Part shown: in pieces, positions 1-64,000 of the stretch
Position numbering within the stretch: the first letter of the stretch is position 1
How the letters are laid out: every line of letters begins with the position of its first letter
Sequence record: MZ892903.1
Source: Escherichia phage ELT1
Strand: one strand, 5' to 3'
DNA: 64,000 bases
Made by a program: the position numbers and the translations under genes
The notes under the pieces: model-generated
What the model saw: the letters and a program-made list of their open reading frames with translations, nothing else
Told to the model about the DNA's origin: nothing
Databases searched by the model: none

Positions 1-286
1 ATTGGTCTAGTATGCGATCAATCATTTTAATTGTGTCGGTAGGAAGTTTACTAGCATCTGGAATTGAAGGCGTGTATTTTCTACCAGAATACCCCAAATA
101 TTGCTCACCAAATTTATCAATCAAATCTGGCAACTCGGAGAAAATAAAATCGTATGCTTTGTGTCTAGCATAATTTTTAGTTTCAAAATGTGCAGAATGA
201 AAATAAGCTTGTGCAGCCATTAATAAACCTAAGTATTCATCTGCCTTTGAAGGTTTTCCACTTTGTGAAAAGTCGCTGAATTTCAT
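1..286 (-). CDS. hypothetical protein, truncated by window edge (ATG at 286 overlaps rI stop as ATGA; 3' end beyond position 1)
   Basis: Open minus-strand frame from ATG 286-284 running off the window; translation starts MKFSDFSQSGKPSKADEYLGLL; not in ORF track because incomplete. Confidence 0.4.
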   Translation of the reverse strand, partial: MKFSDFSQSGKPSKADEYLGLLMAAQAYFHSAHFETKNYARHKAYDFIFSELPDLIDKFGEQYLGYSGRKYTPSIPDASKLPTDTIKMIDRILDQ

Positions 287-576
287 TCAGTCTCCAATTT
301 AATGTTCATAATTCTAGCGTATGATTGTGCCATCTCCGCGCCTCGTTCTATACATTCAAAATCAGAAGAGCACGGGTCATTTTTATAGGTCGTTCTCATA
401 AAACTATAGAATTGTTCAGACGATTCTACGCTTTTATTTTCAAAAAGCATATAAACGTGCCTAATACCAGATTCCATAAATTTATCAAAATGAGGATCGA
501 CATTCGCTTCAATCGATGGAGATAAAACAAATGACAATCCTAGCATGGCAAAAAGTGCCGTTGCTTTTAAGGCCAT
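283..576 (-). CDS. rI: lysis inhibition regulator RI-like protein (N-terminal signal-anchor)
   Basis: 97-aa ORF with hydrophobic N-terminus, immediately downstream of tk as in T4; length matches T4 RI as recalled. Confidence 0.6.
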   Translation of the reverse strand: MALKATALFAMLGLSFVLSPSIEANVDPHFDKFMESGIRHVYMLFENKSVESSEQFYSFMRTTYKNDPCSSDFECIERGAEMAQSYARIMNIKLETE

Positions 577-588
577 AAAGGCCTCCTA

Positions 589-801
589 TCATTTTTGTCC
601 TGTATTTACTTTATGCCGATGCACGGCCTTAACTTTATCAAGGTATTTTTCAAAATTTCGCAATCTAGTATAGTCTGCCGGAGATTGGTTGAGTGATACT
701 TCTCGACGCAAAGCTGAAATAACATTTCCAACTTCCCTACGAATTTCATCTAATTGAAGAACAGTAAGATTGCGAAGTTGCTTTTCAGTTAATTGTAGCA
801 T
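589..801 (-). CDS. hypothetical protein
   Basis: 70-aa ORF between tk and rI, same strand. Confidence 0.5.
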
Positions 802-843
802 ATATACCCCTTTAGTTAGATAAACCTATTTATAACTTTTGCA

Positions 844-1425
844 CTAACCGAGCTTTTTAGTTAATTCATTCCAATGTTTTCTGCACAAAGAAACATAAAT
901 TTCATCACCAATACAGATTTGATTACCTTCTTTAACTGGTGTTCCATCTTCCATTAATCGAGCTGTCATAATCGCTTTTTTACCGCAATGACAAACTGCC
1001 TTTAGTTCAATAAGTTTATCTGCAATCGCCAAAAGTTCTTTAGAACCTTCAAATAATTTTCCAGCGAAATCAGTCCTTAGACCATAAGCCATAACAGGAA
1101 CATTATATGTATCGACAATTCGGCTTAATTGATGTACCTGTTCAGTTTTTAAAAACTGAGCTTCATCTACAAATACACAATGAATATCTTTTTGTGCTTC
1201 AGCCCATTTATAGAACTCAAAAATATCCATATCATCCGTAATAATATTCGCTTCCTGTTTAATTCCAATGCGAGAAACGACTTCACAGACAGAATCGCGA
1301 GTATCAATAGCAGGCTTAAGAACTAATACACTCATTCCGCGTTCTTTATAATTATGTGCAGCAGTCAAAAGAGAAGCAGATTTTCCAGCATTCATTGCTG
1401 CATAAGTAAAAATTAAACTCGCCAT
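844..1425 (-). CDS. tk: thymidine kinase
   Basis: 193-aa ORF, P-loop AMNAGKSAS, Cys cluster near C-terminus typical of Tk; T4 Tk length. Confidence 0.95.
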   Translation of the reverse strand: MASLIFTYAAMNAGKSASLLTAAHNYKERGMSVLVLKPAIDTRDSVCEVVSRIGIKQEANIITDDMDIFEFYKWAEAQKDIHCVFVDEAQFLKTEQVHQLSRIVDTYNVPVMAYGLRTDFAGKLFEGSKELLAIADKLIELKAVCHCGKKAIMTARLMEDGTPVKEGNQICIGDEIYVSLCRKHWNELTKKLG

Positions 1426-1426
1426 T

Positions 1427-1615
1427 TTAGTCCTTAGTTAAATTTTCTAAATATGTTTCTAAATCATTTTCAGCTTTATCGATAGATTTTACTAATTCGT
1501 AGTATGTTTCGGCATCTCCATATTCAGAAGATATTTCAAAAGACAAATCCTTTTCTAAACTAATAATTTCACCAACTAAAAATAATATTTCGTTCTTTTG
1601 TTCGCGAGTAATCAT
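1427..1615 (-). CDS. hypothetical protein (tk-upstream small ORF)
   Basis: 62-aa ORF, ATGA-coupled to neighbour. Confidence 0.5.
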   Translation of the reverse strand: MITREQKNEILFLVGEIISLEKDLSFEISSEYGDAETYYELVKSIDKAENDLETYLENLTKD

Positions 1616-1797
1616 AAGGAATTTATATAATCAATGAGTTCTTGTTCTTTATTATCAAATTCTTTGGAAAGTTCTTCATATTCATTTGCGCTAAAAGGAC
1701 CGCATTCATCACAAACTTTTTCCAATTCACTGTTTTTATCCATAACTTCGTGGATAAGAGAAAAGAGTTTGTCTTTTTGTTCTTTGCTTAGGCTCAT
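1612..1797 (-). CDS. hypothetical protein (tk-upstream small ORF)
   Basis: 61-aa ORF, ATGA overlap at both ends. Confidence 0.5.
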   Translation of the reverse strand: MSLSKEQKDKLFSLIHEVMDKNSELEKVCDECGPFSANEYEELSKEFDNKEQELIDYINSL

Positions 1798-1967
1798 ATA
1801 TTAATTTCCAGAAGTTTTAAAATAATTCGCTTTTGCTTAAATATTTCCATAGTTAAATGATCAGTATCTTTTTGACCAATTCCAATGGCAAAACCTTTAT
1901 TAGCAGCGAGTTCAATTAAATTATCAAGTTCACGTGACACTTCATATTGTAACTCAGAACTATTCAT
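1794..1967 (-). CDS. hypothetical protein (small, about 57 aa)
   Basis: Manually translated ORF MNSSELQYEVSRELDNLIELAANKGF...; ATG 1967 overlaps upstream stop (ATGA), stop overlaps next start; below 60-aa ORF-track cutoff. Confidence 0.4.
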   Translation of the reverse strand: MNSSELQYEVSRELDNLIELAANKGFAIGIGQKDTDHLTMEIFKQKRIILKLLEINI

Positions 1968-2170
1968 TTCGGTTTACCTTCTTTAACGAAATCTGGATAA
2001 GGATAAAATCCCGAATAAAATCCTTCACATTTATGATTGATGCATCCTTTATTAGAACAATAGCACCAATAATCGAAATCACAAGCCATTTCATCGTTAC
2101 ATAAAGCAAAAACAACCGGCCATTTACACTTTTCACAATGGGCATTTTTAAGAATACTAGTTTGGCTCAT
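1964..2170 (-). CDS. small Cys-rich (putative zinc-binding) protein
   Basis: Cys-rich frame (CEKCKW...CNDEMACDFDYWCYCSNKGCINHKC); likely start at internal Met 2170 overlapping upstream stop as ATGA; ORF track gives 1964..2191. Confidence 0.45.
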   Translation of the reverse strand: MSQTSILKNAHCEKCKWPVVFALCNDEMACDFDYWCYCSNKGCINHKCEGFYSGFYPYPDFVKEGKPK

Positions 2171-2379
2171 AACCATGTAACCTTTAAGCAATATTCTTCT
2201 ACGTGCTGTTTACGACCTTTCTTATCAATAAAGGTATATTCAACGAATGTTCCAATATAATCTTTATCTACATCATGTGGACTATTAATTGGACATTTAG
2301 TACGGCAAATGCGTTCCCATTGACGAATAATTACTGCCTTATTCTTTGGGTCATACGGATGTGGATAATGTATATTCAT
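2167..2379 (-). CDS. hypothetical protein
   Basis: ORF 2167..2394; probable start at Met 2379 overlapping the macro-domain gene stop (ATGA). Confidence 0.45.
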   Translation of the reverse strand: MNIHYPHPYDPKNKAVIIRQWERICRTKCPINSPHDVDKDYIGTFVEYTFIDKKGRKQHVEEYCLKVTWL

Positions 2380-2843
2380 AATAACGGTTCCCAATCAACA
2401 ATCACAATTTCTAATTTAGAGGAATATGTATCTAAAATCCCCTCAATAATATCCCAGTTCCCTTTACCTATGCCTGCACCAATCCTAGGCATATAGATTG
2501 TAGGTTTAATCAGTTTATTTTCACCAAACTCATTTAATTCTAACATACAATTCATTAAAGCGGAATACTCAAAATTTGGCCCTGGTTGAAATTGAGTATA
2601 AAGGTTGAAGCAATACGCTTTATGAGTCCTAAAGTATTTTTCATAGACTGAGTAAGAACCAAGTTTAGTTACATCACCCCATTCAGTCTGTAGTTTATCA
2701 GCTTCCAGAATTTTAGGGAAAGCTTTGGTTAATTGACCTGCGACTCCAGCTTTCATCGTATGAAAACAATTGCATCCATGCGCAATATTTTTACCTTCAG
2801 CGAAAAGGGCGACAATATCGCCCTTGATATATTTTACAATCAT
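2376..2843 (-). CDS. tk.4: macro-domain protein (ADP-ribose binding / hydrolase-like), T4 Tk.4 position
   Basis: 155 aa; macro-like motifs (NIAHGCNCF..., GAGIGKG); sits between vs and tk as T4 tk.4. Confidence 0.65.
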   Translation of the reverse strand: MIVKYIKGDIVALFAEGKNIAHGCNCFHTMKAGVAGQLTKAFPKILEADKLQTEWGDVTKLGSYSVYEKYFRTHKAYCFNLYTQFQPGPNFEYSALMNCMLELNEFGENKLIKPTIYMPRIGAGIGKGNWDIIEGILDTYSSKLEIVIVDWEPLL

Positions 2844-3187
2844 CTAGTACTCAATCCTCGATTATAAGAATCTACCAAACGGTCAACCATTGAATGACAA
2901 GCGGCTTTATCTTTCTCCTCCGCAACTGAACATTCTAAGGTATTCCACTTTTTAGCATATCGTTTTAATAATGTATCGTTTTTGTATCTGCTTGATTTAT
3001 CTCTTTCTCCGTCTTTATATGCATATATTAATTTCTGTGCAAATTCAGCTTGGCATGCTTTATTTTTCCCACAATAATCTGCCGCAGTGCGGTTTACATA
3101 TTCTCTAATTTCAGTATATGATGTATCTGCTGACGCAGAAGCAGAAAATGAAATTAATCCTATACATAAAACCAAAATTTTAGTCAT
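2840..3187 (-). CDS. vs: small secreted protein, Vs (valyl-tRNA synthetase modifier)-like by position and length
   Basis: 115 aa, N-terminal signal peptide MTKILVLCIGLISFSASASA; between vs.1 and tk.4 as in T4; sequence identity not verified. Confidence 0.45.
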   Translation of the reverse strand: MTKILVLCIGLISFSASASADTSYTEIREYVNRTAADYCGKNKACQAEFAQKLIYAYKDGERDKSSRYKNDTLLKRYAKKWNTLECSVAEEKDKAACHSMVDRLVDSYNRGLSTR

Positions 3188-3725
3188 TTACTATTTCCAA
3201 AAGTTTATTATTTTTAAGGTAATTAGCCTTTTCTAGGACTTCAGAAGCATATTTAGAACCAGCTTTAACATTCCATCCCGAATTATAAGAGGATATTGCT
3301 TTTCTTATATCTCCCTTGTGTATATTTAACCAATAAGAAAGTTCAATGTACGCCCAGGAAGCTGAATTGGACCGTTTATTCAACATTCTTTTTATTTCAG
3401 CATCGGTCATATTATAACCAAGTTCCTTAACTCTTGCTCGCATAGTAGGCAAATAATTTTGGAACATTCCGTAGGCGTGATGCTTTGGTTTAGATTTTAA
3501 ATTAACTCCGCCAGAGCTTTCTTGCCATAAAATAGCAGCCATTATATGACCTAATCCGCTCTTGTGGATATTTTTATGTGTTTTATATTTTCCATCCTTA
3601 GAAAATTGTTCCCCGAATTGATACGCGTAACGCATGTTATCGAGTTGGACATTACTGAAAGTATGCTCGGAGCTATGTGCCATCATAGAAATGGCCAATA
3701 GACCAGCGAGTAGTGCTTTTCTCAT
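3180..3725 (-). CDS. vs.1: secreted lytic transglycosylase-like protein (vs.1-like)
   Basis: 181 aa; signal peptide MRKALLAGLLAISMMAHS; SLT-like segment (QESSGG...YGMFQ). Confidence 0.6.
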   Translation of the reverse strand: MRKALLAGLLAISMMAHSSEHTFSNVQLDNMRYAYQFGEQFSKDGKYKTHKNIHKSGLGHIMAAILWQESSGGVNLKSKPKHHAYGMFQNYLPTMRARVKELGYNMTDAEIKRMLNKRSNSASWAYIELSYWLNIHKGDIRKAISSYNSGWNVKAGSKYASEVLEKANYLKNNKLLEIVND

Positions 3726-3732
3726 GCTTACC

Positions 3733-4194
3733 TCATTGAGTTTTAATTACTGCTTTAGAAGCCTTTCCTGGTAAACGACGACTGTTAATAATTGCCATCC
3801 TGCATTGAAGCGACGGGTCTTTGAACTTCGCATTAGGTTTACAAACTGTAAATCCAAGCCAAAGATTTCCATCTGTGATTTCTAGACGTCCAGGACGATA
3901 TTCAACCCCATCAATAAAATCCTCGTCAATGTCAGGACGCGGAGGCATACTCAGGAATTCATTAACTTCTAAAACATGGTCTTTTATTTTATGGAATAAT
4001 TCAAAAACATATGTCTCATCAATCTCCCGTTGAATTGCGCGATCAAGAAGATGTTGAGAATATTTTAGATGAAACGATGAGACCCCTGCTGCTTTTGATG
4101 CCTCACGAATCTCATTGTTAATTTGACGAAACTCCGACTCAAAGTGACGACGGAGCTTATTTCGACGAATAAAAACTTCTGTGTTGATAGTCAT
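3733..4194 (-). CDS. regB: RegB sequence-specific endoribonuclease
   Basis: 153 aa (T4 RegB length); translation matches what I recall of T4 RegB; conserved position next to vs.1. Confidence 0.8.
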   Translation of the reverse strand: MTINTEVFIRRNKLRRHFESEFRQINNEIREASKAAGVSSFHLKYSQHLLDRAIQREIDETYVFELFHKIKDHVLEVNEFLSMPPRPDIDEDFIDGVEYRPGRLEITDGNLWLGFTVCKPNAKFKDPSLQCRMAIINSRRLPGKASKAVIKTQ

Positions 4195-4253
4195 GTTATT
4201 CTCCTCTTAACTGATAGAAAAATTATACCACAGTCAAGAGGAAAAGTAAACAA

Positions 4254-4532
4254 TTATTCTTTAAATCTAATCAATTTATTCATAGACTTTGAAACTTCTG
4301 CACGAACCTCATGTAGATTTTTGAGCTGTTCAAGACGCTGCTCATAGTAAGCAATTTCATCTTCTTCGAGACAGTCCTGTGAATCTTCTTTAAGATAACG
4401 TGCATAGTCCTGGAAAGCGTTACGAACTACTTCCTGGAAGTCATCAAGACTTTGAATTTTCTTAGGAGCAACAGATATACGACGAGGGGCAGTATAATAC
4501 TCATAACCAAACCCTGCGCTTAATTGAGCCAT
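4254..4532 (-). CDS. hypothetical protein
   Basis: ORF 4254..4574; probable start at Met 4532 directly abutting upstream stop. Confidence 0.45.
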
Positions 4533-4798
4533 TAGTATTTTTCCTCTGGTTGGAACACAGCACGGCAAGCCCACATACTGGCTTCTTTGAGTTTCGTTTT
4601 AGCAATAGTTAACTGATCGAGGCTTTCAGCATAATTCTTCGCGAATTCACAGTCTTCACAATTATCTAGTGCTTCCCAGAATTCATCGTATAAAGCATCA
4701 AAGATAAGTCCTAAACGAACTTCAGCGTCTTTAATAGCATTCACTTTACCGATTTTCTCTTCAGTATGTGGCTTATAACCCTTAATATCTTCAATCAT
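4532..4798 (-). CDS. hypothetical protein
   Basis: 88-aa ORF, acidic, CxxC pair. Confidence 0.5.
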
Positions 4799-5012
4799 AT
4801 TTTACTTCCTCACCAGTACCTAAATCATATTCAACTAAACGAATAGGCTCATGAATTCCATATCCTTGAACAGAAATTTCTGTCGTGGGATAAATTCCAT
4901 CAATATCACCCATGTTCCATGCTTCGTTAAATTGCTGTTCGCCTGAATTACTAAACCATTCGGCGAAAGCATTTAGCACATCTTCAGAACCTTCAATAAT
5001 TATCTTTGCCAT
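4791..5012 (-). CDS. hypothetical protein
   Basis: 73-aa ORF abutting GrcA-like gene. Confidence 0.5.
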   Translation of the reverse strand: MAKIIIEGSEDVLNAFAEWFSNSGEQQFNEAWNMGDIDGIYPTTEISVQGYGIHEPIRLVEYDLGTGEEVKYD

Positions 5013-5374
5013 TACAAACTCTCGGTAAAGGTACGAGCGATAACGTCGCGCTGCTGTTCCGGAGTCAGAGAGTTAAAGCGAACTGCATAACCGGATACAC
5101 GGATGGTCAGCTGCGGATATTTTTCCGGATGCTTAACTGCATCTTCCAGAGTTTCACGACGCAGAACGTTAACGTTCAGGTGTTGACCACCTTCAATTTT
5201 AACTGTAGGCTGTTGCTCAATTTCAATTTCACGGGCATGCAAACCATAGAAAATTTCTGGGTCTACAAAAGAGTCCTCTTTAAAGGTTTTAGAGACAATA
5301 ATTCGTGCTTGAATACCATCTTCAAAATAAATAGTACCTTTATGTGTGCCTTCAAGAATTTGATATGCTTTCAT
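5012..5374 (-). CDS. autonomous glycyl radical cofactor (GrcA/YfiD-like; T4 Y06I-type)
   Basis: 120 aa; C-terminal ...[29 protein letters not shown] glycine-radical motif; C-terminal half matches E. coli GrcA as recalled; coding DNA visibly more GC-rich than surroundings. Confidence 0.85.
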
Positions 5375-5381
5375 ATAAACC

Positions 5382-5708
5382 TCAATTAGAAAATAAATTT
5401 ATCCAAGATTGTTCTTTAATTAAAAATGGCTCAGAATCATATGCCATTAAACTTTGGGTGATTAGTCCTTTAAAAGGCCCATCAATAAATTCCATGGTAA
5501 AATATGGAATTTTATTCATTAGCCGTGCATTAGGAGCAGTACACAAAACTCTGCATCCTTTGAATACGCCTTTTTGTAATTTGTATTGCTTAGGATAAAA
5601 TTCGCTCAAGACGTTGTTATTTGCCAAAATTTCAAAATGATTCACTAATTTATTTTTAATAGTTTTTGGCGAAAAATAAAGATATTCGAAAAGTTGCGTG
5701 TCTGTCAT
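5382..5708 (-). CDS. hypothetical protein
   Basis: ORF 5382..5762; probable start at Met overlapping upstream stop near 5708. Confidence 0.45.
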
Positions 5709-6295
5709 CATTGCATTCCGATTATGAAAAACTGTGGACGAGTAATACCACCAATGCAGCATTTACTATTGCAACAGTGGTGCACAGTTTCAATATGAAT
5801 ATCGTAAATTTTATCCATATCAGGAGATTTGACAGGCTCATCAATTATATACAAAATCCGCGAAAGCGATAAACCTCTGAACTTGCTTCCTTTATTACCG
5901 ATAAAACTGCGCACAGAATCAGTAAATAAACGAAAACGTATATCATCATTAGAATAACGCGAAAATTCCTTTTTGATGCTATTTGCAGAAATTTTAGCGT
6001 AAGCTGAAGTATTAGAAAGAACAATAACTGTTCCACCGTCATACAACCAATTAGCGGCAAAATTAGTTACTGCAGTTGATTTACCGGATTGACGTCCACC
6101 ATCTAGTCGAAGTGTGCAATACTGCTTAAGTAAGTCTTCAAATGGCGGGATATAATCGTTTTTACAAATTTCTTCTACTCTAGCATCAGAATGGTGTGTA
6201 AAAGCATTCATCAGGGATAGATAAGGACCAGTTAAAAATGTTCTCATTTTGTTCTCTCTAGGTTTGGGCCATTCCATGGCGCATGAATTGTCCAT
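5708..6295 (-). CDS. P-loop NTPase-like hypothetical protein
   Basis: Walker A-like GGRQSGKST and Walker B-like ILYIIDE; start may be internal Met at 6247. Confidence 0.5.
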   Translation of the reverse strand: MDNSCAMEWPKPRENKMRTFLTGPYLSLMNAFTHHSDARVEEICKNDYIPPFEDLLKQYCTLRLDGGRQSGKSTAVTNFAANWLYDGGTVIVLSNTSAYAKISANSIKKEFSRYSNDDIRFRLFTDSVRSFIGNKGSKFRGLSLSRILYIIDEPVKSPDMDKIYDIHIETVHHCCNSKCCIGGITRPQFFIIGMQ

Positions 6296-6388
6296 TTCTG
6301 TATTTACCCATTACCGCACTTGGGCTCGACCTTATTACAGGTTGGCGGGAATCCCTCACAGAATCATGAGGTCCAGGTTGTTCCCATA

Positions 6389-6862
6389 TTATTTGAACGA
6401 TTTAACGTACTGAATAGAACCTTTACTATTCACGAAAGCGATTTTACCATTTTTATTATACATGGTAGCAGTACGCTGATAGCCATAAGTTTGCTTACCA
6501 GATTGATAACCAACTAATGCAAAATTATCTTCACCCATTTTATTCTGTTTAGCGCGAATGCGTTCATGACCATGTGCCATAAGAACCTTAGCATCACCAG
6601 TTGCAATGGATCGACGAGTTTTTTCATCTTCAACTGTATTAACAAAGTCGTCAAATGAATCAAATTTAGCATGAGATTTATTATACAGTTTTCCATCTAC
6701 TGCATAATTATATCCCTGTACATCCATCTCAACTTCTGTACCATCATCCAATACAGCAGTGATTTTCTGTCCTTTTTTAAATTTCAAAAGATCAGTAAAA
6801 GATTCAGCAATAATTTGAGAATTAATAGCTGCTTCAGTAATAAATTCTTGATATGTTTTCAT
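6389..6862 (-). CDS. internal head protein (IPIII/IPII-like) with capsid-targeting N-terminus
   Basis: 157 aa starting MKTYQEFITE|A, the T4 internal-protein targeting sequence with an xxE cleavage context; immediately upstream of e. Confidence 0.65.
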   Translation of the reverse strand: MKTYQEFITEAAINSQIIAESFTDLLKFKKGQKITAVLDDGTEVEMDVQGYNYAVDGKLYNKSHAKFDSFDDFVNTVEDEKTRRSIATGDAKVLMAHGHERIRAKQNKMGEDNFALVGYQSGKQTYGYQRTATMYNKNGKIAFVNSKGSIQYVKSFK

Positions 6863-6955
6863 GTGTTTCCTTTAAATGTAAATATTTTAATTGGTAATTG
6901 TCTATTCAAGTAACTGTGAATATACTATCACAATTCTAAGAGAAAGTAAACAGCT

Positions 6956-7450
<495 letters not shown>

Positions 7451-7490
7451 TCATAATACCTCCTAAGTATTTATAGAAGGTATTTATAAA

Positions 7491-7946
7491 TTAAAAGAGG
7501 TTGTTCATTATTCGGTAAAGTGAAGGACCCATCACATATTGCCACTGAGTACGAGGAATAAGAGCAAAAGCGTCCATCTCTGGAATCATAACACCATCTT
7601 TATTTTCAAAATAAGACTCACAATGGCAATTTCTAAACATCTCATGCTCTACTGGAATCGTATAATAAAATAACTGTAAGTCTTTATTACTAGAATATTT
7701 AAATACACCTAGGTCTTCTAGAAGGTCTGGATTATAATTGCTAAAACCGGTCTCTTCTAAGCATTCTCTTTTTGCAGCTTCCAGTGCATTCAAATCAGAA
7801 CTTTCTACACGTCCCTTTGGAATATCCCAGCGATGTGCCATCATTCCAGGCTTACGAGAACCAGTAACCCGACCCATAAATAAATCTTTATCTTCTGTCA
7901 TGAAGATAATACCAGCTGATAATGTTTTCATTTTAATTTCCTGCAT
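7491..7946 (-). CDS. nudE: Nudix hydrolase NudE (e.1)
   Basis: Nudix box ...KRECLEETGF...; adjacent to e; alternative start Met at 7931 (ATGA-coupled). Confidence 0.85.
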   Translation of the reverse strand: MQEIKMKTLSAGIIFMTEDKDLFMGRVTGSRKPGMMAHRWDIPKGRVESSDLNALEAAKRECLEETGFSNYNPDLLEDLGVFKYSSNKDLQLFYYTIPVEHEMFRNCHCESYFENKDGVMIPEMDAFALIPRTQWQYVMGPSLYRIMNNLF

Positions 7947-8119
7947 TCAGTGATAAAGTTATTTAAATTTTGAGCATATTTCTTTTCATCAAAAATCTTT
8001 TGCTGTCTGCGTAAACGCCATGGCATTTCAATGAACATACGCCATATTCCTGATAATACTGCTGCTGTAAAAATATTAACAAGTATAGTTAAAAGAACCC
8101 AATCTCCTATTCTGTCCAT
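7928..8119 (-). CDS. small membrane protein
   Basis: 63 aa with one hydrophobic helix. Confidence 0.45.
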   Translation of the reverse strand: MDRIGDWVLLTILVNIFTAAVLSGIWRMFIEMPWRLRRQQKIFDEKKYAQNLNNFITECRKLK

Positions 8120-8415
8120 TGGATTTTTATAAAAAAGTAAAATACGAACGATGATATAGGAAGACTAATGATATACCACAGAATAACCTTCTTATCTGTG
8201 AACCAATCGGCATTCGTTAACTTAGCGCGACCATTTTGAATACACACGAATTTATCATCTGTTACAGTAAATGGTTTAGCTGCTTGATATCCCATTCTAA
8301 ACTCCCTAATTAATCGTTTCTTTGTATCTTCGGAACAACCATTCCAATCAACTCTATCAACTGAAATGCCATCATCCCCATCATCTAAATCATACCAGCG
8401 AGTTTTTAAAATCAT
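8107..8415 (-). CDS. hypothetical protein with C-terminal transmembrane anchor
   Basis: 102 aa; ATGA overlap with upstream gene. Confidence 0.45.
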   Translation of the reverse strand: MILKTRWYDLDDGDDGISVDRVDWNGCSEDTKKRLIREFRMGYQAAKPFTVTDDKFVCIQNGRAKLTNADWFTDKKVILWYIISLPISSFVFYFFIKIQWTE

Positions 8416-8774
8416 TTAATTTTCCTGCAATCGCTCACAAACTCTTTCATTGATTCATTTTCAATATAAGACATGTAGCTATTATATTCTTTTAATTGTA
8501 TTTTGTAATCCTTTTTTCTTTGCCAATTTATTTTAAAATTATCATAATGAAAATATAACATAGTACCAAAGAATGAAAACAATGAAATAATTTTAGTATA
8601 ACAAAGCTCACTCCAAACTTCTGTTATATTTACTGTGTCGTCGATGTTTAAAATAAGACAGTCAATTAACAATCCAAAAATACTACCTGCAAGAGCTGCA
8701 GCCAACGCCACAGCAAAAATTAAAAATGACTCAGGACGCGAATATTTGACTTTATTTAGTTTTGGCTTTTGCAT
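8412..8774 (-). CDS. membrane protein
   Basis: 120 aa, two predicted TM helices. Confidence 0.45.
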   Translation of the reverse strand: MQKPKLNKVKYSRPESFLIFAVALAAALAGSIFGLLIDCLILNIDDTVNITEVWSELCYTKIISLFSFFGTMLYFHYDNFKINWQRKKDYKIQLKEYNSYMSYIENESMKEFVSDCRKIK

Positions 8775-9169
8775 CGTGATTCCTTAACAAATTTCATAAT
8801 TTCATCAAATTCATACGCAGCAAGTTTAAGCTGGTGTTCCTTTTTAATCTTTTTACACTGTGCTTTCCAATCACGTACACGTTTACGATAGTGTCTTCCT
8901 TGATACCAGTATCCTATCCAATTTATAGGTACTAATAAAAGCGGAACTACAAATGGAAGAATTAATACTAACAAAAATATTACGCCAGATTCAATATCAG
9001 TCATAAAGTCTATAACCATTCCAACATTCAATAGAATTACAAATGATATAGCTGTCACAGGACCTGCTAATACGTCAGTAGGAATTAACTGGCGCTTTAG
9101 TTCATACTTTAAAGGTTTACTTGGAAGGTATAGTGATGGCTTTGACATATTCTCTACATTCCTTAACAA
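8756..9169 (-). CDS. membrane protein
   Basis: 137 aa, multiple hydrophobic helices. Confidence 0.45.
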   Translation of the reverse strand: MLRNVENMSKPSLYLPSKPLKYELKRQLIPTDVLAGPVTAISFVILLNVGMVIDFMTDIESGVIFLLVLILPFVVPLLLVPINWIGYWYQGRHYRKRVRDWKAQCKKIKKEHQLKLAAYEFDEIMKFVKESRCKSQN

Positions 9170-9731
9170 ATTTTTCTAATAATAAATCGCTTTCAAAATT
9201 GGGATTTTCCACGAATTTATCAAAAAGATCATCAACAATAGTCAAGATATTCTTTTTACTAAGAATACGCTTATTTTCATATTTTGTTTCAGAGTCAACT
9301 ATAAGAGTAAAGAAATATTTCTTTCCCTGAAATTTTACTGTAGTATCAATATAGAATAAATTTGACTTCTGTAAGTTACGTTTAAACCATGCGTCACTTA
9401 AACTATAAATGCCGAGATAATCATAATCGTCGTTTAAATAACATACTGTCCATTCAGGAGAAATGAAATCAGTAAATTCAACATCAAAATCACACGTCAA
9501 TAAATGAATTGATTCAATACTGTTAATAAGTATTCCAGGACGTATTAAAGACTTTTTACCTCTGGAAAATCTTCCAGAAAGACTTTCATTAGTTTCATAT
9601 GAAGAACCCCAATAGTAATTACGTCCTTCTGCCATGCGTTTAAGAGCATTTAGTAATTGGTCTGGAACATCAACCTGTCTTTGGAACTCTTCAAACATTG
9701 AATTGAAATCACTTTGCATTTTCATTTTCAT
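9117..9731 (-). CDS. hypothetical protein
   Basis: 204-aa ORF, no recognised motif. Confidence 0.5.
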   Translation of the reverse strand: MKMKMQSDFNSMFEEFQRQVDVPDQLLNALKRMAEGRNYYWGSSYETNESLSGRFSRGKKSLIRPGILINSIESIHLLTCDFDVEFTDFISPEWTVCYLNDDYDYLGIYSLSDAWFKRNLQKSNLFYIDTTVKFQGKKYFFTLIVDSETKYENKRILSKKNILTIVDDLFDKFVENPNFESDLLLEKFVKECREYVKAITIPSK

Positions 9732-9772
9732 TCCTATTTACTCCAAGTAATAGGGGCCGAAGCCCCTTATCA

Positions 9773-10366
9773 TTATTTCAGAGAATTAATGTATTCCTGA
9801 ACATCGGCAGAGGTAGTTTCAACCCCGGAAATATTACCGTTAAAGGTTTCAACTCGAGCAAGGGTATCTTCAATATCAACCTTAGTCAGTGCTGCAATTT
9901 CAACTACATCATCGGCAGTACTAATTCCAAGGGCATTCGCTGCACGAGTTTCACGGATATATTCCAATTTAACCGCAAGTTCTTGGCGTGCATCATCCAA
10001 TTCAACTACTTTCTTAGCGATTTCAATTCGCATTTCAGCATAACCATCAGCTTTAGTAGTCAACTGCTCAGCTGTTCGACGATATAGTAAACCGAGTTTA
10101 GCGTGCATTGTTACATCTTGACCTTCAGAAAGAAGCTTGCGAATTTCACGCTCTTTTGATTCGGCCTGTCGATTCTTTTCGACAATAAGTTCACGAATAC
10201 GCTTTTCTTCATTAATAGATTTAACAGAAGCAGTTTTTAGATCTTTAATTTTATCAAGCAATTTTGCTGCTGCAGCAGTATACTGTTCTTCGACAGATAG
10301 ATTTTTAGCCATAGCAGAACCAAGTTTAGTGCGAATAAACTCAACAATTTTCTTCAGTGTGTTCAT
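9773..10366 (-). CDS. coiled-coil protein (PspA/IM30-like architecture, tentative)
   Basis: 197 aa, long predicted coiled coil with heptad-like charged pattern; followed by a UUCG hairpin. Confidence 0.45.
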
Positions 10367-10409
10367 AGTATTTCCTTAGGTTGATTAGAAATTAAAATCT
10401 GCAGAAGAA

Positions 10410-10943
10410 TTATATCATGCTACTTAAGAGATGTAAACTATTTTTAATTTTACAAATTCGTTCAGCTTCTTCAACAGCGGCAGTGATAATGCTTTTAGCT
10501 ATAGGAGTACTAATACTAGTAGCTTTTACACTTAACACGATTTCTTTATCTTTACCAGGCCAACCCCACGATTTTTCACCATGAGTGCCTTTAATTACAG
10601 CAGACACCTCAAGTGAGCATCCATTATCACATGTTTTTACATTAACAACCCAAGTGTCACTTTTCTCAACCGGTTTATCCCAGTAAATATTAAGAATACG
10701 TGGGACATCAAATTTAGCAGGGCAAATCTTAACCGTAAGACCTTCGCTTTCTAGCCAATTAATAAGAGGGCGTTCATACATGCGGCGATGTGGGCTTTGA
10801 ACTCGACAAGCTTTGTACCCATTGCTCGCGGCTTCACTAAGCTCTTCTAATACCTGCTTTTGCATTATTGATAAGATACCATCAAAAGATTTTTCGGAAG
10901 TTTCATTCAGTTCGGTATAAAGAGACATAACAGTTTTCCTCAA
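10410..10943 (-). CDS. hypothetical protein
   Basis: 177-aa ORF. Confidence 0.5.
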   Translation of the reverse strand: MRKTVMSLYTELNETSEKSFDGILSIMQKQVLEELSEAASNGYKACRVQSPHRRMYERPLINWLESEGLTVKICPAKFDVPRILNIYWDKPVEKSDTWVVNVKTCDNGCSLEVSAVIKGTHGEKSWGWPGKDKEIVLSVKATSISTPIAKSIITAAVEEAERICKIKNSLHLLSSMI

Positions 10944-10984
10944 ATTATAGGCTCATAATATCTCAATCATGAGCCTATGTAAAC

Positions 10985-11248
10985 TTATTTCATATTATTG
11001 AAATATTCTTCTGCGATTTCATCGTTATCATGGTAAACTTTAGAAGACAGTTTAACATAACCTTCAGCAGTGAACATATTAATCACAACCTTTACAGTAT
11101 ACCACTGACCATCTTCATTACCCATTACTGCGTAAGTTTCAAACATCGGATGATCAGGACCGATAACTTTAATATCATTCACTGTACGACCAAAATCTTC
11201 TGAAACACATTTCATAAAGAAGTTGAACAGTTCGCCGTAATTATCCAT
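10985..11248 (-). CDS. hypothetical protein
   Basis: ORF 10985..11311; start moved to Met 11248 (RBS GGAGA) because an early-promoter motif lies at 11290-11325. Confidence 0.4.
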   Translation of the reverse strand: MDNYGELFNFFMKCVSEDFGRTVNDIKVIGPDHPMFETYAVMGNEDGQWYTVKVVINMFTAEGYVKLSSKVYHDNDEIAEEYFNNMK

Positions 11249-11289
11249 TTCATTCTCCAAGTTGTTTTCTGTATCAGTAGTTGATAGTT

Positions 11290-11325
11290 GTATAGTACCA
11301 TGGAAGGGCAAGGATGTAAACCGTT
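11290..11325 (-). promoter_or_regulatory. T4 early-type promoter (GTTTACA -35, 16-17 nt spacer, TACTATA -10)
   Basis: Minus strand reads ...GGTTTACATCC...TGGTACTATACA; same motif family as 15100-15136 and 15462-15500. Confidence 0.4.
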
Positions 11326-11454
11326 TTGTGAAAAAATTTTAAAAAGTTTTGGGGAATTCTAGGGCAGGGAGGGGAAATCAAAGGATAGGATAATATATTA
11401 TAAAGGGTAGAAACTAAATGATGCCTAGAGAGGTCCAGAAAGGCCTAGATACCA

Positions 11455-11482
11455 AAAAGCCCCAACCTTTCGGTCGGGGCTA
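11455..11482 (-). terminator. rho-independent terminator (minus strand)
   Basis: Minus strand reads GCCCC-GACCGAAAGGTT-GGGGC followed by TTTTTGG. Confidence 0.5.
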
Positions 11483-11531
11483 AGCCTTGCGGCAACCTTG
11501 TCGGGGTTCCACCTGCTAAGGCAAGTGTTTG

Positions 11532-11623
11532 TACGAAACGCCGGGATTCGAACCCGGTTATTAAGTAGTTGACGCTACTCAATATTTTTAAAAGGCCATA
11601 TCTCGACCATATCCGAACGTTCC
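11532..11623 (-). ncRNA. tRNA-like structured RNA (possible T4 species-1/2 stable RNA counterpart or tRNA remnant)
   Basis: Perfect T-arm CCGGG-TTCGAAT-CCCGG, 7-bp acceptor pairing CGGAACG/CGTTTCG, variable-arm hairpin GTAG-CGTCAA-CTAC; no convincing D or anticodon stem. Confidence 0.35.
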
Positions 11624-11787
11624 GTCAAAAACGCTACTCGGCTTACGGCAAAGATATTTCCTCGAATCGATAATTCGGTGCGCCGTTTCTGCTGTGATAG
11701 TAAAGAATCAGAACACAGTAAAACTGTGGGAGAAACTATACTCCAGGGAACATCAGTCCGACGACTTACCGGTAGCGACCCGGTTTC

Positions 11788-12138
11788 TTAATATTCTTTT
11801 AAAGCATCAACCTGTTCACGACGTTTACGCCATAAATCAATTGCTTCATACGCGGATTCAGCATTTCGAATTAGCCGGCATTTATGTAAAGACTTATGAT
11901 TTTGATATTGTGTAGATAACGGAATTGTATCTAAAAGGTCTTTACGATCAAAATATTCGTAACCATCTAAACCAAATGAACGATTTTTGAGAAATTGCCA
12001 ATGACCATATTCGTTTTCGACATAAACATAATCTGCATGCTGATAAAGCAAATTAATTACACGTTCAGAAATAACAGTATCATTATGATTAAAATAGAAT
12101 GTTAAATCATGAACTACTAAATAAACATTACCTTTCAT
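11788..12138 (-). CDS. hypothetical protein
   Basis: ORF 11788..12189; better RBS (GAGGA) before internal Met at 12138. Confidence 0.4.
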   Translation of the reverse strand: MKGNVYLVVHDLTFYFNHNDTVISERVINLLYQHADYVYVENEYGHWQFLKNRSFGLDGYEYFDRKDLLDTIPLSTQYQNHKSLHKCRLIRNAESAYEAIDLWRKRREQVDALKEY

Positions 12139-12217
12139 ATTTTCCTCACTTAAAGTTGGTGCCTCTAGAAAGATTTGAACTCTCACCATTAACCTTAGAA
12201 CGATTATATGCTATCCA

Positions 12218-12889
12218 TTACACTATAGAGGCAATTAAATTATTTACAATATCTTCTTTATAAACTTCAGCATAATGAAGTTCATATATTTCCCATCCTA
12301 ATGATTTTATAATATCATGGCGTTCTTTATAATAAGGGGCCAAAATCTTTTTCTTAGGATTGGAGTAATGTTGGTTTCCATTAACTTCAATAATAATCTT
12401 TTTATCTATTAAAGCAATATCCGCGCAATACGCTCGGTTTTTAACCGGTTGGTATTCTTCAATAAATGAAATTCCGTTTTCTATTAATTTAGATTTCAAA
12501 AATTCACAAGGCACAGATTTAAATTTTGTATTTTTCTTCCAAGGATGTTTATCGGGGTTTTCATTCAACCATTTTTTCCGAGCATTAGATATTTTTATTC
12601 TAGATTCCTCAGAGTGTTCTCTACCTAATGAAGCGGCTGACCATTTTTGTCTAGTCTCTTCCGAAATTACTACAGGAACACCAGTCTTTTTAGATACAAC
12701 ATACTGGTTTAAATTACCTGAAGCTATACGTGCTTTATTCATTGCTGCAATGGCTGATTTAGAACTTTCTTTATACAATTCCAATTTAGGGTTGGATTTA
12801 CACCATCTAGTGTGGTTAGCCATCCATCCTTTAGGTTTATTAGAAATATCAAATTCCATATTACAATGTTTACAAATTCTCATTACCAA
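12218..12889 (-). CDS. putative freestanding homing endonuclease: N-terminal Zn-finger-like, NUMOD3 motifs, C-terminal Vsr/DUF559-like (PD-(D/E)xK) domain
   Basis: 223 aa; CKHC...HTRWC; NUMOD3-like LGREHSEESRIKISNARKKW; C-terminus ...YCADIALIDKKIIIEVNGNQHY...ERHDIIKSLGWEIYEL; no GIY-YIG motif although it sits where T4 has segB. Confidence 0.55.
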   Translation of the reverse strand: MVMRICKHCNMEFDISNKPKGWMANHTRWCKSNPKLELYKESSKSAIAAMNKARIASGNLNQYVVSKKTGVPVVISEETRQKWSAASLGREHSEESRIKISNARKKWLNENPDKHPWKKNTKFKSVPCEFLKSKLIENGISFIEEYQPVKNRAYCADIALIDKKIIIEVNGNQHYSNPKKKILAPYYKERHDIIKSLGWEIYELHYAEVYKEDIVNNLIASIV

Positions 12890-12957
12890 TTATCTCCTAT
12901 AAAATATAGGAGTATTTATTATTTGGATAGAGCACTTAATTTACTTCGTTTAAATTA

Positions 12958-13029
12958 CTGGCGCACTTGGACTCGAACCAAGATAAAGGAGTTAACAGCT
13001 CCCCGTAATAACCTTTATACGATGCACCA
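12958..13029 (-). tRNA. tRNA-Asn (anticodon GUU), 3-bp D-stem, no encoded CCA
   Basis: Manual fold: acceptor TGGTGCA/TGCGCCA (one G-U), T-arm CTTGG-TTCGAGT-CCAAG, anticodon loop CTGTTAA. Confidence 0.55.
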
Positions 13030-13035
13030 TTTGTT

Positions 13036-13110
13036 TGGTGACCCTGGCTGGTTTCGATCCAGCTACCTATCAGTTATGAGCTGACAGCTCTCCCATTGAG
13101 CTACAGGGCC
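13036..13110 (-). tRNA. tRNA-Ile (anticodon CAU, T4 tRNA-Ile type; Met/Ile formally ambiguous), CCA encoded
   Basis: Acceptor GGCCCTG/CAGGGTC, anticodon loop CTCATAA, T-arm GCTGG-ATCGAAA-CCAGC. Confidence 0.7.
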
Positions 13111-13116
13111 TTGATA

Positions 13117-13189
13117 TGCTGATTGACGGAATCGAACCGCCGACGTCCTCATTACAAGTGAGGTGCTCTACCTACTGAGCTAAATCAGC
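13117..13189 (-). tRNA. tRNA-Thr (anticodon UGU)
   Basis: Cloverleaf GCTGATTTAGCTCAGTAGGTAGAGC...CTTGTAA...GGTTCGATTCC... Confidence 0.8.
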
Positions 13190-13196
13190 GAAATTA

Positions 13197-13283
13197 CGGA
13201 GGCGATAGGATTTGAACCTATGAGTCGCCGGAGCGACTGCCGGTTTTCAAGACCGGTGCATTAAACCACTCTGCCACGCCTCC
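13197..13283 (-). tRNA. tRNA-Ser (anticodon UGA), long variable arm
   Basis: Reverse complement matches T4 tRNA-Ser as recalled (GGAGGCGTGGCAGAGTGG...CTTGAAA...). Confidence 0.9.
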
Positions 13284-13285
13284 AG

Positions 13286-13359
13286 TCTCCGTGGCAGGAT
13301 TTGAACCTACGACATTCTGCTCCCAAAGCAGACGCTCTACCAAACTGAGCTACACGGAG
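13286..13359 (-). tRNA. tRNA-Pro (anticodon UGG)
   Basis: Acceptor CTCCGTG/CACGGAG, anticodon loop TTTGGGA, T-loop TTCAAAT. Confidence 0.85.
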
Positions 13360-13369
13360 TAAATTAAAT

Positions 13370-13443
<74 letters not shown>

Positions 13444-13448
13444 AAATT

Positions 13449-13535
13449 TGGTGCGAGAAGTGGGACTCGAACCCACAAGGAAATCATTCCGCAGCATTTT
13501 AAGTGCTGTGCCTTTACCAATTTGACCATTCTCGC
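13449..13535 (-). tRNA. tRNA-Leu (anticodon UAA), long variable arm, CCA encoded
   Basis: Acceptor GCGAGAA/TTCTCGC, anticodon loop CTTAAAA, T-arm GTGGG-TTCGAGT-CCCAC. Confidence 0.85.
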
Positions 13536-13536
13536 G

Positions 13537-13609
13537 CTGGGAATAAAGGACTCGAACCTTTGCATCTAGCAGTCAAAGTGCTATGCCTTACCAACTTGGC
13601 TAATTCCCA
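13537..13609 (-). tRNA. tRNA-Gln (anticodon UUG)
   Basis: Acceptor TGGGAAT/ATTCCCA, anticodon loop CTTTGAC; 1-nt spacer to tRNA-Leu (dimeric precursor arrangement). Confidence 0.85.
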
Positions 13610-13675
13610 ATTATTAACAAAGGCTCTCAAGCAAGAACCCTTGATGATAGAGGGTATTAATCAGTGCGGTATGAG

Positions 13676-13708
13676 TTAATAATAACAAATAATTCTTAAA
13701 GCAAATTA
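13676..13708 (-). promoter_or_regulatory. possible MotA-dependent middle promoter for the tRNA cluster
   Basis: Minus strand reads TTTGCTTTA (Mot-box-like), 12 nt, then TATTAT; about 60 nt upstream of tRNA-Gln 5' end. Confidence 0.25.
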
Positions 13709-14220
13709 AACATTTTAACAGTCGGCAAAACAATTTCTTTTTCTATATAAGAGTATTTAACACTCTCAACTACACGCAGAAAATCATAATCATAATATTC
13801 AGAAGCACTGCCTAAAATATTAATAAGTCCTTCAAGCACTTTATTACCGTTCGTAAAGAATAAGTCAAATACACGTTCTTCGTCTTCTTCGGATTTATTA
13901 CCAAGGTCAACTTCTATATCAAAGACCTTTTTAATGAATTCTGAACAAAGCTGGTCTGAGAATAGTCCTTCAACCAAGTATTCATAAATAAAAAGTGATT
14001 GCTCGCTGAACAAGCCATTACCACAATAACGTTCAGCTTTAGTACTAGAATGTCTGCTTTTAAACTTCTTTAAAAGATATTGGAATTGTAAGATTTCATA
14101 CTCTTCTACGCCAAACAATGTTTTGGTTTTATAGTTGTCACCATCATTTTCCCATGTAGTTACATCAATTACGTAACCCTGCGGAATTGTAGTACCTAAA
14201 CAAATATTCATTTTCACCAC
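13696..14220 (-). CDS. hypothetical protein
   Basis: 174-aa ORF. Confidence 0.5.
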   Translation of the reverse strand: MVKMNICLGTTIPQGYVIDVTTWENDGDNYKTKTLFGVEEYEILQFQYLLKKFKSRHSSTKAERYCGNGLFSEQSLFIYEYLVEGLFSDQLCSEFIKKVFDIEVDLGNKSEEDEERVFDLFFTNGNKVLEGLINILGSASEYYDYDFLRVVESVKYSYIEKEIVLPTVKMFNLL

Positions 14221-14504
14221 GCTGCATTAATATACGTTTTCTGAATACATTCAAGACCCAAAGGATTCTTGAAAATATCATATTCAAGAGGACCTTTTTC
14301 TGTTTCAATAAAGAAATCAAAATTTACTGTATTAAATTTACGGTCTTCCTTTACTAATTTAACTTGAGAAGATGAACGGTCAATGTAAACCTTTTCAACT
14401 TCAAAACATGTTAAAACGCCATAATCATCAATCAAGGCTTTAGCCGCGTCTTGATCATATTTATATCCATTTTCAATGGATGATACTTTAGCATAAAGAA
14501 TCAT
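14214..14504 (-). CDS. hypothetical protein
   Basis: 96-aa ORF. Confidence 0.5.
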   Translation of the reverse strand: MILYAKVSSIENGYKYDQDAAKALIDDYGVLTCFEVEKVYIDRSSSQVKLVKEDRKFNTVNFDFFIETEKGPLEYDIFKNPLGLECIQKTYINAAW

Positions 14505-14507
14505 TAT

Positions 14508-14888
14508 TTACCCTTCATCAACAATAGTATGAGTGTGGGCATTTACAATTTGCCACCAATCAAAGCGATTAGAACCATACATTGGTTTGTTCTCATTTTC
14601 TTTGATAATGTCACGGAGTTCATCTTCGGTAGCGGCTTTCGCGATTAAATCAGCATATCCACCGCGAGGATAATAATTATCACCTGCAAAAAGTAAAAAA
14701 TTTGGTTTAATATTATTGAACTCTTCAAGAGTAATAACTGTTCCACCAGGTTGAACAATATCTACATAACTATATCCTAATTTTTGAGCAGCATCTACTG
14801 CTTCAAGCAGGGTATCATGAGCCCATCCAATTTGGCAATCTGGCTTTTCAGATGGATTAGCCTGATAATCCGCGTACACTTTATACAT
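14508..14888 (-). CDS. hypothetical protein
   Basis: ORF 14508..14927; probable start at Met 14888 right after upstream stop. Confidence 0.45.
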   Translation of the reverse strand: MYKVYADYQANPSEKPDCQIGWAHDTLLEAVDAAQKLGYSYVDIVQPGGTVITLEEFNNIKPNFLLFAGDNYYPRGGYADLIAKAATEDELRDIIKENENKPMYGSNRFDWWQIVNAHTHTIVDEG

Positions 14889-14889
14889 T

Positions 14890-15075
14890 CTATTCACCTT
14901 TAGAAATTTTATCCATAACGATAGCAATTAAACCAATTAAAAATGCTACTACAAGTGAAAAAACATTTTCTGCTGTAGTCAATAATCCGCATATAAATCC
15001 AACAAACATTGAAAAACTAAAAGCGGAAGCAGAAATTGCAATAGCAACATTTCGAATTAATTCACAGCGTTTCAT
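14890..15075 (-). CDS. small membrane protein
   Basis: 61 aa, hydrophobic; RBS GAGGAG; early promoter upstream. Confidence 0.45.
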   Translation of the reverse strand: MKRCELIRNVAIAISASAFSFSMFVGFICGLLTTAENVFSLVVAFLIGLIAIVMDKISKGE

Positions 15076-15099
15076 TTTATTCTCCTCAGTAGTTGATAG

Positions 15100-15136
15100 G
15101 GTAATAGTATCACAACTAAAACCCTATGTAAACAAC
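15100..15136 (-). promoter_or_regulatory. T4 early-type promoter
   Basis: Minus strand TTGTTTACA, 17 nt, GTGATACTATTAC; near-identical to cassette at 15462-15500. Confidence 0.45.
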
Positions 15137-15182
15137 TTTGTGAAAAATTTATTACAAAAGATTTTTAGCAATAATTTTAAGC

Positions 15183-15437
15183 TCAGCTTAAAATATGCTT
15201 GGCTTTAAACAAAGCAGTTTCTTCAGCAGGGGAGATAACGATTGTAGCACCATCTTTCTTAGCGGACCATCCATCACCCAGGTAAACAGTACCTTTGATT
15301 TCTTCGCCATCAACCAGACTAATCATTGGTTTACCTTCTCGTCCTTTATTTGCTTTAATAACTTCAGAAGTAAGAGTAGCCTCGGTAATGGTAGAAACCG
15401 GGGTAGTTGTAGAAGTAAATTCTTTGAAAGTTTTCAT
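15183..15437 (-). CDS. ipI: internal protein I-like (capsid-targeted; T4 IPI is an anti-restriction protein)
   Basis: 84 aa starting MKTFKEF...ITE|A (targeting sequence and xxE cleavage context); located between tRNA region and 57B as T4 ipI. Confidence 0.6.
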   Translation of the reverse strand: MKTFKEFTSTTTPVSTITEATLTSEVIKANKGREGKPMISLVDGEEIKGTVYLGDGWSAKKDGATIVISPAEETALFKAKHILS

Positions 15438-15461
15438 TTTATTTTCCTAATTAATTTTGAT

Positions 15462-15500
15462 GAGATAATAGTATCACTACCTCATCAACGTGTAAACAAC
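15462..15500 (-). promoter_or_regulatory. T4 early-type promoter upstream of ipI-like gene
   Basis: Minus strand TTGTTTACA, 17 nt, GTGATACTATTAT. Confidence 0.45.
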
Positions 15501-15509
15501 TTTGTGAAA

Positions 15510-16194
<685 letters not shown>

Positions 16195-16195
<1 letters not shown>

Positions 16196-16920
16196 TATAG
16201 TACCTTTAGTGTATTTTTAATTTTAGAAAAAAGTTCTTCAAGAGAACCATCGTTTGTAATTACTAAATCGCCATCACGAATTGGCAATCCAGCTTCTGTA
16301 ATATGTGTATCATTGGATTTTTGACCAGGACGAACTACATGAATTACTGTAGCACCCATCGCCCTAGCCGCATCCATTTCATGATCTTGACGGGTATCAG
16401 GAACGATATAATAATCATAACCTGAGTTAAATTTATCAAGATAATCTAAAGCAAATAATTTTACCCAGTACATGCGGTCGAAGTTATTAACAATCAAATC
16501 CGTACCTAGGGCTTGCATCAGACGACGGACTGACCATTGATCTTCAATATTATTTATAACGTCAGCAATCTTGTTAAATGCTACGGAATCAACTGATTCT
16601 TGTCCTTCGTCCTCAAAAACACACACACCTTTAATTGGGCTTTTACTATTAAGATAGCAAAATGCTTGTTCCATAATCGTGATTACTTCTGATTTAGTCA
16701 GATTTAAATTAGTCTCACGATCATAGTCAATTCCTTCAAACTCTTTACGAGTTAAGCAAGGATAGTCAGTGTTTTCTGCAAATACACCCCATGCATAAGC
16801 CAATGCATCTTTAATAGGACCAGCAAGTTGATATTTAACCGCAGAATAATTGCTCATGATAAAATCAGCAGTAGTATCTTTTCCACTACGCTTTACACCA
16901 CTTAAAAAGATTAGTTTCAT
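16195..16920 (-). CDS. 1: deoxynucleoside monophosphate kinase (gp1)
   Basis: 241 aa, P-loop GVKRSGKDT; T4 gp1 length and position. Confidence 0.95.
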
Positions 16921-16969
16921 ATGTTTCTCCTCAAATTTAGTTAAGATTATAACACATGAAACTGAAGCA

Positions 16970-17500
16970 TTAAACTTCTGCTATAATTTTGCCATCTTTT
17001 TCTACTTGAAAATACGTATAAGGAATCGTTGCTGTACATACTAAAGCTGGGTCTGAATCTTCCGTGTAGCTAAATTCTACTTCAGACAAGTCAGAAACCC
17101 AAGGCTTATAAAAATTTATTGACATCACGATTTCAGTTTTACTATTATCTAAAATGTAAAGCGTGATGTATTCAGGACCTGTTTTTTGGGCAGTATTTTC
17201 ACCTGTAAGATAGTTGCTAGTTCCTAGCATCCATTCATACATTCCTATCCACGACTTAAGCTCTTCATCAACTATAAATCTCACAATGAGTGGGTCGTAC
17301 TCAAATGTAACACCTGGACGTTGTGCTCGGCCCAGTCCAAACGGCCCAGTCACGGTATCAGTAACAGGTATTCTAATTCCTGGAATAGGAACTGACTGAG
17401 CATTTAAAGTAAAAGCAGATGTAGTATTACTATGCGGTATTGATACTACAAAGTTAGTTGTATTTGCTTGGTTAAAAATTTGTTGTAGTGCTTGCGACAT
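16970..17500 (-). CDS. 3: tail completion / sheath stabiliser (tube terminator) gp3
   Basis: ORF track gives 16970..17581; Met 17500 has RBS GAGGA and gives 176 aa (T4 gp3 length as recalled). Confidence 0.8.
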   Translation of the reverse strand: MSQALQQIFNQANTTNFVVSIPHSNTTSAFTLNAQSVPIPGIRIPVTDTVTGPFGLGRAQRPGVTFEYDPLIVRFIVDEELKSWIGMYEWMLGTSNYLTGENTAQKTGPEYITLYILDNSKTEIVMSINFYKPWVSDLSEVEFSYTEDSDPALVCTATIPYTYFQVEKDGKIIAEV

Positions 17501-17606
17501 ATATTCCTCATAATGCTTTATAAATGTTGGTGGTATAATGGGTCTAAGTCCCTTCCATTCAATTCCAATTAGAACAAACAATAGAAAAGAATGGAAGATA
17601 ATAGAA

Positions 17607-18281
17607 TTAATTTATTAGACTTCTTAAACGAGCAGAAGTCATAAATGGAAATTTTTCTAAAGTTGGCTTTCGCCAATATCTTGGATGACAAGTTGATTTA
17701 AAATCAAGAACAATTTTCTTTGCTTCATCAATAGTGTTAACTCCAAAGTTATCTAACATTATTTTCTTTTCTTTTTCCCACCGTTTATTAGCTAAAGCAG
17801 ATTGAAGCTTTTTGTTTTTAAATGTGTCATTTTTTCTAGAATGAGTTGTTCCTTGTGTCGGACTCCATCCTCTTCCTAAAATAAATCCCTCAGGAATTAT
17901 ATCTCCATCATGTAATTTTATACATCTTTTACCATTATTATAATATTTTCGTCCAGTTTGTGTATTTGAAATATTATTTGCATGTTTTCTTTTTAACCAA
18001 CCATAAACTTTATTATTTCTCCTAACATATTTAGTTGAAACCGTCATTTTTATGGCTGCATAAGATAATTTTAAAGAATTTGGGTGTATTTTTACTAATA
18101 GCTGATGTGCAACATAATGCTCTTCTGGAGTTAAATCAACCAAGTTAGAAGCATCATTACTACCGCCTAAACATTTCGGAATAATATGATGTCTTTCTTT
18201 ATATCCAGTAAGGGCTCTATTGCGAGCCCTATCAATTAGTGAATTATAAATTTTTTCATAATTCATCGTACATTGCTCCAA
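17607..18281 (-). CDS. freestanding HNH homing endonuclease (mob-like)
   Basis: 224 aa; HNH motif [32 protein letters not shown]; inserted between genes 3 and 2. Confidence 0.8.
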
Positions 18282-19090
18282 ACTTTGTTTGCAGAGAAAC
18301 GTTTTCCTTTGGAGTAGAAGCTTTGGAGTGGCATTAACACAACGTTCGCCCAGTCTTTCGGGGCGATTTCAACAAGGCTACCCATAATATTACCAGGTAT
18401 ATATGCCTTAATCATTTGGTCTGCACCTCTAAATCCTTTCACTTGACTCCAATCAATTTTTAATTTCGTTTTATTAGTAATAGTAGGTGTATTTGCATAT
18501 TGCTTTAAAAGCTCTTCTAGAAATTGCTGACGAGCTTTAGGTGGAATATAGTGCAAGTTCAATCCGTACATTAAATTGTGTTTACCTAAACCGAGGTAAA
18601 TTATCAAAGGAAATTTATCCCAATAAGGAAGAGTTTCTTTGTGTTTAGCATCATAAGCAAAAGCATATATTCGTCCCGGCTGCGGGCGAACAACTTTATG
18701 TCCTTTTACCTGCTTAATAGTTTCAGCAAACCACTTTCTGGTTTTATTATTAATTGCTGCACCTTCATTACGAATTTTATCACGCAACGTTTGCCTGAAT
18801 GAATTTATCATAAGCAGTTGTCTTTCTTGCTTATTGAGTTTATTCATTGGTTTTGATTCAAGCTTTTGAATCTTTTCAGCCGTTTTAATTCCTGAAGCAT
18901 ATTTTGACATTGCCGAAGTAAACGTAGAGTATTTGATTCCTCTTTCTTCAGCAAATTGCTTTCCTGTCATTCCTTTTGCTTTGGCCTTTTTGTATTCAAG
19001 ACCTATCTGAATCCATTTCTTTTCGTTTAATGATTGCTTAACCTTTGGAACTTGGGGAGTGCTTTCATTAATTATTTGAAAAATAGCCAT
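18263..19090 (-). CDS. 2: DNA end protector protein gp2
   Basis: 275-aa ORF in conserved 3-2-4 block. Confidence 0.85.
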
Positions 19091-19542
19091 TATGCCCCCT
19101 TAAAGCCAAGAGCTCGTAATCCATCTTCTGTTAAAATTCTAAATTTTATTCCACGCTTTTCAGCTAAAGCTTGAGCTGCTTTCCATTTGTCAGTATTAAC
19201 TGAATATGTATAAATTTCATTCATAAATCTTTTCTTCGCTGCAGTTGTTAGATGTGCTGGTTTAACTGGTGGTTGTGTTTCTTTTTTAGGCTTTATTTCA
19301 ATAAAAAATTCTTGTCCAGAAGAATCTTTCATCCAAATATCCATGAAGTATCTACGTTTTTTCCCTTCTGCATTACAAAAATAAGGAATTACTGCTGTTT
19401 CACTACCCCATGCAATAATTTCTGGATTTTTATCTAACCATTCAAAAAAGAATTTTTCCCAATTTGATCTATACGTAATTTTTTTAGGGTCACCTCTATA
19501 CTTTGATATATTTTTAGGAACCCATTTTCCAGAATATGCCAT
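19090..19542 (-). CDS. 4: head completion protein gp4
   Basis: 150 aa; conserved position. Confidence 0.85.
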
Positions 19543-19553
19543 TGGATTCTCCT

Positions 19554-19576
19554 TATAAATAGATAATATATTTATA
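19554..19576. promoter_or_regulatory. divergent late promoters: TATAAATA (+, gene 53) and TATTTATA on + (TATAAATA on minus, gene 4)
   Basis: Exact TATAAATA at 19554-19561; reverse-complement copy at 19569-19576. Confidence 0.6.
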
Positions 19577-19589
19577 AACAGGAGGGCCC

Positions 19590-20180
19590 ATGCTCTTTAC
19601 ATTTTTTGATCCGATTGAATATGCGGCCAAAACGGTGAATAAAAACGCGCCGACTATTCCTATGACAGATATTTTTAGAAACTATAAAGACTATTTCAAA
19701 CGCGCTCTTGCGGGATACCGCTTACGTACTTATTATATTAAAGGTTCACCACGCCCGGAAGAATTAGCAAATGCTATATATGGAAATCCACAGTTGTATT
19801 GGGTTTTATTGATGTGTAATGATAATTATGATCCGTATTATGGATGGATTACTTCACAGGAAGCTGCTTATCAAGCATCTATACAAAAATACAAAAATGT
19901 AGGTGGAGACCAAATAGTATATCATGTGAATGAGAATGGTGAAAAATTTTATAATTTAATATCATACGATGATAATCCATATGTTTGGTATGATAAAGGC
20001 GATAAAGCTAGAAAATATCCTCAATATGAAGGAGCACTTGCTGCGGTCGATACGTATGAAGCTGCTGTTCTTGAAAATGAAAAACTTCGTCAAATAAAAA
20101 TAATAGCAAAATCAGACATCAATTCATTTATGAACGACCTTATACGTATAATGGAGAAATCTTATGGAAATGATAAGTAA
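19590..20180 (+). CDS. 53: baseplate wedge protein gp53
   Basis: 196 aa; synteny. Confidence 0.9.
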   Translation: MLFTFFDPIEYAAKTVNKNAPTIPMTDIFRNYKDYFKRALAGYRLRTYYIKGSPRPEELANAIYGNPQLYWVLLMCNDNYDPYYGWITSQEAAYQASIQKYKNVGGDQIVYHVNENGEKFYNLISYDDNPYVWYDKGDKARKYPQYEGALAAVDTYEAAVLENEKLRQIKIIAKSDINSFMNDLIRIMEKSYGNDK

Positions 20181-21891
20181 TAACCTCAACTGGTTTGTTG
20201 GCGTTGTTGAAGATAGAATGGACCCATTAAAATTAGGTCGTGTTCGTGTTCGTGTGGTTGGTCTGCATCCGCCTCAAAGAGCACAAGGCGATGTAATGGG
20301 TATTCCAACCGATAAATTGCCATGGATGTCAGTTATTCAACCGATAACTTCTGCAGCAATGTCTGGAATTGGAGGTTCTGTTACAGGGCCAGTAGAAGGA
20401 ACTAGAGTATATGGTCATTTTTTAGACAAATGGAAAACTAACGGAATTGTCCTTGGCACTTATGGCGGAATAGTTCGCGAAAAACCTAATAGACTTGAAG
20501 GATTTTCTGACCCAACTGGACAGTATCCTAGACGTCTAGGAAATGATACTAACGTATTAAACCAAGGCGGAGAAGTAGGATATGATTCGTCTTCTAATAT
20601 TATCCAAGATAGCAATCTAGACACTGCAATAAATCCCGATGATAGACCGCTATCAGAAATTCCAACTGATGATAATCCAAATATGTCAATGGCTGAAATG
20701 CTTCGCCGTGATGAAGGATTAAGACTAAAAGTTTATTGGGATACAGAAGGATATCCGACAATTGGTATTGGTCATCTTATCATGAAGCAGCCAGTTCGTG
20801 ATATGGCCCAAATTAATAAAGTTTTATCAAAACAAGTTGGTCGTGAAATTACCGGAAATCCAGGTTCTATTACAATGGAAGAAGCGGTAACTTTATTTGA
20901 ACGTGATTTAGCTGATATGCAACGTGACATTAAATCACATTCTAAAGTTGGCCCAGTTTGGAAAGCAGTTAATCGTTCTCGTCAAATGGCATTAGAAAAT
21001 ATGGCATTTCAGATGGGTGTTGGTGGTGTAGCTAAATTTAACACAATGTTAACTGCTATGTTAGCCGGAGATTGGGAAAAAGCATATAAAGCCGGTCGTG
21101 ATTCATTGTGGTATCAACAAACAAAAGGCCGTGCATCCCGTGTTACCATGATTATTCTTACAGGGAATTTGGAATCATACGGTATTGAAGTTAAAACACC
21201 AGCTAGGTCTTTGTCAGCAATGGCTGCTACCGTAGCAAAGTCTTCTGATCCAGCTGACCCTCCTATTCCGAATGATTCGAGAATTTTATTCAAAGAACCT
21301 GTTTCTTCATATAAAGGTGAATATCCGTATGTTCACACAATGGAAACTGAAAGCGGTCATATTCAGGAATTTGATGATACCCCTGGACAAGAACGATACA
21401 GATTAGTTCATCCGACTGGAACGTATGAGGAAGTATCACCGTCAGGAAGAAGAACAAGAAAAACTGTTGATAATTTGTATGATATAACAAATGCTGATGG
21501 TAATTTTTTGGTAGCCGGTGATAAAAAGACTAACGTCGGTGGATCAGAAATTTATTACAACATGGATAATCGTCTTCACCAAATAGATGGAAGCAACACA
21601 ATATTTGTCCGTGGCGATGAAACTAAGACAGTTGAAGGTAATGGAACTATCCTAGTTAAAGGTAATGTTACTATTGTAGTTGAAGGTAATGCTGACATTA
21701 CAGTTAAAGGGGATGCTACCACTTTGGTTGAAGGAAATCAGACTAATACAGTAAATGGAAATCTTTCTTGGAAAGTTGCTGGGACAGTTGATTGGGACGT
21801 TGGTGGTGATTGGACAGAAAAAATGGCATCTATGAGTTCTATTTCATCTGGTCAATACACAATTGATGGATCGAGGATTGACATTGGCTAA
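20164..21891 (+). CDS. 5: baseplate hub / tail-associated lysozyme gp5
   Basis: 575 aa; N-terminal OB domain, central lysozyme domain similar to e, C-terminal VxGxxxxx beta-helix repeats. Confidence 0.95.
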   Translation: MEMISNNLNWFVGVVEDRMDPLKLGRVRVRVVGLHPPQRAQGDVMGIPTDKLPWMSVIQPITSAAMSGIGGSVTGPVEGTRVYGHFLDKWKTNGIVLGTYGGIVREKPNRLEGFSDPTGQYPRRLGNDTNVLNQGGEVGYDSSSNIIQDSNLDTAINPDDRPLSEIPTDDNPNMSMAEMLRRDEGLRLKVYWDTEGYPTIGIGHLIMKQPVRDMAQINKVLSKQVGREITGNPGSITMEEAVTLFERDLADMQRDIKSHSKVGPVWKAVNRSRQMALENMAFQMGVGGVAKFNTMLTAMLAGDWEKAYKAGRDSLWYQQTKGRASRVTMIILTGNLESYGIEVKTPARSLSAMAATVAKSSDPADPPIPNDSRILFKEPVSSYKGEYPYVHTMETESGHIQEFDDTPGQERYRLVHPTGTYEEVSPSGRRTRKTVDNLYDITNADGNFLVAGDKKTNVGGSEIYYNMDNRLHQIDGSNTIFVRGDETKTVEGNGTILVKGNVTIVVEGNADITVKGDATTLVEGNQTNTVNGNLSWKVAGTVDWDVGGDWTEKMASMSSISSGQYTIDGSRIDIG

Positions 21892-21925
21892 TATACTTCC
21901 AATGAGCGCTGATTTAGGAGAATCC

Positions 21926-22420
21926 ATGGAAGGTTCTTCTATCGACGTCACCTTTACCGCTCAATTAGAAACAGGTGAAACGTTAGTATCTATAAATATA
22001 ACTAGTTACGAAGAAACTCCTGGGGTTTTAGTAGAAGAAAATCGTTTATATGGAACGTATGAATCTGTGTTTGGATTTGGAAATGACGCACTAAAATATC
22101 GTTTAGATAATGAATTTAAAACTGCTGCTTCATGGGAAGACCTTCCAACTGATTCTAATACTCAGTTATATCTATGGAAAGCTCCTCAAAACCTCCAGAA
22201 GACATTCACTTACGAAGTAACATTAATATATGACTATCAAGAACAAAGTGAATCTGGAGGTTCTGGTAGTAATTCTAGGTCATCTTCTGATACTACTGAA
22301 CCAACGGATCCTCCTGCTCCAATAAGAAAAACTCTTGTTAAAAATTACACAAAAACTATAGTTGGAAATTGGAGTCGTTGGGCTAATAAATTAAGAAGCT
22401 ATGTATATGAGAGGCAATAA
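21926..22420 (+). CDS. 5.1: gp5.1-like protein
   Basis: ORF 21863..22420 overlaps gp5; start at Met 21926 has RBS AGGAGA. Confidence 0.55.
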
Positions 22421-22713
22421 TGTCAGGATTAAGTTATGATAAGTGTGTTACTGCTGGTCATGAAGCGTGGCCTCCAACAGTTGTGAATGCTACACAAAGT
22501 AAAGTATTCACTGGAGGAATTGCTGTTCTCGTGGCAGGTGATCCAATTACAGAACATACAGAAATTAAAAAGCCATATGAAACACATGGCGGAGTGACAC
22601 AACCTAGAACTTCTAAGGTATATGTCACTGGAAAGAAAGCTGTTCAAATGGCTGATCCAATATCATGCGGTGATACTGTGGCTCAGGCATCATCTAAAGT
22701 ATTCATTAAATAG
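22420..22713 (+). CDS. 5.4: PAAR-repeat spike tip protein gp5.4
   Basis: 97 aa; position after gp5. Confidence 0.8.
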
Positions 22714-22721
22714 GATTTAAA

Positions 22722-24704
22722 ATGGCAAATACCCCTGTAAATTATCAATTAACAAGAACAGCAAATGCTATTCCCGAGATATTCGTCGGGGGTACATTTG
22801 CTGAAATAAAACAAAACCTCATTGAATGGCTCAATGGTCAAAATGAATTTTTGGATTATGATTTTGAAGGCTCAAGATTAAACGTTCTGTGCGACCTTTT
22901 GGCTTATAATACATTGTACATTCAACAGTTTGGTAATGCTGCCGTGTATGAAAGCTTTATGCGTACTGCTAATTTGCGTAGTTCAGTAGTTCAAGCTGCA
23001 CAAGATAATGGATATTTACCTACTTCAAAATCAGCTGCTCAAACTGAAATTATGCTAACTTGTACAGACGCATTGAATAGAAATTACATTACTATTCCTC
23101 GTGGTACTCGCTTTTTAGCATATGCAAAAGATACTTCCGTTAATCCTTACAACTTTGTATCTACCGAAGATGTTATTGCTATTCGCGATAAAAATAACCA
23201 ATATTTTCCACGTTTAAAATTAGCCCAGGGGCGTATAGTAAGAACTGAAATCATTTATGATAAATTAACACCTATTATCATTTATGACAAAAATATAGAT
23301 AGAAACCAAGTTAAACTATACGTTGATGGAGCAGAATGGATTAACTGGACAAGAAAGTCAATGGTTCATGCTGGTTCTACATCGACAATTTACTACATGC
23401 GTGAAACTATTGATGGAAATACTGAGTTTTATTTTGGTGAAGGCGAGATTTCTGTTAATGCGGCAGAAGGAGCATTGACCGCTAATTACATTGGAGGTCT
23501 TAAACCTACCCAGAACTCTACGATTGTTATTGAGTACATCAGTACTAACGGCGCAGATGCGAATGGCGCAGTCGGATTTTCATATGCAGATACATTGACA
23601 AATATAACTGTCATCAACATTAATGAAAATCCAAACGATGACCCAGATTTTGTTGGGGCAGATGGCGGCGGCGATCCAGAAGATATTGAACGTATTCGCG
23701 AATTGGGTACTATTAAACGCGAAACCCAGCAACGCTGCGTAACTGCGACTGACTATGATACATTCGTTTCAGAGAGATTTGGTTCTATTATTCAAGCAGT
23801 TCAGACGTTCACTGATTCTACTAAACCTGGTTATGCATTTATTGCTGCTAAACCTAAATCAGGGCTATATTTAACTACTGTACAGCGCGAAGATATTAAA
23901 AATTATCTCAAAGACTATAATTTAGCTCCTATTACGCCATCAATTATTTCTCCTAATTATCTTTTTATTAAGACTAATTTAAAAGTCACATATGCTTTAA
24001 ATAAGCTACAAGAATCCGAACAGTGGCTCGAAGGTCAAATAATTGATAAAATTGATCGTTATTATACCGAAGACGTAGAAATTTTTAACTCATCTTTCGC
24101 TAAATCTAAGATGTTGACATATGTAGATGATGCAGATCACTCTATCATTGGCTCATCAGCGACAATTCAAATTGTTCGTGAAGTACAAAACTTCTATAAA
24201 ACGCCTGAAGCAGGTATTAAATACAATAATCAAATAAAAGATCGTTCTATGGAATCTAATACGTTTTCATTTAATTCCGGACGAAAGGTTGTAAATCCTG
24301 ATACTGGCTTAGAAGAAGATGTATTATATGACGTTCGTATAGTATCAACAGACCGAGATTCTAAAGGAATTGGTAAAGTTATTATTGGTCCATTTGCTTC
24401 GGGTGATGTTACAGAAAATGAAAACATTCAGCCATATACAGGTAATGATTTTAATAAATTAGCAAGTTCCGATGGACGCGACAAATACTACGTTATCGGT
24501 GAAATAAATTATCCAGCTGACATGATTTATTGGAATATCGCTAAAATTAATTTAACATCCGATAAATTTGAGGTTCAGACTATTGAGCTATATTCTGATC
24601 CAATAGACGATGTTATTTTCACACGCGATGGTTCACTGATCGTATTTGAAAATGATTTACGTCCACAATACTTAACTATCGATTTGGAGCCTATATCACA
24701 ATGA
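22722..24704 (+). CDS. 6: baseplate wedge protein gp6
   Basis: 660 aa; synteny. Confidence 0.9.
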   Translation: MANTPVNYQLTRTANAIPEIFVGGTFAEIKQNLIEWLNGQNEFLDYDFEGSRLNVLCDLLAYNTLYIQQFGNAAVYESFMRTANLRSSVVQAAQDNGYLPTSKSAAQTEIMLTCTDALNRNYITIPRGTRFLAYAKDTSVNPYNFVSTEDVIAIRDKNNQYFPRLKLAQGRIVRTEIIYDKLTPIIIYDKNIDRNQVKLYVDGAEWINWTRKSMVHAGSTSTIYYMRETIDGNTEFYFGEGEISVNAAEGALTANYIGGLKPTQNSTIVIEYISTNGADANGAVGFSYADTLTNITVININENPNDDPDFVGADGGGDPEDIERIRELGTIKRETQQRCVTATDYDTFVSERFGSIIQAVQTFTDSTKPGYAFIAAKPKSGLYLTTVQREDIKNYLKDYNLAPITPSIISPNYLFIKTNLKVTYALNKLQESEQWLEGQIIDKIDRYYTEDVEIFNSSFAKSKMLTYVDDADHSIIGSSATIQIVREVQNFYKTPEAGIKYNNQIKDRSMESNTFSFNSGRKVVNPDTGLEEDVLYDVRIVSTDRDSKGIGKVIIGPFASGDVTENENIQPYTGNDFNKLASSDGRDKYYVIGEINYPADMIYWNIAKINLTSDKFEVQTIELYSDPIDDVIFTRDGSLIVFENDLRPQYLTIDLEPISQ

Positions 24705-27700
24705 CAGTAAAAGCACCTTCAGTCACTAGTCTCAGAATTTCCAAGTTATCCGCAAATCAGGTGCAAGTACGCTGGGATGACGTTGGTGCTAATTTCTACT
24801 ATTTTGTAGAAATCGCTGAGACAAAAACAGACTCGGGGGAAAATCTCCCGAGTAATCAATACAGATGGGTTAACTTAGGATATACTGCAAATAACAGCTT
24901 CTTTTTTGATAATGCTAATCCATTGACATCGTACATTATTAGAGTAGCTACCGCTGCGCAGGATTTTGAGCAGTCTGATTGGATTTATACTGAAGAGTTT
25001 GAAACTTTTGCTACAAATGCTTATACATTTCAAAACATGATTGAAATGCAATTAGCTAATAAATTCATTCAGGAAAAATTTACTCTTAATAATTCTGACT
25101 ATGTCAATTTTAACAATGACACTATAATGGCTGCATTGATGAATGAATCGTTTCAATTCAGCCCATCATATGCTGATGTTTCATCAATAAGTAATTTTAT
25201 TATTGGTGAAAATGAGTATCATGAAATACAAGGTTCTATTCAGCAAGTATGTAAGGATATTAACAGAGTTTATTTGATGGAATCAGAAGGGATTCTATAT
25301 CTTTTTGAGCGTTATCAACCTGTAGTTAAAGTATCTAATGATAAAGGACAAACCTGGAAAGCTGTAAAGCTCTTCAATGACCGCGTAGGATATCCTTTAT
25401 CTAAGACAGTATATTACCAATCTGCGAACACAGCATACGTTCTAGGATACGACAAGATTTTCTATGGCCGCAAATCGACTGATGTTAGATGGTCAGCTGA
25501 TGATGTCAGATTTAGTTCGCAGGATATAACATTCGCTAAACTCGGTGACCAATTACATCTAGGATTTGATGTAGAAATTTTTGCCACTTACGCGACTTTA
25601 CCAGCTAATGTATATCGCATTGCAGAAGCTATTACTTGCACCGATGATTACATTTACGTTGTCGCCAGAGACAAAGTTAGATACATAAAAACGAGTAATG
25701 CACCTATAGATTCTGATCCATTATCTCCAACGTATTCGGAAAGGCTATTTGAACCTGATACAATGACTATAACCGGAAATCCTAAAGCAGTATGTTATAA
25801 AATGGATTCTATTGGTGATAAAGTCTTTGCTCTTATTATTGGTGAAGTTGAAACATTAAATGCTAATCCTAGAACATCAAAAATAATTGATTCTGCCGAT
25901 AAAGGAATATATGTTTTAAATCATGCCACGAAAACATGGAAAAGAGTTTTTGGCAACACTGAAGAAGAAAGAAGACGTATTCAACCCGGATATGCGAATA
26001 TGTCAACTGACGGTAAATTAGTTTCTCTATCTTCGAGTAATTTTAAATTTTTAAGTGATAATGTTGTTAATGACCCTGAAACTGCAGCGAAATATCAGTT
26101 AATCGGTGCTGTTAAATATGAATTTCCTCGTGAATGGTTAGCTGATAAGCATTATCATATGATGGCATTTATAGCGGATGAAAAATCTGATTGGGAGACT
26201 TTTACTCCTCAACCAATGAAATACTACGCAGAACCGTTCTTTAACTGGTCTAAAAAATCTAACACACGTTGTTGGATAAACAACTCTGATAGAGCTGTAG
26301 TAGTTTATGCTGATTTAAAATATACTAAAGTTATTGAAAATTTTCCAGAAACATCTCCAGATAGATTAGTTCATGAATACTGGGATGATGGTGATTGTAC
26401 GATAGTAATGCCAAATGTTAAATTCACGGGATTTAAAAAATACGCGTCTGGGATGCTTTTTTATAAATCTTCTGGTGAAATAATTTCTTACTATGATTTT
26501 AACTATCGTGTGAGAGATACAGTAGAAATTATTTGGAAGCCAACTGAAGTATTTTTAAAAGCATTTTTACAAAACCAAGAACATGAAACCCCTTGGTCGC
26601 CTGAAGAAGAGCGTGGATTAGCTGACCCTGATTTAAGACCATTGATTGGCACAATGATGCCTGATTCTTATTTGTTGCAGGATTCGAATTTTGAGGCATT
26701 TTGCGAAGCATACATTCAATATCTTTCTGATGGATATGGAACTCAGTATAACAATTTACGAAATTTAATTCGTAACAAATATCCACGAGAAGAGCATGCA
26801 TGGGAATATTTGTGGTCAGAGATATATAAAAGAAACATTTATTTAAATGCTGATAAACGCGATGCTGTTGCGAGATTCTTTGAATCACGTAGCTACGATT
26901 TTTATTCTACTAAAGGAATTGAAGCATCATACAAGTTTCTTTTTAAAGTTCTTTATAATGAAGAAGTTGAAATTGAAATTGAATCTGGGGCTGGTACTGA
27001 ATATGATATAATCGTTCAATCTGATTCTTTGACTGAAGATTTAGTAGGACAAACGATTTATACGGCAACAGGAAGATGTAATGTTACTTATATAGAAAGA
27101 AGCTATTCTAATGGTAAATTGCAATGGACCGTAACTATTCATAATCTTTTGGGAAGATTGATTGCCGGTCAAGAAGTTAAAGCAGAAAGACTTCCTAGTT
27201 TTGAAGGCGAAATTATTCGTGGAGTTAAAGGGAAGGATTTGCTTCAAAATAATATAGACTATATTAATAGAAGTCGGTCATATTATGTAATGAAAATTAA
27301 ATCCAATTTGCCTTCTTCCCGCTGGAAATCTGACGTTATTCGTTTTGTTCATCCAGTAGGATTTGGATTTATAGCAATTACCCTTTTAACAATGTTTATT
27401 AATGTTGGTTTAACTCTTAAACACACAGAGACTATAATTAATAAATACAAAAACTATAAATGGGATTCTGGATTGCCTACTGAATATGCTGATAGAGTAG
27501 CTAAATTAACTCCAACCGGTGAAATTGAGCATGATTCAGTAACAGGCGAAGCAATTTATGAGCCTGGCCCAATGGCTGGCGTAGAATATCCTCTTCCTGA
27601 TGACTATAATGCTGAAAATAATAATTCAATATTTCAAGGTCAATTGCCATCTGAACGACGTAAATTAATGAGTCCTCTATTTGACGCTTCTGGAACAACA

Positions 27701-27799
27701 TTTGCACAATTTAGAGATTTAGTTAATAAACGTCTAAAAGATAATATAGGAAATCCAAGAGACCCTGAAAATCCAACACAGGTTAAAATAGATGAATGA
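24701..27799 (+). CDS. 7: baseplate wedge protein gp7
   Basis: 1032 aa; synteny. Confidence 0.9.
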   Translation: MTVKAPSVTSLRISKLSANQVQVRWDDVGANFYYFVEIAETKTDSGENLPSNQYRWVNLGYTANNSFFFDNANPLTSYIIRVATAAQDFEQSDWIYTEEFETFATNAYTFQNMIEMQLANKFIQEKFTLNNSDYVNFNNDTIMAALMNESFQFSPSYADVSSISNFIIGENEYHEIQGSIQQVCKDINRVYLMESEGILYLFERYQPVVKVSNDKGQTWKAVKLFNDRVGYPLSKTVYYQSANTAYVLGYDKIFYGRKSTDVRWSADDVRFSSQDITFAKLGDQLHLGFDVEIFATYATLPANVYRIAEAITCTDDYIYVVARDKVRYIKTSNAPIDSDPLSPTYSERLFEPDTMTITGNPKAVCYKMDSIGDKVFALIIGEVETLNANPRTSKIIDSADKGIYVLNHATKTWKRVFGNTEEERRRIQPGYANMSTDGKLVSLSSSNFKFLSDNVVNDPETAAKYQLIGAVKYEFPREWLADKHYHMMAFIADEKSDWETFTPQPMKYYAEPFFNWSKKSNTRCWINNSDRAVVVYADLKYTKVIENFPETSPDRLVHEYWDDGDCTIVMPNVKFTGFKKYASGMLFYKSSGEIISYYDFNYRVRDTVEIIWKPTEVFLKAFLQNQEHETPWSPEEERGLADPDLRPLIGTMMPDSYLLQDSNFEAFCEAYIQYLSDGYGTQYNNLRNLIRNKYPREEHAWEYLWSEIYKRNIYLNADKRDAVARFFESRSYDFYSTKGIEASYKFLFKVLYNEEVEIEIESGAGTEYDIIVQSDSLTEDLVGQTIYTATGRCNVTYIERSYSNGKLQWTVTIHNLLGRLIAGQEVKAERLPSFEGEIIRGVKGKDLLQNNIDYINRSRSYYVMKIKSNLPSSRWKSDVIRFVHPVGFGFIAITLLTMFINVGLTLKHTETIINKYKNYKWDSGLPTEYADRVAKLTPTGEIEHDSVTGEAIYEPGPMAGVEYPLPDDYNAENNNSIFQGQLPSERRKLMSPLFDASGTTFAQFRDLVNKRLKDNIGNPRDPENPTQVKIDE

Positions 27800-28796
27800 T
27801 TCAAGTGTTATCTATCGTGCGATAGTTACTTCAAAATTTAGAACAGAAAAAATGTTGAATTTTTATAATTCAATTGGAAGTGGTCCGGATAAAAACACTA
27901 TCTTTATCACATTTGGAAGATCAGAACCGTGGTCATCAAATGAAAATGAGGTGGGTTTTGCCCCACCTTATCCAACCGATTCTGTATTAGGCGTAACTGA
28001 CATGTGGACGCATATGATGGGAACAGTAAAAGTTCTTCCATCAATGCTTGATGCTGTTATTCCTCGTCGAGATTGGGGAGATACTAGATATCCGGATCCG
28101 TATACATTTAGAATTAACGATATTGTAGTGTGTAACTCAGCTCCTTACAACGCTACTGAATCAGGCGCAGGCTGGTTAGTATATCGTTGTTTAGATGTTC
28201 CTGATACTGGAATGTGTTCAATCGCATCTTTAACTGATAAGGATGAATGCCTTAAGCTAGGTGGAAAATGGACTCCTTCTGTTAGGTCAATGACTCCTCC
28301 TGAAGGTCGAGGAGATGCTGAAGGAACAATTGAACCTGGGGACGGGTATGTATGGGAATATCTTTTTGAGATTCCGCCTGATGTATCTATAAATAGATGC
28401 ACAAATGAATATATCGTGGTTCCTTGGCCTGAGGAATTAAAAGAAGACCCGACTAGATGGGGATATGAAGATAATCTCACTTGGCAACAAGATGATTTTG
28501 GATTAATTTACCGTGTTAAGGCAAATACTATCCGTTTTAAAGCATATTTAGATTCAGTTTATTTTCCTGAAGCTGCATTGCCAGGAAATAAAGGATTTAG
28601 ACAAATATCGATAATCACGAATCCTCTTGAAGCTAAAGTTCATCCAAATGACCCAAACGTTAAAGCTGAAAAGGATTATTATGACCCAGAAGATTTAATG
28701 AGGCATTCGGGCGAAATGATTTATATGGAAAATAGGCCACCTATTATTATGGCAATGGATCAAACAGAAGAAATCAATATTCTGTTTACATTTTAA
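27792..28796 (+). CDS. 8: baseplate wedge protein gp8
   Basis: 334 aa; synteny. Confidence 0.9.
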   Translation: MNDSSVIYRAIVTSKFRTEKMLNFYNSIGSGPDKNTIFITFGRSEPWSSNENEVGFAPPYPTDSVLGVTDMWTHMMGTVKVLPSMLDAVIPRRDWGDTRYPDPYTFRINDIVVCNSAPYNATESGAGWLVYRCLDVPDTGMCSIASLTDKDECLKLGGKWTPSVRSMTPPEGRGDAEGTIEPGDGYVWEYLFEIPPDVSINRCTNEYIVVPWPEELKEDPTRWGYEDNLTWQQDDFGLIYRVKANTIRFKAYLDSVYFPEAALPGNKGFRQISIITNPLEAKVHPNDPNVKAEKDYYDPEDLMRHSGEMIYMENRPPIIMAMDQTEEINILFTF

Positions 28797-28801
28797 ATTA
28801 A

Positions 28802-28824
28802 GGGAGCCCATGGGCTCCCTTTTT
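28802..28824 (+). terminator. rho-independent terminator after gene 8
   Basis: Palindrome GGGAGCCCATGGGCTCCC followed by TTTTTC. Confidence 0.6.
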
Positions 28825-28827
28825 CTT

Positions 28828-28835
28828 TATAAATA
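28828..28835 (+). promoter_or_regulatory. T4 late promoter TATAAATA (gene 9)
   Basis: Exact TATAAATA about 25 nt upstream of gene 9 ATG. Confidence 0.6.
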
Positions 28836-28859
28836 CTATAAACTCATAAGGAAACCGCT

Positions 28860-29726
28860 ATGTTCATTCAAGAACCAAAGAAATTGATTGATACCGGCGA
28901 AATTGGTAACGCTTCTACTGGTGATATCTTATTCGACGGTGGTAATAAAATTAATAGTGATTTTAACGCAATTTATAATGCGTTTGGCGATCAGCGCAAA
29001 ATGGCAGTAGCAAATGGCACTGGAGCAAATGGCCAAATTATCCATGCTACTGGATATTATCAAAAGCACTCTATCACAGAGTACGCAACTCCAGTAAAAG
29101 TTGGCACTAGACATGATATTGATACCTCTACTGTAGGTGTTAAAGTTATCATTGAAAGAGGCGAACTTGGTGATTGCGTTGAATTTATTAACTCAAATGG
29201 ATCTATATCAGTTACTAATCCTTTAACGATTCAGGCTATTGATTCAATTAAAGGTGTTTCAGGTAATTTGGTAGTAACTAGTCCATATAGTAAAGTTACT
29301 TTACGTTGTATTTCATCTGATAATTCTACGTCAGTTTGGAATTATTCTATTGAAAGTATGTTTGGCCAAAAGGAATCACCGGCCGAAGGTACGTGGAATA
29401 TTTCTACATCTGGATCAGTTGACATTCCATTATTTCATCGTACTGAATACAATATGGCTAAATTGTTAGTTACATGCCAATCAGTAGATGGAAGAAAAAT
29501 TAAAACGGCAGAAATAAATATTCTTGTAGATACTGTTAATTCAGAGGTCATTTCTTCTGAATATGCTGTCATGCGAGTTGGGAATGAAACCGAAGAAGAC
29601 GAAATCGCTAATATTGCATTTAGTATTAAAGAAAATTACGTAACGGCGACTATAAGTTCTTCAACTGTCGGTATGAGAGCAGCAGTTAAAGTTATCGCTA
29701 CGCAGAAAATCGGGGTGGCTCAATAA
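28860..29726 (+). CDS. 9: baseplate wedge / long tail fiber socket gp9
   Basis: 288 aa; synteny. Confidence 0.9.
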   Translation: MFIQEPKKLIDTGEIGNASTGDILFDGGNKINSDFNAIYNAFGDQRKMAVANGTGANGQIIHATGYYQKHSITEYATPVKVGTRHDIDTSTVGVKVIIERGELGDCVEFINSNGSISVTNPLTIQAIDSIKGVSGNLVVTSPYSKVTLRCISSDNSTSVWNYSIESMFGQKESPAEGTWNISTSGSVDIPLFHRTEYNMAKLLVTCQSVDGRKIKTAEINILVDTVNSEVISSEYAVMRVGNETEEDEIANIAFSIKENYVTATISSSTVGMRAAVKVIATQKIGVAQ

Positions 29727-31531
29727 TGAAACAAAATATTAATATCGGTAATGTTGTTGATGATGGTACCGGTGACTACCTGCGTAAAGGTGGTATAAAA
29801 ATAAATGAAAACTTTGATGAACTTTATTATGAACTTGGTGATGGAGATGTTCCATATTCAGCCGGTGCCTGGAAAACTTATAATGCTTCATCTGGACAAA
29901 CACTAACGGCAGAATGGGGAAAATCATATGCCATTAACACTTCATCTGGAAGAGTAACTCTACAACTTCCTAAAGGAACTGTTAATGATTATAATAAAGT
30001 AATTAAAGCTAGGGATGTATTTGCAACATGGAATGTTAATCCAGTTACTCTAGTAGCCGCTTCTGGTGATACTATTAAAGGATCATCATCGTCAGTTGAA
30101 ATTAATATTCAATTTAGTGATTTAGAGCTCGTTTATTGCGCTCCAGGACGCTGGGAGTATGTCAAAAATAAGCAAATCGATAAAATTATCAGTTCAGACA
30201 TTAGTAATGTAGCTCGTAAAGAATTTTTAGTCGAAGTTCAAGGGCAAACAGACTTTTTAGATGTTTTCCGTGGAACTAGTTATAATGTCAATAACATCAG
30301 AGTAAAACATCGTGGTAACGAATTGTATTACGGTGATGTATTTAGTGAAAACAGTGACTTTGGCTCTCCGGGGGAAAATGAAGGAGAATTAATTCCTCTT
30401 GATGGATTTAATATTAGGTTAAGACAGCCTTGTAATATTGGCGACACTGTTCAAATTGAAACGTTTATGGATGGTGTATCACAATGGAGAAGTTCATATA
30501 CTAGACGCCAAATAAAAGTACTAGATTCAAAACTAACATCAAAGACTTCTTTAGAAGGAAGCATTTATGTTACTGATTTATCGGCGATGAAATCAATTCC
30601 ATTTTCAGCTTTTGGATTAATTCCTGGCGAACCCATTAATCCTAATTCTCTTGAGGTTCGTTTTAATGGAATTTTACAGCAACAGGCTGGAACAGCTGGA
30701 TATCCTCTGTTTTTGTGTGAAGGCGCTAATTCAGATACGCAAGCAGGATGTATATCTCTTGGTGGTGAATGGAAAGAATCGAACACAGATTATTCTATAG
30801 AATACGAAGATGGAAAACCTGTCAGTCTTTTATTTGATAGAAAATTTGAATCAGGAGATATAATCGTTATAACATGGTTCAATAATGATTTAGGAACTCT
30901 TTTAGAAAAAGATGACATCATTGAATTAACTGATGACCGTTATGTTAGTAAAGGATCATCTACTGAAGTTACTGGTGATGTAGCCTTAACAGATTTTGAT
31001 AAAATCGGTTGGCCAAATGTTGAAAAAGTTGATTCTTATACTAGAACGTATAATTCAATATCATCTATTTTCGACAGCATTTATCCTGTTGGTTCAATTT
31101 ATGAAAATGCTATAAACCCAAATAATCCGGTGACTTATATGGGATTTGGTTCATGGAAATTATTTGGTAAAGGACAAGTTTTAGTAGGATGGAATGATGA
31201 TGTTACAGATCCAAACTTTGCATTAAACAATAATGATTTAGATTCTAGCGGAAATCCTTCACATACCGCCGGTGGAACAGTTGGAACAACAACAGTGACA
31301 CTTGAAAACGCAAATCTTCCTGCGACTAAAACCGACGAAAGAGTTTTAATTGAAGACGAAAATGGATCGGTTATTATTGGAGGTTGCCAATATGACCCAG
31401 ATGAAACTGGTCCTATATATACAAAATATCGTGAAGACTACGCAACAACAAACTCTTCACATACTCCTCCTGCTAATATTAGTAATATTCAACCGTCTAT
31501 TACTGTATACCGTTGGATAAGGATTGCATAA
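29726..31531 (+). CDS. 10: baseplate wedge protein gp10
   Basis: 601 aa; synteny. Confidence 0.9.
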
Positions 31532-32190
31532 TGAGTTTACTTAATAATAAAGCGGGAGTTATTTCCCGCTTAGCAGATTTTCTTGGTTTTAGAACTAAGA
31601 AAAATGATATTTCGGTTATGAATAATCAGCCAGTAGGTGCTGTAACAATTTCACAAATAGCAAAAGGTTTTTATGACCCAAATGTAGAATCTGCTATCAA
31701 TGATGTTAGAAATATGGCAGAGCAACAGGTTGGAGCTGTATTAGTTAATATAAGTGGCGTATCTCCTACTGGCGTGCAGCAAACAGACTATTGGTCATTT
31801 GAAGGAACTGTTACTGATACTTCAGCCAAACCAGGTGACCCAGTTATTGTTAATATGTTTGGCATTCCTGTTAAAGCTACTAATGGAATGACTTCAATCG
31901 AATTTACCAGTGCCGTTAGAACAGCTCTGCAGGAAATGGTTGCAAAATTTATTGCAATTGATTCATTTGAAGACCATCCTACCATAGGAAATAAAATACA
32001 AGTTAAGTATTTAGATAACCAAGAACATATCTTAGAGCAATACTCTGATAAAGGAATTACTTTCAAACAAGAAATAATTTCTCCTTCTAAACCCGGGTAT
32101 GGAACTTGGCAATTATTAGGTGCGCAAACTGTTACGCTAGATAGTCACACACAACCTACAGTATTTTATTATTTTGAGAGAATAGCATGA
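31531..32190 (+). CDS. 11: baseplate wedge / short tail fiber attachment gp11
   Basis: ORF track start 31513; Met 31531 overlaps gp10 stop (TAATG) and gives 219 aa. Confidence 0.85.
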
Positions 32191-33737
32191 GTAACAATAC
32201 ATATCAGCACGTATCAAATGAATCAAAATATGTTAAATTCGATCCCACTGGATCGAATTTTCCTGACACTGTCACGACAGTGCAGTCTGCATTATCAAAA
32301 ATAAGTAATATCGGTGTAAATGGTATTCCTGATGCAACTATGGAAGTTAAAGGAATAGCAATGATTGCGTCAGAGCAAGAGGTTTTAGATGGAACTAATA
32401 ATTCTAAAATCGTTACACCAGCTACATTAGCAACAAGATTATTGTATCCAAATGCTACTGAAACTAAGTATGGTTTAACGCGCTATTCAACAAATGAAGA
32501 AACATTAGAAGGCTCAGATAATAATTCATCAATAACGCCGCAAAAACTGAAATACCATACTGACGATGTGTTCAAAAATAGATATTCGTCTGAGTCATCA
32601 AACGGGGTTATTAAAATATCATCTACACCTGCAGCTTTAGCTGGAGTTGATGATACTACGGCAATGACTCCATTAAAAACGCAAAAACTTGCAATAAAAT
32701 TAATTTCACAAATAGCTCCTTCCGAAGATACTGCATCAGAATCTGTGAGAGGTGTAGTTCAATTATCTACTGTTGCACAAACTCGTCAAGGAACTCTCCG
32801 AGAAGGATATGCAATTTCCCCGTATACCTTTATGAATTCTGTTGCAACGCAAGAATATAAGGGTGTTATACGTCTAGGAACACAGACTGAAATTAATAAT
32901 AATTTGGGGGATGTTGCAGTAACAGGTGAAACACTAAACGGTCGAGGAGCTACCGGTTCTATGCGTGGGGTGGTAAAATTAACGACGCAAGCCGGTATTG
33001 CCCCTGAAGGTGATAGCTCTGGAGCATTAGCATGGAACGCAGATGTAATTAATACTCGTGGTGGACAAACTATTAATGGTTCTTTAAATTTAGACCATCT
33101 TACAGCAAACGGAATTTGGTCGCGCGGCGGAATGTGGAAAAATGGCGATCAACCTGTTGCCACTGAAAGATATGCGTCAGAAAGAGTTCCAGTTGGAACT
33201 ATTATGATGTTTGCGGGAGATTCGGCACCTCCGGGTTGGATTATGTGCCACGGTGGAACAGTGTCAGGAGATCAATATCCTGATTATAGAAACACAGTTG
33301 GAACAAGATTTGGTGGGGATTGGAATAATCCAGGGATTCCTGATATGCGAGGTCTTTTCGTCAGAGGAGCTGGCACAGGAGGTCATATTTTAAATCAACG
33401 AGGACAAGATGGTTATGGAAAGGATAGACTGGGCGTAGGATGTGACGGAATGCATGTTGGTGGTGTTCAGGCACAACAAATGTCATACCATAAACATGCT
33501 GGTGGTTGGGGTGAATATAACAGAAGTGAAGGCCCATTTGGCGCGTCAGTTTATCAAGGATATCTTGGAACTAGAAAATATTCCGACTGGGATAATGCTT
33601 CATACTTCACTAATGATGGATTTGAATTGGGTGGACCGAGAGATGCCCTTGGTACACTTAATCGTGAAGGATTAATTGGTTATGAAACTAGACCATGGAA
33701 TATATCATTAAACTATATTATTAAAATTCATTACTAA
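32187..33737 (+). CDS. 12: short tail fiber gp12
   Basis: 516 aa; synteny. Confidence 0.9.
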
Positions 33738-33746
33738 GGATTACAA

Positions 33747-35204
33747 ATGATTGAATTAAAAGAGTTACCTTTTGTTGATAGCGTTCCTGGCGAAGGCCAG
33801 GAACGTATTTCATGGATTAAAAACGGTGAAGAAATATTAGGAGCTAGTACTAAGTATGGAAACGATGGATCAATGAATAGACCAACTGTTTCCCTGTTTA
33901 AAAATGTTGAGGTTCTTGACGAAAATATAGGAATTCTTAAAACAGCATTAGAAACATCCCAGGAAGATATTAAAACCATTCAGGGTATCTTAGATGTATC
34001 TGGTGATATAGAAGCTTTATCGCAAATAAGTATCAATAAAAAGGATATCACTGATCTTAAAACGCTTACGAGTGAACATACCGAAATATTAAATGGAACT
34101 AATAATACTGTCGATAGCATTCTTGCTGACATTGGTCCATTTAATTCGCAAGCAAATTCAGTTTATAGAACGATTAGAAATGATTTGTTATGGATTAAAA
34201 GGGAATTAGGACAATATGCTGGGCAAGACATTAACGGTCTTCCTGTTGTAGGAAATAGCAGCACGGGTATGAAGCACCGCATCATTAATAATACAGATGC
34301 TATAACTTCCCAAGGAATACGTCTAAGTGATTTGGAAGAAAAATTTATTGAATCTGATGTAGGTTCACTGACAATTGAAGTCGGAAATCTTAGACAAGAA
34401 CTTGGACAAAGACCATCTTCATTCAGTGAAAGCATATATTCACGTGTTCATAATTTAGATCAATCGCAGATTAATCTTAGTTCCGAAATTAAATCTATCA
34501 AAACTTCTATTGGATATCCAGGAAATACTTCAATAATCACAGATGTTAACACTAATACACGAGAAGTTTCAGCTTTAAATGATGAACTAAATAAAAGCGG
34601 AGGTATTAAACAACGATTGACTGTCATTGAAACGTCAATTGGCTCAGATGATATTCCTTCTAGTATTAAAGGTAGAATTAAAGATAATACCACATCAATT
34701 GAGTTTTTAAATGGAATTGTTGGTGAAAACACTTCATCTGGACTACGAGCAAACGTTTCATGGCTAAACCAAATCGTTGGAACTGATTCTAGTGGAGGTC
34801 AGCCTTCTCCTCCTGGGTCTCTTTTAAATAGGGTTTCAACAGTTGAAACTTCAGTTAATAGACTGAACAATGATGTTCAAAACTTACAAGTTGAAATTGG
34901 TAATAACACTGCTGGAATTAAAGGCCAAGTTGTTGCACTAAATAAACTAGTAAGCGGCACAAATCCAAATGGTTCAACAGTAGAAGAGCGCGGATTAACT
35001 AATTCAATAAAGGCTAATGAAACTAACATTTCTTCTATTAATCAAGAAATGCGTAGTATTAAAAGTAATGTATCTTCATTACAGGGGGATGTTCAGACTT
35101 TACAGGAAGCAGGTTATATTCCTGAAGCTCCAAAGGATGGTCAAGCTTACGTTCGTAAAGACGGCGAATGGGTATTACTTTCTACCTTTTTATCACCAGC
35201 ATAA
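33747..35204 (+). CDS. wac: fibritin (whisker antigen control)
   Basis: 485 aa; long coiled-coil repeats. Confidence 0.9.
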
Positions 35205-35235
35205 CATGGGGCCGCAAGGCCCCAAAGGATTTTAA

Positions 35236-36937
<1,702 letters not shown>

Positions 36938-36978
36938 TAAATATTATAAACTAATTAAAGCCCAGATTAGGAGAAATC

Positions 36979-40119
<3,141 letters not shown>

Positions 40120-40147
40120 TATTAAAGCATATTAAAGAGGATTAAAA

Positions 40148-42127
40148 ATGACTTTATTATCTCCGGGCATTGAGCTCAAAGAAACTACGGTTCAAAGCAC
40201 CGTGGTTAATAACTCTACTGGTACAGCAGCTTTGGCCGGTAAATTCCAGTGGGGTCCTGCTTTTCAGATTAAACAGGTTACAAACGAAGTAGATTTAGTT
40301 AATACTTTTGGTCAACCTACAGCTGAAACTGCTGACTATTTTATGTCTGCAATGAATTTCTTACAATATGGAAATGATTTGCGAGTTGTGCGCGCTGTCG
40401 ATAGAGATACCGCTAAAAACTCATCTCCGATTGCTGGTAATATTGAATACACAATTTCTACCCCAGGTAGTAACTACGCGGTTGGAGATAAAATCACGGT
40501 CAAATATGTTTCAGAAGATGTTGAAACAGAAGGTAAAATTACCGAAGTAGATGCTGATGGAAAAATTAAGAAAATTAATATTCCTACTGCAAAAATTATT
40601 GCTAAAGCTAAAGAAGTTGGCGAATACCCAACATTAGGTTCTAACTGGACTGCAGAAATTTCTTCATCTTCTTCCGGTTTAGCTGCAGTAATAACTCTTG
40701 GAAAAATTATTACTGATTCCGGTATTTTATTAGCTGAAATCGAGAGCGCTGAAACTGCTATGACAGCAGTTGATTTTCAGGCAAATCTTGAAAAATATGG
40801 AATTCCAGGAGTAGTAGCTCTCTATCCAGGCGAATTAGGCGATAAAATTGAAATTGAAATCGTATCTAAAGCTGACTATGCGAAAGGCGCTTCTGCATTA
40901 CTGCCAATTTATCCAGGTGGTGGTACTCGTGCATCTACTGCCAAGGCAGTATTTGGATATGGGCCGCAGACTGACTCACAGTACGCTATTATAGTTCGTC
41001 GAAATGATGCTATTGTTCAAAGCGTTGTTCTTTCAACTAAGCGTGGTGAAAAAGATATTTACGATAGTAACATCTATATCGATGACTTTTTCGCAAAAGG
41101 TGGTTCAGAATATATTTTTGCAACTGCACAAAACTGGCCAGAAGGATTCTCTGGAATTTTAACTCTTTCTGGTGGATTATCATCAAATGCTGAAGTATCA
41201 GCAGGAGATTTGATGGAAGCTTGGGACTTCTTTGCTGACCGTGAATCCGTTGATGTTCAACTGTTTATTGCGGGTTCTTGTGCCGGTGAATCTTTAGAAA
41301 CAGCATCTACTGTCCAAAAACACGTCGTTTCAATTGGAGATGCTCGCCAAGATTGCTTAGTATTGTGCTCACCACCGCGTGAAACTGTTGTTGGAATTCC
41401 TGTAACTCGTGCAGTAGATAATTTAGTTAACTGGAGAACTGCGGCAGGTTCATATACTGATAATAACTTTAATATTAGTTCAACCTACGCAGCAATTGAT
41501 GGTAACTACAAATATCAGTATGACAAATATAATGATGTAAATCGTTGGGTTCCATTAGCAGCTGACATTGCTGGTTTATGCGCGAGAACTGATAACGTTT
41601 CTCAGACTTGGATGTCTCCAGCTGGTTATAATCGTGGTCAGATTCTTAACGTTATTAAACTTGCTATTGAAACTCGCCAGGCGCAGCGCGACCGTTTATA
41701 TCAAGAAGCTATCAACCCAGTAACTGGTACAGGTGGTGATGGTTATGTATTGTATGGTGATAAAACAGCTACTTCTGTTCCTTCTCCATTTGATCGTATT
41801 AACGTTCGTCGTCTGTTTAATATGTTGAAAACGAATATCGGACGTAGTTCAAAATATCGTTTGTTCGAATTAAACAACACGTTTACTCGTTCATCATTCC
41901 GCACAGAAACTTCCCAGTACTTGCAGGGAATTAAAGCTCTCGGTGGAATTTATGAATATCGTGTAGTTTGCGATACAACAAATAACACTCCATCAGTAAT
42001 TGATAGAAATGAGTTTGTTGCAACATTCTACATTCAACCGGCGCGCAGTATAAATTATATTACTTTGAATTTCGTCGCAACTGCTACTGGTGCAGACTTC
42101 GATGAGTTAACTGGTCTTGCAGGTTAA
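40148..42127 (+). CDS. 18: tail sheath protein gp18
   Basis: 659 aa; synteny. Confidence 0.95.
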   Translation: MTLLSPGIELKETTVQSTVVNNSTGTAALAGKFQWGPAFQIKQVTNEVDLVNTFGQPTAETADYFMSAMNFLQYGNDLRVVRAVDRDTAKNSSPIAGNIEYTISTPGSNYAVGDKITVKYVSEDVETEGKITEVDADGKIKKINIPTAKIIAKAKEVGEYPTLGSNWTAEISSSSSGLAAVITLGKIITDSGILLAEIESAETAMTAVDFQANLEKYGIPGVVALYPGELGDKIEIEIVSKADYAKGASALLPIYPGGGTRASTAKAVFGYGPQTDSQYAIIVRRNDAIVQSVVLSTKRGEKDIYDSNIYIDDFFAKGGSEYIFATAQNWPEGFSGILTLSGGLSSNAEVSAGDLMEAWDFFADRESVDVQLFIAGSCAGESLETASTVQKHVVSIGDARQDCLVLCSPPRETVVGIPVTRAVDNLVNWRTAAGSYTDNNFNISSTYAAIDGNYKYQYDKYNDVNRWVPLAADIAGLCARTDNVSQTWMSPAGYNRGQILNVIKLAIETRQAQRDRLYQEAINPVTGTGGDGYVLYGDKTATSVPSPFDRINVRRLFNMLKTNIGRSSKYRLFELNNTFTRSSFRTETSQYLQGIKALGGIYEYRVVCDTTNNTPSVIDRNEFVATFYIQPARSINYITLNFVATATGADFDELTGLAG

Positions 42128-42165
42128 TTGATTATGGGGCTTCGGCCCCTATTCTCGAGGAAACA

Positions 42166-42784
42166 AGTGATTATTTCTAAGTTTGTTAAAGTGAAAATTG
42201 TACCATCAAATTTTAAACATTATCAATCAAAGGGTTATAAATTAACACCTCTTGGAGCGGTTAAACATGGATTTAGGTATTATGAAATTGATGTTAAAGT
42301 TGAAGACATTAAAGGTAGTACCGCGTATGTAAAATGCCGTTGCGATAAATGTGGAATTGAATATAACCAACGCATTGGAAGAAACACTGATATTTGTCGT
42401 GATTGCCGTCATAAAGATAAAATGCGCAATAATTCATATGGTTCCGCGAATAAAGGAAAAACAGTAGAATGTATGCATGGCGTAAATCATCCAAGATGGA
42501 ACCCAAATAAATCTGAAATGCGTGAATATATTTCATTGGTATATAAAGAAACTCGTAAGCATAAGAAAATTTGGTCAAAATGGCCAAATGCTGATAAAAT
42601 AGGAGTGTGCGGTACAAAAGGTGCTTACCAACTTGATCATAAGGTATCTATCAAATACGGTTTTGATAATTTAATTCCTGCTGAAATAATTGGCGGTATT
42701 AATAATTTAGAAATAATCACTTGGGAATCTAACCGAGAAAAGTCAAAAAGAAATAGTGTAGATCTTTGGGATTTACTAGAATGA
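42166..42784 (+). CDS. freestanding HNH endonuclease with CxxC zinc-binding pairs
   Basis: ORF track 42128..42784; first codons overlap a GGGGC-UUCG-GCCCC hairpin, so GTG 42166 (RBS AGGA) is the likelier start; C-terminal HNH-like ...YQLDHKVSIKYGFDNLIP...NNLEIITWESNREK; CRCDKCG...CRDCRH. Confidence 0.7.
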
Positions 42785-42810
42785 TTCTAAAGGCCTGTTT
42801 CGGCAGGCCA

Positions 42811-42877
42811 TATAAATACACTATATCCTTAATTCTTTAATTCTATATGCCCTAGGTTAAACATAGGGATATAAATA
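42811..42877 (+). promoter_or_regulatory. two T4 late promoters TATAAATA upstream of gene 19
   Basis: Exact TATAAATA at 42811-42818 and 42870-42877. Confidence 0.55.
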
Positions 42878-42891
42878 CTACAGAGGCTAAT

Positions 42892-43383
42892 ATGTTTGTA
42901 GATGATGTAACACGAGCGTTTGAATCTGGTGATTTTGCTCGACCTAACTTATTCCAAGTAGAAATTTCTTATCTTGGACAAAATTTTACGTTTCAATGTA
43001 AAGCCACTGCTTTACCAGCTGGTATTGTAGAAAAAATTCCAGTCGGATTTATGAACCGTAAAATTAACGTAGCAGGCGATCGTACATTCGATGACTGGAC
43101 TGTTACAGTAATGAACGATGAGGCACATGATGCTCGCCAGAAGTTTGTTGATTGGCAAAGCATTGCTGCTGGGCAAGGGAACGAAATTACTGGTGGAAAA
43201 CCAGCAGAGTATAAAAAGAGCGCTGTTGTTCGCCAATATGCTCGTGACGCTAAAACTGTAACAAAAGAAGTCGAAATTAAAGGTCTGTGGCCTACTAACG
43301 TGGGTGAACTTCAATTAGATTGGGATTCAAACAATGAAATCCAAACGTTTGAAGTAACTCTCGCTCTCGATTATTGGGAATAA
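42892..43383 (+). CDS. 19: tail tube protein gp19
   Basis: 163 aa; synteny. Confidence 0.95.
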   Translation: MFVDDVTRAFESGDFARPNLFQVEISYLGQNFTFQCKATALPAGIVEKIPVGFMNRKINVAGDRTFDDWTVTVMNDEAHDARQKFVDWQSIAAGQGNEITGGKPAEYKKSAVVRQYARDAKTVTKEVEIKGLWPTNVGELQLDWDSNNEIQTFEVTLALDYWE

Positions 43384-43415
43384 AATGAATGGGGAGAAAT
43401 CCCCATCCTGCTTAA

Positions 43416-45040
<1,625 letters not shown>

Positions 45041-45041
<1 letters not shown>

Positions 45042-45280
45042 TGGAAGGTTTAATTGAAGCTATTAAATCAAACGACCTCGTAGCCGCTCGTAAATTATTT
45101 GCTGAAGCCATGGCTGCAAGAACGACTGATTTAATTAAAGAAGAAAAAATCGCTATCGCTCGTAATTTCTTAATCGAAGGTGAAGAACCTGATGACGAGG
45201 ATGATGACGAAGACGAAGATAGTGATGATAAAGACGACAAAAAAGACAAAGACTCTGACGAAGACGAGGATGATGAATAA
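45041..45280 (+). CDS. 67: prohead core protein gp67 (poly-acidic C-terminus)
   Basis: 79 aa; C-terminal D/E-rich tail. Confidence 0.8.
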
Positions 45281-45705
45281 TGCTTCTGATCCCTGAAACT
45301 CATGAATTAGTTCTCGAGAATGTCGAAGCACTTATTCCTGAAGCACAGGGTCGCTTTGACGAATTGTCTTCTGCTTTAAATAAAGACGATATAAATACAA
45401 TTGTCGAGAATATGCTTGATGATGAAACTGATTTAGCGGTTGCATTAGCTTCTATTAATGAAAATATGCCGTTAAATGAATTTATCGTTAAACATGTTTC
45501 TGCCCGTGGTGAAATTACTCGCACTAAAGATCGCAAAACCCGCGAACGTAATGCATTTCAAACTACCGGGTTGTCTAAAGCAAAACGTAGACAAATTGCT
45601 CGTAAAGCTACCAAAACGAAGATTGCCAATCCAGCAGGTCAATCTCGTGCTCAGCGTAAGCGTAAAAAAGCTCTTAAACGCCGTAAAGCATTAGGATTAA
45701 GCTAA
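45280..45705 (+). CDS. 68: prohead core protein gp68
   Basis: 141 aa; synteny. Confidence 0.8.
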
Positions 45706-46343
45706 TGAATGAACCCCAATTACTAATTGAAACTTGGGGTCAACCTGGCGAAATTATTGATGGCGTACCAATGCTTGAATCTCATGATGGAAAAGACTTA
45801 GGTTTAAAACCGGGTTTATACATCGAAGGAATATTCATGCAAGCGGAAGTCGTCAATAGAAATAAACGTCTTTATCCAAAACGTATATTAGAAAAAGCGG
45901 TAAAAGACTATATTAATGAGCAAGTTTTAACTAAACAAGCTCTCGGAGAATTAAATCATCCTCCACGCGCTAATGTTGACCCGATGCAAGCCGCTATCAT
46001 TATAGAAGATATGTGGTGGAAAGGAAATGACGTATACGGACGAGCTCGTGTTATTGAAGGTGACCACGGTCCTGGAGATAAATTAGCAGCTAATATTCGT
46101 GCCGGATGGATTCCAGGAGTTTCTTCTCGTGGATTAGGTTCATTGACTGACACAAATAAAGGTTATCGTATCGTAAACGAAGGATTCAAATTAACTGTAG
46201 GTGTTGATGCAGTATGGGGTCCAAGTGCTCCAGATGCATGGGTAACTCCTAAGGAAATTACAGAATCACAGACGGCGGAAGCCGATACAAGTGCCGATGA
46301 CGCCTATATGGCTCTCGCAGAGGCCATGAAAAAAGCGTTATAA
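45705..46343 (+). CDS. 21: prohead core protease gp21
   Basis: 212 aa; synteny. Confidence 0.9.
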   Translation: MNEPQLLIETWGQPGEIIDGVPMLESHDGKDLGLKPGLYIEGIFMQAEVVNRNKRLYPKRILEKAVKDYINEQVLTKQALGELNHPPRANVDPMQAAIIIEDMWWKGNDVYGRARVIEGDHGPGDKLAANIRAGWIPGVSSRGLGSLTDTNKGYRIVNEGFKLTVGVDAVWGPSAPDAWVTPKEITESQTAEADTSADDAYMALAEAMKKAL

Positions 46344-46346
46344 ATA
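46339..46346 (+). promoter_or_regulatory. T4 late promoter TATAAATA (gene 22)
   Basis: Exact TATAAATA upstream of gene 22. Confidence 0.6.
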
Positions 46347-46373
46347 TTATTATCTAAACAACAGGACTACAAA

Positions 46374-47183
46374 ATGCTTAAAGAACAACTGATTGCCGAA
46401 GCGCAGAAAATTGATGCTTCCGTTGCTCTTGATAGTATTTTCGAATCAGTTAATATTTCTCCGGAAGCAAAAGAAACTTTCGGCACTGTATTCGAAGCTA
46501 CCGTCAAGCAGCACGCCGTTAAATTAGCTGAATCTCATATCGCTAAAATTGCTGAAAAAGCAGAAGAAGAAGTAGAAAAAAATAAAGAAGAAGCAGAAGA
46601 AAAAGCTGAGAAGAAAATCGCTGAGCAAGCTTCTAAATTCCTTGACCATCTTGCAAAAGAATGGCTCACTGAAAATAAATTAGCAGTAGATAAAGGTATC
46701 AAAGCCGAACTGTTTGAATCCATGCTTGGTGGATTGAAAGAGCTCTTCGTTGAACACAACGTTGTTGTTCCAGAAGAATCAGTTGATGTTGTAGCTGAAA
46801 TGGAAGAAGAACTGCAAGAACATAAAGAAGAATCAGCTCGTCTGTTCGAAGAACTCAATAAGCGTGACGCATATATCAATTATGTGCAGCGTGAAGTGGC
46901 ATTGAGCGAAAGTACTAAAGATCTGACTGAGTCTCAAAAAGAAAAAGTCTCTGCTCTGGTCGAAGGTATGGATTATTCAGATGCATTCTCAAGTAAATTG
47001 AGTGCAATCGTAGAAATGGTGAAGAAATCTAATAAAGATGAAAGCACTATTACTGAGAGTATAAATACTCCTGATACTGAAGCAGCCGGACTGAATTTCG
47101 TCACTGAAGCTGTAGAAGATAAATCTGCACAAGGTGCAGAAGATATTGTAAGTGTATATGCGAAAGTCGCATCTCGTTTCTAA
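46374..47183 (+). CDS. 22: prohead core scaffold protein gp22
   Basis: 269 aa, acidic coiled-coil. Confidence 0.9.
   Translation: MLKEQLIAEAQKIDASVALDSIFESVNISPEAKETFGTVFEATVKQHAVKLAESHIAKIAEKAEEEVEKNKEEAEEKAEKKIAEQASKFLDHLAKEWLTENKLAVDKGIKAELFESMLGGLKELFVEHNVVVPEESVDVVAEMEEELQEHKEESARLFEELNKRDAYINYVQREVALSESTKDLTESQKEKVSALVEGMDYSDAFSSKLSAIVEMVKKSNKDESTITESINTPDTEAAGLNFVTEAVEDKSAQGAEDIVSVYAKVASRF
47060..47067 (+). promoter_or_regulatory. T4 late promoter TATAAATA inside 3' end of gene 22 (gene 23 promoter)
   Basis: Exact TATAAATA about 135 nt upstream of gene 23 ATG. Confidence 0.55.
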
Positions 47184-47201
47184 TTTTAAAGGTTAACACA
47201 A

Positions 47202-48767
47202 ATGACTATCAAAACTAAAGCTGAACTTTTGAACAAATGGAAGCCATTACTGGAAGGTGAAGGTTTACCGGAAATTGCTAATAGCAAACAAGCGATTATC
47301 GCTAAAATCTTTGAAAACCAGGAAAAAGATTTCCAGACAGCTCCGGAATATAAAGACGAAAAAATTGCTCAGGCATTCGGTTCTTTCTTAACAGAAGCTG
47401 AAATCGGTGGTGACCACGGTTACAATGCTACCAACATCGCCGCAGGTCAGACTTCTGGCGCAGTAACTCAGATTGGCCCAGCTGTTATGGGTATGGTACG
47501 TCGTGCTATTCCTAACCTGATTGCTTTCGATATTTGTGGTGTTCAGCCAATGAACAGCCCGACTGGCCAGGTATTCGCGCTGCGCGCAGTATATGGTAAA
47601 GATCCAATCGCTTCCGGCGCTAAAGAAGCATTCCACCCAATGTATGGTCCAGATGCAATGTTCTCTGGTCAGGGTGCTGCTAAGAAATTCGCTGCTTTGA
47701 AAGCAAGTGATACTCTTGAAGTCGGAACTATTTACACTCACTTCTTCCAGGAAACTGGTACAGTATATCTGCAAGCTACAGCAGCTAAACAAATTGGTTC
47801 AGGCGCATCTGACGCAGACAAATTAGATGCTGAAATTAAGAAACAAATGGAAGCTGGTGTACTGGTAGAAATCGCTGAAGGTATGGCTACTTCTATCGCT
47901 GAACTTCAGGAAGGTTTCAACGGTTCTACCGATAACCCATGGAATGAAATGGGCTTCCGTATCGATAAACAAGTTATCGAAGCTAAATCTCGTCAGCTGA
48001 AAGCTGCTTACTCTATTGAATTAGCACAAGACCTCCGCGCTGTTCATGGTATGGATGCTGATGCTGAACTGTCTGGTATTCTGGCTACAGAAATTATGCT
48101 GGAAATCAACCGCGAAGTTGTTGATTGGATTAACTACTCCGCTCAGGTTGGTAAATCTGGTATGACCCTGACTCCGGGTTCTAAAGCTGGTGTATTTGAC
48201 TTCCAGGACCCAATCGATATTCGTGGTGCTCGCTGGGCAGGTGAATCCTTTAAAGCTCTGTTGTTCCAGATTGACAAAGAAGCAGTTGAAATTGCTCGTC
48301 AGACTGGTCGCGGCGAAGGTAACTTCATTATCGCTTCCCGTAACGTAGTTAACGTTCTGGCTTCAGTTGATACCGGCATTTCTTATGCTGCACAGGGTCT
48401 GGCTACCGGCTTTAACACTGATACTACCAAGTCAGTATTTGCTGGTGTTCTGGGTGGTAAATACCGTGTATATATCGACCAGTATGCTAAACAGGATTAT
48501 TTCACTGTAGGTTATAAAGGTCCGAACGAAATGGATGCTGGTATTTACTATGCTCCATATGTAGCTCTGACTCCGCTGCGTGGTTCCGATCCGAAGAACT
48601 TCCAACCAGTAATGGGATTCAAAACTCGTTACGGTATCGGTATCAACCCATTTGCAGAATCCGCTGCTCAGGCTCCGGCTTCTCGCATCCAGAGCGGTAT
48701 GCCTTCTATTCTGAATAGCCTTGGTAAAAACGCTTACTTTAGACGTGTATATGTTAAAGGTATCTAA
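47202..48767 (+). CDS. 23: major capsid protein gp23
   Basis: 521 aa; synteny. Confidence 0.97.
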   Translation: MTIKTKAELLNKWKPLLEGEGLPEIANSKQAIIAKIFENQEKDFQTAPEYKDEKIAQAFGSFLTEAEIGGDHGYNATNIAAGQTSGAVTQIGPAVMGMVRRAIPNLIAFDICGVQPMNSPTGQVFALRAVYGKDPIASGAKEAFHPMYGPDAMFSGQGAAKKFAALKASDTLEVGTIYTHFFQETGTVYLQATAAKQIGSGASDADKLDAEIKKQMEAGVLVEIAEGMATSIAELQEGFNGSTDNPWNEMGFRIDKQVIEAKSRQLKAAYSIELAQDLRAVHGMDADAELSGILATEIMLEINREVVDWINYSAQVGKSGMTLTPGSKAGVFDFQDPIDIRGARWAGESFKALLFQIDKEAVEIARQTGRGEGNFIIASRNVVNVLASVDTGISYAAQGLATGFNTDTTKSVFAGVLGGKYRVYIDQYAKQDYFTVGYKGPNEMDAGIYYAPYVALTPLRGSDPKNFQPVMGFKTRYGIGINPFAESAAQAPASRIQSGMPSILNSLGKNAYFRRVYVKGI

Positions 48768-48782
48768 TCTTTGACGATTTAA

Positions 48783-48811
48783 GGGACCTTCGGGTCCCTT
48801 TAGTTGTTTTT
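48783..48811 (+). terminator. rho-independent terminator after gene 23
   Basis: GGGACC-UUCG-GGUCCC followed by U-rich tract. Confidence 0.6.
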
Positions 48812-48825
48812 ATGGTATAAATAAA

Positions 48826-48833
48826 TCATATAA
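48826..48833 (+). promoter_or_regulatory. T4 late promoter TATAAATA (gene 24)
   Basis: Exact TATAAATA upstream of gene 24. Confidence 0.6.
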
Positions 48834-48850
48834 ACCAAAAGGAAAGCGCA

Positions 48851-50134
48851 ATGGCTAAAATCAACGAACTTCTGCGCGAATCAACCACAACGAATAGCAA
48901 CTCAATCGGTCGCCCAAATCTCGTTGCTTTGACTCGCGCTACCACTAAATTAATATATTCTGACATTGTAGCAACGCAAAGAACTAATCAACCTGTTGCT
49001 GCTTTTTATGGTATCAAATACCTTAATCCAGATAACGAATTTACATTTAAAACTGGTGCTACTTACGCTGGCGAAGCTGGATATGTAGACCGAGAACAAA
49101 TCACAGAATTAACAGAAGAGTCTAAATTAACTCTCAATAAAGGCGATTTATTCAAATATAATAATATCGTTTATAAAGTATTAGAAGATACACCATTTGC
49201 TACCATTGAAGAAAGTGATTTAGAATTAGCTCTTCAGATTGCAATTGTTCTTTTAAAGGTTCGTCTATTTTCTGATGCTGCAGTAACAAGCAAATTTGAA
49301 AGCTCTGATAGCGAAATTGCGGATGCTAGATTCCAGATTAATAAATGGCAAACCGCAGTTAAATCTCGTAAACTTAAAACTGGCATTACAGTTGAATTAG
49401 CGCAAGATTTAGAAGCAAATGGATTCGATGCTCCTAATTTCTTGGAAGATTTGCTTGCAACTGAAATGGCGGATGAAATCAATAAAGATATTCTGCAATC
49501 TTTGATTACAGTATCAAAACGCTATAAAGTTACAGGAATTACTGATACTGGATTCATTGATTTGAGTTATGCATCTGCACCTGAAGCTGGTCGTTCATTA
49601 TACCGAATGGTATGTGAAATGGTTTCGCATATCCAAAAAGAATCAACTTATACAGCAACGTTCTGTGTTGCTTCTGCTCGTGCCGCTGCGATTCTTGCTG
49701 CATCAGGTTGGTTAAAACATAAACCAGAAGATGACAAATATCTTTCACAAAATGCCTATGGGTTTTTAGCTAATGGTTTACCACTTTATTGCGATACTAA
49801 CAGCCCATTAGATTATGTAATCGTTGGCGTAGTAGAAAATATCGGTGAAAAAGAAATTGTTGGATCAATTTTCTATGCTCCGTATACAGAAGGTCTCGAC
49901 TTAGATGACCCTGAACATGTAGGTGCATTTAAAGTTGTTGTTGATCCAGAAAGCTTACAGCCGTCTATCGGTTTATTAGTTAGATATGCTTTATCTGCAA
50001 ATCCTTACACTGTAGCAAAAGATGAAAAAGAAGCAAGAATAATTGATGGTGGAGACATGGATAAAATGGCGGGTCGTTCAGATTTGTCTGTTTTATTAGG
50101 TGTTAAGCTACCAAAAATTATTGTTGATGAATAA
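48851..50134 (+). CDS. 24: capsid vertex protein gp24
   Basis: 427 aa; synteny. Confidence 0.95.
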   Translation: MAKINELLRESTTTNSNSIGRPNLVALTRATTKLIYSDIVATQRTNQPVAAFYGIKYLNPDNEFTFKTGATYAGEAGYVDREQITELTEESKLTLNKGDLFKYNNIVYKVLEDTPFATIEESDLELALQIAIVLLKVRLFSDAAVTSKFESSDSEIADARFQINKWQTAVKSRKLKTGITVELAQDLEANGFDAPNFLEDLLATEMADEINKDILQSLITVSKRYKVTGITDTGFIDLSYASAPEAGRSLYRMVCEMVSHIQKESTYTATFCVASARAAAILAASGWLKHKPEDDKYLSQNAYGFLANGLPLYCDTNSPLDYVIVGVVENIGEKEIVGSIFYAPYTEGLDLDDPEHVGAFKVVVDPESLQPSIGLLVRYALSANPYTVAKDEKEARIIDGGDMDKMAGRSDLSVLLGVKLPKIIVDE

Positions 50135-50163
50135 AACAAAGGGACCGAAAGGTCCCTTTTTTA
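50133..50163. terminator. bidirectional rho-independent terminator between convergent gene 24 and rnlB
   Basis: GGGACC-GAAA-GGUCCC flanked by A-run upstream and T-run downstream. Confidence 0.6.
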
Positions 50164-50164
50164 T

Positions 50165-51169
50165 TTAACTTACCAATTCAATCCAAGTCGGACGAAGTAC
50201 ATCTTGTACCATTTTAACTAATTCCTTTTTAATCAAAGAAGGATTATCCGCTTGAGTTAAAGTAATACCTTCACGAGAAGTTTCTTCCAAAATATCTTGA
50301 ACAGTTAGTCCCATCACCTTTCCAAAATCTTTTGGACCAATTTCGCCAATTTTAGAAATAACGTTATTTACTCGGTTCAGTGTAACGTAACAAGCTAAAA
50401 TTCCCAGCAATTTATTATCAGCTTCTGACAGTTCAACTTTAGCTTTAATAGGCTTATCAGACTTTTTCTTTTCGCTAAATTTAGAGTTCTTGCATTTAAT
50501 CGCTACACGATTGCCATTAGGCATCCAAAAAGGATAACAAGGTTTCAATACATATCCTTCAGCAGTAAATACTTCGCCTTTTGCTTCGGCATTCCAAACG
50601 CATTTATTTGCATCAACTAATCCAGCGTGGTCTACCGTAAAATTATAATCCTGGACGACAGAATCTAAATCATTTGGCAATTTAATAAGTTCTTCAAATT
50701 TACCACGACCCAAAAGTGGAGCCATTTTAAATTTGAATGTATTACAGAATGATTCCATCATATAATCATCGACATAAGTCACATCACCACTTTCTGTAGT
50801 AACAATAATGTCAAATACATAAAAATCTTTATCACCATAATCAACATTCTTCTGAATGCCAGGTCCAGCGAATTCGCCGAAGACTTGATAAGATACAACT
50901 GCCGAAGTTTCCATAATATCTTGTACTGCTTTAATGGAATCAGCGTAATTCTTCAAAATAATTTCATACCCAAAGAAATCTTCAGCAGGAAGAATCGGTC
51001 CAGTACGTTTAGCACAAGTTGCTTTATCGCGTTCAATAATCAGTGAGAAATTTGTGCCATGAATCTTTTCACGAGCTACCCATTCGCCGCCAGTCAATCC
51101 TAAACTGTAAAGTTTTTCAATGAATTTAGAATTGTAATGATTTTCAAGACTGCTATACTTTTTAAACAT
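50165..51169 (-). CDS. rnlB: RNA ligase 2 (Rnl2)
   Basis: 334 aa; nucleotidyltransferase lysine motif ...EKIHGTNF... Confidence 0.9.
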
Positions 51170-51178
51170 AATTAATCC

Positions 51179-51457
51179 TCAAAATGTAATTTCTAACCAA
51201 TCACCATCACGCTGATCACTATTGACTTTAAAGCTAAATCCTTCTTTTCTCAGCCAATCACCAATTTCTTCAGTAATCAATTTATCGCGAGCGGTACAAT
51301 AATAACTAAAATATGTTTTACCTTGTTCAGCTGCTTTATTAGCAAGTTCCGAAAAATCTTTAATAAAACACTCTAGTTTAAACTGTTTACTTTTAAGTGC
51401 TTTTTCGCGTAATTGATTAGCGAAAGATTCATTTTCATAAAGATCATACTGTTCCAT
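51179..51457 (-). CDS. hypothetical protein (24.2-like)
   Basis: 92-aa ORF; synteny. Confidence 0.5.
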   Translation of the reverse strand: MEQYDLYENESFANQLREKALKSKQFKLECFIKDFSELANKAAEQGKTYFSYYCTARDKLITEEIGDWLRKEGFSFKVNSDQRDGDWLEITF

Positions 51458-51659
51458 TTTTCACCTTTTTATTAATATGTCTTTTTCTATAGACAACTTT
51501 TTCTCGAGTCTCAAATTTATTCTTAGCAGTCATAGCTCGAGCCCATAATACAGCCACTTCTTTCGCCTGTAAGTTCAATTCACGAGCAATTTCAATGAAT
51601 GACTTTCCAGACTCATGAAGAGTAAACACCACAACCTCAGTTCTCATAATCAATCTCAT
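51444..51659 (-). CDS. hypothetical small basic protein (24.3-like)
   Basis: 71-aa ORF; synteny. Confidence 0.5.
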   Translation of the reverse strand: MRLIMRTEVVVFTLHESGKSFIEIARELNLQAKEVAVLWARAMTAKNKFETREKVVYRKRHINKKVKNGTV

Positions 51660-51714
51660 GTTATCGAGTTGGTGCCATTATATACATCATTTTCTGAGTG
51701 TGTTTTGTGTGCTT

Positions 51715-51742
51715 TCAAAATGAAGAAAGGGGCCGAAGCCCC
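51715..51742 (-). terminator. hairpin terminator downstream of hoc (minus strand)
   Basis: Minus strand GGGGC-UUCG-GCCCC followed by UUUCUUCAUUUU. Confidence 0.45.
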
Positions 51743-51747
51743 TAAGA

Positions 51748-52878
51748 TTATGGATAGGTATAGATGATACCAGTTTCTAAAGCAGTTTTATGAATGATGT
51801 ATCCATTACGTGATTCTTGAACATCAACTTCTGGATAATCTTGCAACATCTTCTGAAGAGTGTAACGATGCAAGTAATATTTACTATCTGGATCTTCAGT
51901 TTTCCAATCTTTACCTTCTTCGGTCATTTTTTGGATTTCATCCATAACCCACCAACCGCACCAGATATAAGCTGAAGTACGATGTGGAAGAGGATGAACA
52001 TAAGGCAATTCACCTTCTGGTTCTGGAGCAACTTTATCAGTTACCTGAACTTGACCTTCTGCTGTGATAGTTTTGCTATCATAATCAGTAGCGGTAACAG
52101 TTGCAGTAACTTCAATAGTTTGACTTCCAATAGATGATGTATCAACGGTGTATACATTAGTTGACCCTTCTACAGGAGAAGAATCTTTCTTCCATGAATA
52201 CGTAATTTGCGCTTCTTCCGGGGCATCAGTGACATTAGCAGTAAATGTAGCCGAAGCATCTTGCTGAACGTTAATAGAAGGAGGAGTCAATGTAACCTGT
52301 GGATTCATTGTCTTCTTATTAACAGTCAGTGATACTTCATTAGAAGTAACTTCCTTTGCATCATAATCTGTCGCGGTTACTTGAGCTACACACTTAATTG
52401 TTTTAACTCCACTTGTAGTTGGAGTATAGCTAAATGTAGCGGAAGTTGCTTCACTAACAGGAGAATCATCTACATGCCACTGATACGTAGCAGATGCGCC
52501 TGGTGGTTGAGAAGCTAAAGCAGCGGTAAATTCAACAGCTGTTCCGATTACTCCAGCATCAGGGCTACCAGGAGTTACTGCCAAGGTAGTTGTTTGTGTC
52601 TTATTTTGAACTGTGATAGTTGTACTAATTTCAGCTGTTTCGGGACTACTATCGGCAACTTGATTGGTTGCAACTACTTTAATAGTCTTTTGACCGGCAG
52701 GTCCTTTTAGTACATAACTAAAAGTTGCTTCAGCTCCATCCTGTGGAACATCGTCTACAGTCCAAGCATAGGTAATAGTTCCACCTCCAGTTTCACCACT
52801 GGGTGTAGCAGTAAACTGCTGAGTCTGATCTATAACTCCAGTAGGTGTTTTAGGAGTTATATCAACTGTAAAAGCCAT
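51748..52878 (-). CDS. hoc: Hoc outer capsid decoration protein (Ig-like domains)
   Basis: 376 aa; T/S/V-rich repeated beta-strand segments, C-terminal capsid-binding region. Confidence 0.85.
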   Translation of the reverse strand: MAFTVDITPKTPTGVIDQTQQFTATPSGETGGGTITYAWTVDDVPQDGAEATFSYVLKGPAGQKTIKVVATNQVADSSPETAEISTTITVQNKTQTTTLAVTPGSPDAGVIGTAVEFTAALASQPPGASATYQWHVDDSPVSEATSATFSYTPTTSGVKTIKCVAQVTATDYDAKEVTSNEVSLTVNKKTMNPQVTLTPPSINVQQDASATFTANVTDAPEEAQITYSWKKDSSPVEGSTNVYTVDTSSIGSQTIEVTATVTATDYDSKTITAEGQVQVTDKVAPEPEGELPYVHPLPHRTSAYIWCGWWVMDEIQKMTEEGKDWKTEDPDSKYYLHRYTLQKMLQDYPEVDVQESRNGYIIHKTALETGIIYTYP

Positions 52879-52887
52879 AAGTTATCC

Positions 52888-53568
52888 TTATTTTAATGTT
52901 ACGAAAGAAGAGTTGCGTGTTTCACGAATTAGAACTGATCCGTCACGGTTAATGTAGTAAATTAAGCTAAATAAAGTTTGATGTGCCGACGCGTGTTCAA
53001 AACTAGTTGGGTGAGATTTCCAATCCGGAGTTTCAGCAATCCACTGGTAAATCCACCAAGGAACAGTACAGAATCCTGGATTTTTTCCAATCAGCTGAAG
53101 ATTCGGACTAAAGTTTTCCGGAAGAGTAAATACAGACGGCTTTTCAGATTCAATAATCTCAGCTACAGCCTGTTCAAATTTTTCTTCAACAAAAGGAGTA
53201 TCTTCAATCAAAACATCGGTATTTTCGGGAATTTTATCCATTTCTACTACTTCAATTTTAATGTCAGATTTAACCGGAGAATCAATCAGAAGTGCTGCCT
53301 CTGGATTGACTTCTTCATCGTCATATTTTAACCCCTCTGCAGCATCAGCAGCATCAATTAAGTCTTTAATAGATAACCCATCAGTCTCTGGCATAGGTTC
53401 ACTAGCGAGCTTCTGGAGGGCTTCTTCAATATCATTAACGATATTATCAAAAGATTTATTCTTTTTGACCTTTATACCAAACTGTTCAGCATATTCAGCT
53501 AATTTAGCCTTAGCTTCTTTATTATCATCAAGAGCCTTCAGCTCTGCAATATAATCTTTATCTATCAT
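52888..53568 (-). CDS. inh: Inh, inhibitor of prohead protease
   Basis: 226 aa; synteny between hoc and segE. Confidence 0.7.
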   Translation of the reverse strand: MIDKDYIAELKALDDNKEAKAKLAEYAEQFGIKVKKNKSFDNIVNDIEEALQKLASEPMPETDGLSIKDLIDAADAAEGLKYDDEEVNPEAALLIDSPVKSDIKIEVVEMDKIPENTDVLIEDTPFVEEKFEQAVAEIIESEKPSVFTLPENFSPNLQLIGKNPGFCTVPWWIYQWIAETPDWKSHPTSFEHASAHQTLFSLIYYINRDGSVLIRETRNSSFVTLK

Positions 53569-53617
53569 AATATTTCCTCAGTATAAATATAGATATATTT
53601 ATTACTCGGAAAATAGT

Positions 53618-54235
53618 ATGTACCACTTTGTATATGAAACAACAAATCTAATAAACGGTAAAAAGTATATAGGAAAGCATTCTACTGACGACTTGAATGA
53701 TGGTTACCTTGGTTCCGGTAAGGCAATTCAGCAGGCTATAAAGAAATATGGTGAAAACAATTTCTCTAGAAAAATACTAAAAGAGTTTAAAACTTCCGAA
53801 GAAGCGTACATGTATGAAGAAGAAATTATAACTCCTGAACTAATAAAAAGCAAAAATTATTATAATATGAAACCCGGTGGAATTGGTGGAATTGTTATGA
53901 CTACAGAGGTTATAGCAAAGATGAAAGAATCTTCCGCTAAAAGATTTGAAAACTCACCAGGCACGGTATTAGGTAAAACTTGTTACACTAATGGAACTAA
54001 AAATATTTTTATTAAACCTGGAGAACTTGTTCCAGAAGGATTTGTAAAAGGGATGGTTCATCCTAATAGAAAGTCTAGAAAAGGATGTAAAGTTAAACCG
54101 ACTACCACAGGAACTTTTTGGGTCAATAATGGCGTAATAAATAAATTAATACAACCAGACGGTATTATTCCCGACGGATTTATTAAAGGTCGTCTCATGA
54201 AAAGAGACTCTAAAGGCAAATTTAGTAAGGCATAA
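53618..54235 (+). CDS. segE: GIY-YIG homing endonuclease SegE-like
   Basis: 205 aa; N-terminal ...FVYETTNLINGKKYIGKH...; basic C-terminal region; located between inh and uvsW. Confidence 0.8.
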   Translation: MYHFVYETTNLINGKKYIGKHSTDDLNDGYLGSGKAIQQAIKKYGENNFSRKILKEFKTSEEAYMYEEEIITPELIKSKNYYNMKPGGIGGIVMTTEVIAKMKESSAKRFENSPGTVLGKTCYTNGTKNIFIKPGELVPEGFVKGMVHPNRKSRKGCKVKPTTTGTFWVNNGVINKLIQPDGIIPDGFIKGRLMKRDSKGKFSKA

Positions 54236-54237
54236 TT

Positions 54238-55746
54238 ATGGATATTAAAGTACATTTTCACGACTTCAGTCATGTACGCATCGATTGTGAAGAGAGCACG
54301 TTCCACGAATTAAGAGATTTCTTTTCGTTTGAGGCCGATGGATATAGGTTTAATCCTCGCTTCAGATATGGCAACTGGGATGGACGAATCCGTCTTTTAG
54401 ATTATAATCGCCTTCTTCCATTCGGTTTAGTCGGGCAAATTAAAAAGTTCTGCGATAACTTTGGCTATAAAGCCTGGATTGACCCACAAATTAACGAAAA
54501 AGAAGAATTATCAAGAAAAGATTTTGATGAATGGCTTTCTAAATTAGAAATCTATTCAGGAAATAAAAGAATTGAACCGCACTGGTATCAAAAAGATGCA
54601 GTGTTCGAAGGATTAGTTAATCGTCGTAGAATTCTTAATCTTCCAACATCCGCTGGTAAATCTTTAATTCAAGCTTTGCTTGCGCGTTATTATTTGGAAA
54701 ATTATGAAGGTAAAATTCTTATCATTGTTCCAACAACTGCTTTAACAACTCAGATGGCTGATGACTTTGTTGACTATCGTTTATTCAGTCATGCAATGAT
54801 AAAGAAAATCGGTGGTGGAGCATCAAAAGATGATAAATATAAAAATGATGCACCGGTAATTGTTGGTACATGGCAAACTGTAGTAAAACAACCGAAAGAA
54901 TGGTTCTCACAGTTTGGAATGATGATGAATGATGAATGCCATCTTGCTACAGGAAAAAGTATTTCATCCATCATATCAGGTTTAAATAACTGCATGTTCA
55001 AATTCGGTTTGTCTGGTTCATTACGTGATGGAAAAGCCAATATCATGCAGTATGTTGGAATGTTTGGTGAAATATTTAAGCCAGTAACGACTTCTAAATT
55101 AATGGAAGATGGGCAAGTAACTGAGCTAAAAATTAATAGTATTTTTCTTCGCTATCCTGATGAGTTCACTACTAAATTAAAGGGAAAAACTTACCAAGAA
55201 GAAATAAAAATTATTACTGGACTCAGTAAAAGAAATAAATGGATTGCTAAATTAGCTATTAAACTTGCACAAAAAGATGAAAACGCTTTTGTCATGTTTA
55301 AGCATGTATCACATGGTAAAGCTATTTTCGATTTAATTAAAAATGAATACGATAAAGTTTATTACGTATCAGGGGAAGTTGATACCGAAACACGCAACGT
55401 AATGAAAACCTTAGCTGAAAACGGTAAAGGAATAATTATAGTAGCTAGTTATGGTGTATTTTCTACTGGTATTTCAGTTAAAAATCTGCATCACGTTGTT
55501 TTAGCGCACGGCGTTAAATCAAAAATCATTGTATTACAAACAATCGGTCGTGTATTACGTAAGCATGGTTCTAAAACAATCGCAACAGTCTGGGACCTCA
55601 TAGATGACGCGGGCGTCAAGCCAAAATCTGCTAATACGAAAAAGAAATATGTTCATTTGAACTATCTTTTAAAACACGGCATTGATCGTATTCAGCGCTA
55701 CGCAGATGAAAAATTTAATTACGTAATGAAAACAGTTAATTTATAA
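54238..55746 (+). CDS. uvsW: UvsW DNA/RNA helicase (SF2)
   Basis: 502 aa; helicase motifs (PTSAGKS, DECH). Confidence 0.9.
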   Translation: MDIKVHFHDFSHVRIDCEESTFHELRDFFSFEADGYRFNPRFRYGNWDGRIRLLDYNRLLPFGLVGQIKKFCDNFGYKAWIDPQINEKEELSRKDFDEWLSKLEIYSGNKRIEPHWYQKDAVFEGLVNRRRILNLPTSAGKSLIQALLARYYLENYEGKILIIVPTTALTTQMADDFVDYRLFSHAMIKKIGGGASKDDKYKNDAPVIVGTWQTVVKQPKEWFSQFGMMMNDECHLATGKSISSIISGLNNCMFKFGLSGSLRDGKANIMQYVGMFGEIFKPVTTSKLMEDGQVTELKINSIFLRYPDEFTTKLKGKTYQEEIKIITGLSKRNKWIAKLAIKLAQKDENAFVMFKHVSHGKAIFDLIKNEYDKVYYVSGEVDTETRNVMKTLAENGKGIIIVASYGVFSTGISVKNLHHVVLAHGVKSKIIVLQTIGRVLRKHGSKTIATVWDLIDDAGVKPKSANTKKKYVHLNYLLKHGIDRIQRYADEKFNYVMKTVNL

Positions 55747-55759
55747 GGGCTTCGGCCCT

Positions 55760-56002
55760 TTGGAGAAAAAGATGTTACTAGGATTTAAACAATTTCTTTA
55801 TGAAGCTTCTATTGATGAATTTATGGGTAAAATTGCCTCTTGTCAAACATTAGAAGGTTTAGAAGAACTTGAAGCTTATTACAAGAAAAGAGTCAAAGAA
55901 ACTGAATTAAAAGATACTGATGACATCTCAGTCAGAGATGCTTTGGCAGGAAAAAGAGCTGAATTAGAAGATTCAGACGATGAAGTAGAAGAAAGCTTTT
56001 AA
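55760..56002 (+). CDS. uvsW.1: UvsW.1 small acidic protein
   Basis: 80-aa ORF directly after uvsW. Confidence 0.7.
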   Translation: MEKKMLLGFKQFLYEASIDEFMGKIASCQTLEGLEELEAYYKKRVKETELKDTDDISVRDALAGKRAELEDSDDEVEESF

Positions 56003-56035
56003 ATTAAAAAAAGGCCCAACCAAAAAGGAAGGGCC
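56001..56035 (-). terminator. rho-independent terminator (minus strand) downstream of uvsY.-2
   Basis: Minus strand GGCCC-(13 nt loop)-GGGCC followed by UUUUUUU. Confidence 0.5.
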
Positions 56036-56058
56036 AAAACTATAGACTAAAGGTCACA

Positions 56059-56226
56059 CTATAGCAAAAGTTGTGTTTCATTTAATTGTTCTTCCGAACT
56101 TTCTGAAACTGGTAGTTCTTTAATGTAATTATAGCAAGGCCCAGGATGTACAGGACCTTTGTCTGTTTCAACAACCAATGCAGAATCGATTGGAGTTTTA
56201 CAGACAACACAAATCTTATCTGACAT
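56059..56226 (-). CDS. small zinc-ribbon protein (uvsY.-2-like)
   Basis: Manually translated 55-aa ORF MSDKICVVCKTPIDSALVVETDKGPVHPGPCYNY...; two CxxC-like pairs; below ORF-track cutoff. Confidence 0.45.
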   Translation of the reverse strand: MSDKICVVCKTPIDSALVVETDKGPVHPGPCYNYIKELPVSESSEEQLNETQLLL

Positions 56227-56254
56227 GATTGTCTCCTCTAAATTATATATCTAT

Positions 56255-56479
56255 TTATATAACTCTCATATGCATATCAATGCCCATATCTTTAGAATAA
56301 AAATATTCATCAAGATATCCGGCAAATTTTCCTTTAATATAAAGTACATCTTCACCGCATGGGTGGTCGGCCAGGATACGAATATCCTGACGCTTGAGAT
56401 TATACTTTTTCATTAAGAATTGAATTTCCGTTTCGAATTCTTCTTCATAATTAAAAGCATCATCAATGCTATATCTCAT
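56255..56479 (-). CDS. hypothetical protein (uvsY.-1-like)
   Basis: 74-aa ORF abutting uvsY. Confidence 0.55.
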   Translation of the reverse strand: MRYSIDDAFNYEEEFETEIQFLMKKYNLKRQDIRILADHPCGEDVLYIKGKFAGYLDEYFYSKDMGIDMHMRVI

Positions 56480-56892
56480 TATTTTCCAGCCTCAAATGCT
56501 CGCATGTCTTGAATATGCTTAATAGCAAATCCACGTGATTTTATAGCATCAAGAGCTCCGCTACAAAAATCCAATAAAATTCCCCAATATTGTAATGAAG
56601 TATCAACTTTTAAAACATCCTTATCAGCTGATAGAACTGTCTTCATTTCTGATTTCTCATAACGATCCATACTAAATTCATCACCATCTCCTCGTCCCGA
56701 GTAGTAGTCTAATTTAGCTTTAAGAGCAACTTTTTTCTGTGCGTCAATTCTAAGCATTTCCTTTTTAATACTTGAATGCTTATTAAGCCATTTACTATAT
56801 AACATCACATTATTAGCTGCTTCATACTGTAATTTAGTCGAATCTATAAACACATCTTTCTTCAATTCTTCTTGAAGATCTTCTAATTTCAT
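56479..56892 (-). CDS. uvsY: UvsY recombination mediator
   Basis: 137 aa; synteny. Confidence 0.9.
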   Translation of the reverse strand: MKLEDLQEELKKDVFIDSTKLQYEAANNVMLYSKWLNKHSSIKKEMLRIDAQKKVALKAKLDYYSGRGDGDEFSMDRYEKSEMKTVLSADKDVLKVDTSLQYWGILLDFCSGALDAIKSRGFAIKHIQDMRAFEAGK

Positions 56893-56958
56893 ATTGTTCT
56901 CTATTCAATTGTTATTGGATGGACTTAGATTCATTATACCACGTTTATACGTGAAGCA

Positions 56959-57357
56959 TTATACTCTGTTACTGGAAGCCAGTTGTAGTTTTATCTGCTC
57001 AATATCATCAGGGTTATCGATGACCGAAAAGCGTATTTCTACTATCAGAGTATAATCATCATAAACTGGTATTACATTAACTGCTAATTTATCAATACGT
57101 GGCTCGTAGTTTCTTACTGCGCTTTCAATGTTACGCTCAACAGTATCAGCAGTAAGAGGAGTCATATTCTCAAAAAGCTGATCAGATAAATCACATCCAA
57201 ATTCCGGGTCAAATGGTCTCGACCCTTTTCTGGTTGTAATAATTCCCAAAAGGCTATTTTTAATTGACCTTAATCCAAGAGATCTAGAAACATCTTTGTC
57301 CCAATCCATTTTCATTTCTGGGTCAATGTCAGAATAAAGTTTATTGATATTTGCCAT
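56959..57357 (-). CDS. 25: baseplate wedge protein gp25
   Basis: 132 aa; synteny. Confidence 0.9.
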   Translation of the reverse strand: MANINKLYSDIDPEMKMDWDKDVSRSLGLRSIKNSLLGIITTRKGSRPFDPEFGCDLSDQLFENMTPLTADTVERNIESAVRNYEPRIDKLAVNVIPVYDDYTLIVEIRFSVIDNPDDIEQIKLQLASSNRV

Positions 57358-57983
57358 TACAATAGCTCAAAGAATTCTTTGAGTCCTCTTATTACATGAG
57401 CGTGAGATTTTCCACACTCTGGACATTTAATTGGAACAGCCAAATAAACAGTAGGCTTTAAAAGCATATCTTTTATAGCTACAATATCTGACTCTGTGAT
57501 GATAGAATATAAATCTTCCAACTCTTTTTCATTCAAGTCTTCAATTGGAATGCTTTCACCGTTAGCATGAATCGTTTCTATACATGATACTATCATGTGG
57601 GCTATATTTTTATCATCAAAAATTTTAGGGTATCGGAACTTAATTTTAATGTCACCCAGTGTATACCAGAGGTCTTCTGGTGCATCTATTTGTGTATGTA
57701 ATAGATTTATATGGGTTGGTATTTCAGTTCCACAGGTGCACTTCCAGGAGTTTTCGTGATTAACTTCACCGAGAGAATGTGCCCATAAATGAATCAGCAG
57801 TAGTTCTGATTCTTGGCGGTTTAAATCTTTTGCATTTGTGCAGTCTTTGATTAGCTTTTTAACAATTACTTCTACAGAACCATTATTTTTGGCAGTAATA
57901 AGTTCTAGATATTCTTTAAGTGTGAATGCGCGACAATTGATTATTTTAGAACCAACTCTCACATCAAATTTGTATTCATACAT
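57357..57983 (-). CDS. 26: baseplate hub protein gp26
   Basis: 208 aa; synteny. Confidence 0.85.
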
Positions 57984-58004
57984 ATTTAGCTCCTTTATTT
58001 ATCA

Positions 58005-58016
58005 TATTTATAAATA
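58005..58016. promoter_or_regulatory. bidirectional late promoter TATTTATAAATA (TATAAATA on both strands) between genes 26 and 51
   Basis: 12-mer is its own reverse complement; lies in the 50-bp divergent intergenic region. Confidence 0.55.
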
Positions 58017-58033
58017 GAATAAAAGGAGCATCT

Positions 58034-58783
58034 ATGGCAAACATTATTCGTTGTAAATTACCAGATGGTGTTCATCGTTTTAAACCATTTACGGTAGAAG
58101 ATTATCGAGATTTTTTGTTAGTTCGAAACGATATAGAACATCGGTCACCACAAGAACAAAAAGAAATAATTGCTGATTTAATTGCCGATTATTTTGGAGA
58201 CTATCCGAAGACTTGGCAACCATTTATATTTTTGCAGGTATTTGTAGGGTCAATAGGTAAAACTAAAGTACCGGTCACATTTGTATGTCCAAAATGTAAA
58301 AAAGAAAAGACAGTTCCATTTGAAATATATCAAAAAGAATTAAAGGAACCTGTTTTTGATGTAGCTAATGTTAAAATTAAATTAAAGTTTCCTTCTGAGT
58401 TTTATGAAAATAAAGCAAAGATGATTACTGAAAATATTCATTCCGTTCAAGTAGATGAAATGTGGTATGATTGGAATGAAATTAGCGAATCAAGTCAAAT
58501 AGAACTTGTTGATGCCATCGAGATAGAAACATTAGAAAAAATTCTCGATGCAATGAATCCTATTAATTTAACATTGCATATGTCATGTTGTAATAAGTAT
58601 GTAAAAAAATACACTGATATAGTAGATGTGTTTAAGCTATTAGTTAACCCAGATGAAATATTTACTTTTTATCAAATTAATCACACACTCGTAAAAAGTA
58701 ATTATAGCTTAAATTCAATAATGAAAATGATTCCTGCTGAGCGCGGATTCGTATTAAAACTGATTGAGAAGGATAAACAATAA
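58034..58783 (+). CDS. 51: baseplate hub assembly catalyst gp51
   Basis: 249 aa; synteny. Confidence 0.85.
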
Positions 58784-59958
58784 TGAGTATGTTGCAACGC
58801 CCAGGATATCCAAATCTCAGCGTTAAATTGTTTGATAGCTATGACGCTTGGAGTAATAATAGATTTGTTGAATTAGCTGCTACTATTACTACATTAACTA
58901 TGCGGGATTCTCTTTATGGCCGAAATGAAGGAATGCTGCAGTTTTATGATTCTAAAAACATCCATACAAAAATGGATGGAAATGAAATAATTCAGATTTC
59001 TGTAGCTAATGCAAATGATATTAATAATGTTAAAACACGAATTTATGGATGTAAGCATTTTTCCGTGTCAGTAGATTCAAAAGGTGATAACATCATTGCT
59101 ATTGAATTGGGAACTATTCATTCTATAGAAAATCTTAAATTTGGTAGACCATTTTTCCCTGATGCAGGTGAATCTATAAAAGAAATGCTTGGCGTCATTT
59201 ATCAAGATCGCACATTATTAACTCCAGCGATAAATGCTATAAATGCTTATGTTCCTGATATTCCATGGACTAGTACATTTGAAAACTATTTGTCATATGT
59301 CAGAGAAGTTGCTCTAGCTGTAGGAAGTGACAAATTTGTATTTGTGTGGCAAGACATCATGGGAGTTAACATGATGGACTATGATATGATGATAAATCAA
59401 GAACCGTATCCAATGATTGTCGGTGAGCCATCTTTAATAGGTCAATTCATCCAAGAATTAAAATATCCATTAGCATATGATTTCGTTTGGTTGACTAAAT
59501 CGAATCCTCACAAACGTGACCCAATGAAAAATGCTACTATCTATGCGCATTCATTTTTAGATTCTTCATTGCCAATGATTACTACAGGAAAGGGCGAAAA
59601 CTCTATTGTAGTGTCAAGGTCAGGTGCTTATTCTGAAATGACTTATAGGAATGGATATGAAGAAGCTATTCGTCTTCAAACTATGGCACAATATGACGGC
59701 TATGCTAAATGTTCTACTGTCGGTAATTTTAACTTGACTCCTGGTGTTAAAATTATTTTTAATGATAGTAAAAACCAATTTAAAACAGAATTTTACGTTG
59801 ATGAAGTTATCCATGAATTATCCAATAATAATTCAGTAACTCATCTATATATGTTCACTAATGCAACGAAACTGGAAACAATAGACCCAGTTAAGGTTAA
59901 AAATGAATTTAAATCTGATACTACCACTGAAGAAAGTAGTTCTTCCAATAAGCAATAA
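58783..59958 (+). CDS. 27: baseplate hub protein gp27
   Basis: 391 aa; synteny. Confidence 0.9.
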
Positions 59959-60436
59959 AGAAGTTTCTATTCCTAAAATGGGTCTTAAACATTATAACAT
60001 TTTAAAGGATGTTAAAGGTCCTGATGAAAATTTAAAACTTCTTATTGATTCTATTTGTCCGAATTTATCACCGGCAGAAGTTGATTTCGTTTCTATTCAT
60101 TTATTGGAATTTAATGGAAAGATTAAATCTCGTAAAGAAATAGATGGCTATACTTATGACATTAATGATGTTTATGTATGCCAAAGATTGGAATTTCAAT
60201 ACCAAGGAAATACATTTTATTTTAGACCGCCTGGAAAATTTGAACAATTTTTAACTGTGAGCGATATGTTATCTAAATGCTTGCTTAAGGTCAATGATGA
60301 AGTTAAAGAAATTAATTTTCTTGAGATGCCAGCATTCGTTTTAAAATGGGCAAATGATATTTTTACAACTTTAGCAATTCCTGGCCCTAATGGTCCAATA
60401 ACTGGAATTGGCAATATTATTGGATTATTTGAATGA
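59903..60436 (+). CDS. 28: baseplate hub distal subunit gp28
   Basis: 177 aa; synteny. Confidence 0.85.
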
Positions 60437-62205
60437 AAAAGCCACAAGAAATGCAAACGATGCGTAGAAAAGTTATTTCAGATAATAAACCAACACAGGA
60501 AGCGGCTAAATCCGCTTCCAACACTTTATCTGGACTTAATGATATATCTACGAAATTGGATGATGCTCAAGCTGCTTCTGAACTAATTGCTCAAACTGTC
60601 GAAGAAAAATCGAATGAAATAATTGGAGCAATTGATAACGTAGAAAGCGCAGTGAGTGATACTACTGCTGGTTCTGAGTTAATTGCTGAAACTGTCGAAA
60701 TTGGCAACAATATTAATAAAGAAATTGGTGAATCACTCGGAAGCAAATTAGATAAATTAACAAGTTTACTGGAGCAAAAAATCCAGACAGCCGGAATTCA
60801 ACAAACAGGAACTAGTTTAGCCACGGTTGAAAGCGCTATTCCTGTTAAAGTTGTTGAGGACGATACAGCTGAATCTGTGGGTCCTTTATTACCGGCTCCT
60901 GAAGCAGTTAATAATGATCCTGATGCTGATTTTTTCCCTACCCCTCAGCCAGTTGAACCTAAACAAGAATCGCCAGAAGAAAAACAGAAAAAAGACGCAT
61001 TTAACTTAAAATTATCTCAAGCTTTAGATAAATTAACAAAGACTGTTGATTTCGGATTTAAGAAATCTATTTCAATTACTGATAAAATATCAAGCATGCT
61101 ATTTAAGTATACCGTCAGTGCTGCTATTGAAGCTGCTAAAATGACTGCAATGATATTGGCTGTTGTTGTTGGAATAGACCTGTTGATGGTTCACTTTAAA
61201 TATTGGTCAGATAAATTTTCGCAGGCTTGGGATTTGTTTAGTACAGACTTTACTAAATTCTCTAGCGAAACCGGAACATGGGGTCCTTTATTACAGAGCA
61301 TCTTTAGTTCTATTGATGAAATTAAAAAGTTCTGGGAAGCGGGAGATTGGGGTGGATTGACGGTAGCTATTGTAGAAGGGCTTGGAAAGGTTCTTTATAA
61401 TTTAGGAGAACTTATTCAGCTTGGAATGGCTAAATTATCTGCTGCAATTCTTCGAGTCATTCCTGGCATGAAGGATACCGCTGATGAAGTAGAAGGAAGA
61501 GCACTAGAAAATTTCCAAAATTCTACTGGAGCATCTCTCAATAAAGAAGACCAGGAAAAAGTTGCAAATTATCAAGATAAACGAATGAACGGAGACCTTG
61601 GTCCGATAGCAAAAGGATTAGATAAAATTGCTAATTGGAAAACTCGTGCATCTAACTGGATTCGTGGCGTTGATAATAAAGAATCACTAACTACCGACGA
61701 AGAACGCGCAGCAGAAGAAGAAAAATTAAAGCAACTTTCACCAGAAGAAAGAAAAAATGCTTTAATGAAGGCTAATGAAGCTCGGGCCGCGATGATTCGT
61801 TTTGAAAAATATGCTGATTCAGCTGATATGAGTAAAGACTCAACGGTTAAATCAGTTGAAGCTGCCTATGAAGACCTTAAAAAACGAATGGATGACCCGG
61901 ATTTAAACAATTCACCGGCAGTTAAAAAAGAACTTGCTGCTAGATTTTCTAAAATTGATGCTACTTATCAAGAGCTCAAGAAAAATCAGCCTAATGCCAA
62001 ACCTGAAACTTCTGCTAAATCGCCAGAAGCAAAACAAGTCCAGGTAATAGAAAAGAACGAAGCGCAGCAAGCTCCTGTTCAGCAAGCATCTCCTTCAATC
62101 AATAATACTAATAATGTTGTTAAGAAAAATACTGTCGTTCATAATATGACACCTGTCACAAGCACAACTGCTCCTGGTGTATTTGATGCGACTGGAGTTA
62201 ATTAA
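60433..62205 (+). CDS. 29: baseplate hub / tail length determinant gp29
   Basis: 590 aa; synteny. Confidence 0.9.
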   Translation: MKKPQEMQTMRRKVISDNKPTQEAAKSASNTLSGLNDISTKLDDAQAASELIAQTVEEKSNEIIGAIDNVESAVSDTTAGSELIAETVEIGNNINKEIGESLGSKLDKLTSLLEQKIQTAGIQQTGTSLATVESAIPVKVVEDDTAESVGPLLPAPEAVNNDPDADFFPTPQPVEPKQESPEEKQKKDAFNLKLSQALDKLTKTVDFGFKKSISITDKISSMLFKYTVSAAIEAAKMTAMILAVVVGIDLLMVHFKYWSDKFSQAWDLFSTDFTKFSSETGTWGPLLQSIFSSIDEIKKFWEAGDWGGLTVAIVEGLGKVLYNLGELIQLGMAKLSAAILRVIPGMKDTADEVEGRALENFQNSTGASLNKEDQEKVANYQDKRMNGDLGPIAKGLDKIANWKTRASNWIRGVDNKESLTTDEERAAEEEKLKQLSPEERKNALMKANEARAAMIRFEKYADSADMSKDSTVKSVEAAYEDLKKRMDDPDLNNSPAVKKELAARFSKIDATYQELKKNQPNAKPETSAKSPEAKQVQVIEKNEAQQAPVQQASPSINNTNNVVKKNTVVHNMTPVTSTTAPGVFDATGVN

Positions 62206-62213
62206 GGAATAAT

Positions 62214-63308
62214 ATGGCAATTGTTAAAGAAATAACTGCTGATTTAATTAAAAAGTCCGGTGAGAAAATTTCAGCCGGACAGAGTACTAAATCAGAAGTA
62301 GCAACTAAAACATACACTGCCCAGTTTCCAACTGGGCGTGCTAGTGGTAATGACACTACAGGGGACTTCCAGGTAACAGATCTATATAAGAATGGATTAT
62401 TATTTACTGCATACAATATGTCATCTAGGGATTCTGGAAGTCTTAGATCGATGAGATCTAACTACTCTTCTTCATCTTCGAGTATTTTAAGTACAGCTAG
62501 AAACACTATTAGTAGTACAGTATCAAAACTATCAAATGGATTAATATCAAACAATAATTCAGGAACAATAAGTAAAGCTCCTGTGGCAAATATTCTTTTA
62601 CCGAGATCTAAATCTGACGTTGATACATCATCACATAGATTTAATGATGTTCAAGAAAGCCTTATCAGTAGAGGCGGAGGTACTGCTACTGGTGTGCTAA
62701 GTAATATTGCTTCAACCGCAGTATTTGGGGCACTGGAAAGTATAACACAAGGTATAATGGCTGATAATAATGAACAGATTTATACGACAGCCAGAAGTAT
62801 GTATGGTGGTGCTGAAAATAGAACTAAAGTGTTTACATGGGATTTGACTCCACGTTCAACAGAAGATTTAATGGCTATTATTAATATCTATCAATATTTT
62901 AACTATTTTTCTTATGGTGAAACAGGTAAATCTCAATACGCTGCTGAAATAAAGGGGTATTTAGATGATTGGTATCGTTCTACGTTAATTGAACCTTTAT
63001 CTCCGGAAGACGCAGCTAAAAATAAAACACTATTTGAGAAAATGACAGCAAGTTTAACGAACGTTCTTGTAGTTTCAAACCCGACAGTTTGGATGGTGAA
63101 AAACTTTGGTGCAACATCTAAGTTTGATGGAAAAACGGAAATATTTGGTCCATGCCAAATACAGAGCATTAGATTTGATAAAACACCTAATGGTAACTTT
63201 AATGGATTAGCTATTGCTCCAAACCTCCCTAGTACATTTACTCTCGAGATTACTATGAGAGAAATTATCACGTTAAACCGTGCTTCTTTATATGCGGGGA
63301 CTTTTTAA
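62214..63308 (+). CDS. 48: baseplate tail tube cap gp48
   Basis: 364 aa; synteny. Confidence 0.9.
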   Translation: MAIVKEITADLIKKSGEKISAGQSTKSEVATKTYTAQFPTGRASGNDTTGDFQVTDLYKNGLLFTAYNMSSRDSGSLRSMRSNYSSSSSSILSTARNTISSTVSKLSNGLISNNNSGTISKAPVANILLPRSKSDVDTSSHRFNDVQESLISRGGGTATGVLSNIASTAVFGALESITQGIMADNNEQIYTTARSMYGGAENRTKVFTWDLTPRSTEDLMAIINIYQYFNYFSYGETGKSQYAAEIKGYLDDWYRSTLIEPLSPEDAAKNKTLFEKMTASLTNVLVVSNPTVWMVKNFGATSKFDGKTEIFGPCQIQSIRFDKTPNGNFNGLAIAPNLPSTFTLEITMREIITLNRASLYAGTF

Positions 63309-64000
63309 TGTATTCTTTAGAGGAATTTAATAATCAAGCAATAAACGCAGATTTCCAACGTAATAATATGTTTAGCTGCGTTTTTGCAACAACTCCATCA
63401 ACTAAAAGCTCTTCGTTGATAAGTTCAATTAGCAACTTTTCTTATAATAACTTGGGCCTAAATTCAAATTGGTTAGGATTAACCCAAGGTGATATTAATC
63501 AGGGAATTACCACGCTAATTACAGCTGGCACACAAAAACTGATAAGAAAATCAGGGGTTAGTAAATATCTTATTGGTGCCATGAGTCAACGTACTGTCCA
63601 GAGTTTATTAGGCTCATTTACAGTTGGTACATATTTAATTGACTTCTTTAACATGGCATATAACTCATCTGGATTGATGATATACTCTGTAAAAATGCCA
63701 GAGAATAGATTATCCTATGAAACTGACTGGAACTATAATTCTCCTAATATTCGTATAACTGGGAGAGAATTAGACCCTTTGGTTATTTCATTTAGGATGG
63801 ATTCAGAAGCTTGTAACTATCGTGCGATGCAAGACTGGGTTAACGCTGTTCAAGACCCAGTAACTGGATTGCGTGCTTTACCACAAGATGTCGAGGCAGA
63901 TATTCAGGTTAATCTTCATGCTCGTAATGGATTACCTCATACTGCTGTGATGTTCACCGGATGCATTCCAGTGTCAGTGAGCGCTCCTGAGTTATCATAT
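63308..64000 (+). CDS. 54: baseplate tail tube initiator gp54 (3' end beyond window)
   Basis: ATG 63308 overlaps gp48 stop (TAATG); open frame to window end (MYSLEEFNNQAINADFQRNNMF...). Confidence 0.85.
   Translation, partial: MYSLEEFNNQAINADFQRNNMFSCVFATTPSTKSSSLISSISNFSYNNLGLNSNWLGLTQGDINQGITTLITAGTQKLIRKSGVSKYLIGAMSQRTVQSLLGSFTVGTYLIDFFNMAYNSSGLMIYSVKMPENRLSYETDWNYNSPNIRITGRELDPLVISFRMDSEACNYRAMQDWVNAVQDPVTGLRALPQDVEADIQVNLHARNGLPHTAVMFTGCIPVSVSAPELSY

Follow-up and report, generated by a model that had tools for sequence, protein, structure and literature searches.

The vs.6 gene of Escherichia phage ELT1 can be identified with high confidence as the T4-type phage version (protein Y06I) of the autonomous glycyl radical cofactor GrcA, a spare part for pyruvate formate-lyase (PFL), in which codons 61-116 have recently been converted to the sequence of the host gene. 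The gene as a whole is old and syntenic in T4-like phages, and only the internal tract of 168 nt is recent. What gene this is, to which family it belongs and what it does biochemically was known before, and the RefSeq annotation is correct; in this respect vs.6 is an ordinary, well-annotated and biochemically characterised auxiliary metabolic gene of T4, found in hundreds of sequenced phages. In its internal tract, gene conversion from host to phage can be seen cleanly in a natural T4-type phage, and the tract may serve to mark a recent association with a host. No account of the DNA mosaic, or of its recurrence in Klebsiella phages, was found in the literature searched, to which neither the review of the T4 genome nor the primary paper from 2001 belonged; both are possibly, not certainly, undescribed before.

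Gene neighbourhood, protein family and function of vs.6

The window, i.e., the whole stretch of ELT1 DNA that was analysed (64,000 nt of record MZ892903.1), belongs to a T4-like phage, since the open reading frames around vs.6 include RegB, vs.1, vs, T4 lysozyme e, and NudE. The gene lies downstream of regB and is flanked by vs.5 and vs.7, and these neighbours match those in T4 and in Shigella phage SHFML-11 (Table 1). At the equivalent position, the reference T4 genome carries vs.6, annotated as “autonomous glycyl radical cofactor GrcA”. The orthology with T4 Vs.6 is established by the match to phrog_1209 over residues 1-120 (E = 5.7e-63), together with the conserved early-region position (regB-vs-e). 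The alignment with T4 Y06I that the first-pass annotation had suggested gives the same answer: both proteins have 120 aa and 118/120 residues are identical (NP_049730), the two substitutions being Q54P and R73H. At the DNA level, vs.6 is 100% identical in SHFML-11, in Escherichia phage vB_EcoM_G8 and in others. A megablast search matched 756 phage records, 744 of which cover at least 80% of the gene. The TAA stop codon of vs.6 shares one base with the ATG of the downstream gene (TAATG). A promoter and terminator scan of positions 4200-7000 returned counts equal to the shuffle expectation and is uninformative on expression.

Table 1. Features of the vs.6 gene in the ELT1 window
Feature	Position	Strand	Description
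vs.6 / grcA-like CDS, complete	5012..5374	minus	ATG start, 120 aa + stop; from the ORF list; ortholog of T4 Vs.6 (Y06I)
5' half, codons 1-60	5195..5374	minus	Phage-type, AT-rich; encodes the divergent N-terminal half, whose counterpart in E. coli GrcA is the disordered region that binds cPFL
Host-derived gene-conversion tract, codons 61-116 (EGGQHLNV...ARTF)	5027..5194	minus	GC 0.50; structured glycyl-radical domain
Gly95 codon, radical-bearing glycine of RVSGYAV	5090..5092	minus	Equivalent to G102 of E. coli GrcA and G734 of PflB; from direct reading, motif indexing and the PflB alignment
Last four codons (TESL) + stop	5012..5026	minus	Amino acids as in E. coli, 4 synonymous differences; outside the converted tract
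Putative Shine-Dalgarno-like GAGG	5380..5383	minus	5 nt upstream of the vs.6 ATG; consensus resemblance; overlaps the stop codon of upstream vs.7

Some features of the neighbourhood deserve a separate description. The vs.7 homolog (5382..5762, minus strand) overlaps vs.8 by 55 nt when the start of the longest ORF is used. Its true start is probably the ATG at 5711, because T4 vs.7 has 109 aa and residue 18 is where the match to phrog_2049 starts; this start would give a 4-nt ATGA overlap with vs.8, as in T4. The sole gene between vs.8 and lysozyme e (6389..6862, minus strand) is an internal-virion-protein gene (phrog_3155), and the ELT1 stretch 5382..6956, unlike that of T4, is without denV, ipII, and ipIII. 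SHFML-11, whose grcA is 100% identical, has denV there, and the region is thus mosaic among very close relatives.

The protein contains a single Gly_radical domain according to Pfam (PF01228, E = 2.5e-18, residues 60-101), and a 120-aa ORF with this single domain corresponds to a small stand-alone glycyl radical protein of ~14 kDa. Among NCBIfam models, the GrcA equivalog TIGR04365 (IPR011140) ranks best, followed by GrcA3, GrcA2, and then PFL. The full-length score of TIGR04365 (154.9 bits, E = 1.2e-45) does not reach its curated cut-off of 170 bits, because the N-terminal half is so divergent; the scores of the GrcA2 and GrcA3 models likewise lie below their own cut-offs. The best PDB match is E. 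coli GrcA (YfiD, 6OWR; E = 9e-42), and PflB is next. Residues 61-120 are identical to residues 68-127 of E. coli GrcA at 60/60 positions, and the radical-glycine motif RVSGYAV is present with Gly95. Both proteins are stand-alone and of ~14 kDa. Relative to E. coli GrcA, the phage protein has 7 residues fewer and an identity of only ~21-30% in the N-terminal half, and its gene is AT-rich and belongs to a phage operon with translationally overlapped neighbours. The first-pass annotation had described a GrcA/YfiD-type autonomous glycyl radical protein of 120 aa, with a C-terminal half matching E. coli GrcA through the radical glycine motif and a divergent N-terminal half; each of these points was borne out, and the translation it quoted is exact.

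The N-terminal half shows 16 identities to E. coli GrcA in 75 alignment columns, and the N-terminal 60 residues alone matched no NCBIfam family. The comparison of phage and bacterial GrcA N-terminal alignments with hhalign paired phage residues 18-60 with bacterial residues 24-67 at 93.5% probability (E = 2.3e-7, ~30% identity). This homology indicates that the whole gene descends from grcA and that its 5' half is old and diverged. The N-terminal half is conserved among T4-like genera.

The relation to PFL itself is restricted to the radical domain. Phage residues 58-120 align with PflB residues 697-759 (E = 5e-26 in the PDB search) and mimic this C-terminal domain; the C-terminal 60 residues are ~76% identical to the PflB C-terminus, and the DNA is ~80% identical. 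The PFL model TIGR01255 matched only at positions 680-744 of 744, with 89 bits against a cut-off of 994. A PFL has a catalytic barrel in a protein of ~760 aa and the Cys418/Cys419 pair; the 120-residue vs.6 protein lacks both this pair and the barrel of ~695 residues, for which reason the annotation “pyruvate formate-lyase”, used in several phage records, is a wrong name.

The two spare-part proteins that have been validated are E. coli YfiD and T4 Y06I (PMC8683613). In both cases, the glycyl radical is installed by the PFL activase (PFL-AE) and oxygen-cleaved PFL (cPFL) is restored in the complex, which is credited to Wagner et al. 2001 (PMC8683613). Residues 61-127 of YfiD adopt the fold of PFL residues 693-759, and residues 1-60 are disordered; the latter matter for cPFL binding and efficient radical installation, not for catalysis (PMC8683613). 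By analogy, we infer that the ELT1 protein works as in T4. The phage-made protein would bind host PflB cleaved by oxygen at Gly734, the host activase PflA would install the glycyl radical on Gly95, and the vs.6 protein would replace the lost C-terminal domain of PflB, with the fermentation of pyruvate to acetyl-CoA and formate being kept running in micro-oxic conditions. PflA and PflB are not encoded in the ELT1 window, and the host proteins would serve. The phage copy would matter because T4 shuts off host transcription and degrades host DNA, so that host grcA is no longer expressed; the benefit to the phage would presumably be the fermentation maintained in the infected cell. The divergent N-terminal half would be the counterpart of the disordered GrcA region that mediates cleaved-PFL binding and efficient activation. 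Judged from the sequence, affinity or target preference could differ from those of E. coli GrcA, because the protein diverges most in the very part to which cPFL binding and activation have been attributed.

A role in nucleotide metabolism was also proposed on the basis of the Gly_radical match (Nolan et al., 2006; PMC1524935). If it is correct, then the protein serves the phage anaerobic ribonucleotide reductase (NrdD), or another glycyl radical enzyme, and not host PFL. Besides this proposal, the homolog in Aeromonas phage ZPAH1, located directly between nrdG (anaerobic RNR activase) and a thioredoxin gene, and the speculation that some GrcA-like proteins repair other glycyl radical enzymes (PMC8683613) favour such a role. 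However, the ELT1 protein and E. coli GrcA have identical radical domains, and among full-size enzymes PflB comes closest, at an E-value of 5e-26, compared to 1e-12 or weaker for the other glycyl radical enzymes in the PDB search. No NrdD family appears among the NCBIfam or PDB matches at E ≤ 1, and all matches are to PFL-clade glycyl radical enzymes. Moreover, PFL-AE reportedly activates T4 Y06I, which then rescues cleaved PFL (PMC8683613). A role with NrdD or another glycyl radical enzyme instead of host PFL is thus very unlikely, and a spare part for host PFL is the preferred reading of the protein.

The GC-rich tract and its identity to E. coli grcA

The base composition of vs.6 changes within the gene: the GC content is 0.34 over gene nt 1-178 and 0.49 over nt 179-363, compared with 0.358 for the whole window. 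In the 5' half (codons 1-60) it is 0.33, and the GC content of third codon positions (GC3) is 0.20. The 168-nt tract has a GC content of 0.50 (z = 3.0) and belongs to the top 0.7% of same-length windows; five further regions of the window, the tRNA cluster among them, equal it. The raised GC content that the first-pass annotation had placed at about 5012-5200 is therefore real. At the same 168-nt scale, a GC content of at least 0.50 is also seen at 11398..11642, 33101..33273, 47392..47726, and 48518..48738, and none of these four regions has a megablast match in the E. coli genomes. The tRNA cluster comprises nine genes at 12157..13609 on the minus strand (Arg, Asn, Met/Ile(CAT), Thr, Ser, Pro, Gly, Leu, and Gln). 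T4 has eight tRNAs and is not known to carry tRNA-Asn, and the ELT1 phage thus apparently carries one tRNA extra.

A blastn search against 5,426 complete E. coli genomes aligned only nt 179-363 of the gene, at 97.3-97.8% identity, to grcA in all of them; upstream of nt 179 the gene gave no blastn alignment to E. coli. In a protein-guided alignment, the 5' half has 47% nucleotide identity to E. coli grcA. Codons 61-116 are identical at 168/168 positions to the grcA of E. coli SK1144 and at 167/168 to the K-12-type allele. The maximum chi-square test placed a breakpoint relative to E. coli grcA at gene nt 178, with 36.5% identity before it and 97.3% after it, and the observed value was matched by 0 of 2000 permutations. 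Since the break lies at nt 178, the step in GC content and the step in identity share one boundary; this answers the question, raised in the first-pass annotation, of whether a recombination boundary coincides with the identity break between the N- and C-terminal halves. The horizontal acquisition it had suggested holds for the GC-rich segment, which is the E. coli-derived 168-nt tract; the gene as a whole is old in T4-like phages and is no recent acquisition.

The tract is surrounded by phage-type sequence on both sides. The last four codons lie outside it, because they carry 4 synonymous differences from E. coli. The idea that these tail codons (ACC GAG AGT TTG) are kept as a Shine-Dalgarno sequence for the overlapping downstream gene is unsupported, as codons 117-118 of T4 are the E. 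coli-like ACT GAA. In the rest of the window, megablast of positions 1-4990, 5400-22000, 21000-43000, and 42000-64000 against the same E. coli genomes gave no match; only 5008-5197 of the 64 kb matches E. coli DNA, namely grcA and, at ~80%, pflB. Potential donors were compared in a sample of 80 bacterial grcA loci from a genome scan and 49 metagenomic alleles. Escherichia alleles reach 166-168/168, and the next genera at most 155/168. Among the records encountered, CP125156.1, labelled a K. pneumoniae “plasmid”, has 5.37 Mb and is evidently a chromosome, the K. aerogenes grcA in LR134122.1 is apparently frameshifted, and a contig labelled Vagococcus sp. carries an enterobacterial grcA.

The mosaic is shared with T4, in which the tract is identical at 167/168 positions to the SK1144 allele. 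Unlike in ELT1, where the E. coli-like sequence ends at codon 116, it extends to codon 118 in T4. At residue 73, reference T4 has His (CAT), a nonsynonymous change inside the otherwise host-identical tract; Arg is found at this residue in ELT1, T4_ev151, the Mosigvirus copy, both Pseudotevenvirus and both Klebsiella-phage copies, and E. coli. In the numbering of E. coli GrcA, the host-identical tract begins at residue 68, ~7 residues inside the structured domain, so the conversion boundary lies approximately where the disordered binding region gives way to the structured domain. With a host-identical radical domain and a binding region free to diverge, phage/host chimeras are natural reagents for studying the recognition of damaged PFL.

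Recent transfer from the host to the phage

In the strongly favoured explanation, homologous recombination (gene conversion) with the chromosomal grcA of E. coli recently replaced codons 61-116 and thereby created the GC-rich island; recombination during infection is the likely route of transfer. The same identity might arise if purifying selection and a shared codon preference acted on an anciently acquired gene, with no recent transfer of DNA. The domain is indeed extremely conserved: Pseudotevenvirus PF-CE2 and ELT1 encode the same 60 residues as E. coli, and the tract dN is 0 in several lineages. However, conservation of the protein is compatible with extensive synonymous change. The peptide is the same, or almost the same, in other T4-like genera, yet 15-28 of ~56 codons differ synonymously from E. 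coli, and constraint at the protein level is thereby ruled out as the cause of the identity. In PF-CE2, the tract has 0 amino-acid differences from E. coli (dN = 0, dS = 1.2), which demonstrates purifying selection on the radical domain. Such identical-peptide lineages differ at 23-24 of 56 codons, and in Karamvirus CC31 the dS of the tract relative to E. coli is about 1.1; over the same codons, ELT1 differs at none (dS = 0). The grcA genes of E. coli and of Salmonella or Citrobacter also diverge at synonymous sites (tract dS 0.44-1.3), and the identity in vs.6 begins abruptly, within a few bases. An explanation by constraint and codon preference is therefore extremely unlikely. The recent origin of the tract is also visible between phage genera: in a comparison of the window (Tequatrovirus) with a Mosigvirus, dS drops from 0.47 in the 5' half to 0.075 in the tract, and the tract is consequently younger than the split of the two genera or has spread between them.

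The identity by itself is symmetric, and T4-like phages are abundant and inject their DNA into E. coli and Klebsiella, so the possibility that these bacteria obtained the 3' part of grcA from phages has to be considered. The 5' and 3' parts of bacterial grcA nevertheless show congruent synonymous divergence across genera, with a dS of 0.53 and 0.44, respectively, between E. coli and Citrobacter, and of 0.067 and 0.074 between E. coli and another Escherichia sp.; such congruence is expected from vertical descent. The GC content and GC3 of the tract are host-like, forming an island in an AT-rich phage: GC3 is 0.43 in the tract and 0.45 in E. coli, next to the phage-like 0.20 of the 5' half. In addition, the tract is found inside a full-length grcA in all 5,426 E. 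coli genomes, and each phage group matches its own host genus. The odds of reverse transfer are accordingly very slight, and the congruent divergence in bacteria and the host-like GC3 show that the transfer ran from host to phage.

Although many phage preparations contain host DNA, an artefact of host read contamination or chimeric assembly is next to impossible, as the same mosaic occurs in 744 independent phage records including T4, T2, and RB phages, the tract is in frame with phage-specific sequence on both sides, and it contains lineage-specific substitutions.

Intragenic recombination between host and phage is known for the psbA and psbD genes of cyanophages, in which host segments are exchanged into the phage copy. 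The vs.6 gene is similar in being a phage-carried host metabolic gene with host segments. The gene, the hosts, and the phages are different, however; here, the tract equals an extant host allele base for base, and the phage that received it breaks down host DNA.

Klebsiella phages, other lineages and use as a marker

A comparable mosaic is found in phages of Klebsiella. The copy in Jiaodavirus vB_VIPKPNUMC01 has a GC3 of 0.62 in the tract and 0.23 upstream of it, and it encodes LLDAVEH, a variant typical of Klebsiella-like GrcA. Its nt 181-353 are 96% identical to K. pneumoniae grcA and 88% identical to E. coli grcA. Codons 61-95 are identical to K. pneumoniae grcA at 105/105 positions, followed by six differences up to codon 116. 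A search with K. pneumoniae grcA retrieved 134 Klebsiella-phage records at 90-99%, and all of these alignments begin at bacterial nt 202, which is the junction of ELT1 vs.6. The left edge is common to the patches because homology ends there, and the right edges differ (codon 95 in Jiaodavirus, 116 in ELT1, and 118 in T4). The Klebsiella Jiaodavirus patch, K. pneumoniae-identical instead of E. coli-identical, is independent of the E. coli patch.

These data make it probable that the DNA of the radical domain is re-synchronised time and again with the grcA of the current host, through at least two independent conversions (from E. coli to Tequatrovirus/Mosigvirus and from K. pneumoniae to Jiaodavirus). 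If this is true, it provides evidence from natural populations that strictly lytic, host-DNA-degrading, cytosine-modifying phages still recombine with the host chromosome, and the re-synchronised tract would keep, within the phage genome, a molecular record of the host used recently. Recurrent patching that matches the host is otherwise a modest evolutionary curiosity and no new kind of system.

The copies in Jiaodavirus, Karamvirus, Pseudotevenvirus, Krischvirus, T5-like Demerecviridae, and Aeromonas and Vibrio phages share with vs.6 the two-part architecture and a nearly invariant radical domain. Unlike vs.6, most other phage GrcA-like genes show no recent host identity, being 73-85% identical to any sampled bacterial allele. 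For CC31, Roth22, PF-CE2, IME-CF2, MHG19, Brandy, and the T5-like phages, no bacterial donor above ~86% was found among the 80 genome loci and 49 metagenomic alleles, and there is thus no evidence of recent conversion in these phages. The search of Salmonella grcA against all phages gave no match above 90%, and the collection contains no Salmonella-matched patch.

The T5-like Demerecviridae (fp01, BD13) carry a separate GrcA-like gene of 122 aa, with a tract that has only ~74% identity to that of E. coli. There is hardly any alignment between its N-terminal half and that of the T4-like gene, and the two look unrelated. The annotations of this gene vary, including pyruvate formate-lyase, acetyltransferase, and ribonucleotide reductase subunit, and a 6.3-kb “Listeria phage” record (OR848450.1) matches the T5-like grcA. 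The GrcA-like protein of ZPAH1 has a C-terminal extension past the TESI motif and may be linked to an anaerobic nucleotide-metabolism module.

The two-part structure of the gene is also relevant for diagnostics. A qPCR typing scheme from 2026 uses grcA as a marker of Straboviridae (PMC12845203, Table 3). The forward primer of this scheme maps to the phage-specific 5' half, and cross-amplification of host grcA is therefore not expected. The reverse primer extends from the stop codon through the tail codons into the edge of the tract (codons 115-116) and has one mismatch to the ELT1 window. An assay placed wholly within the conserved tract would detect E. coli itself.

What the first reader, a model, noticed from the sequence alone, without database searches (positions are those of the whole stretch)
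11450..11790. tRNA-like RNA element with perfect T-arm but no anticodon arm, followed by a strong terminator
In an otherwise ORF-free 480-bp stretch downstream of the tRNA/endonuclease block, the minus strand encodes a perfect T-arm (CCGGG-TTCGAAT-CCCGG), a 7-bp acceptor-like helix and a variable-arm hairpin, but no recognisable D or anticodon stem. It is followed by a terminator (GCCCC...GGGGC UUUUU). This could correspond to the small stable species-1/2 RNAs T4 makes from this region, a degenerate tRNA, or a tRNA-mimic regulatory RNA.
Basis: partly seen in the sequence, partly recalled or inferred. Interest (0 to 1): 0.55.

Follow-up and report, generated by a model that had tools for sequence, protein, structure and literature searches.

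The report
T4 species 1 and 2 RNAs
The interval holds this T2/T4-type phage's copies of two small stable RNAs known since the 1970s (rnaD and the tRNA-shaped rnaC); the genes are ordinary for such a phage, but what they do is still unknown.

Summary
On the minus strand, 11791-11453 holds rnaD (species 2 RNA, 11791-11676), a 6-nt spacer, rnaC (species 1 RNA, 11669-11533; 1 nt different from T4), a hairpin trailer and a strong intrinsic terminator (11481-11458).

Two refinements. The interval holds two separate RNAs, not one. The conserved acceptor stem of rnaC is CGAUUCG/CGUUUCG (two central U.U mismatches, discriminator U). It is not the thermodynamically stronger GAAACG/CGUUUC pairing, whose 5' strand lies inside rnaD.

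Thirty-one distinct homologues from several T4-like genera support a four-arm, tRNA-like fold:
- acceptor stem;
- a 70-nt long arm in place of the D and anticodon arms;
- a 10-bp extra arm;
- a T arm.

The two free loops (UUGACG and CGUCAA) are exact complements in 31/31 sequences. Two lineages carry different compensatory changes, which indicates a kissing-loop contact. I found no mention of it in the searchable literature.

The literature held here gives no function. My best inference is a tRNA mimic matured by host tRNA enzymes that acts through its shape (protein binding or decoy). It is probably neither a decoder nor an antisense RNA.

The parts
11676..11791 (-). rnaD (species 2 RNA) homologue, 116 nt. 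It has a 5' hairpin ACCGG-GUCGCUA-CCGGU (11784-11768), a closing helix GUCGUCG / CGGCG(C)AC, and a variable distal domain. It ends in CACCG where T4 has CACCA.
   Evidence: Aligns with annotated rnaD of T4, RB3 and Aplg8. Consensus structure has 23 pairs, 11 with compensatory changes and 96.6% of cells paired, against 30-49% when the partners are slid. The first 4 nt overlap the end and stop codon of the upstream ORF.
11670..11675 (-). 6-nt spacer AAUUAU between rnaD and rnaC. The same or a similar 5-6-nt A/U-rich spacer lies between a tRNA 3' end and rnaC in other genera (identical AAUUAU in Moon and SonariX).
11533..11669 (-). rnaC (species 1 RNA) gene, 137 nt encoded. It is a tRNA-like four-arm RNA: acceptor 5' strand 11669-11663, long arm 11662-11593, linker 11592-11585, extra arm 11584-11559, T arm 11557-11541, acceptor 3' strand 11540-11534, discriminator U 11533.
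   Evidence: One difference from T4 species 1 RNA as annotated in X03016. CM hit of 160.8 bits, E=3.5e-37. In the RNAalifold and pair counts, 32 of 52 pairs carry compensatory changes and 94.5% of cells are paired, against 36-48% when slid.
11623..11628 (-). UUGACG in the apical loop of the rnaC long arm; one partner of the proposed 6-bp loop-loop (kissing) contact.
   Evidence: Exact reverse complement of 11574-11569. Perfect in 31/31 distinct homologues, with two different compensatory variants.
11569..11574 (-). CGUCAA, the whole 6-nt loop of the rnaC extra arm; the other partner of the loop-loop contact.
11482..11532 (-). 3' trailer ACAAACACUUGCC... with small hairpins. It is conserved in T4, and also in JS98, which lacks rnaC.
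11454..11481 (-). Intrinsic terminator of the tRNA/stable-RNA operon: 10-bp stem with 7 G-C pairs, GAAA loop, U5.
   Evidence: Annotated 'pot. terminator' in X03016 and 'terminator' in Aplg8.
11684..11689 (-). GAAACG inside the 3' part of rnaD. It is the alternative (non-conserved) partner for the rnaC 3' acceptor strand in the unprocessed precursor.
   Evidence: The precursor fold prefers it (-57.4 against -52.5 kcal/mol). It is present only where rnaD precedes rnaC (9 of 28 distinct homologues). It also overlaps rnaD's own closing helix.

Best explanation
The interval is the 3' end of the phage's tRNA operon. It carries the genes for the two T4-type small stable RNAs, rnaD (species 2) and rnaC (species 1), followed by the operon's intrinsic terminator.

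Shown here:
- The genes are homologous to the annotated T4 genes.
- rnaC has a conserved tRNA-like fold. A 7-position acceptor stem (CGAUUCG/CGUUUCG, discriminator U) adjoins a 5-bp T arm, which is the arrangement of a tRNA acceptor/T minihelix. A 70-nt irregular long arm stands where the D and anticodon arms would be. A 10-bp extra arm stands where a class II variable arm would be.
- The apical loops of the long arm and the extra arm are exact 6-nt complements that co-vary.
- rnaC and rnaD are independent modules. rnaC sits in an ordinary tRNA slot in other genera.

Inferred:
- rnaC is cut out of the polycistronic transcript like a tRNA, with RNase P at C1 and 3' trimming to U73.
- It carries a 3' CCA that is added post-transcriptionally in T4-type phages and encoded in Marfavirus-type phages.
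- Its two lower arms are locked by a kissing-loop contact.

Function is not known. Almost every conserved nucleotide is engaged in intramolecular pairing and no conserved single-stranded seed or anticodon loop exists. The mechanism I think most likely (about 35%) is therefore shape-based: a stable tRNA mimic that occupies or titrates a tRNA-binding factor. That factor could be a host tRNA-directed defence or toxin enzyme, or a phage or host tRNA-processing enzyme. I consider decoding or antisense regulation less likely.
For: Identity:
- blastn hits 808 phage records. The features under the match are rnaC and rnaD in Aplg8 and RB3.
- Annotated loci were examined in RB3, Aplg8, T4 and X03016.
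- The window's rnaC has 1 mismatch in 137 nt to T4 species 1 RNA.

Operon context:
- Nine tRNA genes lie upstream on the same strand.
- No late-promoter TATAAATA occurs on that strand between rnaC and 14458.
- A strong terminator follows.
- The SegB paper states that T4 transcription passes through the tRNA cluster and terminates after the species I gene (PMC2330249).

Structure:
- RNAalifold gives a four-arm fold.
- On 20 sequences, 32 of 52 pairs show compensatory change, 0 of 500 shuffles reach the observed values, and slid controls give 36-48% paired against 94.5%.
- The acceptor co-varies: CGAUUCG/CGUUUCG, CGGUUCG/CGUUCCG, and CAGUCCG or CGGUCCG/CGGACUG.
- In Moon, SonariX, Melville and the Karamvirus phages examined (VPA32, Entb_43), rnaC lies 5-6 nt after a tRNA 3' CCA and 6-12 nt before tRNA-Gly.
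- The loop-loop complement holds in 31/31 distinct sequences, as UUGACG/CGUCAA (22), UUGGCG/CGCCAA (6) and UUGAUG/CAUCAA (3).
- Length stays at 136-139 nt even where the long-arm sequence is replaced.

3' end:
- X03016 annotates only 137 encoded nt. The 140-nt size of the RNA is from my memory of the 1975 sequencing paper.
- Marfavirus-type copies encode U-CCA.

Expression in T4: northern blot and RNA-seq class RNAC and RNAD as late RNAs of unknown function (PMC9697503); the 2010 review also gives the function as unknown (PMC3014915).

Hint of host-related function: a convergent SNP arose in rnaD in all lines of a T4-like phage evolved on a semi-permissive host (PMC12685909).
Against: - No transcript data exist for this particular phage.
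- The RNase P, CCA-addition and modification steps are inferred from architecture and from old T4 literature that I could not retrieve.
- The three GenBank annotations of T4 rnaC differ by 1-2 nt at each end, so the exact mature ends are uncertain. A 140-nt RNA could equally end in the encoded ACA.
- One Enterobacter-phage lineage has UGCAUGC instead of a T-loop motif. Canonical T-loop recognition is therefore not universally required.
- The decoy or protein-binding function has no direct support. From memory of the old genetics, T4 deletions of the region grow on laboratory strains.
- The kissing contact may be intermolecular rather than intramolecular.
Confidence: 0.85

Rival explanations
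1. cis-acting operon furniture. rnaD, rnaC and the trailer hairpins exist mainly to protect the 3' end of the polycistronic tRNA transcript from exonucleases and to order its processing. On this view the stable RNAs are long-lived by-products with no trans function.
For: - They sit at the 3' end of the operon directly before the terminator in Tequatrovirus.
- The precursor can form an alternative helix between rnaD (GAAACG) and the rnaC 3' strand, about 5 kcal/mol better than the native acceptor, which could gate processing.
- rnaD's 3' end imitates a tRNA 3' end plus the usual AAUUAU spacer.
Against: - In Moon, SonariX, Melville, the Karamvirus phages examined and phiR1-RT, rnaC is internal to the tRNA cluster or not adjacent to a terminator, yet it keeps its sequence and fold.
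- A 45-nt nearly invariant core and a co-varying tertiary contact are more constraint than a protective hairpin needs.
- rnaD-like modules occur alone in Vequintavirinae and Phapecoctavirus.
Confidence: 0.15
2. Trans-acting base-pairing sRNA. rnaC or rnaD regulates host or phage mRNAs by antisense pairing.
For: - They are abundant, stable, non-coding late RNAs (PMC9697503).
- An adaptive SNP in rnaD arose in an evolution experiment (PMC12685909).
- Reviews list them as candidate regulatory RNAs (PMC3014915).
Against: - In rnaC the only invariant loop sequences pair with each other. The remaining unpaired stretches (linker, internal loops) vary between lineages, so no conserved seed is left.
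- blastn of rnaC against 5,426 E. coli genomes found nothing. That search is only sensitive to long matches.
- The tRNA-like ends are not typical of Hfq-type sRNAs.
Confidence: 0.1
3. Decaying tRNA pseudogene: a class II tRNA gene that lost its D and anticodon arms and is drifting.
For: - It has a perfect T arm, an acceptor helix, an extra arm in the variable-arm position and a position in a tRNA cluster.
- ARAGORN calls a 95-nt 'tRNA-Met' on the SonariX copy, and that record and vB_Ecl_id4496 annotate one at the same place.
- There is a weak Rfam tRNA-Sec hit.
Against: - The sequence is 97-100% conserved within Tequatrovirus while the neighbouring rnaD core varies.
- Compensatory changes occur in every helix, including the non-tRNA long arm.
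- Length is constant across three unrelated long-arm sequence types.
- The RNA is expressed and stable in T4 (PMC9697503).
- An origin from a class II tRNA remains plausible, but the gene is not decaying.
Confidence: 0.03
4. Small protein-coding genes, as many GenBank records annotate ('hypothetical protein' over this interval).
For: - Mechanical ORFs exist here: 11445-11582 (-, 45 aa, TTG), 11569-11673 (+, 34 aa), 11678-11791 (+, 37 aa) and 11694-11915 (+, 73 aa).
- 'Hypothetical protein' features lie under the match in many records.
Against: - The ORFs use TTG or GTG starts.
- Single-nucleotide indels occur between homologues (136-139 nt).
- The substitution pattern is base-pair compensatory, not codon-wise.
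- The T4 products were sequenced as RNAs (X03016 annotation).
Confidence: 0.02

Closest known systems
Bacteriophage T4 rnaC (species 1 RNA; band C)
   Same: Same gene: 136 of 137 nt identical. It has the same neighbours (rnaD upstream, trailer and terminator downstream) and the same strand and operon as the tRNA genes.
   Different: In this T2-like genome a 116-aa ORF (phrog_3355) separates tRNA-Arg from rnaD, whereas the two abut in T4. Nothing differs in rnaC itself.
Bacteriophage T4 rnaD (species 2 RNA; band D)
   Same: The 5' 50 nt and 3' 25 nt are conserved, with the same 5' hairpin and closing helix.
   Different: The central domain is replaced: two small hairpins, the second (CACAGUUUUACUGUG) being the one shared with a Phapecoctavirus copy, stand in for T4's nested hairpin. 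The 3' end is CACCG rather than CACCA, and the 5' end overlaps an ORF stop codon.
Class II (long variable arm) tRNAs
   Same: 7-position acceptor stem continuous with a 5-bp T arm and a UUCGAAU loop; a hairpin immediately 5' of the T arm; a discriminator followed by a CCA-type end; tRNA-like spacing inside tRNA clusters.
   Different: There is no D arm, no 7-nt anticodon loop and no anticodon. A 70-nt, roughly 24-bp irregular arm takes their place. The extra arm is 10 bp. The acceptor has two U.U mismatches. tRNA models do not detect the element.
tmRNA tRNA-like domain
   Same: An acceptor/T-arm minihelix made from the two ends of the RNA, with the anticodon arm replaced by a long helix leading to further structure.
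   Different: rnaC is 137 nt, with no reading frame, no pseudoknot ring and no G3.U70. Neither ARAGORN nor Rfam detects a tmRNA.
   Same: Two hairpin loops of one small phage RNA are mutually complementary, and the complementarity is kept by covariation between relatives.
   Different: In pRNA the pairing is 4 bp and demonstrably intermolecular (ring on the portal). There is no sequence or Rfam similarity. T4 packaging is not known to need RNA. In rnaC the contact could be intramolecular.
Bacterial YrlA / Y-RNA tRNA-like modules and other viral tRNA mimics (plant-virus TLS, MHV68 vtRNAs)
   Same: Non-decoding RNAs that imitate tRNA well enough to be handled by tRNA-processing or modifying enzymes.
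   Different: In YrlA the tRNA-like part is internal and the termini form the Ro-binding stem. Plant TLSs are 3' ends of genomes with a pseudoknotted acceptor. No Rfam match was found to any of them.

Membership tests
T4 rnaC / species 1 RNA | Sequence homology to the T4 species 1 RNA gene | tested here: met
   1 of 137 nt different from the X03016 'species 1 RNA'. CM built from 16 homologues scores 160.8 bits.
T4 rnaC / species 1 RNA | Location in the tRNA operon, downstream of rnaD and upstream of the operon terminator | tested here: met
T4 rnaC / species 1 RNA | Accumulates as a stable RNA of about 140 nt in infected cells | not testable with these tools
   Shown for T4 by northern blot and RNA-seq (PMC9697503). 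No data exist for this phage.
T4 rnaD / species 2 RNA | Homology of the 5' and 3' conserved blocks, and position immediately 5' of rnaC | tested here: met
   The central domain differs from T4's.
Canonical tRNA (Rfam RF00005 / ARAGORN) | Cloverleaf with D arm, and anticodon arm with a 7-nt loop | tested here: not met
   ARAGORN makes no call here. RF00005 gives no hit even at E<=10. The long-arm loop is 6-8 nt and the extra-arm loop is 6 nt.
Canonical tRNA (Rfam RF00005 / ARAGORN) | Acceptor stem stacked on a T arm with a T-loop motif, then a discriminator and CCA | tested here: inconclusive
   The acceptor and T arm are present and co-vary. CCA is encoded only in Marfavirus-type copies; the window encodes ACA. 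One lineage lacks the T-loop motif.
tmRNA | tRNA-like domain plus tag reading frame and pseudoknots | tested here: not met
   ARAGORN's tmRNA search and the Rfam clan give no hit. The RNA is only 137 nt.
Intrinsic (Rho-independent) terminator | G+C-rich hairpin followed by a U tract | tested here: met
   10-bp stem with 7 G-C pairs, GAAA loop and T5 at 11481-11454.
phi29-type pRNA | Rfam or sequence similarity; role in a packaging motor; intermolecular loop pairing | tested here: not met
   No Rfam hit. Only the feature 'two mutually complementary loops' is shared. Oligomerisation is not testable here.
Any Rfam 15 family | Score at or above a family's gathering threshold | tested here: not met
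   Only the 9 tRNAs pass in the window. Nothing passes on 11450-11791, so rnaC and rnaD have no Rfam family in this release.

The most novel reading that the evidence does not exclude
rnaC is a tRNA-shaped RNA whose two non-acceptor arms are joined by a conserved 6-bp loop-loop contact. The resulting particle, matured and CCA-tailed by host tRNA enzymes, would act as a decoy or inhibitor for a tRNA-directed host factor, for example an anti-phage tRNA nuclease or a 3'-end-modifying toxin. This would give a function to an RNA that has lacked one for 50 years and add a non-decoding member to the phage tRNA-based counter-defence repertoire.
Probability: 0.2. Interest if true: 0.7.

Novelty: already known. 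Interest (0 to 1): 0.3.

Why it matters
As a finding in this window it is routine. Tequatroviruses in general carry rnaC (678 of the 808 matching phage records cover at least 80% of the query interval), and both RNAs were sequenced from T4 in the 1970s-80s.

It matters only because the function of rnaC and rnaD is still an open question, stated as unknown in 2010, 2022 and 2025 papers. The locus also sits in a region now known to be an arena of tRNA-centred phage-host conflict (SegB-driven amplification of tRNA-Tyr against Septu, PMC13096335).

The comparative model obtained here turns 'unknown small RNA' into a set of precise mutational tests. It covers the true acceptor stem, a long arm of conserved length, co-varying kissing loops, modular spread across genera, and the absence of any conserved single-stranded seed. 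It also argues for a shape-based rather than an antisense mechanism.

There is an annotation issue as well. Neither RNA has an Rfam family, and many GenBank records mislabel the interval as hypothetical proteins; a few annotate a tRNA over rnaC (tRNA-Met in SonariX and vB_Ecl_id4496, tRNA-Lys in G4507).

Tried and rejected
- Rfam at gathering threshold and at E<=10: no family. The tRNA-Sec (17 bits), isrK and anti-hemB hits are chance-level.
- ARAGORN: nothing in the interval.
- blastn of rnaC against all complete E. coli genomes: no match. This only excludes long similarity or complementarity, not short seeds.
- Reader-type acceptor helix GAAACG/CGUUUC: thermodynamically preferred in the precursor. 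I rejected it as the functional helix for three reasons. It is absent in 19 of 28 distinct homologues. It overlaps rnaD's own co-varying closing helix. It does not match the T4 RNA ends annotated in X03016.
- Hand-tested pairings inside the long arm were rejected on reading the alignments. A CCGU/ACGG pseudoknot was dropped because the two sides vary independently (L007, L009, L012). A loop-E (AGUA/GAA) motif was dropped because the register does not fit. An anticodon-like 7-nt loop does not exist, since the loops are 6 or 8 nt (GAC or UCA readings).
- Metagenome scan with a gapped pattern: 17 loci, of which 5 are chance matches in GC-rich coding DNA. The rest are T4-like contigs.
- Genome-collection scan: one Clostridia MAG locus that the CM does not recognise. 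There is no evidence for rnaC in bacterial genomes.
- One IMG/VR hit to an 18-nt core pattern (L024) is an unrelated GC-rich sequence.
- Literature searches for 'species 1 RNA', 'species I ribonucleic acid', 'p2Sp1', and rnaC with tRNA-like or T4-like: no functional or structural study is held. The 1975 sequence paper and the Miller 2003 review are not in the library.
- Late-promoter search: no TATAAATA directly upstream. I do not propose a separate late transcript for this phage.
Full report
**What is in the sequence.** Read on the minus strand, the interval follows a cluster of nine tRNA genes at 13609-12157 (Gln, Leu, Gly, Pro, Ser, Thr, Met, Asn, Arg) and two ORFs. From 11791 downwards it contains:
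- a 116-nt block beginning UUAAGAAACCGGGUCGCUACCGG;
- a 6-nt spacer AAUUAU;
- a 137-nt block running CGAUUCGAGG...CCGGGUUCGAAUCCCGGCGUUUCGU;
- a 51-nt trailer;
- the hairpin AGCCCCGACC-GAAA-GGUUGGGGCU followed by U5.

ARAGORN and Rfam do not recognise any RNA family here. The only Rfam hit on the element is a tRNA-Sec match at 17 bits, E=2.6. The 137-nt block folds far better than shuffled controls (z = -4.1).

**Identity.**
- blastn against 50,697 phage records finds the interval in 808 records, almost all Tequatrovirus and relatives. The best matches are GEP001 (99.3%) and T2 (98.0%).
- Where the match is properly annotated, the features are rnaD ('species 2 RNA') and rnaC ('species 1 RNA'). 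This holds for RB3, Aplg8, T4 NC_000866 and the original T4 tRNA-region record X03016.
- X03016 annotates species 2 as AUGAGAAACC...GGCGCACCA (120 nt) and species 1 as CGAUUCGAGG...CGGCGUUUCGU (137 nt).
- The window's rnaC (11669-11533) differs from that sequence at one position.
- The window is therefore a T2-like phage, and the finding is a rediscovery of the two small stable RNAs of the T4 tRNA operon.

The papers I could read say both RNAs are made late and that their function is unknown (PMC3014915, 2010; PMC9697503, 2022, with northern blot). A 2025 evolution study found the same SNP in rnaD in all lines of a T4-like phage adapting to a semi-permissive E. coli (PMC12685909).

**Which acceptor helix is real.** Two 5' strands can pair with the 3' strand CGUUUCG (11540-11534). 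One is GAAACG at 11689-11684, giving six Watson-Crick pairs. The other is CGAUUCG at 11669-11663, giving five pairs with two central U.U mismatches. In a model precursor the first is about 5 kcal/mol better. The comparative data nevertheless support the second.
- In Citrobacter phage Moon, Enterobacter phage SonariX, Salmonella phage Melville, Klebsiella phage VPA32 and others, the rnaC homologue lies 5-6 nt after the CCA end of tRNA-Met or tRNA-Trp and 6-12 nt before tRNA-Gly. No rnaD lies upstream.
- Among 28 distinct homologues, a 6-nt upstream complement exists only in the 9 that follow rnaD.
- The adjacent strand co-varies: CGAUUCG/CGUUUCG, CGGUUCG/CGUUCCG, and fully Watson-Crick CAGUCCG/CGGACUG in Yersinia phage phiR1-RT.
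- GAAACG also overlaps rnaD's own closing helix.
- The conserved helix matches the RNA ends annotated by Broida and Abelson.

**Architecture of rnaC.** RNAalifold on 16 homologues gives a four-arm structure, which I refined with a covariance-model alignment of 20. It consists of:
- an acceptor stem (7 positions);
- with no linker, a 70-nt irregular long arm of about 24 bp, interrupted by internal loops and a 3-nt 5' bulge;
- an 8-nt A/U-rich linker;
- a 10-bp extra arm with a 6-nt loop;
- one nucleotide;
- a 5-bp T arm;
- the acceptor 3' strand and discriminator U.

Of 52 pairs, 32 show changes on both sides. 94.5% of cells are standard pairs, against 36-48% when the partners are slid, and no shuffle out of 500 reaches the observed values. 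Part of that alignment was fitted to the model. The MAFFT-only alignment gives the same picture, with 23 of 48 pairs compensatory. Three unrelated sequence versions of the distal long arm exist: the T4/Moon/phiR1-RT type, the Melville/VPA32 type and the Marfavirus (PWKp16) type. Total length still stays at 136-139 nt.

**A loop-loop contact.**
- The apical loop of the long arm contains UUGACG (11628-11623). The loop of the extra arm is CGUCAA (11574-11569). These are exact reverse complements, and the nucleotides flanking them cannot pair.
- phiR1-RT-type copies have UUGAUG with CAUCAA. Marfavirus-type copies have UUGGCG with CGCCAA. Melville-type copies, whose arm is otherwise different, keep UUGACG with CGUCAA.
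- Across 31 distinct sequences from the phage database, IMG/VR and metagenomes, the complement is perfect in every case (22, 6 and 3 sequences for the three variants). No one-sided change occurs.
- I read this as a 6-bp kissing interaction.
- I cannot decide with these tools whether it closes one molecule or joins molecules. The conserved bulge, the internal loops and the flexible linker would allow the long arm to fold back, which favours closure.
- I found no description of this contact in the literature I could search.

**rnaD.** Fourteen homologues give a 5' hairpin (ACCGG-GUCGCUA-CCGGU, co-varying) and a closing helix GUCGUCG/CGGCG(C)AC that brings the 3' end back to nt 27-33. Two short helices and a variable distal domain complete the fold.
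- rnaD is not tRNA-like.
- The window's distal domain (...CUCCCACAGUUUUACUGUGUUCUG...) differs from T4's and resembles the copy in a Phapecoctavirus.
- rnaD and rnaC are separate modules. JS98 has rnaD joined directly to the trailer and terminator with no rnaC. Moon and the others have rnaC without rnaD. rnaD-like elements follow a tRNA gene in a Vequintavirinae phage (W70) and lie inside the tRNA cluster of a Phapecoctavirus, just upstream of tRNA-Thr.

**How it most likely works.**
- Shown: both are conserved, structured non-coding genes transcribed with the tRNA operon. No late promoter lies directly upstream and a terminator lies downstream.
- Inferred: because rnaC occupies a tRNA slot and presents an acceptor/T minihelix, it should be released by RNase P at C1 and trimmed at the 3' side.
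- X03016 annotates 137 encoded nt while the RNA is reported as 140 nt (from memory). Marfavirus-type copies encode U-CCA where T4-type copies encode U-ACA. This suggests a CCA end added by the host enzyme.
- rnaC has no anticodon loop. Its invariant loop residues pair with each other, and the other unpaired segments vary. It therefore offers neither a codon-reading surface nor an antisense seed.
- I therefore favour, at about 35%, a shape-based role: a stable tRNA mimic that binds or titrates a tRNA-directed protein. This would fit the current picture of T-even tRNA loci as counter-defence loci (PMC13096335).
- The rivals are set out with their tests in the rival-explanations section. They are an operon-end processing or stability element (about 15%), an antisense sRNA (about 10%), a decaying tRNA (about 3%) and small ORFs (about 2%).

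**Comparison and verdict.** The element is a member of the T4 rnaC and rnaD families by homology, synteny and structure. It is not a canonical tRNA, a tmRNA or any Rfam family. It works like a tRNA only as far as the acceptor/T half. Novelty: already known. Interest is low to moderate (0.3): the gene is routine for this phage group, but its function is a 50-year-old gap, and the comparative model, in particular the co-varying kissing loops, makes it directly testable.

Noticed in passing
window 12221-12889 (- strand): The ORF between tRNA-Asn and tRNA-Arg is where T4 carries the GIY-YIG endonuclease gene segB. Here it is a different, DUF559/RAP (Vsr-like) plus NUMOD3-type endonuclease-like protein. 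Pfam gives E=4e-5 to 1e-3, with only DUF559 above its curated cut-off (RAP and NUMOD3 fall below theirs); PHROG hits include 'homing endonuclease'. It probably corresponds to one of the two unassigned ORFs reported for T2L.
   Followed up: partly
window 11788-12138 (- strand): A 116-aa ORF of unknown function (phrog_3355, E=3e-53), with its own GAGG ribosome-binding site, is inserted between tRNA-Arg and rnaD. Its stop codon TAA abuts the GAAACC that begins the conserved part of rnaD. The 5' end of rnaD therefore cannot be made by tRNA-Arg 3' processing as in T4.
   Followed up: partly
window 11700-11745 (- strand); L029 about 1245-1290: The central domain of this phage's rnaD (CUCCCACAGUUUUACUGUGUUCUG) resembles a Phapecoctavirus copy rather than T4's. 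This suggests module exchange between unrelated tRNA-rich phages.
   Followed up: partly
L030 1193-1290 (Escherichia phage W70, Vequintavirinae); L029 1195-1315 (Phapecoctavirus 536P1): rnaD-like elements occur outside Straboviridae, with a co-varying 5' hairpin, conserved AAGUCGUC...CUGA and a 3' GGCGCA. The W70 copy lies directly after tRNA-Met; the 536P1 copy lies inside the tRNA cluster, just upstream of tRNA-Thr.
   Followed up: partly
L005 1554-1648; L028 659-753; record NC_054919 (G4507): Automated annotation mislabels part of rnaC as a 95-nt 'tRNA-Met' (ARAGORN reproduces this on SonariX) or as 'tRNA-Lys'. Many other records place 'hypothetical protein' CDS features over rnaC and rnaD.
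   Followed up: yes
L008 5961-6098, L019, L021, L035, L054 (Enterobacter-phage lineage): In this lineage the rnaC T loop is UGCAUGC instead of UUCGAAU, while the T stem and all other arms are kept. The canonical T-loop motif is therefore dispensable there.
   Followed up: no
L032, L036, L037, L038, L042, L055 (Marfavirus-type): These rnaC copies encode U-CCA at the 3' end, whereas T4-type copies encode U-ACA and phiR1-RT-type copies U-UCA. The motif N-C-A-A after the discriminator is conserved throughout.
   Followed up: partly
L006 1497-1700 (JS98): JS98 has rnaD fused directly to the trailer and terminator with a clean absence of rnaC. rnaC therefore behaves as an insertable and deletable cassette.
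   Followed up: yes
window 11768-11784 (+ strand): The terminator scan flags the complement of the rnaD 5' hairpin as a plus-strand terminator-like site. This is almost certainly an artefact of the minus-strand RNA hairpin.
   Followed up: no

Follow-up and report, generated by a model that had tools for sequence, protein, structure and literature searches.

What kind of gene fills the interval upstream of tRNA-Arg in Escherichia phage ELT1, which segB occupies in T4-type phages, and how did it come to lie there? The window analyzed was a stretch of 64,000 nt (sequence record MZ892903.1), and in it this interval, which closes a cluster of nine tRNA genes (ARAGORN, Rfam), held an open reading frame on the minus strand, flanked by tRNA-Asn (12958-13029) and tRNA-Arg(tct) (12157-12232). 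The frame (12218..12889, minus strand) is a real gene. The open reading frame listing started it at TTG, giving the 223-aa protein of the original prediction; the frame exists, but a 221-aa product from the ATG at 12883-12881, two codons downstream of the TTG at 12889, is likelier. The start was set at 12883 because this ATG is spaced 10 nt from an upstream GGAG Shine-Dalgarno sequence and because all close homologues of the ELT1 endonuclease were 221 aa long; from these features it is probably the more plausible start. The putative homing endonuclease coding sequence was accordingly placed at 12218..12883 (minus strand, 221 aa plus a TAA stop at 12220-12218). The dN/dS ratio was 0.07 against the DCP548 homologue and 0.24 against the Klebsiella homologue (dS saturated), which shows purifying selection on the protein across genera, over longer distances. 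PADLOC gave no match on the window, and scans for sigma-70 promoters and terminators were uninformative.

The gene had been predicted to encode a non-GIY-YIG endonuclease distinct from SegB, and both parts of this prediction held. No match to Pfam GIY-YIG was found at E ≤ 10, and BLASTP against the SegB from the equivalent slot of another phage gave no match, while that SegB scored GIY-YIG at 30.7 bits. The Cys/His cluster and the nuclease domain foreseen for the protein were also recovered, along with NUMOD3-like helices. At its N-terminus lies a CCHC zinc-finger module (C4, C7, H24, and C28; 12800..12874, minus strand), whose four residues were kept wherever homologues have such an N-terminus in an alignment of the query and 245 retrieved homologues (246 sequences). 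It is followed by two NUMOD3-like helices, residues 73-85 and 86-105 (12569..12667, minus strand), presumed to bind DNA; Pfam NUMOD3 scored 18.9-19.0 bits over residues 87-103 (221-aa numbering), just under the cut-off of 20.4. Next comes a segment specific to the clade, N109-P-D-K-H-P-W...K-F-x-S-x-P-C-E127...K130 (12494..12559, minus strand), in which W115 and S123 are invariant and H113, C126, and K130 are each kept in >98% of the 246 sequences, and which runs into the nuclease domain. The Vsr/DUF559-fold nuclease domain itself (12221..12526, minus strand) has a putative active site formed by E143, D155, E166, N168, H172/Y173, and R188, with the codons of D155 at 12419-12421, E166 at 12386-12388, and N168 at 12380-12382 (minus strand).

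Profile searches and structure prediction had been proposed as checks on this domain assignment. DUF559 (PF04480) passed its cut-off (21.8 bits against 20.6), RAP (PF08373) fell just under its own (23.8 bits against 24.2), MTES_1575 matched weakly, and Pfam Vsr gave no match at E ≤ 10. Among 27 homologues at E ≤ 0.01, RAP was matched in 24, MTES_1575 in 12, DUF559 in 11, and NUMOD3 in 7. With family matches spread in this way over RAP, MTES_1575, and DUF559, the nuclease part lies between several families of one fold class and inside none of them, and the RAP matches reflect the common fold. An AlphaFold2 model built on the 27 homologues had a pLDDT of 85 overall, 92-95 over residues 1-40, and >90 over residues 120-221. 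It placed a small beta-hairpin and a helix around C4, C7, H24, and C28, helices at 75-85 and 92-108 that cover both NUMOD3-like motifs, and an alpha/beta domain at the C-terminus. The sole Foldseek match of the model at E ≤ 1e-3 was 3r3p_B, and the nuclease domain as modeled has the Vsr fold. Searches against PDB sequences returned no match at E ≤ 10 for the family profile and only noise for the nuclease half alone (3hrl at E = 1.7); the tie to known enzymes therefore rests on the fold comparison and on hhalign.

The core motif E-V-N-G had been read as a possible sign of altered or lost catalysis, because Asn stands where Asp was expected. We take the core consensus of DUF559 to be E-x-D-G-x-x-H, with Asp in third position, where the ELT1 clade has Asn in all 246 sequences. 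DUF559 proteins (e.g., NGO0050, PDB 3hrl) and RAP proteins both have Asp at this site; these are proteins of bacterial chromosomes or eukaryotic organelles that have neither NUMOD nor zinc finger nor the distribution of a mobile gene. Relative to the mismatch-repair endonuclease Vsr, the ELT1 endonuclease was only 15% identical to 1cw0. N168 presumably stands at the position of Vsr H64, and the ELT1 endonuclease is without the F-W pair ahead of the His.

Within the clade, E143, D155, E166, N168, G169, Y173, W115, and S123 were each present in 246 of 246 sequences, H172 in 245, Q171 in 244, and R188 in 241 (98%). The same E-V-N-G core is found in I-Bth0305I, an enzyme shown to cut DNA (PMC3239194). 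I-Bth0305I is gp29 of phage 0305phi8-36, and its core, taken from the phage genome, reads N-V-D196-F-Y-L-G-K-K-L-A-I-E206-V-N208-G-V-Y-W-H213. Since an active enzyme carries E-V-N-G, the motif is no sign of lost catalysis, and the earlier reading was abandoned; as far as conservation can tell, E-V-N-G is a conserved core of active type rather than a sign of decay. The shorter protein gp194 of the same phage, which differs from I-Bth0305I, has the motif of the ELT1 clade; as a candidate for I-Bth0305I itself it was ruled out, the true I-Bth0305I being gp29.

The alignment with I-Bth0305I that the original prediction called for was only partly favorable. HMMER detected no similarity between the ELT1 clade and I-Bth0305I; hhalign gave E = 3.5e-4, yet a probability of only 37%. 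It paired P-C-E127 with T-P-E171, D155 with D196, E166 with E206, and the two E-V-N-G motifs with each other. Thus the metal-binding Asp (Vsr D51, I-Bth0305I D196) is matched by D155, and E166 matches the invariant Glu at the position of Vsr Phe62, a feature noted in Vsr-like putative homing endonucleases (PMC2677866). At the position of the general-base His (Vsr H69, I-Bth0305I H213), the invariant Y173 is in register, with H172 one residue earlier, facing Trp. The second Asp (Vsr D97, I-Bth0305I D222) had no conserved acidic counterpart among the 246 aligned sequences: near it, residue 187 is E, N, K, or D and residue 190 is D in 141 of 246, and it is R188 that is conserved instead. After N-G, the loop of the clade has one residue fewer than that of I-Bth0305I (N-G-N-Q-H-Y vs. 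N-G-V-Y-W-H), as in DUF559. I-Bth0305I carries NUMOD2/HTH, whereas the ELT1 endonuclease carries a CCHC zinc finger and NUMOD3, and I-Bth0305I-type enzymes target protein-coding genes, whereas the targets of the ELT1 clade appear to be tRNA-gene boundaries. Within the Vsr/DUF559 fold group, the clade is best placed as a sister to the EDxHD enzymes.

Pairing NUMOD modules with a Vsr-like nuclease had been called uncommon, which did not stand: this is a known design of Vsr-like/EDxHD homing endonucleases. Among the free-standing Vsr-like putative homing endonucleases of Dassa (2009), two have tandem NUMOD-3 N-terminal to the nuclease (PMC2677866). Vsr-like homing endonucleases define the EDxHD family, in which Hef of T-even phage U5 is counted and from which Taylor (2011) characterized I-Bth0305I (PMC3239194). 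The copy of phage Mizar was already annotated with NUMOD3 and DUF559. When 1.84 billion cluster representatives (clusters at 50% identity) were searched with a profile, 1994 proteins matched at E ≤ 1e-3, of which 889 reached E ≤ 1e-10 and 503 reached E ≤ 1e-30; many of the matches covered the full length.

Upstream of the gene, a box resembling the T4 late promoter, AATAAATA (12913..12920, minus strand), agreed with the consensus TATAAATA at seven of eight positions; its role is suggested by analogy (PMC2988022). In five loci from five genera, ATAAATA was invariant upstream of the reading frame; the exact TATAAATA was found in four and AATAAATA in the window, an imperfection that we count against the preferred explanation below. 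Between box and gene lies a hairpin, CUCCUAUA-UUU-UAUAGGAG (12894..12912, minus strand), that pairs the GGAG (12894-12897) with sequence just past the promoter box, with a fold energy of -8.8 kcal/mol and a z score of -2.3. The equivalent hairpins of four homologues had z scores of -2.9, -4.5, -3.3, and -1.2, the last being the weak one of Providencia; the GGAG was covered in four of the five loci (z from -2.3 to -4.5). A middle or late promoter of its own together with a hairpin that sequesters the ribosome-binding site has been described for I-TevI-III, segB, and mobE (PMC2988022), and the box and hairpin, as predicted here, match this regulatory pattern of T-even free-standing homing endonucleases. 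A further conserved box, GTGCTCTATCC (12925..12935, minus strand), was found by alignment at the 5' edge of the inserted cassette. It is common to the window, Klebsiella phage Shark_ER15, and Mosigvirus DCP548, and in the Klebsiella pair described below it sets the 5' limit of the insertion. As an operator, by analogy with I-TevI, it was rejected: its similarity to the 5' end of tRNA-Arg was not convincing.

The distribution of the gene is sporadic. Homologues were found by tblastn in 33 of 50,697 phage records (11 Escherichia coli, 6 Klebsiella, 3 Acinetobacter, and 10 Rhizobium phages, and one phage each of Enterobacter, Providencia, and Citrobacter); the flanking tRNA region, by contrast, was common to 871 phage records. 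An empty site was found in Jiaodavirus KpV477, where tRNA-Leu-CCA, two bases, and tRNA-Arg follow one another (...GACGCACCA|AA|GCCCTTATAGTGTAATGG...). In Shark_ER15, the cassette TTGTGCTCTATCC...TATAAATA...ORF lies exactly in the AA spacer of KpV477, and the flanks are ~97% identical. The two genomes form a natural empty/filled pair, with a clean insertion between tRNA-Leu and tRNA-Arg. In E. coli phages, no empty site between the variant alleles tRNA-Asn* and tRNA-Arg* was found in the collection; in Gelderlandvirus SEA1, tRNA-Asn* stands beside a different tRNA-Arg allele. A motif TTNG-N6-CNAA, the I-Bth0305I target consensus, at the 3' end of tRNA-Leu in KpV477 (TTCGACGCACCAAA) was considered as a clue to the target and dropped, because the gene-bearing allele still contains it and it is missing where Asn or Met is the upstream tRNA (window and DCP548).

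In ELT1 the gene lies within a mosaic segment (12135..13116, no strand assigned) of tRNA-Met, tRNA-Asn, the endonuclease gene, and tRNA-Arg that was 98-100% identical to Mizar-type Mosigvirus. The adjoining sequence at 11700-12134 was only 52-84% identical to Mizar. Conversely, 11600-12160 and 13099-13700 were ~98% identical to Tequatrovirus ESCO58, in which no match to 12161-13098 was detectable. The junctions fall just beyond the 3' ACCA of tRNA-Arg and in the first ~14 nt of tRNA-Met(cat) (13036..13110, minus strand), a Mosigvirus-type allele that holds the right-hand recombination junction. The variant allele Asn* of tRNA-Asn(gtt) (12958..13029, minus strand; ARAGORN, Rfam), brought in with the cassette, was 100% identical in Mizar-type Mosigviruses and SEA1. 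The tRNA-Met allele is the resident allele of Mosigviruses that do not have the gene (e.g., LH01); the transfer therefore ran from a Mosigvirus-type to a Tequatrovirus-type genome. The endonuclease gene seems to have carried three tRNA genes along from another phage genus. In principle, no targeted break is needed for the mosaic: general recombination during co-infection could have produced it. The complete arrangement of the window was covered to ≥ 80% by none of the 50,697 phage records. Stages of decay were seen as well: phage PTE-Eco05 has a frameshifted copy of the gene, and phage G2285 a deletion scar in which tRNA-Asn, the promoter box, and one half of the hairpin survive and the reading frame and tRNA-Arg are gone.

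The 3' end of the gene is fused to a tRNA gene. The variant allele tRNA-Arg* (tct; 12157..12232, minus strand; ARAGORN, 56.3 bits with the Rfam tRNA model) shares its first 15 nt (12218-12232) with the final four codons and the TAA of the endonuclease, so that the stop codon is nt 13-15 of the tRNA. The identical 15-nt overlap was present in the Klebsiella copies, and a 15-nt overlap was also found in two distant metagenomic homologues, with tRNA(cta) in one (L018) and tRNA-Arg(cct) in the other (L022). Because the stop lies inside tRNA-Arg, processing by RNase P at +1 would strip it from the endonuclease mRNA. At ≥ 85% identity, the Arg* allele was confined, among the phage records searched by blastn, to carriers of the gene; tRNA-Arg genes that neighbor the endonuclease gene have a distinctive D-arm (TAGTGTAATGGATAGCA) that is absent from the T4-type and LH01-type alleles.

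At the other end, the gene always lay 45-75 nt downstream of a tRNA gene in the T4-like phages examined; the upstream tRNA was Asn, Leu, Asn, Arg, or Met. Ten of ten metagenomic homologues sampled on long contigs adjoined tRNA genes, mostly within tRNA clusters, and tRNA-Arg(tct) ended 53-55 nt upstream of the reading frame in three of these and 2 nt upstream in a fourth. Every homologue context examined, including all five in T4-like phages of other genera, adjoined tRNA genes, often tRNA-Arg(UCU). Only ~3% of the window lies within 250 nt of a tRNA, so the association is far beyond chance. The literature searched contained no earlier description of the tight link between this clade and tRNA genes, of the fusion of reading frame and tRNA, or of the cross-genus cassette.

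The tRNA locus has been invaded repeatedly by different mobile nucleases, as had been suggested for it: besides the ELT1 endonuclease, segB is found there in T4-type phages and in Mosigvirus p000v, KpV477 has a T5orf172/MUG113 reading frame between tRNA-Arg and tRNA-Thr, and the tRNA locus of Citrobacter phage CkP1 encodes a protein in which an endonuclease I-like nuclease follows a zinc finger and NUMOD3 N-terminus of the ELT1 type. This last protein, the uncharacterized gp150 of CkP1 (Karamvirus), adjoins the tRNA cluster too and is homologous to the ELT1 endonuclease in zinc finger and NUMOD3 (27% identity over 184 aa, E = 2e-14), whereas its nuclease part matches phage endonuclease I, with the canonical P-D...E-V-K motif. 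Judged from these alignments, the two proteins look like the products of a domain swap on a common DNA-binding module.

T4 SegB (PMC2330249) is similar to the ELT1 endonuclease in its slot upstream of tRNA-Arg, its length (~221 aa), its NUMOD3-type motif, and its late promoter and hairpin that sequesters the ribosome-binding site. It drives co-conversion of neighboring tRNA genes, as the ELT1 endonuclease appears to do. The two differ in their catalytic domains, GIY-YIG in one and Vsr-like in the other, which are unrelated; in domain order, the nuclease being N-terminal in SegB and C-terminal in the ELT1 endonuclease; and in the reading frame, which stays out of the tRNA gene in SegB and reads into tRNA-Arg in ELT1.

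With good confidence, we conclude that the gene encodes a free-standing homing endonuclease with a Vsr-like (PD-(D/E)xK-derived) fold, its cleavage activity being predicted. Its own late-promoter-like box would drive the gene, and the hairpin would hide the ribosome-binding site on the longer transcripts that read through the tRNA cluster, which would restrict most synthesis of the protein to late infection. The zinc finger and the two NUMOD3-like helices may lay the protein along the DNA, and the C-terminal nuclease would cut by means of D155, E166, N168, and H172/Y173; like I-Bth0305I, it would probably act as a dimer. From the insertion sites, the target would be a tRNA-gene boundary in co-infecting phages that do not have the gene, most likely at or next to tRNA-Arg(UCU). 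Repair of the break from the gene-bearing genome would then copy in the endonuclease gene and the linked tRNA alleles, a process whose expected sequence pattern was observed. The carrier genome may escape cutting, either because its site is split by the insertion or because its linked tRNA-Arg allele is a different one. The insertion contexts differ between genera, which counts against this explanation, as do the low hhalign probability and negative HMMER search against I-Bth0305I, the register of Y173 with the general-base His, and the want of a conserved counterpart of D222; the target site is putative.

We weighed this explanation against three others. It is unlikely, though worth serious consideration, that the protein is a site-specific nicking enzyme, like Vsr or the HNH Mob enzymes of T4, whose nick near tRNA genes stimulates recombination. 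Vsr nicks, I-Bth0305I nicked most non-optimal sites (PMC3239194), MobA-E of T4 are described as nickases (PMC13096335), and the fold of the ELT1 endonuclease is Vsr-like; at its true site, however, the I-Bth0305I homodimer makes double-strand cuts with 2-nt 5' overhangs (PMC3239194). We give little credence to the protein being a relic, domesticated or inactive, that has kept DNA binding, for instance as a repressor, and lost cutting. The Asn in place of the Asp of the DUF559 E-V-D-G, the unconserved last Asp of EDxHD, and the imperfect promoter box of the window would fit such a relic, but the Asn is common to all 246 aligned sequences and to the active I-Bth0305I, all other putative catalytic residues are invariant, and a near-identical cassette across two genera argues for recent mobility.

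A RAP-like protein that acts on RNA, by binding or cutting the precursor transcript of the tRNAs, would explain the constant location in tRNA clusters; we nevertheless regard it as highly improbable. The gene is sporadic: close relatives differ cleanly in its presence or absence, and their tRNA clusters can do without it. Decayed and deleted copies exist. The protein has DNA-binding modules typical of homing endonucleases, and its best structural match is a DNA homing endonuclease. The predicted promoter is late, whereas the tRNA genes are read earlier.

More tentatively, and with considerable doubt, the homing endonuclease reading may extend to the whole clade (E-x-N-G-x-Q-H-Y, ~500-2000 clusters): its members may be homing endonucleases specialized in phage tRNA genes, which recognize and travel with one type of tRNA-Arg(UCU), and whose dose would be tied to RNase P. 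If this is true, the clade moves tRNA alleles, including possible counter-defense tRNAs, between phage genera, and, in the recurring arrangement whose reading frame takes its stop from nt 13-15 of the tRNA, tRNA maturation by RNase P would cut the endonuclease mRNA ahead of that stop, tying enzyme dose to tRNA processing. In ELT1, a second and unrelated nuclease family occupies the classic segB slot, a niche colonized convergently with the same late-promoter and hairpin control. The locus also offers a naturally occurring case in which a tRNA-gene cassette moved, with a homing endonuclease gene beside it, out of a Mosigvirus-type genome and into a Tequatrovirus-type one. Phages escape tRNA-cleaving defenses with the help of SegB and of phage tRNA genes (PMC13096335), and the cross-genus cassette bears on this escape. 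If the clade truly recognizes tRNA-gene boundaries, it would provide a compact nuclease of Vsr type whose class of targets is predictable and would help to explain how the tRNA repertoires of phages are shuffled.

At the late-promoter-like box (window positions 12913-12920, -), the window and every Mizar-type copy (Mosigvirus phages 98-100% identical to window positions 12135-13116) had AATAAATA, and the copies from Klebsiella, Mosigvirus DCP548, Providencia and Acinetobacter had the exact TATAAATA. With AATAAATA instead of TATAAATA, the gene may be expressed more weakly in the lineage of the E. coli phages.

Several copies of the locus showed signs of decay. Mosigvirus G2285 showed a deletion scar at about 1490-1640 of its stretch (L016), with both the endonuclease ORF and tRNA-Arg missing: this phage matched the window exactly through tRNA-Asn and the promoter box as far as the hairpin's 5′ half, and its sequence then ran straight into the downstream gene. 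The endonuclease gene copy of phage PTE-Eco05 (PQ306573.1, 25959-26622) aligned as two pieces (664 nt vs. 663 nt) and was annotated as two ORFs; the copy probably carries a frameshift. In Mosigvirus DCP548 (L007, 2157-2218, +), a degenerate tRNA-Arg was fused to the endonuclease gene, the ORF of which was intact; ARAGORN made no call for this fused tRNA, and its Rfam match was partial (37.6 bits).

Downstream of the tRNA cluster, the intergenic stretch at window positions 11400-11700 (-) had a very stable predicted fold (-105.7 kcal/mol, z -4.5); within it were CCGGGUUCGAAUCCCGG, which resembles a T-arm, and a terminator-like hairpin. This stretch was conserved in 760 phage records and matched zero Rfam families at threshold; we take its counterpart to be, probably, the stable RNAs species I/II of T4.

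Among the metagenomic contigs with homologues, L022 encoded a protein (P0029, 2001-2801) with reversed domain order, the nuclease being first and the Cys-rich and helix-turn-helix-like parts following. Despite this reversal, its ORF ended 15 nt within a tRNA-Arg (cct) gene. tRNAs with a CTA anticodon (amber-suppressor type), labeled "Pyl" by ARAGORN, were observed in the homologue-bearing tRNA clusters of L018 (2613-2687) and L025 (4315-4403), and the endonuclease ORF of L018 terminated within the CTA-anticodon tRNA gene. On L026, a group I intron (3041-3236, -; Rfam 54.8 bits vs. a cut-off of 50) adjoined a tRNA-Cys gene, and some 80 nt separated it from the ORF of the homologue.

Other putative nucleases were also found. 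In Bacillus phage 0305phi8-36 (L014, 14861-15373, +), which also encodes I-Bth0305I, the 170-aa "homing nuclease" gp194 has a Cys-rich N-terminus, carries the clade signature as E-M-N-G-R-Q-H-Y and matched the nuclease profile of the endonuclease family (E 3e-6, with that 50-kb stretch as search space). Klebsiella phage KpV477 (L009, 1963-2496, -) has an ORF of 177 aa that contains a T5orf172/MUG113 domain and is flanked by tRNA-Arg and tRNA-Thr; sister phages have the Vsr-like gene one slot away. The ORF represents a second candidate mobile nuclease of the same tRNA cluster. Adjoining the tRNA cluster of Citrobacter phage CkP1 (L008, 1504-2139, +) is a gene for a protein with the same zinc finger and NUMOD3 N-terminus as the window endonuclease (E 2e-14), joined to an endonuclease I-like nuclease part with a canonical P-D...E-V-K motif. 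This protein looks like the product of a nuclease-domain swap in which a single DNA-binding module was kept.

What the first reader, a model, noticed from the sequence alone, without database searches (positions are those of the whole stretch)
15183..15437. Divergent IPI-like internal protein with capsid-targeting sequence
The ORF starts MKTFKEF...ITE|A, the T4 internal-protein targeting sequence plus an xxE context for the prohead protease, but the mature part is short (about 65 aa) and differs in length from T4 IPI as I recall it. IPI in T4 is injected with the DNA and blocks a host restriction system. Divergent IP genes at this locus are candidates for new anti-defence specificities.
Basis: partly seen in the sequence, partly recalled or inferred. 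Interest (0 to 1): 0.55.

Follow-up and report, generated by a model that had tools for sequence, protein, structure and literature searches.

The report
Frameshift-truncated copy of T4 ipI gene
This is not a divergent new internal protein but the well-known T4 gene ipI (the injected inhibitor of the GmrSD restriction enzyme), identical to T4 for its first 82 residues and cut short by one private frameshift that removes its last helix.

Summary
The ORF at 15183-15437 (minus strand, 84 aa) is real. It is not divergent. Residues 1-82 are 100% identical to T4 IPI, and residues 20-82 equal residues 1-63 of the solved IPI* structure 2JUB. It sits in the canonical slot: gene 1, 57A, 57B/Acb1, ipI, tRNA.4.

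It is short because of a frameshift near the 3' end. Other alleles are 94-96 aa in the phage records aligned and almost all 95 aa among the homologue clusters, ending ...KAKHIS(A/V)A(H/Q)LKIIAKNLL. The window reads ...KAKHILS*. Against the closest allele (PhiZZ30 type) it differs within 12 nt by C>T, a 2-bp deletion and C>G. A single quasipalindrome template switch reproduces the window sequence exactly and leaves a perfect 10+1+10 palindrome.

The codons for the lost C-terminal helix are still present, out of frame. This allele was absent from every collection searched. In a 38-kb comparison the only other frame disruption (an e.2-like gene) sits at a site where some phage records have the window's length, so a genuine private mutation is more likely than a sequencing error.

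The protein is probably still packaged and cleaved. It lacks the conserved C-terminal helix, so it is likely a weakened or dead GmrSD inhibitor. Known gene, low interest.

The parts
15183..15437 (-). ipI ORF, 84 aa including the propeptide, ending at a premature TGA (15183-15185). This is a truncated allele of T4 internal protein I.
   Evidence: The ORF is listed. It is 100% identical to T4 IPI over aa 1-82. Pfam IPI_T4 PF11634 scores E=2e-44 but matches only profile positions 1-63 of 76. PHROG 4363 'internal virion protein' also hits.
15381..15437 (-). Capsid-targeting propeptide (aa 1-19, MKTFKEFTSTTTPVSTITE), removed by the gp21 prohead protease after Glu19.
   Evidence: It is identical to T4. 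PDB 2JUB chain A (IPI*) starts at the next residue, Ala20. IP propeptides are 10-19 residues long and act as capsid-targeting sequences (PMC9026906).
15186..15380 (-). Mature part, 65 aa (63 aa of authentic IPI* plus Leu-Ser), against 76 aa in T4 IPI*.
   Evidence: The AF2 model keeps the N-terminal helix and the beta core (pLDDT about 80-87) but has a disordered tail at residues 75-84.
15174..15194 (.). Mutation site: a perfect palindrome ATTTTAAGCT-G-AGCTTAAAAT (10-bp arms, centre at 15184). The ancestral quasipalindrome had only 4-bp arms.
   Evidence: Alignment with five other alleles. The script replaced ATTTCAGTAGCTC with the reverse complement of CAGCTTAAAAT and reproduced the window sequence exactly. 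The 26-mer is unique in the window and absent from viral, genome and metagenome contig collections.
15152..15187 (-). Out-of-frame remnant of the original 3' end: GCT GAG CTT AAA ATT ATT GCT AAA AAT CTT TTG TAA = AELKIIAKNLL*, the C-terminal helix codons plus the original stop.
   Evidence: Read directly from the sequence. It matches the ...LKIIAKNLL* ending of all full-length alleles.
15457..15509 (-). Early-promoter/stem-loop cassette (PeSL type) upstream of ipI: -35 TTTACA, 17-nt spacer, -10 TACTAT.
   Evidence: It is one copy of a 53-nt direct repeat. The promoter scan finds it. It corresponds to PE2 and its stem-loop in T4 record X03016. It fits the T4/PST PeSL consensus TTTACW-N17-TAYWAT (PMC4122927).
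15093..15145 (-). Second copy of the same cassette, just downstream of ipI. It is the promoter of tRNA.4 and the putative ipI terminator stem-loop.
   Evidence: It corresponds to PE1 and the 'pot. IpI terminator' in X03016.
15510..15968 (-). Upstream neighbour 57B (Acb1 family), which fixes the synteny of the locus.
   Evidence: Pfam Acb1 PF23474 E=2.7e-60. The gene order 1-57A-57B-ipI-tRNA.4-tRNA.3-tRNA.2 matches T4, RB14 and PhiZZ30.

Best explanation
The ORF is the ipI gene of an unrecorded Tequatrovirus (T4-like phage). In T4, IPI is made as a precursor whose 19-residue N-terminal capsid-targeting sequence carries it into the prohead core. The gp21 protease then cuts after ITE. About 360 copies of the 76-residue IPI* are injected with the DNA and inhibit the CT596-type GmrSD type IV restriction enzyme, which cleaves glucosyl-hmC DNA.

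In this genome a single mutational event hit codons 83-86. It was a replication template switch within a quasipalindrome, which homogenised the arms and inverted the central base. That shifted the reading frame, so translation ends at ...KAKHI-LS* and the 13 C-terminal residues are lost, including the C-terminal alpha-helix.

Shown here:
- identity with T4 IPI and the conserved locus;
- the exact nature of the sequence change;
- its absence from every collection searched;
- conservation of the lost segment in distant homologues.

Inferred:
- the truncated protein is still expressed, packaged and cleaved, because the promoter, RBS and CTS are intact;
- it is a weakened or inactive GmrSD inhibitor, so this is a decaying or null allele of a known anti-restriction gene rather than a new one.
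For: Identity:
- tblastn gives 100% over aa 1-82 to T4 and about 80 other records, with 291 records matching in all.
- Pfam IPI_T4 scores 149.7 bits against a cutoff of 25.
- PDB 2JUB residues 1-63 equal window aa 20-82.
- Synteny matches T4, RB14 and PhiZZ30.

Frameshift:
- DNA alignments show a 2-bp gap plus two flanking substitutions relative to every other allele.
- All 169 megablast hits to the 111-nt 3' segment are below 99% identity, and each of the 30 best rows listed spans 112-113 nt.

Single-event mechanism:
- The template-switch prediction equals the observed sequence, and the palindrome arms grow from 4 to 10 bp.
- Arm homogenisation plus spacer inversion is the described signature of inverted-repeat template switching (abstract of PMC8604942).

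Real mutation rather than error:
- It is a complex change, not a homopolymer indel.
- Of 57 CDS of phage BMB16 compared over 38 kb, 50 align end to end in a single frame, two have no counterpart and three others are divergent, variant-length or split in BMB16 itself. Only ipI and an e.2-like gene are frame-disrupted in the window.
- At the e.2-like site two other phages (fPS-2, AV121) have the same length as the window, and AV121 annotates two proteins there.

Importance of the lost part:
- The C-terminal I-S-x-x-x-(L/F)-x-(I/W)-(L/I)-x-K pattern persists in homologues down to 47-62% identity.
- AF2 places a helix at residues 84-94 of full-length IPI, and it is missing from the truncated model.

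Function of the family: PMC4437046 and PMC12373910.
Against: - No reads are available, so an assembly or consensus artefact cannot be excluded.
- The allele is seen only here.
- Loss of function is inferred, not tested. The N-terminal helix and beta core are intact and model with the same confidence as in the full-length protein, so partial activity is possible.
- The AF2 models are only moderately confident (pLDDT about 71). The full-length model superposes poorly on 2JUB (TM 0.38-0.45), so only secondary structure is used.
- The primary structure paper (Rifat et al. 2008) was not available to read.
Confidence: 0.6

Rival explanations
1. Sequencing, assembly or amplification artefact. The phage really carries an intact 94-95-aa ipI, and the palindrome arose in vitro (for example by polymerase template switching during library amplification) or through consensus error.
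For: The allele is private. The exact 84-aa product is not on record. The 26-mer is absent from viral, genome and metagenome contigs and from all 169 phage records matching this segment. Template switching can also occur in vitro.
Against: - Three coordinated changes that create a perfect palindrome are not a typical base-calling or homopolymer error.
- An in-vitro chimera would have to dominate the consensus.
- The rest of the 38-kb region compared shows no window-specific frame breaks.
Confidence: 0.2
2. Real truncation, but the 65-aa IPI* is still a competent inhibitor of CT596-type GmrSD because the C-terminal helix is dispensable. The gene would then be functionally ordinary ipI.
For: The CTS, N-terminal helix and beta core are unchanged. 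The core models with the same confidence with or without the tail. The ORF remains open with its promoter and RBS.
Against: The C-terminal segment is conserved across all full-length homologues, including those at 47-62% identity. The whole fold with both terminal helices is stated to be required for activity (PMC3012670). 13 of 76 mature residues are lost.
Confidence: 0.17
3. One reading: a divergent IPI-like internal protein with a new anti-defence specificity.
For: The ipI locus is a known hotspot of IP gene replacement, and different IPs inhibit different GmrSD variants (PMC12373910; PMC3012670). RB14 carries an extra ip5 at this locus.
Against: The protein is 100% identical to T4 IPI up to the frameshift. 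The only novelty is the two residues Leu-Ser and a deletion. The original C-terminal codons are still recognisable out of frame, which marks a recent lesion rather than an evolved new domain.
Confidence: 0.03

Closest known systems
Bacteriophage T4 internal protein I (IPI / IPI*, gene ipI; Pfam PF11634 IPI_T4; PDB 2JUB)
   Same: - Residues 1-82 are identical, including the 19-residue capsid-targeting propeptide and the ITE|A gp21 site.
- The genomic slot is the same, between 57B and tRNA.4.
- The flanking early-promoter cassettes are the same.
   Different: The last 13 residues (SAAHLKIIAKNLL in T4, SVAQLKIIAKNLL in the nearest allele) are replaced by LS*. The mature product is 65 aa instead of 76 and lacks the C-terminal helix.
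PhiZZ30 / SfPhi01 / F1-type ipI alleles (Tequatrovirus)
   Same: These are the closest DNA relatives of the 3' half of the gene (96-97% identity). They carry the quasipalindrome ATTT-CAGT-AGCT-C-AGCT-TAAAAT, from which the window sequence derives in one step.
   Different: They are intact at 94-96 aa. They have V47 where the window and T4 have I47.
Other frameshifted ipI alleles in databases (for example Escherichia phage BYEP02 'nuclease inhibitor', 78 aa, P0033; and P0039, 83 aa)
   Same: These are also IPI_T4 family members whose C-terminal part is replaced by out-of-frame sequence. Disrupted ipI genes therefore recur.
   Different: Their breakpoints are different and further upstream. None has the palindrome mutation seen here.
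Quasipalindrome-associated template-switch mutations (Ripley model; first demonstrated in T4 rII, from my own knowledge; reviewed in PMC7202029 and PMC8604942)
   Same: A complex multinucleotide change that perfects an imperfect inverted repeat and inverts the spacer base (abstracts).
   Different: Here it is a natural allele in an anti-restriction gene rather than a selected laboratory revertant or mutant. The direction and timing of the event are inferred only from comparison with other alleles.

Membership tests
IPI_T4 (Pfam PF11634; T4 internal protein I) | Sequence match to the family model above the curated threshold | tested here: met
   149.7 bits against a gathering score of 25, E=2.2e-44. 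100% identity to T4 IPI over aa 1-82.
IPI_T4 (Pfam PF11634; T4 internal protein I) | N-terminal capsid-targeting propeptide ending in an (I/L)-x-E site for the gp21 prohead protease | tested here: met
   MKTFKEFTSTTTPVSTITE|A is identical to T4. The mature chain in 2JUB starts at the following Ala. Actual cleavage and packaging in this phage are not testable here.
IPI_T4 (Pfam PF11634; T4 internal protein I) | Location in the ipI locus between 57B and tRNA.4, flanked by early-promoter cassettes | tested here: met
   Gene order 1-57A-57B-ipI-tRNA.4-tRNA.3-tRNA.2, as in T4, RB14 and PhiZZ30. Repeated promoter cassettes are present.
IPI_T4 (Pfam PF11634; T4 internal protein I) | Complete 76-residue mature fold: two beta sheets flanked by N- and C-terminal helices | tested here: not met
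   The Pfam match stops at profile position 63 of 76. The frameshift removes residues 83-95. The C-terminal helix at 84-94 of the full-length model is absent from the window model. The fold description comes from PMC3012670.
IPI_T4 (Pfam PF11634; T4 internal protein I) | Inhibits CT596-type GmrSD and permits growth on restricting hosts | not testable with these tools
   This needs plating or co-expression assays. The activity is documented for full-length IPI* in PMC4437046 and PMC12373910.
IPI_T4 (Pfam PF11634; T4 internal protein I) | Present in virions (about 360 copies per head) and injected with the DNA | not testable with these tools
   Copy number is from PMC9026906. Virion mass spectrometry is required for this phage.
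Novel or divergent T-even internal protein (ip5-ip12 type replacement at the ipI locus) | A CTS joined to a mature domain unrelated to, or strongly diverged from, IPI | tested here: not met
   The mature domain is identical to IPI* for 63 of its 65 residues.

The most novel reading that the evidence does not exclude
The truncation is real and was selected rather than neutral. The helix-less 65-aa IPI* would still be packaged and injected, but would have altered target behaviour. It might inhibit an IPI*-immune GmrSD variant such as the UTI89-type enzyme, or escape a host factor that recognises full-length IPI*. In that case a one-step quasipalindrome switch would act as a quick way to re-tune or switch off an injected anti-restriction protein.
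Probability: 0.04. Interest if true: 0.5.

Novelty: already known. Interest (0 to 1): 0.12.

Why it matters
It matters little for discovery. ipI/IPI* is one of the best-characterised phage anti-restriction proteins, and this copy is identical to T4's up to a terminal lesion.

There are three practical points:
- Annotation pipelines will call this 'internal virion protein' or 'nuclease inhibitor', although the product probably lacks a required helix. Host-range predictions for this phage on GmrSD-carrying E. coli should not assume a working IPI.
- It is a clean natural example of a quasipalindrome template-switch mutation, with arm homogenisation and spacer inversion, inactivating an accessory anti-defence gene. 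This fits the view that such genes decay when the matching host defence is not being met (compare the loss of ipIII in PMC9391042).
- A short ORF at a hypervariable locus can look 'divergent' when it is simply frameshifted.

Tried and rejected
- Exact-product look-up of the 84-aa protein found nothing on record.
- Exact scans for the mutant 26-mer in viral contigs, genome contigs and metagenome contigs gave zero hits. The allele could not be shown to exist independently.
- I tried to read Rifat et al. 2008 (PMC2255585), Bair et al. 2007 (PMC1868451) and Repoila et al. 1994 (PMC395341). None is held, so the role of the C-terminal helix rests on a review sentence, on conservation and on AF2.
- The AF2 full-length model matched 2JUB only loosely (TM 0.38-0.45, rmsd 7.1 Å). 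I did not use its tertiary packing to argue about contacts of the C-terminal helix.
- Rescue by programmed frameshifting or transcriptional slippage was considered and rejected. Restoring AELKIIAKNLL needs a +1 shift at TTA-A-GCT. There is no X-XXY-YYZ heptamer in frame, no long A/T run (only T4) and no known +1 motif. This is my reading of the sequence, not a formal test.
- A divergent allele acquired by recombination was considered and rejected. No record is closer than 96.5% over the 3' segment, and the 30 best rows listed all span 112-113 nt for the 111-nt query, so none of them shares the 2-bp deletion.
- Poor assembly quality was checked. Of 57 reference CDS, only ipI and an e.2-like gene are frame-disrupted. 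At the e.2-like site, phages fPS-2 and AV121 have the window's length.
- Two literature search calls failed on syntax.

Full report
**Observation**

The window holds an ATG-initiated ORF of 84 codons at 15183..15437 on the minus strand. It has an AGGAAA Shine-Dalgarno a few bases upstream. Its product is MKTFKEFTSTTTPVSTITEATLTSEVIKANKGREGKPMISLVDGEEIKGTVYLGDGWSAKKDGATIVISPAEETALFKAKHILS. The coordinates are exact.

**What it is**

- tblastn against 50,697 phage records gave 291 records with a match. About 80 were at 99% identity or better, including T4 itself (X03016, 'internal capsid protein (Ip)I precursor'). The match was 100% over residues 1-82, E=1e-36.
- Pfam gives IPI_T4 (PF11634, 'Nuclease inhibitor from bacteriophage T4') at 149.7 bits, E=2e-44. 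The match covers only profile positions 1-63 of 76.
- PHROGs gives phrog_4363, 'internal virion protein'.
- The only solved-structure hit is 2JUB chain A, 'Internal protein I', 76 aa. Its residues 1-63 are identical to window residues 20-82.
- The neighbours are gene 1 dNMP kinase (16195-16920), 57A (15965-16195), 57B/Acb1 (15510-15968), then ipI, then tRNA.4, tRNA.3 and tRNA.2 homologues, then the tRNA cluster. This is the T4, RB14 and PhiZZ30 order.

So this is ipI itself, in its canonical place, in a Tequatrovirus. That phage is about 96% identical to the nearest records over 21 kb and is not itself in the phage collection.

**Why it is short**

T4 IPI is 95 aa. The five other alleles I aligned are 94-96 aa. 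Almost all of the 41 homologue clusters found in the large protein database are 95 aa.

DNA alignments show the window collinear with the other alleles except in a 12-nt stretch at codons 83-86:

| Allele | Sequence |
|---|---|
| PhiZZ30 / SfPhi01 / F1 / EC121 | CAT ATT TCA GTA GCT CAG CTT AAA ATT |
| Window | CAT ATT TTA AGC TGA (from CATATTTTA--AGCTGAGCTTAAAATT) |

The differences are C>T, loss of two bases, and C>G. Translation therefore ends ...KAKHI-L-S-stop. The original ending, GCT GAG CTT AAA ATT ATT GCT AAA AAT CTT TTG TAA (AELKIIAKNLL*), is still present at 15152-15187 in another frame. All 169 phage records that match this 111-nt segment are below 99% identity. Each of the 30 best rows listed spans 112-113 nt, so none of them shares the deletion.

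**How the lesion arose**

The ancestral sequence is a quasipalindrome, ATTT-CAGT-AGCT-C-AGCT-TAAAAT. In a script I replaced the left arm plus centre (ATTTCAGTAGCTC) with the reverse complement of the centre plus right arm (CAGCTTAAAAT gives ATTTTAAGCTG). The result equals the window sequence base for base. The perfect arms grow from 4 to 10 bp, and the predicted hairpin strengthens from -6.5 to -10.5 kcal/mol.

Homogenisation of inverted-repeat arms together with inversion of the spacer is the described signature of short-range polymerase template switching (abstracts of PMC8604942 and PMC7202029). From my own knowledge, it is also the classic Ripley quasipalindrome mechanism, first shown in T4 rII. 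One event therefore explains all three differences.

**Real or artefact?**

The allele is private.
- The exact 84-aa product is not on record among 153 billion gene positions.
- The mutant 26-mer is absent from the viral, genome and metagenome contig collections.

That leaves an artefact possible. Several points weigh against it.
- The change is a coordinated multinucleotide event, not a homopolymer slip.
- I translated 57 annotated CDS of phage BMB16 and aligned them to the window. Fifty aligned end to end in a single frame.
- Two have no counterpart in the window (a homing endonuclease and one ORF).
- Three are divergent, naturally variant in length (57A), or split in BMB16 itself (ip4). Only ipI and an e.2-like gene are frame-disrupted in the window.
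- At the e.2-like site, phages fPS-2 and AV121 have the same length as the window, and AV121 annotates two proteins there. That disruption is therefore probably not specific to this window.

I put about 0.75-0.8 on a genuine mutation.

**Consequence for the protein**

Shown:
- The promoter cassette (-35 TTTACA, 17-nt spacer, -10 TACTAT at 15496-15468), the RBS, the CTS and the cleavage site are all unchanged relative to T4.

Inferred from established T4 biology:
- A 10-residue CTS alone is sufficient to target even foreign proteins into the prohead (PMC9026906). The truncated protein should therefore still be packaged, cleaved and injected.

What is lost is the C-terminal segment.
- In an alignment of homologues down to 47-62% identity, this segment keeps an amphipathic pattern: IS..hL.II.K.L in close relatives, YIATKHFDILKKAL in Bp7, FTKDQVKWLSKI in the most distant.
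- AF2 on the full-length protein predicts a helix at residues 84-94 with pLDDT 74-80.
- The model of the window protein has no such helix, and residues 75-84 are disordered.

I therefore consider a hypomorphic or null GmrSD inhibitor the most likely outcome, at roughly 0.65 given that the mutation is real. This is inference. The AF2 models are only moderately confident, and the full-length one superposes loosely on 2JUB. I use them for secondary structure only.

**Comparison with what is known**

IPI* is the founding member of the injected anti-type-IV-restriction proteins.
- Ip2 and Ip3 were recently shown to inhibit other GmrSD variants with strict specificity (PMC12373910).
- The ipI locus is a known hotspot where other ip genes are swapped in, for example ip5 next to ipI in RB14. 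Conserved promoter/stem-loop cassettes (PeSLs) bracket the locus. The two 53-nt copies flanking this gene fit the T4/PST consensus TTTACW-N17-TAYWAT (PMC4122927).

The mature domain is IPI* itself.

Other frameshifted ipI alleles exist in databases (BYEP02 at 78 aa, and P0039 at 83 aa). Loss of unneeded anti-defence genes is well documented, for example ipIII in evolved T4 (PMC9391042). A decaying ipI is therefore unsurprising.

**Verdict**

The feature is an already-known gene carrying a private truncating mutation with a neat mechanistic signature. Interest is low (0.12).

The most novel reading not excluded is that the helix-less protein is a selected variant with altered target behaviour. 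I give it about 4%.

Noticed in passing
window 6389-6862 (-): This is the only other ORF in the window matching the MKT(F/Y)x(E/D)F propeptide start used in my scan. It is a 157-aa protein beginning MKTYQEFITE|A. It belongs to Pfam DUF7412 (E=6e-96) and is 100% identical to the 'ipIV internal virion protein' of phage GiZh and many others.
   Followed up: partly
window 15510-15968 (-): Gene 57B, directly upstream of ipI, matches Pfam Acb1 (anti-CBASS protein, E=2.7e-60). PHROGs and RefSeq label it 'RNA ligase'. An anti-CBASS gene and an anti-GmrSD gene therefore sit side by side, each behind its own early promoter cassette.
   Followed up: no
window 17607-18281 (-): A 224-aa ORF with weak HNH-endonuclease matches (E about 0.003-0.01, below Pfam cutoffs) lies between gene 3 and gene 2 and overlaps the 3' end of gene 2 by 19 nt. 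T4-type relatives RB14, PhiZZ30 and BMB16 have only about 100 nt there. It is probably a freestanding homing endonuclease insertion.
   Followed up: partly
window 7928-8415 (-): An e.2-like gene (162 aa in BMB16) is split into two ORFs (8107-8415 and 7928-8119). The split comes from a 1-nt length difference from HY03, SG1 and BMB16 inside an A/T-rich palindromic stretch, TTTTTATAAAAA. Phages fPS-2 and AV121 have the same length as the window, and AV121 annotates two proteins there. The sequence context again looks palindrome-associated.
   Followed up: partly
window 12157-13609 (-): The tRNA cluster has 9 genes (Arg, Asn, Met/Ile-CAU, Thr, Ser, Pro, Gly, Leu, Gln). The tRNA-Tyr present in RB14, PhiZZ30 and BMB16 is missing. 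A 223-aa SegB-like ORF (NUMOD3/DUF559 hits) at 12218-12889 lies between tRNA-Arg and tRNA-Asn and overlaps tRNA-Arg by 15 nt. BMB16 has no ORF there.
   Followed up: no
window 13696-14220 (-): A 174-aa ORF (phrog_2290, unknown function, no Pfam hit) lies between tRNA.2 and tRNA-Gln. It is not annotated in the T4 record X03016 or in RB14, but it is present in BMB16 (94% identity).
   Followed up: no
L007 (phage BMB16) 5988-6462: In the reference phage BMB16, ip4 is annotated as two CDS (112 aa and 39 aa), whereas the window has it intact. Frame disruptions of internal-protein genes therefore occur in both directions between close relatives, or in their assemblies.
   Followed up: no

Follow-up and report, generated by a model that had tools for sequence, protein, structure and literature searches.

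What is the reading frame with an HNH motif that lies between genes 2 and 3 of Escherichia phage ELT1, and did it arrive there as a mobile gene? The question arose from a sequence-only reading of 64,000 nucleotides of this phage (record MZ892903.1; this whole stretch is called the window here), which proposed that a candidate intronless homing endonuclease is inserted into a conserved gene block and that it could mediate marker exclusion of the gene 2-3 region in mixed infections. From sequence comparisons, the best explanation appears to be a homing endonuclease gene of the T4 Mob type that is free-standing (intronless), and we give it a probability of about 0.8. Support for the candidate comes from its presence and absence at a single site, the low diversity of the insert, decayed copies, orthologs linked to gene 2, and homology to MobD and MobB.

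Gene order, empty site and distribution

The window is a segment of a Tequatrovirus (T4-like) genome, and its positions 16900-19600 match Escherichia phage EC.W14-2 at 99.1% and RB32 at 98.1%. The ORF listing contains the proposed frame between genes 3 and 2, within the block 4-2-ORF-3-1, and the HNH motif that was pointed to earlier corresponds to residues 26-54 of the ATG-started protein. The strand, however, had been misread. The ORF is on the minus strand, along which the order is gene 4, gene 2, the endonuclease ORF, a 106-bp non-coding stretch at 17501-17606, gene 3 and gene 1:

16195-16920, minus strand: gene 1
16970-17500, minus strand: gene 3 (tail tube terminator / sheath stabiliser), the downstream neighbour, with a Pfam Phage_T4_gp19 family match and the RB32 and T4 annotation
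17501-17606, minus strand: 106-bp spacer native to the gene 2/gene 3 junction, downstream of the endonuclease in this phage
17607-18281, minus strand: mechanical call of the endonuclease ORF, 224 aa from TTG
17607-18266, minus strand: candidate free-standing HNH homing endonuclease gene, 219 aa from ATG
18263-19090, minus strand: gene 2 (DNA end protector), the upstream neighbour, 275 aa versus 274 aa in T4
19090-19542, minus strand: gene 4

The length of 224 aa first given for the product is correct for a frame opened by the TTG at 18281, but translation probably begins at the ATG at 18266, for a product of 219 aa, because all orthologs begin with MNY and because RB32 and other records are annotated in this way. 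Direct reading of the sequence shows that this ATG overlaps the gene 2 stop codon as ATGA (cgATGAat), and there is therefore no spacer upstream of the endonuclease ORF. The 106-bp stretch that had been taken for the gene's own upstream spacer lies downstream of its stop codon, and equals the native spacer between genes 2 and 3.

As the sequence-only reading had stated, T4 has no gene at this place: in NC_000866, gene 3 occupies 75424-75954 and gene 2 occupies 76061-76885, with nothing between them. The intergenic spacer has the identical length of 106 bp in T4, P922, GEP001 and BF15, all of which are without the endonuclease, and its sequence is nearly unchanged between the window and T4 or P922. 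Alignment of filled and empty sites places the insert relative to T4 at 17611-18269 of the window (~659 bp). With intact genes 2 and 3 on either side of the ORF and a plain 106-bp spacer at the empty T4 site, the gene has the arrangement of a free-standing one. The native spacer (17501-17606, minus strand) holds a hairpin with a 10-bp stem, TCTTCCATTC…GAATGGAAGG, and the whole spacer folds at -21.8 kcal/mol; spacers in other genera (loci L088 and L106) have terminator-like GC hairpins instead. A possible target-site duplication was also considered, in which the endonuclease 3' end (…AAGTCTAATAAATTAA) would be a copy of the gene 2 3' end (…AAGTCTGGTCAAATATCTAA), but the orthologs have no such resemblance and it was attributed to chance.

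Altogether 665 phage records match the region, ~505 of them at Tequatrovirus-level identity, and 37 of these ~505 carry the ORF (~7%), three decayed copies included. A tblastn search returned 37 records with a protein of 95% identity or more, and an 80-nt junction probe found 37 carriers among 509 records. Copies occur in RB33, HY03, e11/2, fPS-2 and CAM-21 among others. An ortholog at this position is not a general feature of the group, as T4 and ~93% of the Tequatrovirus records are without it. The window protein is 100% identical to RB32ORF146c (ABI94970.1) from the RB32 record DQ904452, and other records label the same gene as homing endonuclease, HNH endonuclease or mobB. Two mob-like endonuclease genes were counted in RB32 by Petrov et al. 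2010 (PMC2993671). The novelty implied by the sequence-only reading is thereby lost: the identical protein has been annotated in RB32 since 2006 and appears as a homing endonuclease in many records, and the gene is an already known and ordinary case. A literature search for experimental work on this endonuclease gene found no paper.

The encoded protein and its HNH core

As judged by its homologs, the endonuclease ORF is a real gene and not a chance ORF, because it matches PHROG 655 ('homing endonuclease') with E=1e-58 and has 2933 homologs in the databases. The widespread part is the N-terminal module, which was found in these 2933 database proteins and at 196 IMG/VR loci; the C-terminal half is confined to a small clade. 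Residues 1-75 are 53% identical to T4 MobD (E=3e-23), and mobB and mobE of T-even phages show ~45% identity across residues 1-114, so the comparison with the mobA-E family that had been proposed as a check establishes homology of the N-terminal module. A Foldseek search against predicted viral structures returned T4 MobB (E=2.9e-11) and also matched MobC. The Pfam HNH and HNH_5 matches fall below the curated cut-offs.

Seven residues (E24, H26, H27, N41, E49, H50 and H54) are invariant in an alignment of 31 homologs. Loss of the HNH catalytic residues, which had been named in advance as an objection, is thus not what careful alignment reveals; the residues are intact. The family profile aligns the HNH core to the HNH domain of McrA (EcoKMcrA) with E=0.0017, as well as to the group II intron maturase HNH, while a single-protein sequence search of solved structures gave nothing significant, the core being found by profile search only. 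In an AlphaFold2 model built from the 31 homologs (mean pLDDT 88.9), strands at 24-27 and 42-45 and a helix at 47-60, all at pLDDT 94-97, are predicted to form a beta-beta-alpha-metal core. The conserved HH…N…H residues on this strand-strand-helix core place the protein among the HNH (beta-beta-alpha-metal, His-Me finger) nucleases.

Beyond the core, the model has a beta-hairpin at 107-118 followed by a helical C-terminal region. The predicted layout consists of an HNH nuclease at residues ~1-75, a linker with the beta-hairpin at 104-132, and a helical, presumed DNA-binding region at 152-219. The C-terminal 134 residues had no match in Pfam at E<=10, the C-terminal half gave nothing informative against solved structures, and it has no sequence similarity to the Mob proteins. 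Some relatives in the family carry NUMOD3 and I-HmuI-like Pfam domains.

These results bear on whether the frame might be spurious, or might encode a packaging-type HNH accessory such as those beside cos-phage terminases. The location among the head-completion and packaging-related genes 2 and 4 would suit an accessory of this kind. However, thousands of homologs and the strong homing-endonuclease profile match speak against both possibilities, T4-type phages package by headful and most of them do without the gene, and the domain layout is that of Mob proteins, unlike terminase-associated HNH proteins. Given also the distribution of the gene, its absence from T4 and the MobD homology, we regard this explanation as effectively refuted.

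Signs of mobility and the 3' end of gene 2

Sequence diversity was compared among ten carriers and four non-carriers. Carriers differ by 0.56-0.92% within the insert versus 1.7-3.5% in the flanking genes, and nearly all insert variants are singletons. In the flanks, polymorphisms are common to carriers and non-carriers up to ~25 bp on the gene 3 side and ~70 bp on the gene 2 side. Divergence between carriers and non-carriers is 10% at 18200-18400, versus 2-3% elsewhere, where it equals the within-group diversity. The low diversity of the insert together with the shared flank polymorphisms therefore indicates an insert of recent common origin on unrelated backbones. An element that is less diverged than its backbone, and unlinked from it, carries the signature of horizontal spread. 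The composition of the insert is also foreign, with a GC content of 29.4% versus 35-37% in genes 1, 2 and 3.

Three of the copies are decayed. In CT01, an internal deletion of ~486 bp leaves a 57-aa remnant, and in FL23 and FL44 a 1-bp deletion splits the ORF. Polymorphic presence at one site along with decayed copies is a pattern of homing endonucleases, and the decayed copies fit the stages expected of a homing endonuclease life cycle. As a separate observation, Salmonella phage Manna (L092) has a single 1296-bp CDS annotated at 1570-2865, taking in the endonuclease, gene 3 and the 106-bp spacer between them. The Manna locus is 1 bp shorter than that of other carriers, with variants at the window-equivalent positions 17612 and 17617; the CDS may be a genuine read-through fusion, or else an artefact of sequencing or annotation.

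Outside Tequatrovirus, gene 2 is directly followed by full-length relatives with 46-65% identity in Citrobacter phage NM4.3 (Moonvirus), in UPEC07 and VR7 (Gaprivervirus) and in Serratia phage SP1. Of eight metagenomic contigs that were examined, seven also have such a relative directly after gene 2; the remaining one (L104) ends 30 bp upstream of the endonuclease, and its visible neighbour is gene 3 on the downstream side. On contig L105 the downstream neighbour is gene 4-like rather than gene 3, and gene 2 is therefore the constant partner of this endonuclease lineage. Stop and start codons overlap or abut in all orthologs checked (ATGA, TAATG, TGATG or TAAtATG). Values of dN/dS relative to the window copy are ~0.14-0.34 in both protein halves, with synonymous sites near saturation; on these ratios, the orthologs are under purifying selection.

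Related HNH endonuclease genes are also located upstream of gene 4, between genes 53 and 4: in the Jiaodavirus Klebsiella phage KEN25_1 (L089, 2001-2669) a more distant paralog (43%), and in the Gaprivervirus UPEC07 (L087, 46-753) an endonuclease gene in addition to the one after gene 2. The neighbourhood of genes 53-4-2-3 therefore appears to be a recurrent landing zone.

Could the gene be an inactive relic, which once homed and now hitchhikes in the late operon toward loss? We consider this unlikely. Its occurrence in only ~7% of Tequatrovirus records, the internal deletion in CT01, the frameshift in FL23 and FL44, and the Manna record in which endonuclease, spacer and gp3 form one CDS would all fit a relic. 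On the other side, the window copy is full length with all invariant HNH residues, and protein identity is 99% or more for 34 of the 37 copies. Cross-genus dN/dS is low in both domains (0.14-0.34), the stop/start coupling is kept in all orthologs, and an insert far less diverse than its backbone suggests recent spread over old decay. Some or all copies could be inactive even if the gene is of the homing type, given the ~7% frequency and the decayed copies.

The reading as a homing endonuclease gene directs attention to its left junction, where the last codons of gene 2 differ between filled and empty sites. The features of this region are:

18263-18266, minus strand: ATGA overlap of the gene 2 stop codon TGA and the endonuclease ATG, from direct sequence reading
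18263-18281, minus strand: recoded last gene 2 codons, from filled versus empty sites; left junction of the putative mobile unit
18276-18279, minus strand: GGAG Shine-Dalgarno-like motif, 9 nt upstream of the endonuclease ATG
18311-18326, minus strand: gene 2 substitution cluster, QSFY versus QQFV in T4, 45-60 bp upstream

Gene 2 of the carriers ends in GTT TGG AGC AAT GTA CGA TGA (…VWSNVR*), versus GTC TGG TCA AAT ATC TAA (…VWSNI*) in T4, and this recoding is restricted to carriers. The GGAG motif arises through the change of a gene 2 Ser codon from TCA to AGC (TGGTCA in T4, TGGAGC in carriers), and the recoding also produces the ATGA stop/start overlap. In empty genomes, this end of gene 2 is presumed to be part of the target.

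The QSFY cluster was found in all carriers, and also in ~15-21 Tequatrovirus genomes without the endonuclease, e.g. FL12, SG1 and T4_ev151. Such genomes combine QSFY with T4-type last codons and an empty site; in the three named (L107, L108 and L109, respectively) the end of gene 2 is at locus 2001-2069. Because QSFY is also present in endonuclease-less genomes, it represents a linked haplotype and is not strictly part of the insert. In those genomes it could be an ancestral recipient allele, a product of partial co-conversion, or the trace of a precise loss. For the same reason the cluster at 18311-18326 cannot serve as proof of target immunity, a role for which it had been considered.

Expression, a model of homing and known systems

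Two further features concern the expression of the gene:

19569-19576, minus strand: T4-type late promoter motif TATAAATA, just upstream of gene 4
18211-18230, minus strand: GC-rich 7-bp hairpin AGGGCTC GCAATA GAGCCCT, at endonuclease codons 13-19, ~-13.5 kcal/mol

The motif TATAAATA is the only perfect late motif on the minus strand between 16900 and 19650, and the 4-2-endonuclease(-3) transcript presumably starts from it. Within the endonuclease or the spacer there is no perfect T4 late motif; TATAAAGA at 18196-18203 has one mismatch. A scan for sigma-70 promoters and terminators over 16900-19650 gave counts that were not above shuffled expectation. We infer late transcription together with genes 4 and 2, and translation coupled to gene 2 because of the ATGA stop/start overlap.

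A strong hairpin (-11 to -18 kcal/mol) is present at about the same place in 10 of the 12 gene-2-associated orthologs. Besides the window, it occupies the same codon positions in L086, L087, L088, L099-L103 and L106, with stems of 8 and 10 bp in L100 and L101, respectively. The ortholog hairpins include shifted registers, compensatory changes and even different amino acids. As the stems stand in shifted registers between orthologs, a synonymous-recoding test was chosen over column-wise covariation. Eight of the 12 orthologs had p<=0.02 versus synonymous recodings of the same peptide (300 recodings each). In the wider family, 50 non-redundant members with the RAxNRxL motif had a median of -4.35 kcal/mol, and 18% of them had p<=0.05 (100 recodings each); the hairpin is mostly absent from the wider HNH family. 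An A/U-rich hairpin over the AUG in the window was also considered and set aside, as it is not conserved in the orthologs. The CT01 deletion begins at the internal hairpin. The insert shifts the native post-gene-2 spacer hairpin 660 bp away, and the internal hairpin may restore the post-gene-2 structure while limiting endonuclease synthesis.

A more far-reaching interpretation treats the lineage as settled for the long term at the 3' end of gene 2 throughout the T4-like genera, and as regulated there. Its translation would be coupled to that of gp2 in every case, and a selected hairpin would replace the displaced native one, end or stabilise the gene 4-2 message and throttle the endonuclease, with the nuclease aiding competition or anti-defence. 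We regard this combination as rather unlikely.

It is quite unlikely that the gene is a co-opted nuclease which benefits the phage and is not purely selfish, whether by interference with co-infecting relatives, by blunting a break-sensing host defence, or through a role in the handling of DNA ends with gp2. That the lineage has long resided at the 3' end of gene 2 in several genera, and has kept its coupling and internal hairpin there, would favour co-option, as would published cases of phage homing endonucleases that were reported to aid competition or attenuate defence (PMC11620839; bioRxiv 10.1101/2025.09.07.674715), but those two studies deal with other endonucleases. The decayed copies and a patchy occurrence within genera make an important function less likely, T4 and most relatives thrive without the gene, and nothing links the protein physically to gp2.

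The preferred reading, a Mob-type homing endonuclease gene, leads to the following model. The gene would be read late in infection within the gene 4-gene 2 message, and ribosomes ending gene 2 would restart on the endonuclease via the ATGA overlap. The product combines an N-terminal HNH module common to MobB, MobD and MobE with a lineage-specific C-terminal half that would bind DNA. During mixed infection, the enzyme would attack the empty allele, by a nick or a cut, where gene 2 ends and the spacer begins or close by. The candidate cleavage site, which is placed solely by where carrier and empty alleles differ, would lie in the T4 region …AAAGTCTGGTCAAATATCTAA / TTCTATTATC…; in carriers this region is split by the insert at the slash, with its left half recoded. 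Recombination-dependent repair from carrier copies would bring in the 659-bp gene and the recoded last gene 2 codons, and the outcome would be biased inheritance of the gene 2/3 region. Anatomy, homology, distribution and the population-genetic signature are shown by the comparisons made here, whereas nuclease activity, cleavage site and biased inheritance are put forward as what they suggest.

As a gene, this one carries little weight, being one more catalogued Mob-like endonuclease in a phage group already known to be full of them. For experiments it could be a handy system: empty and filled alleles are told apart by a clean insert of 659 bp and by a handful of recoded codons in an essential-region gene. 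Decayed copies are available in nature, and some genomes without the endonuclease have part of the carrier haplotype. The orthologs in several genera lend themselves to the study of target co-evolution, and the hairpin together with the universal gene 2 coupling offers a testable model of self-tuned endonuclease expression that would spare the late structural operon.

Several other endonuclease-related differences from T4, and likenesses to it, were noted in the window. At 42128-42784 (plus strand), 656 bp that T4 lacks are inserted between the tail sheath gene (18) and gene 19, and this insertion encodes a 218-aa ORF with CxxC…CxxC and an HNH-like C-terminus ('LDHK…NNLEIITWESN'). This ORF matches PHROG 5104 ('unknown function'), had no match in Pfam, and is present in 47 of the 672 records of related phages, where 'hypothetical protein' is the usual annotation; it is probably a second, poorly annotated free-standing endonuclease. 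The tRNA region at 11788-13065 differs in content from that of T4, which has segB there: a 223-aa ORF at 12218-12889 (minus strand) has weak DUF559/Vsr-like and NUMOD3 matches, and a 133-aa ORF at 11788-12189 (minus strand) matches PHROG 3355 (unknown function). T4 segC and gene 5.3 (T4 80215-80778) are missing at ~22419-22420 of the window, where the flanks join directly. Just upstream of uvsW, as in T4, a SegE-type GIY-YIG endonuclease is encoded at 53618-54235 (plus strand; Pfam SegE_GIY-YIG, E=6e-9), and its '…G..IP.GF.KGR' repeats weakly resemble residues 92-132 of the HNH protein.

Among known systems, RB32ORF146c and its copies represent the same gene, in the same position after gene 2 and with the same ATGA overlap. 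The RB32 protein is 100% identical, and nothing of substance sets the two genes apart; within the ORF there is one synonymous difference, at 17913 of the window. The T4 MobA-E proteins have an N-terminal HNH module homologous to that of the window protein. Like the window gene, the T4 mob genes are intergenic, sporadic and embedded in a host operon (PMC2988022), and the window protein fits the modular plan described there for Mob proteins. The insertion sites differ: T4 mobA-E are located at 60.1/39, alpha-gt/alpha-gt.2, nrdG/nrdD, nrdC.11/mobD.1 and nrdB/nrdA (PMC2988022), whereas the window gene follows gene 2. In further contrast to the Mob system, the window gene is without its own promoter, appears to be coupled to gene 2, and encodes a dissimilar C-terminal half.

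The I-HmuI-type HNH nicking endonucleases share the N-terminal HNH domain and the plan of an extended, modular DNA-binding part. They are intron-encoded, which the window gene is not, and beyond the HNH core no significant sequence or fold match to solved structures was found here. Control of homing-endonuclease expression by hairpins has been established for mobE and the Tev enzymes (PMC2988022). Aeh1 mobE and I-TevI, like the window gene, have a stable hairpin near the 5' end, but the mobE and I-TevI hairpins sequester the ribosome-binding site, whereas the hairpin of the window gene is located 36-56 nt downstream of the AUG.
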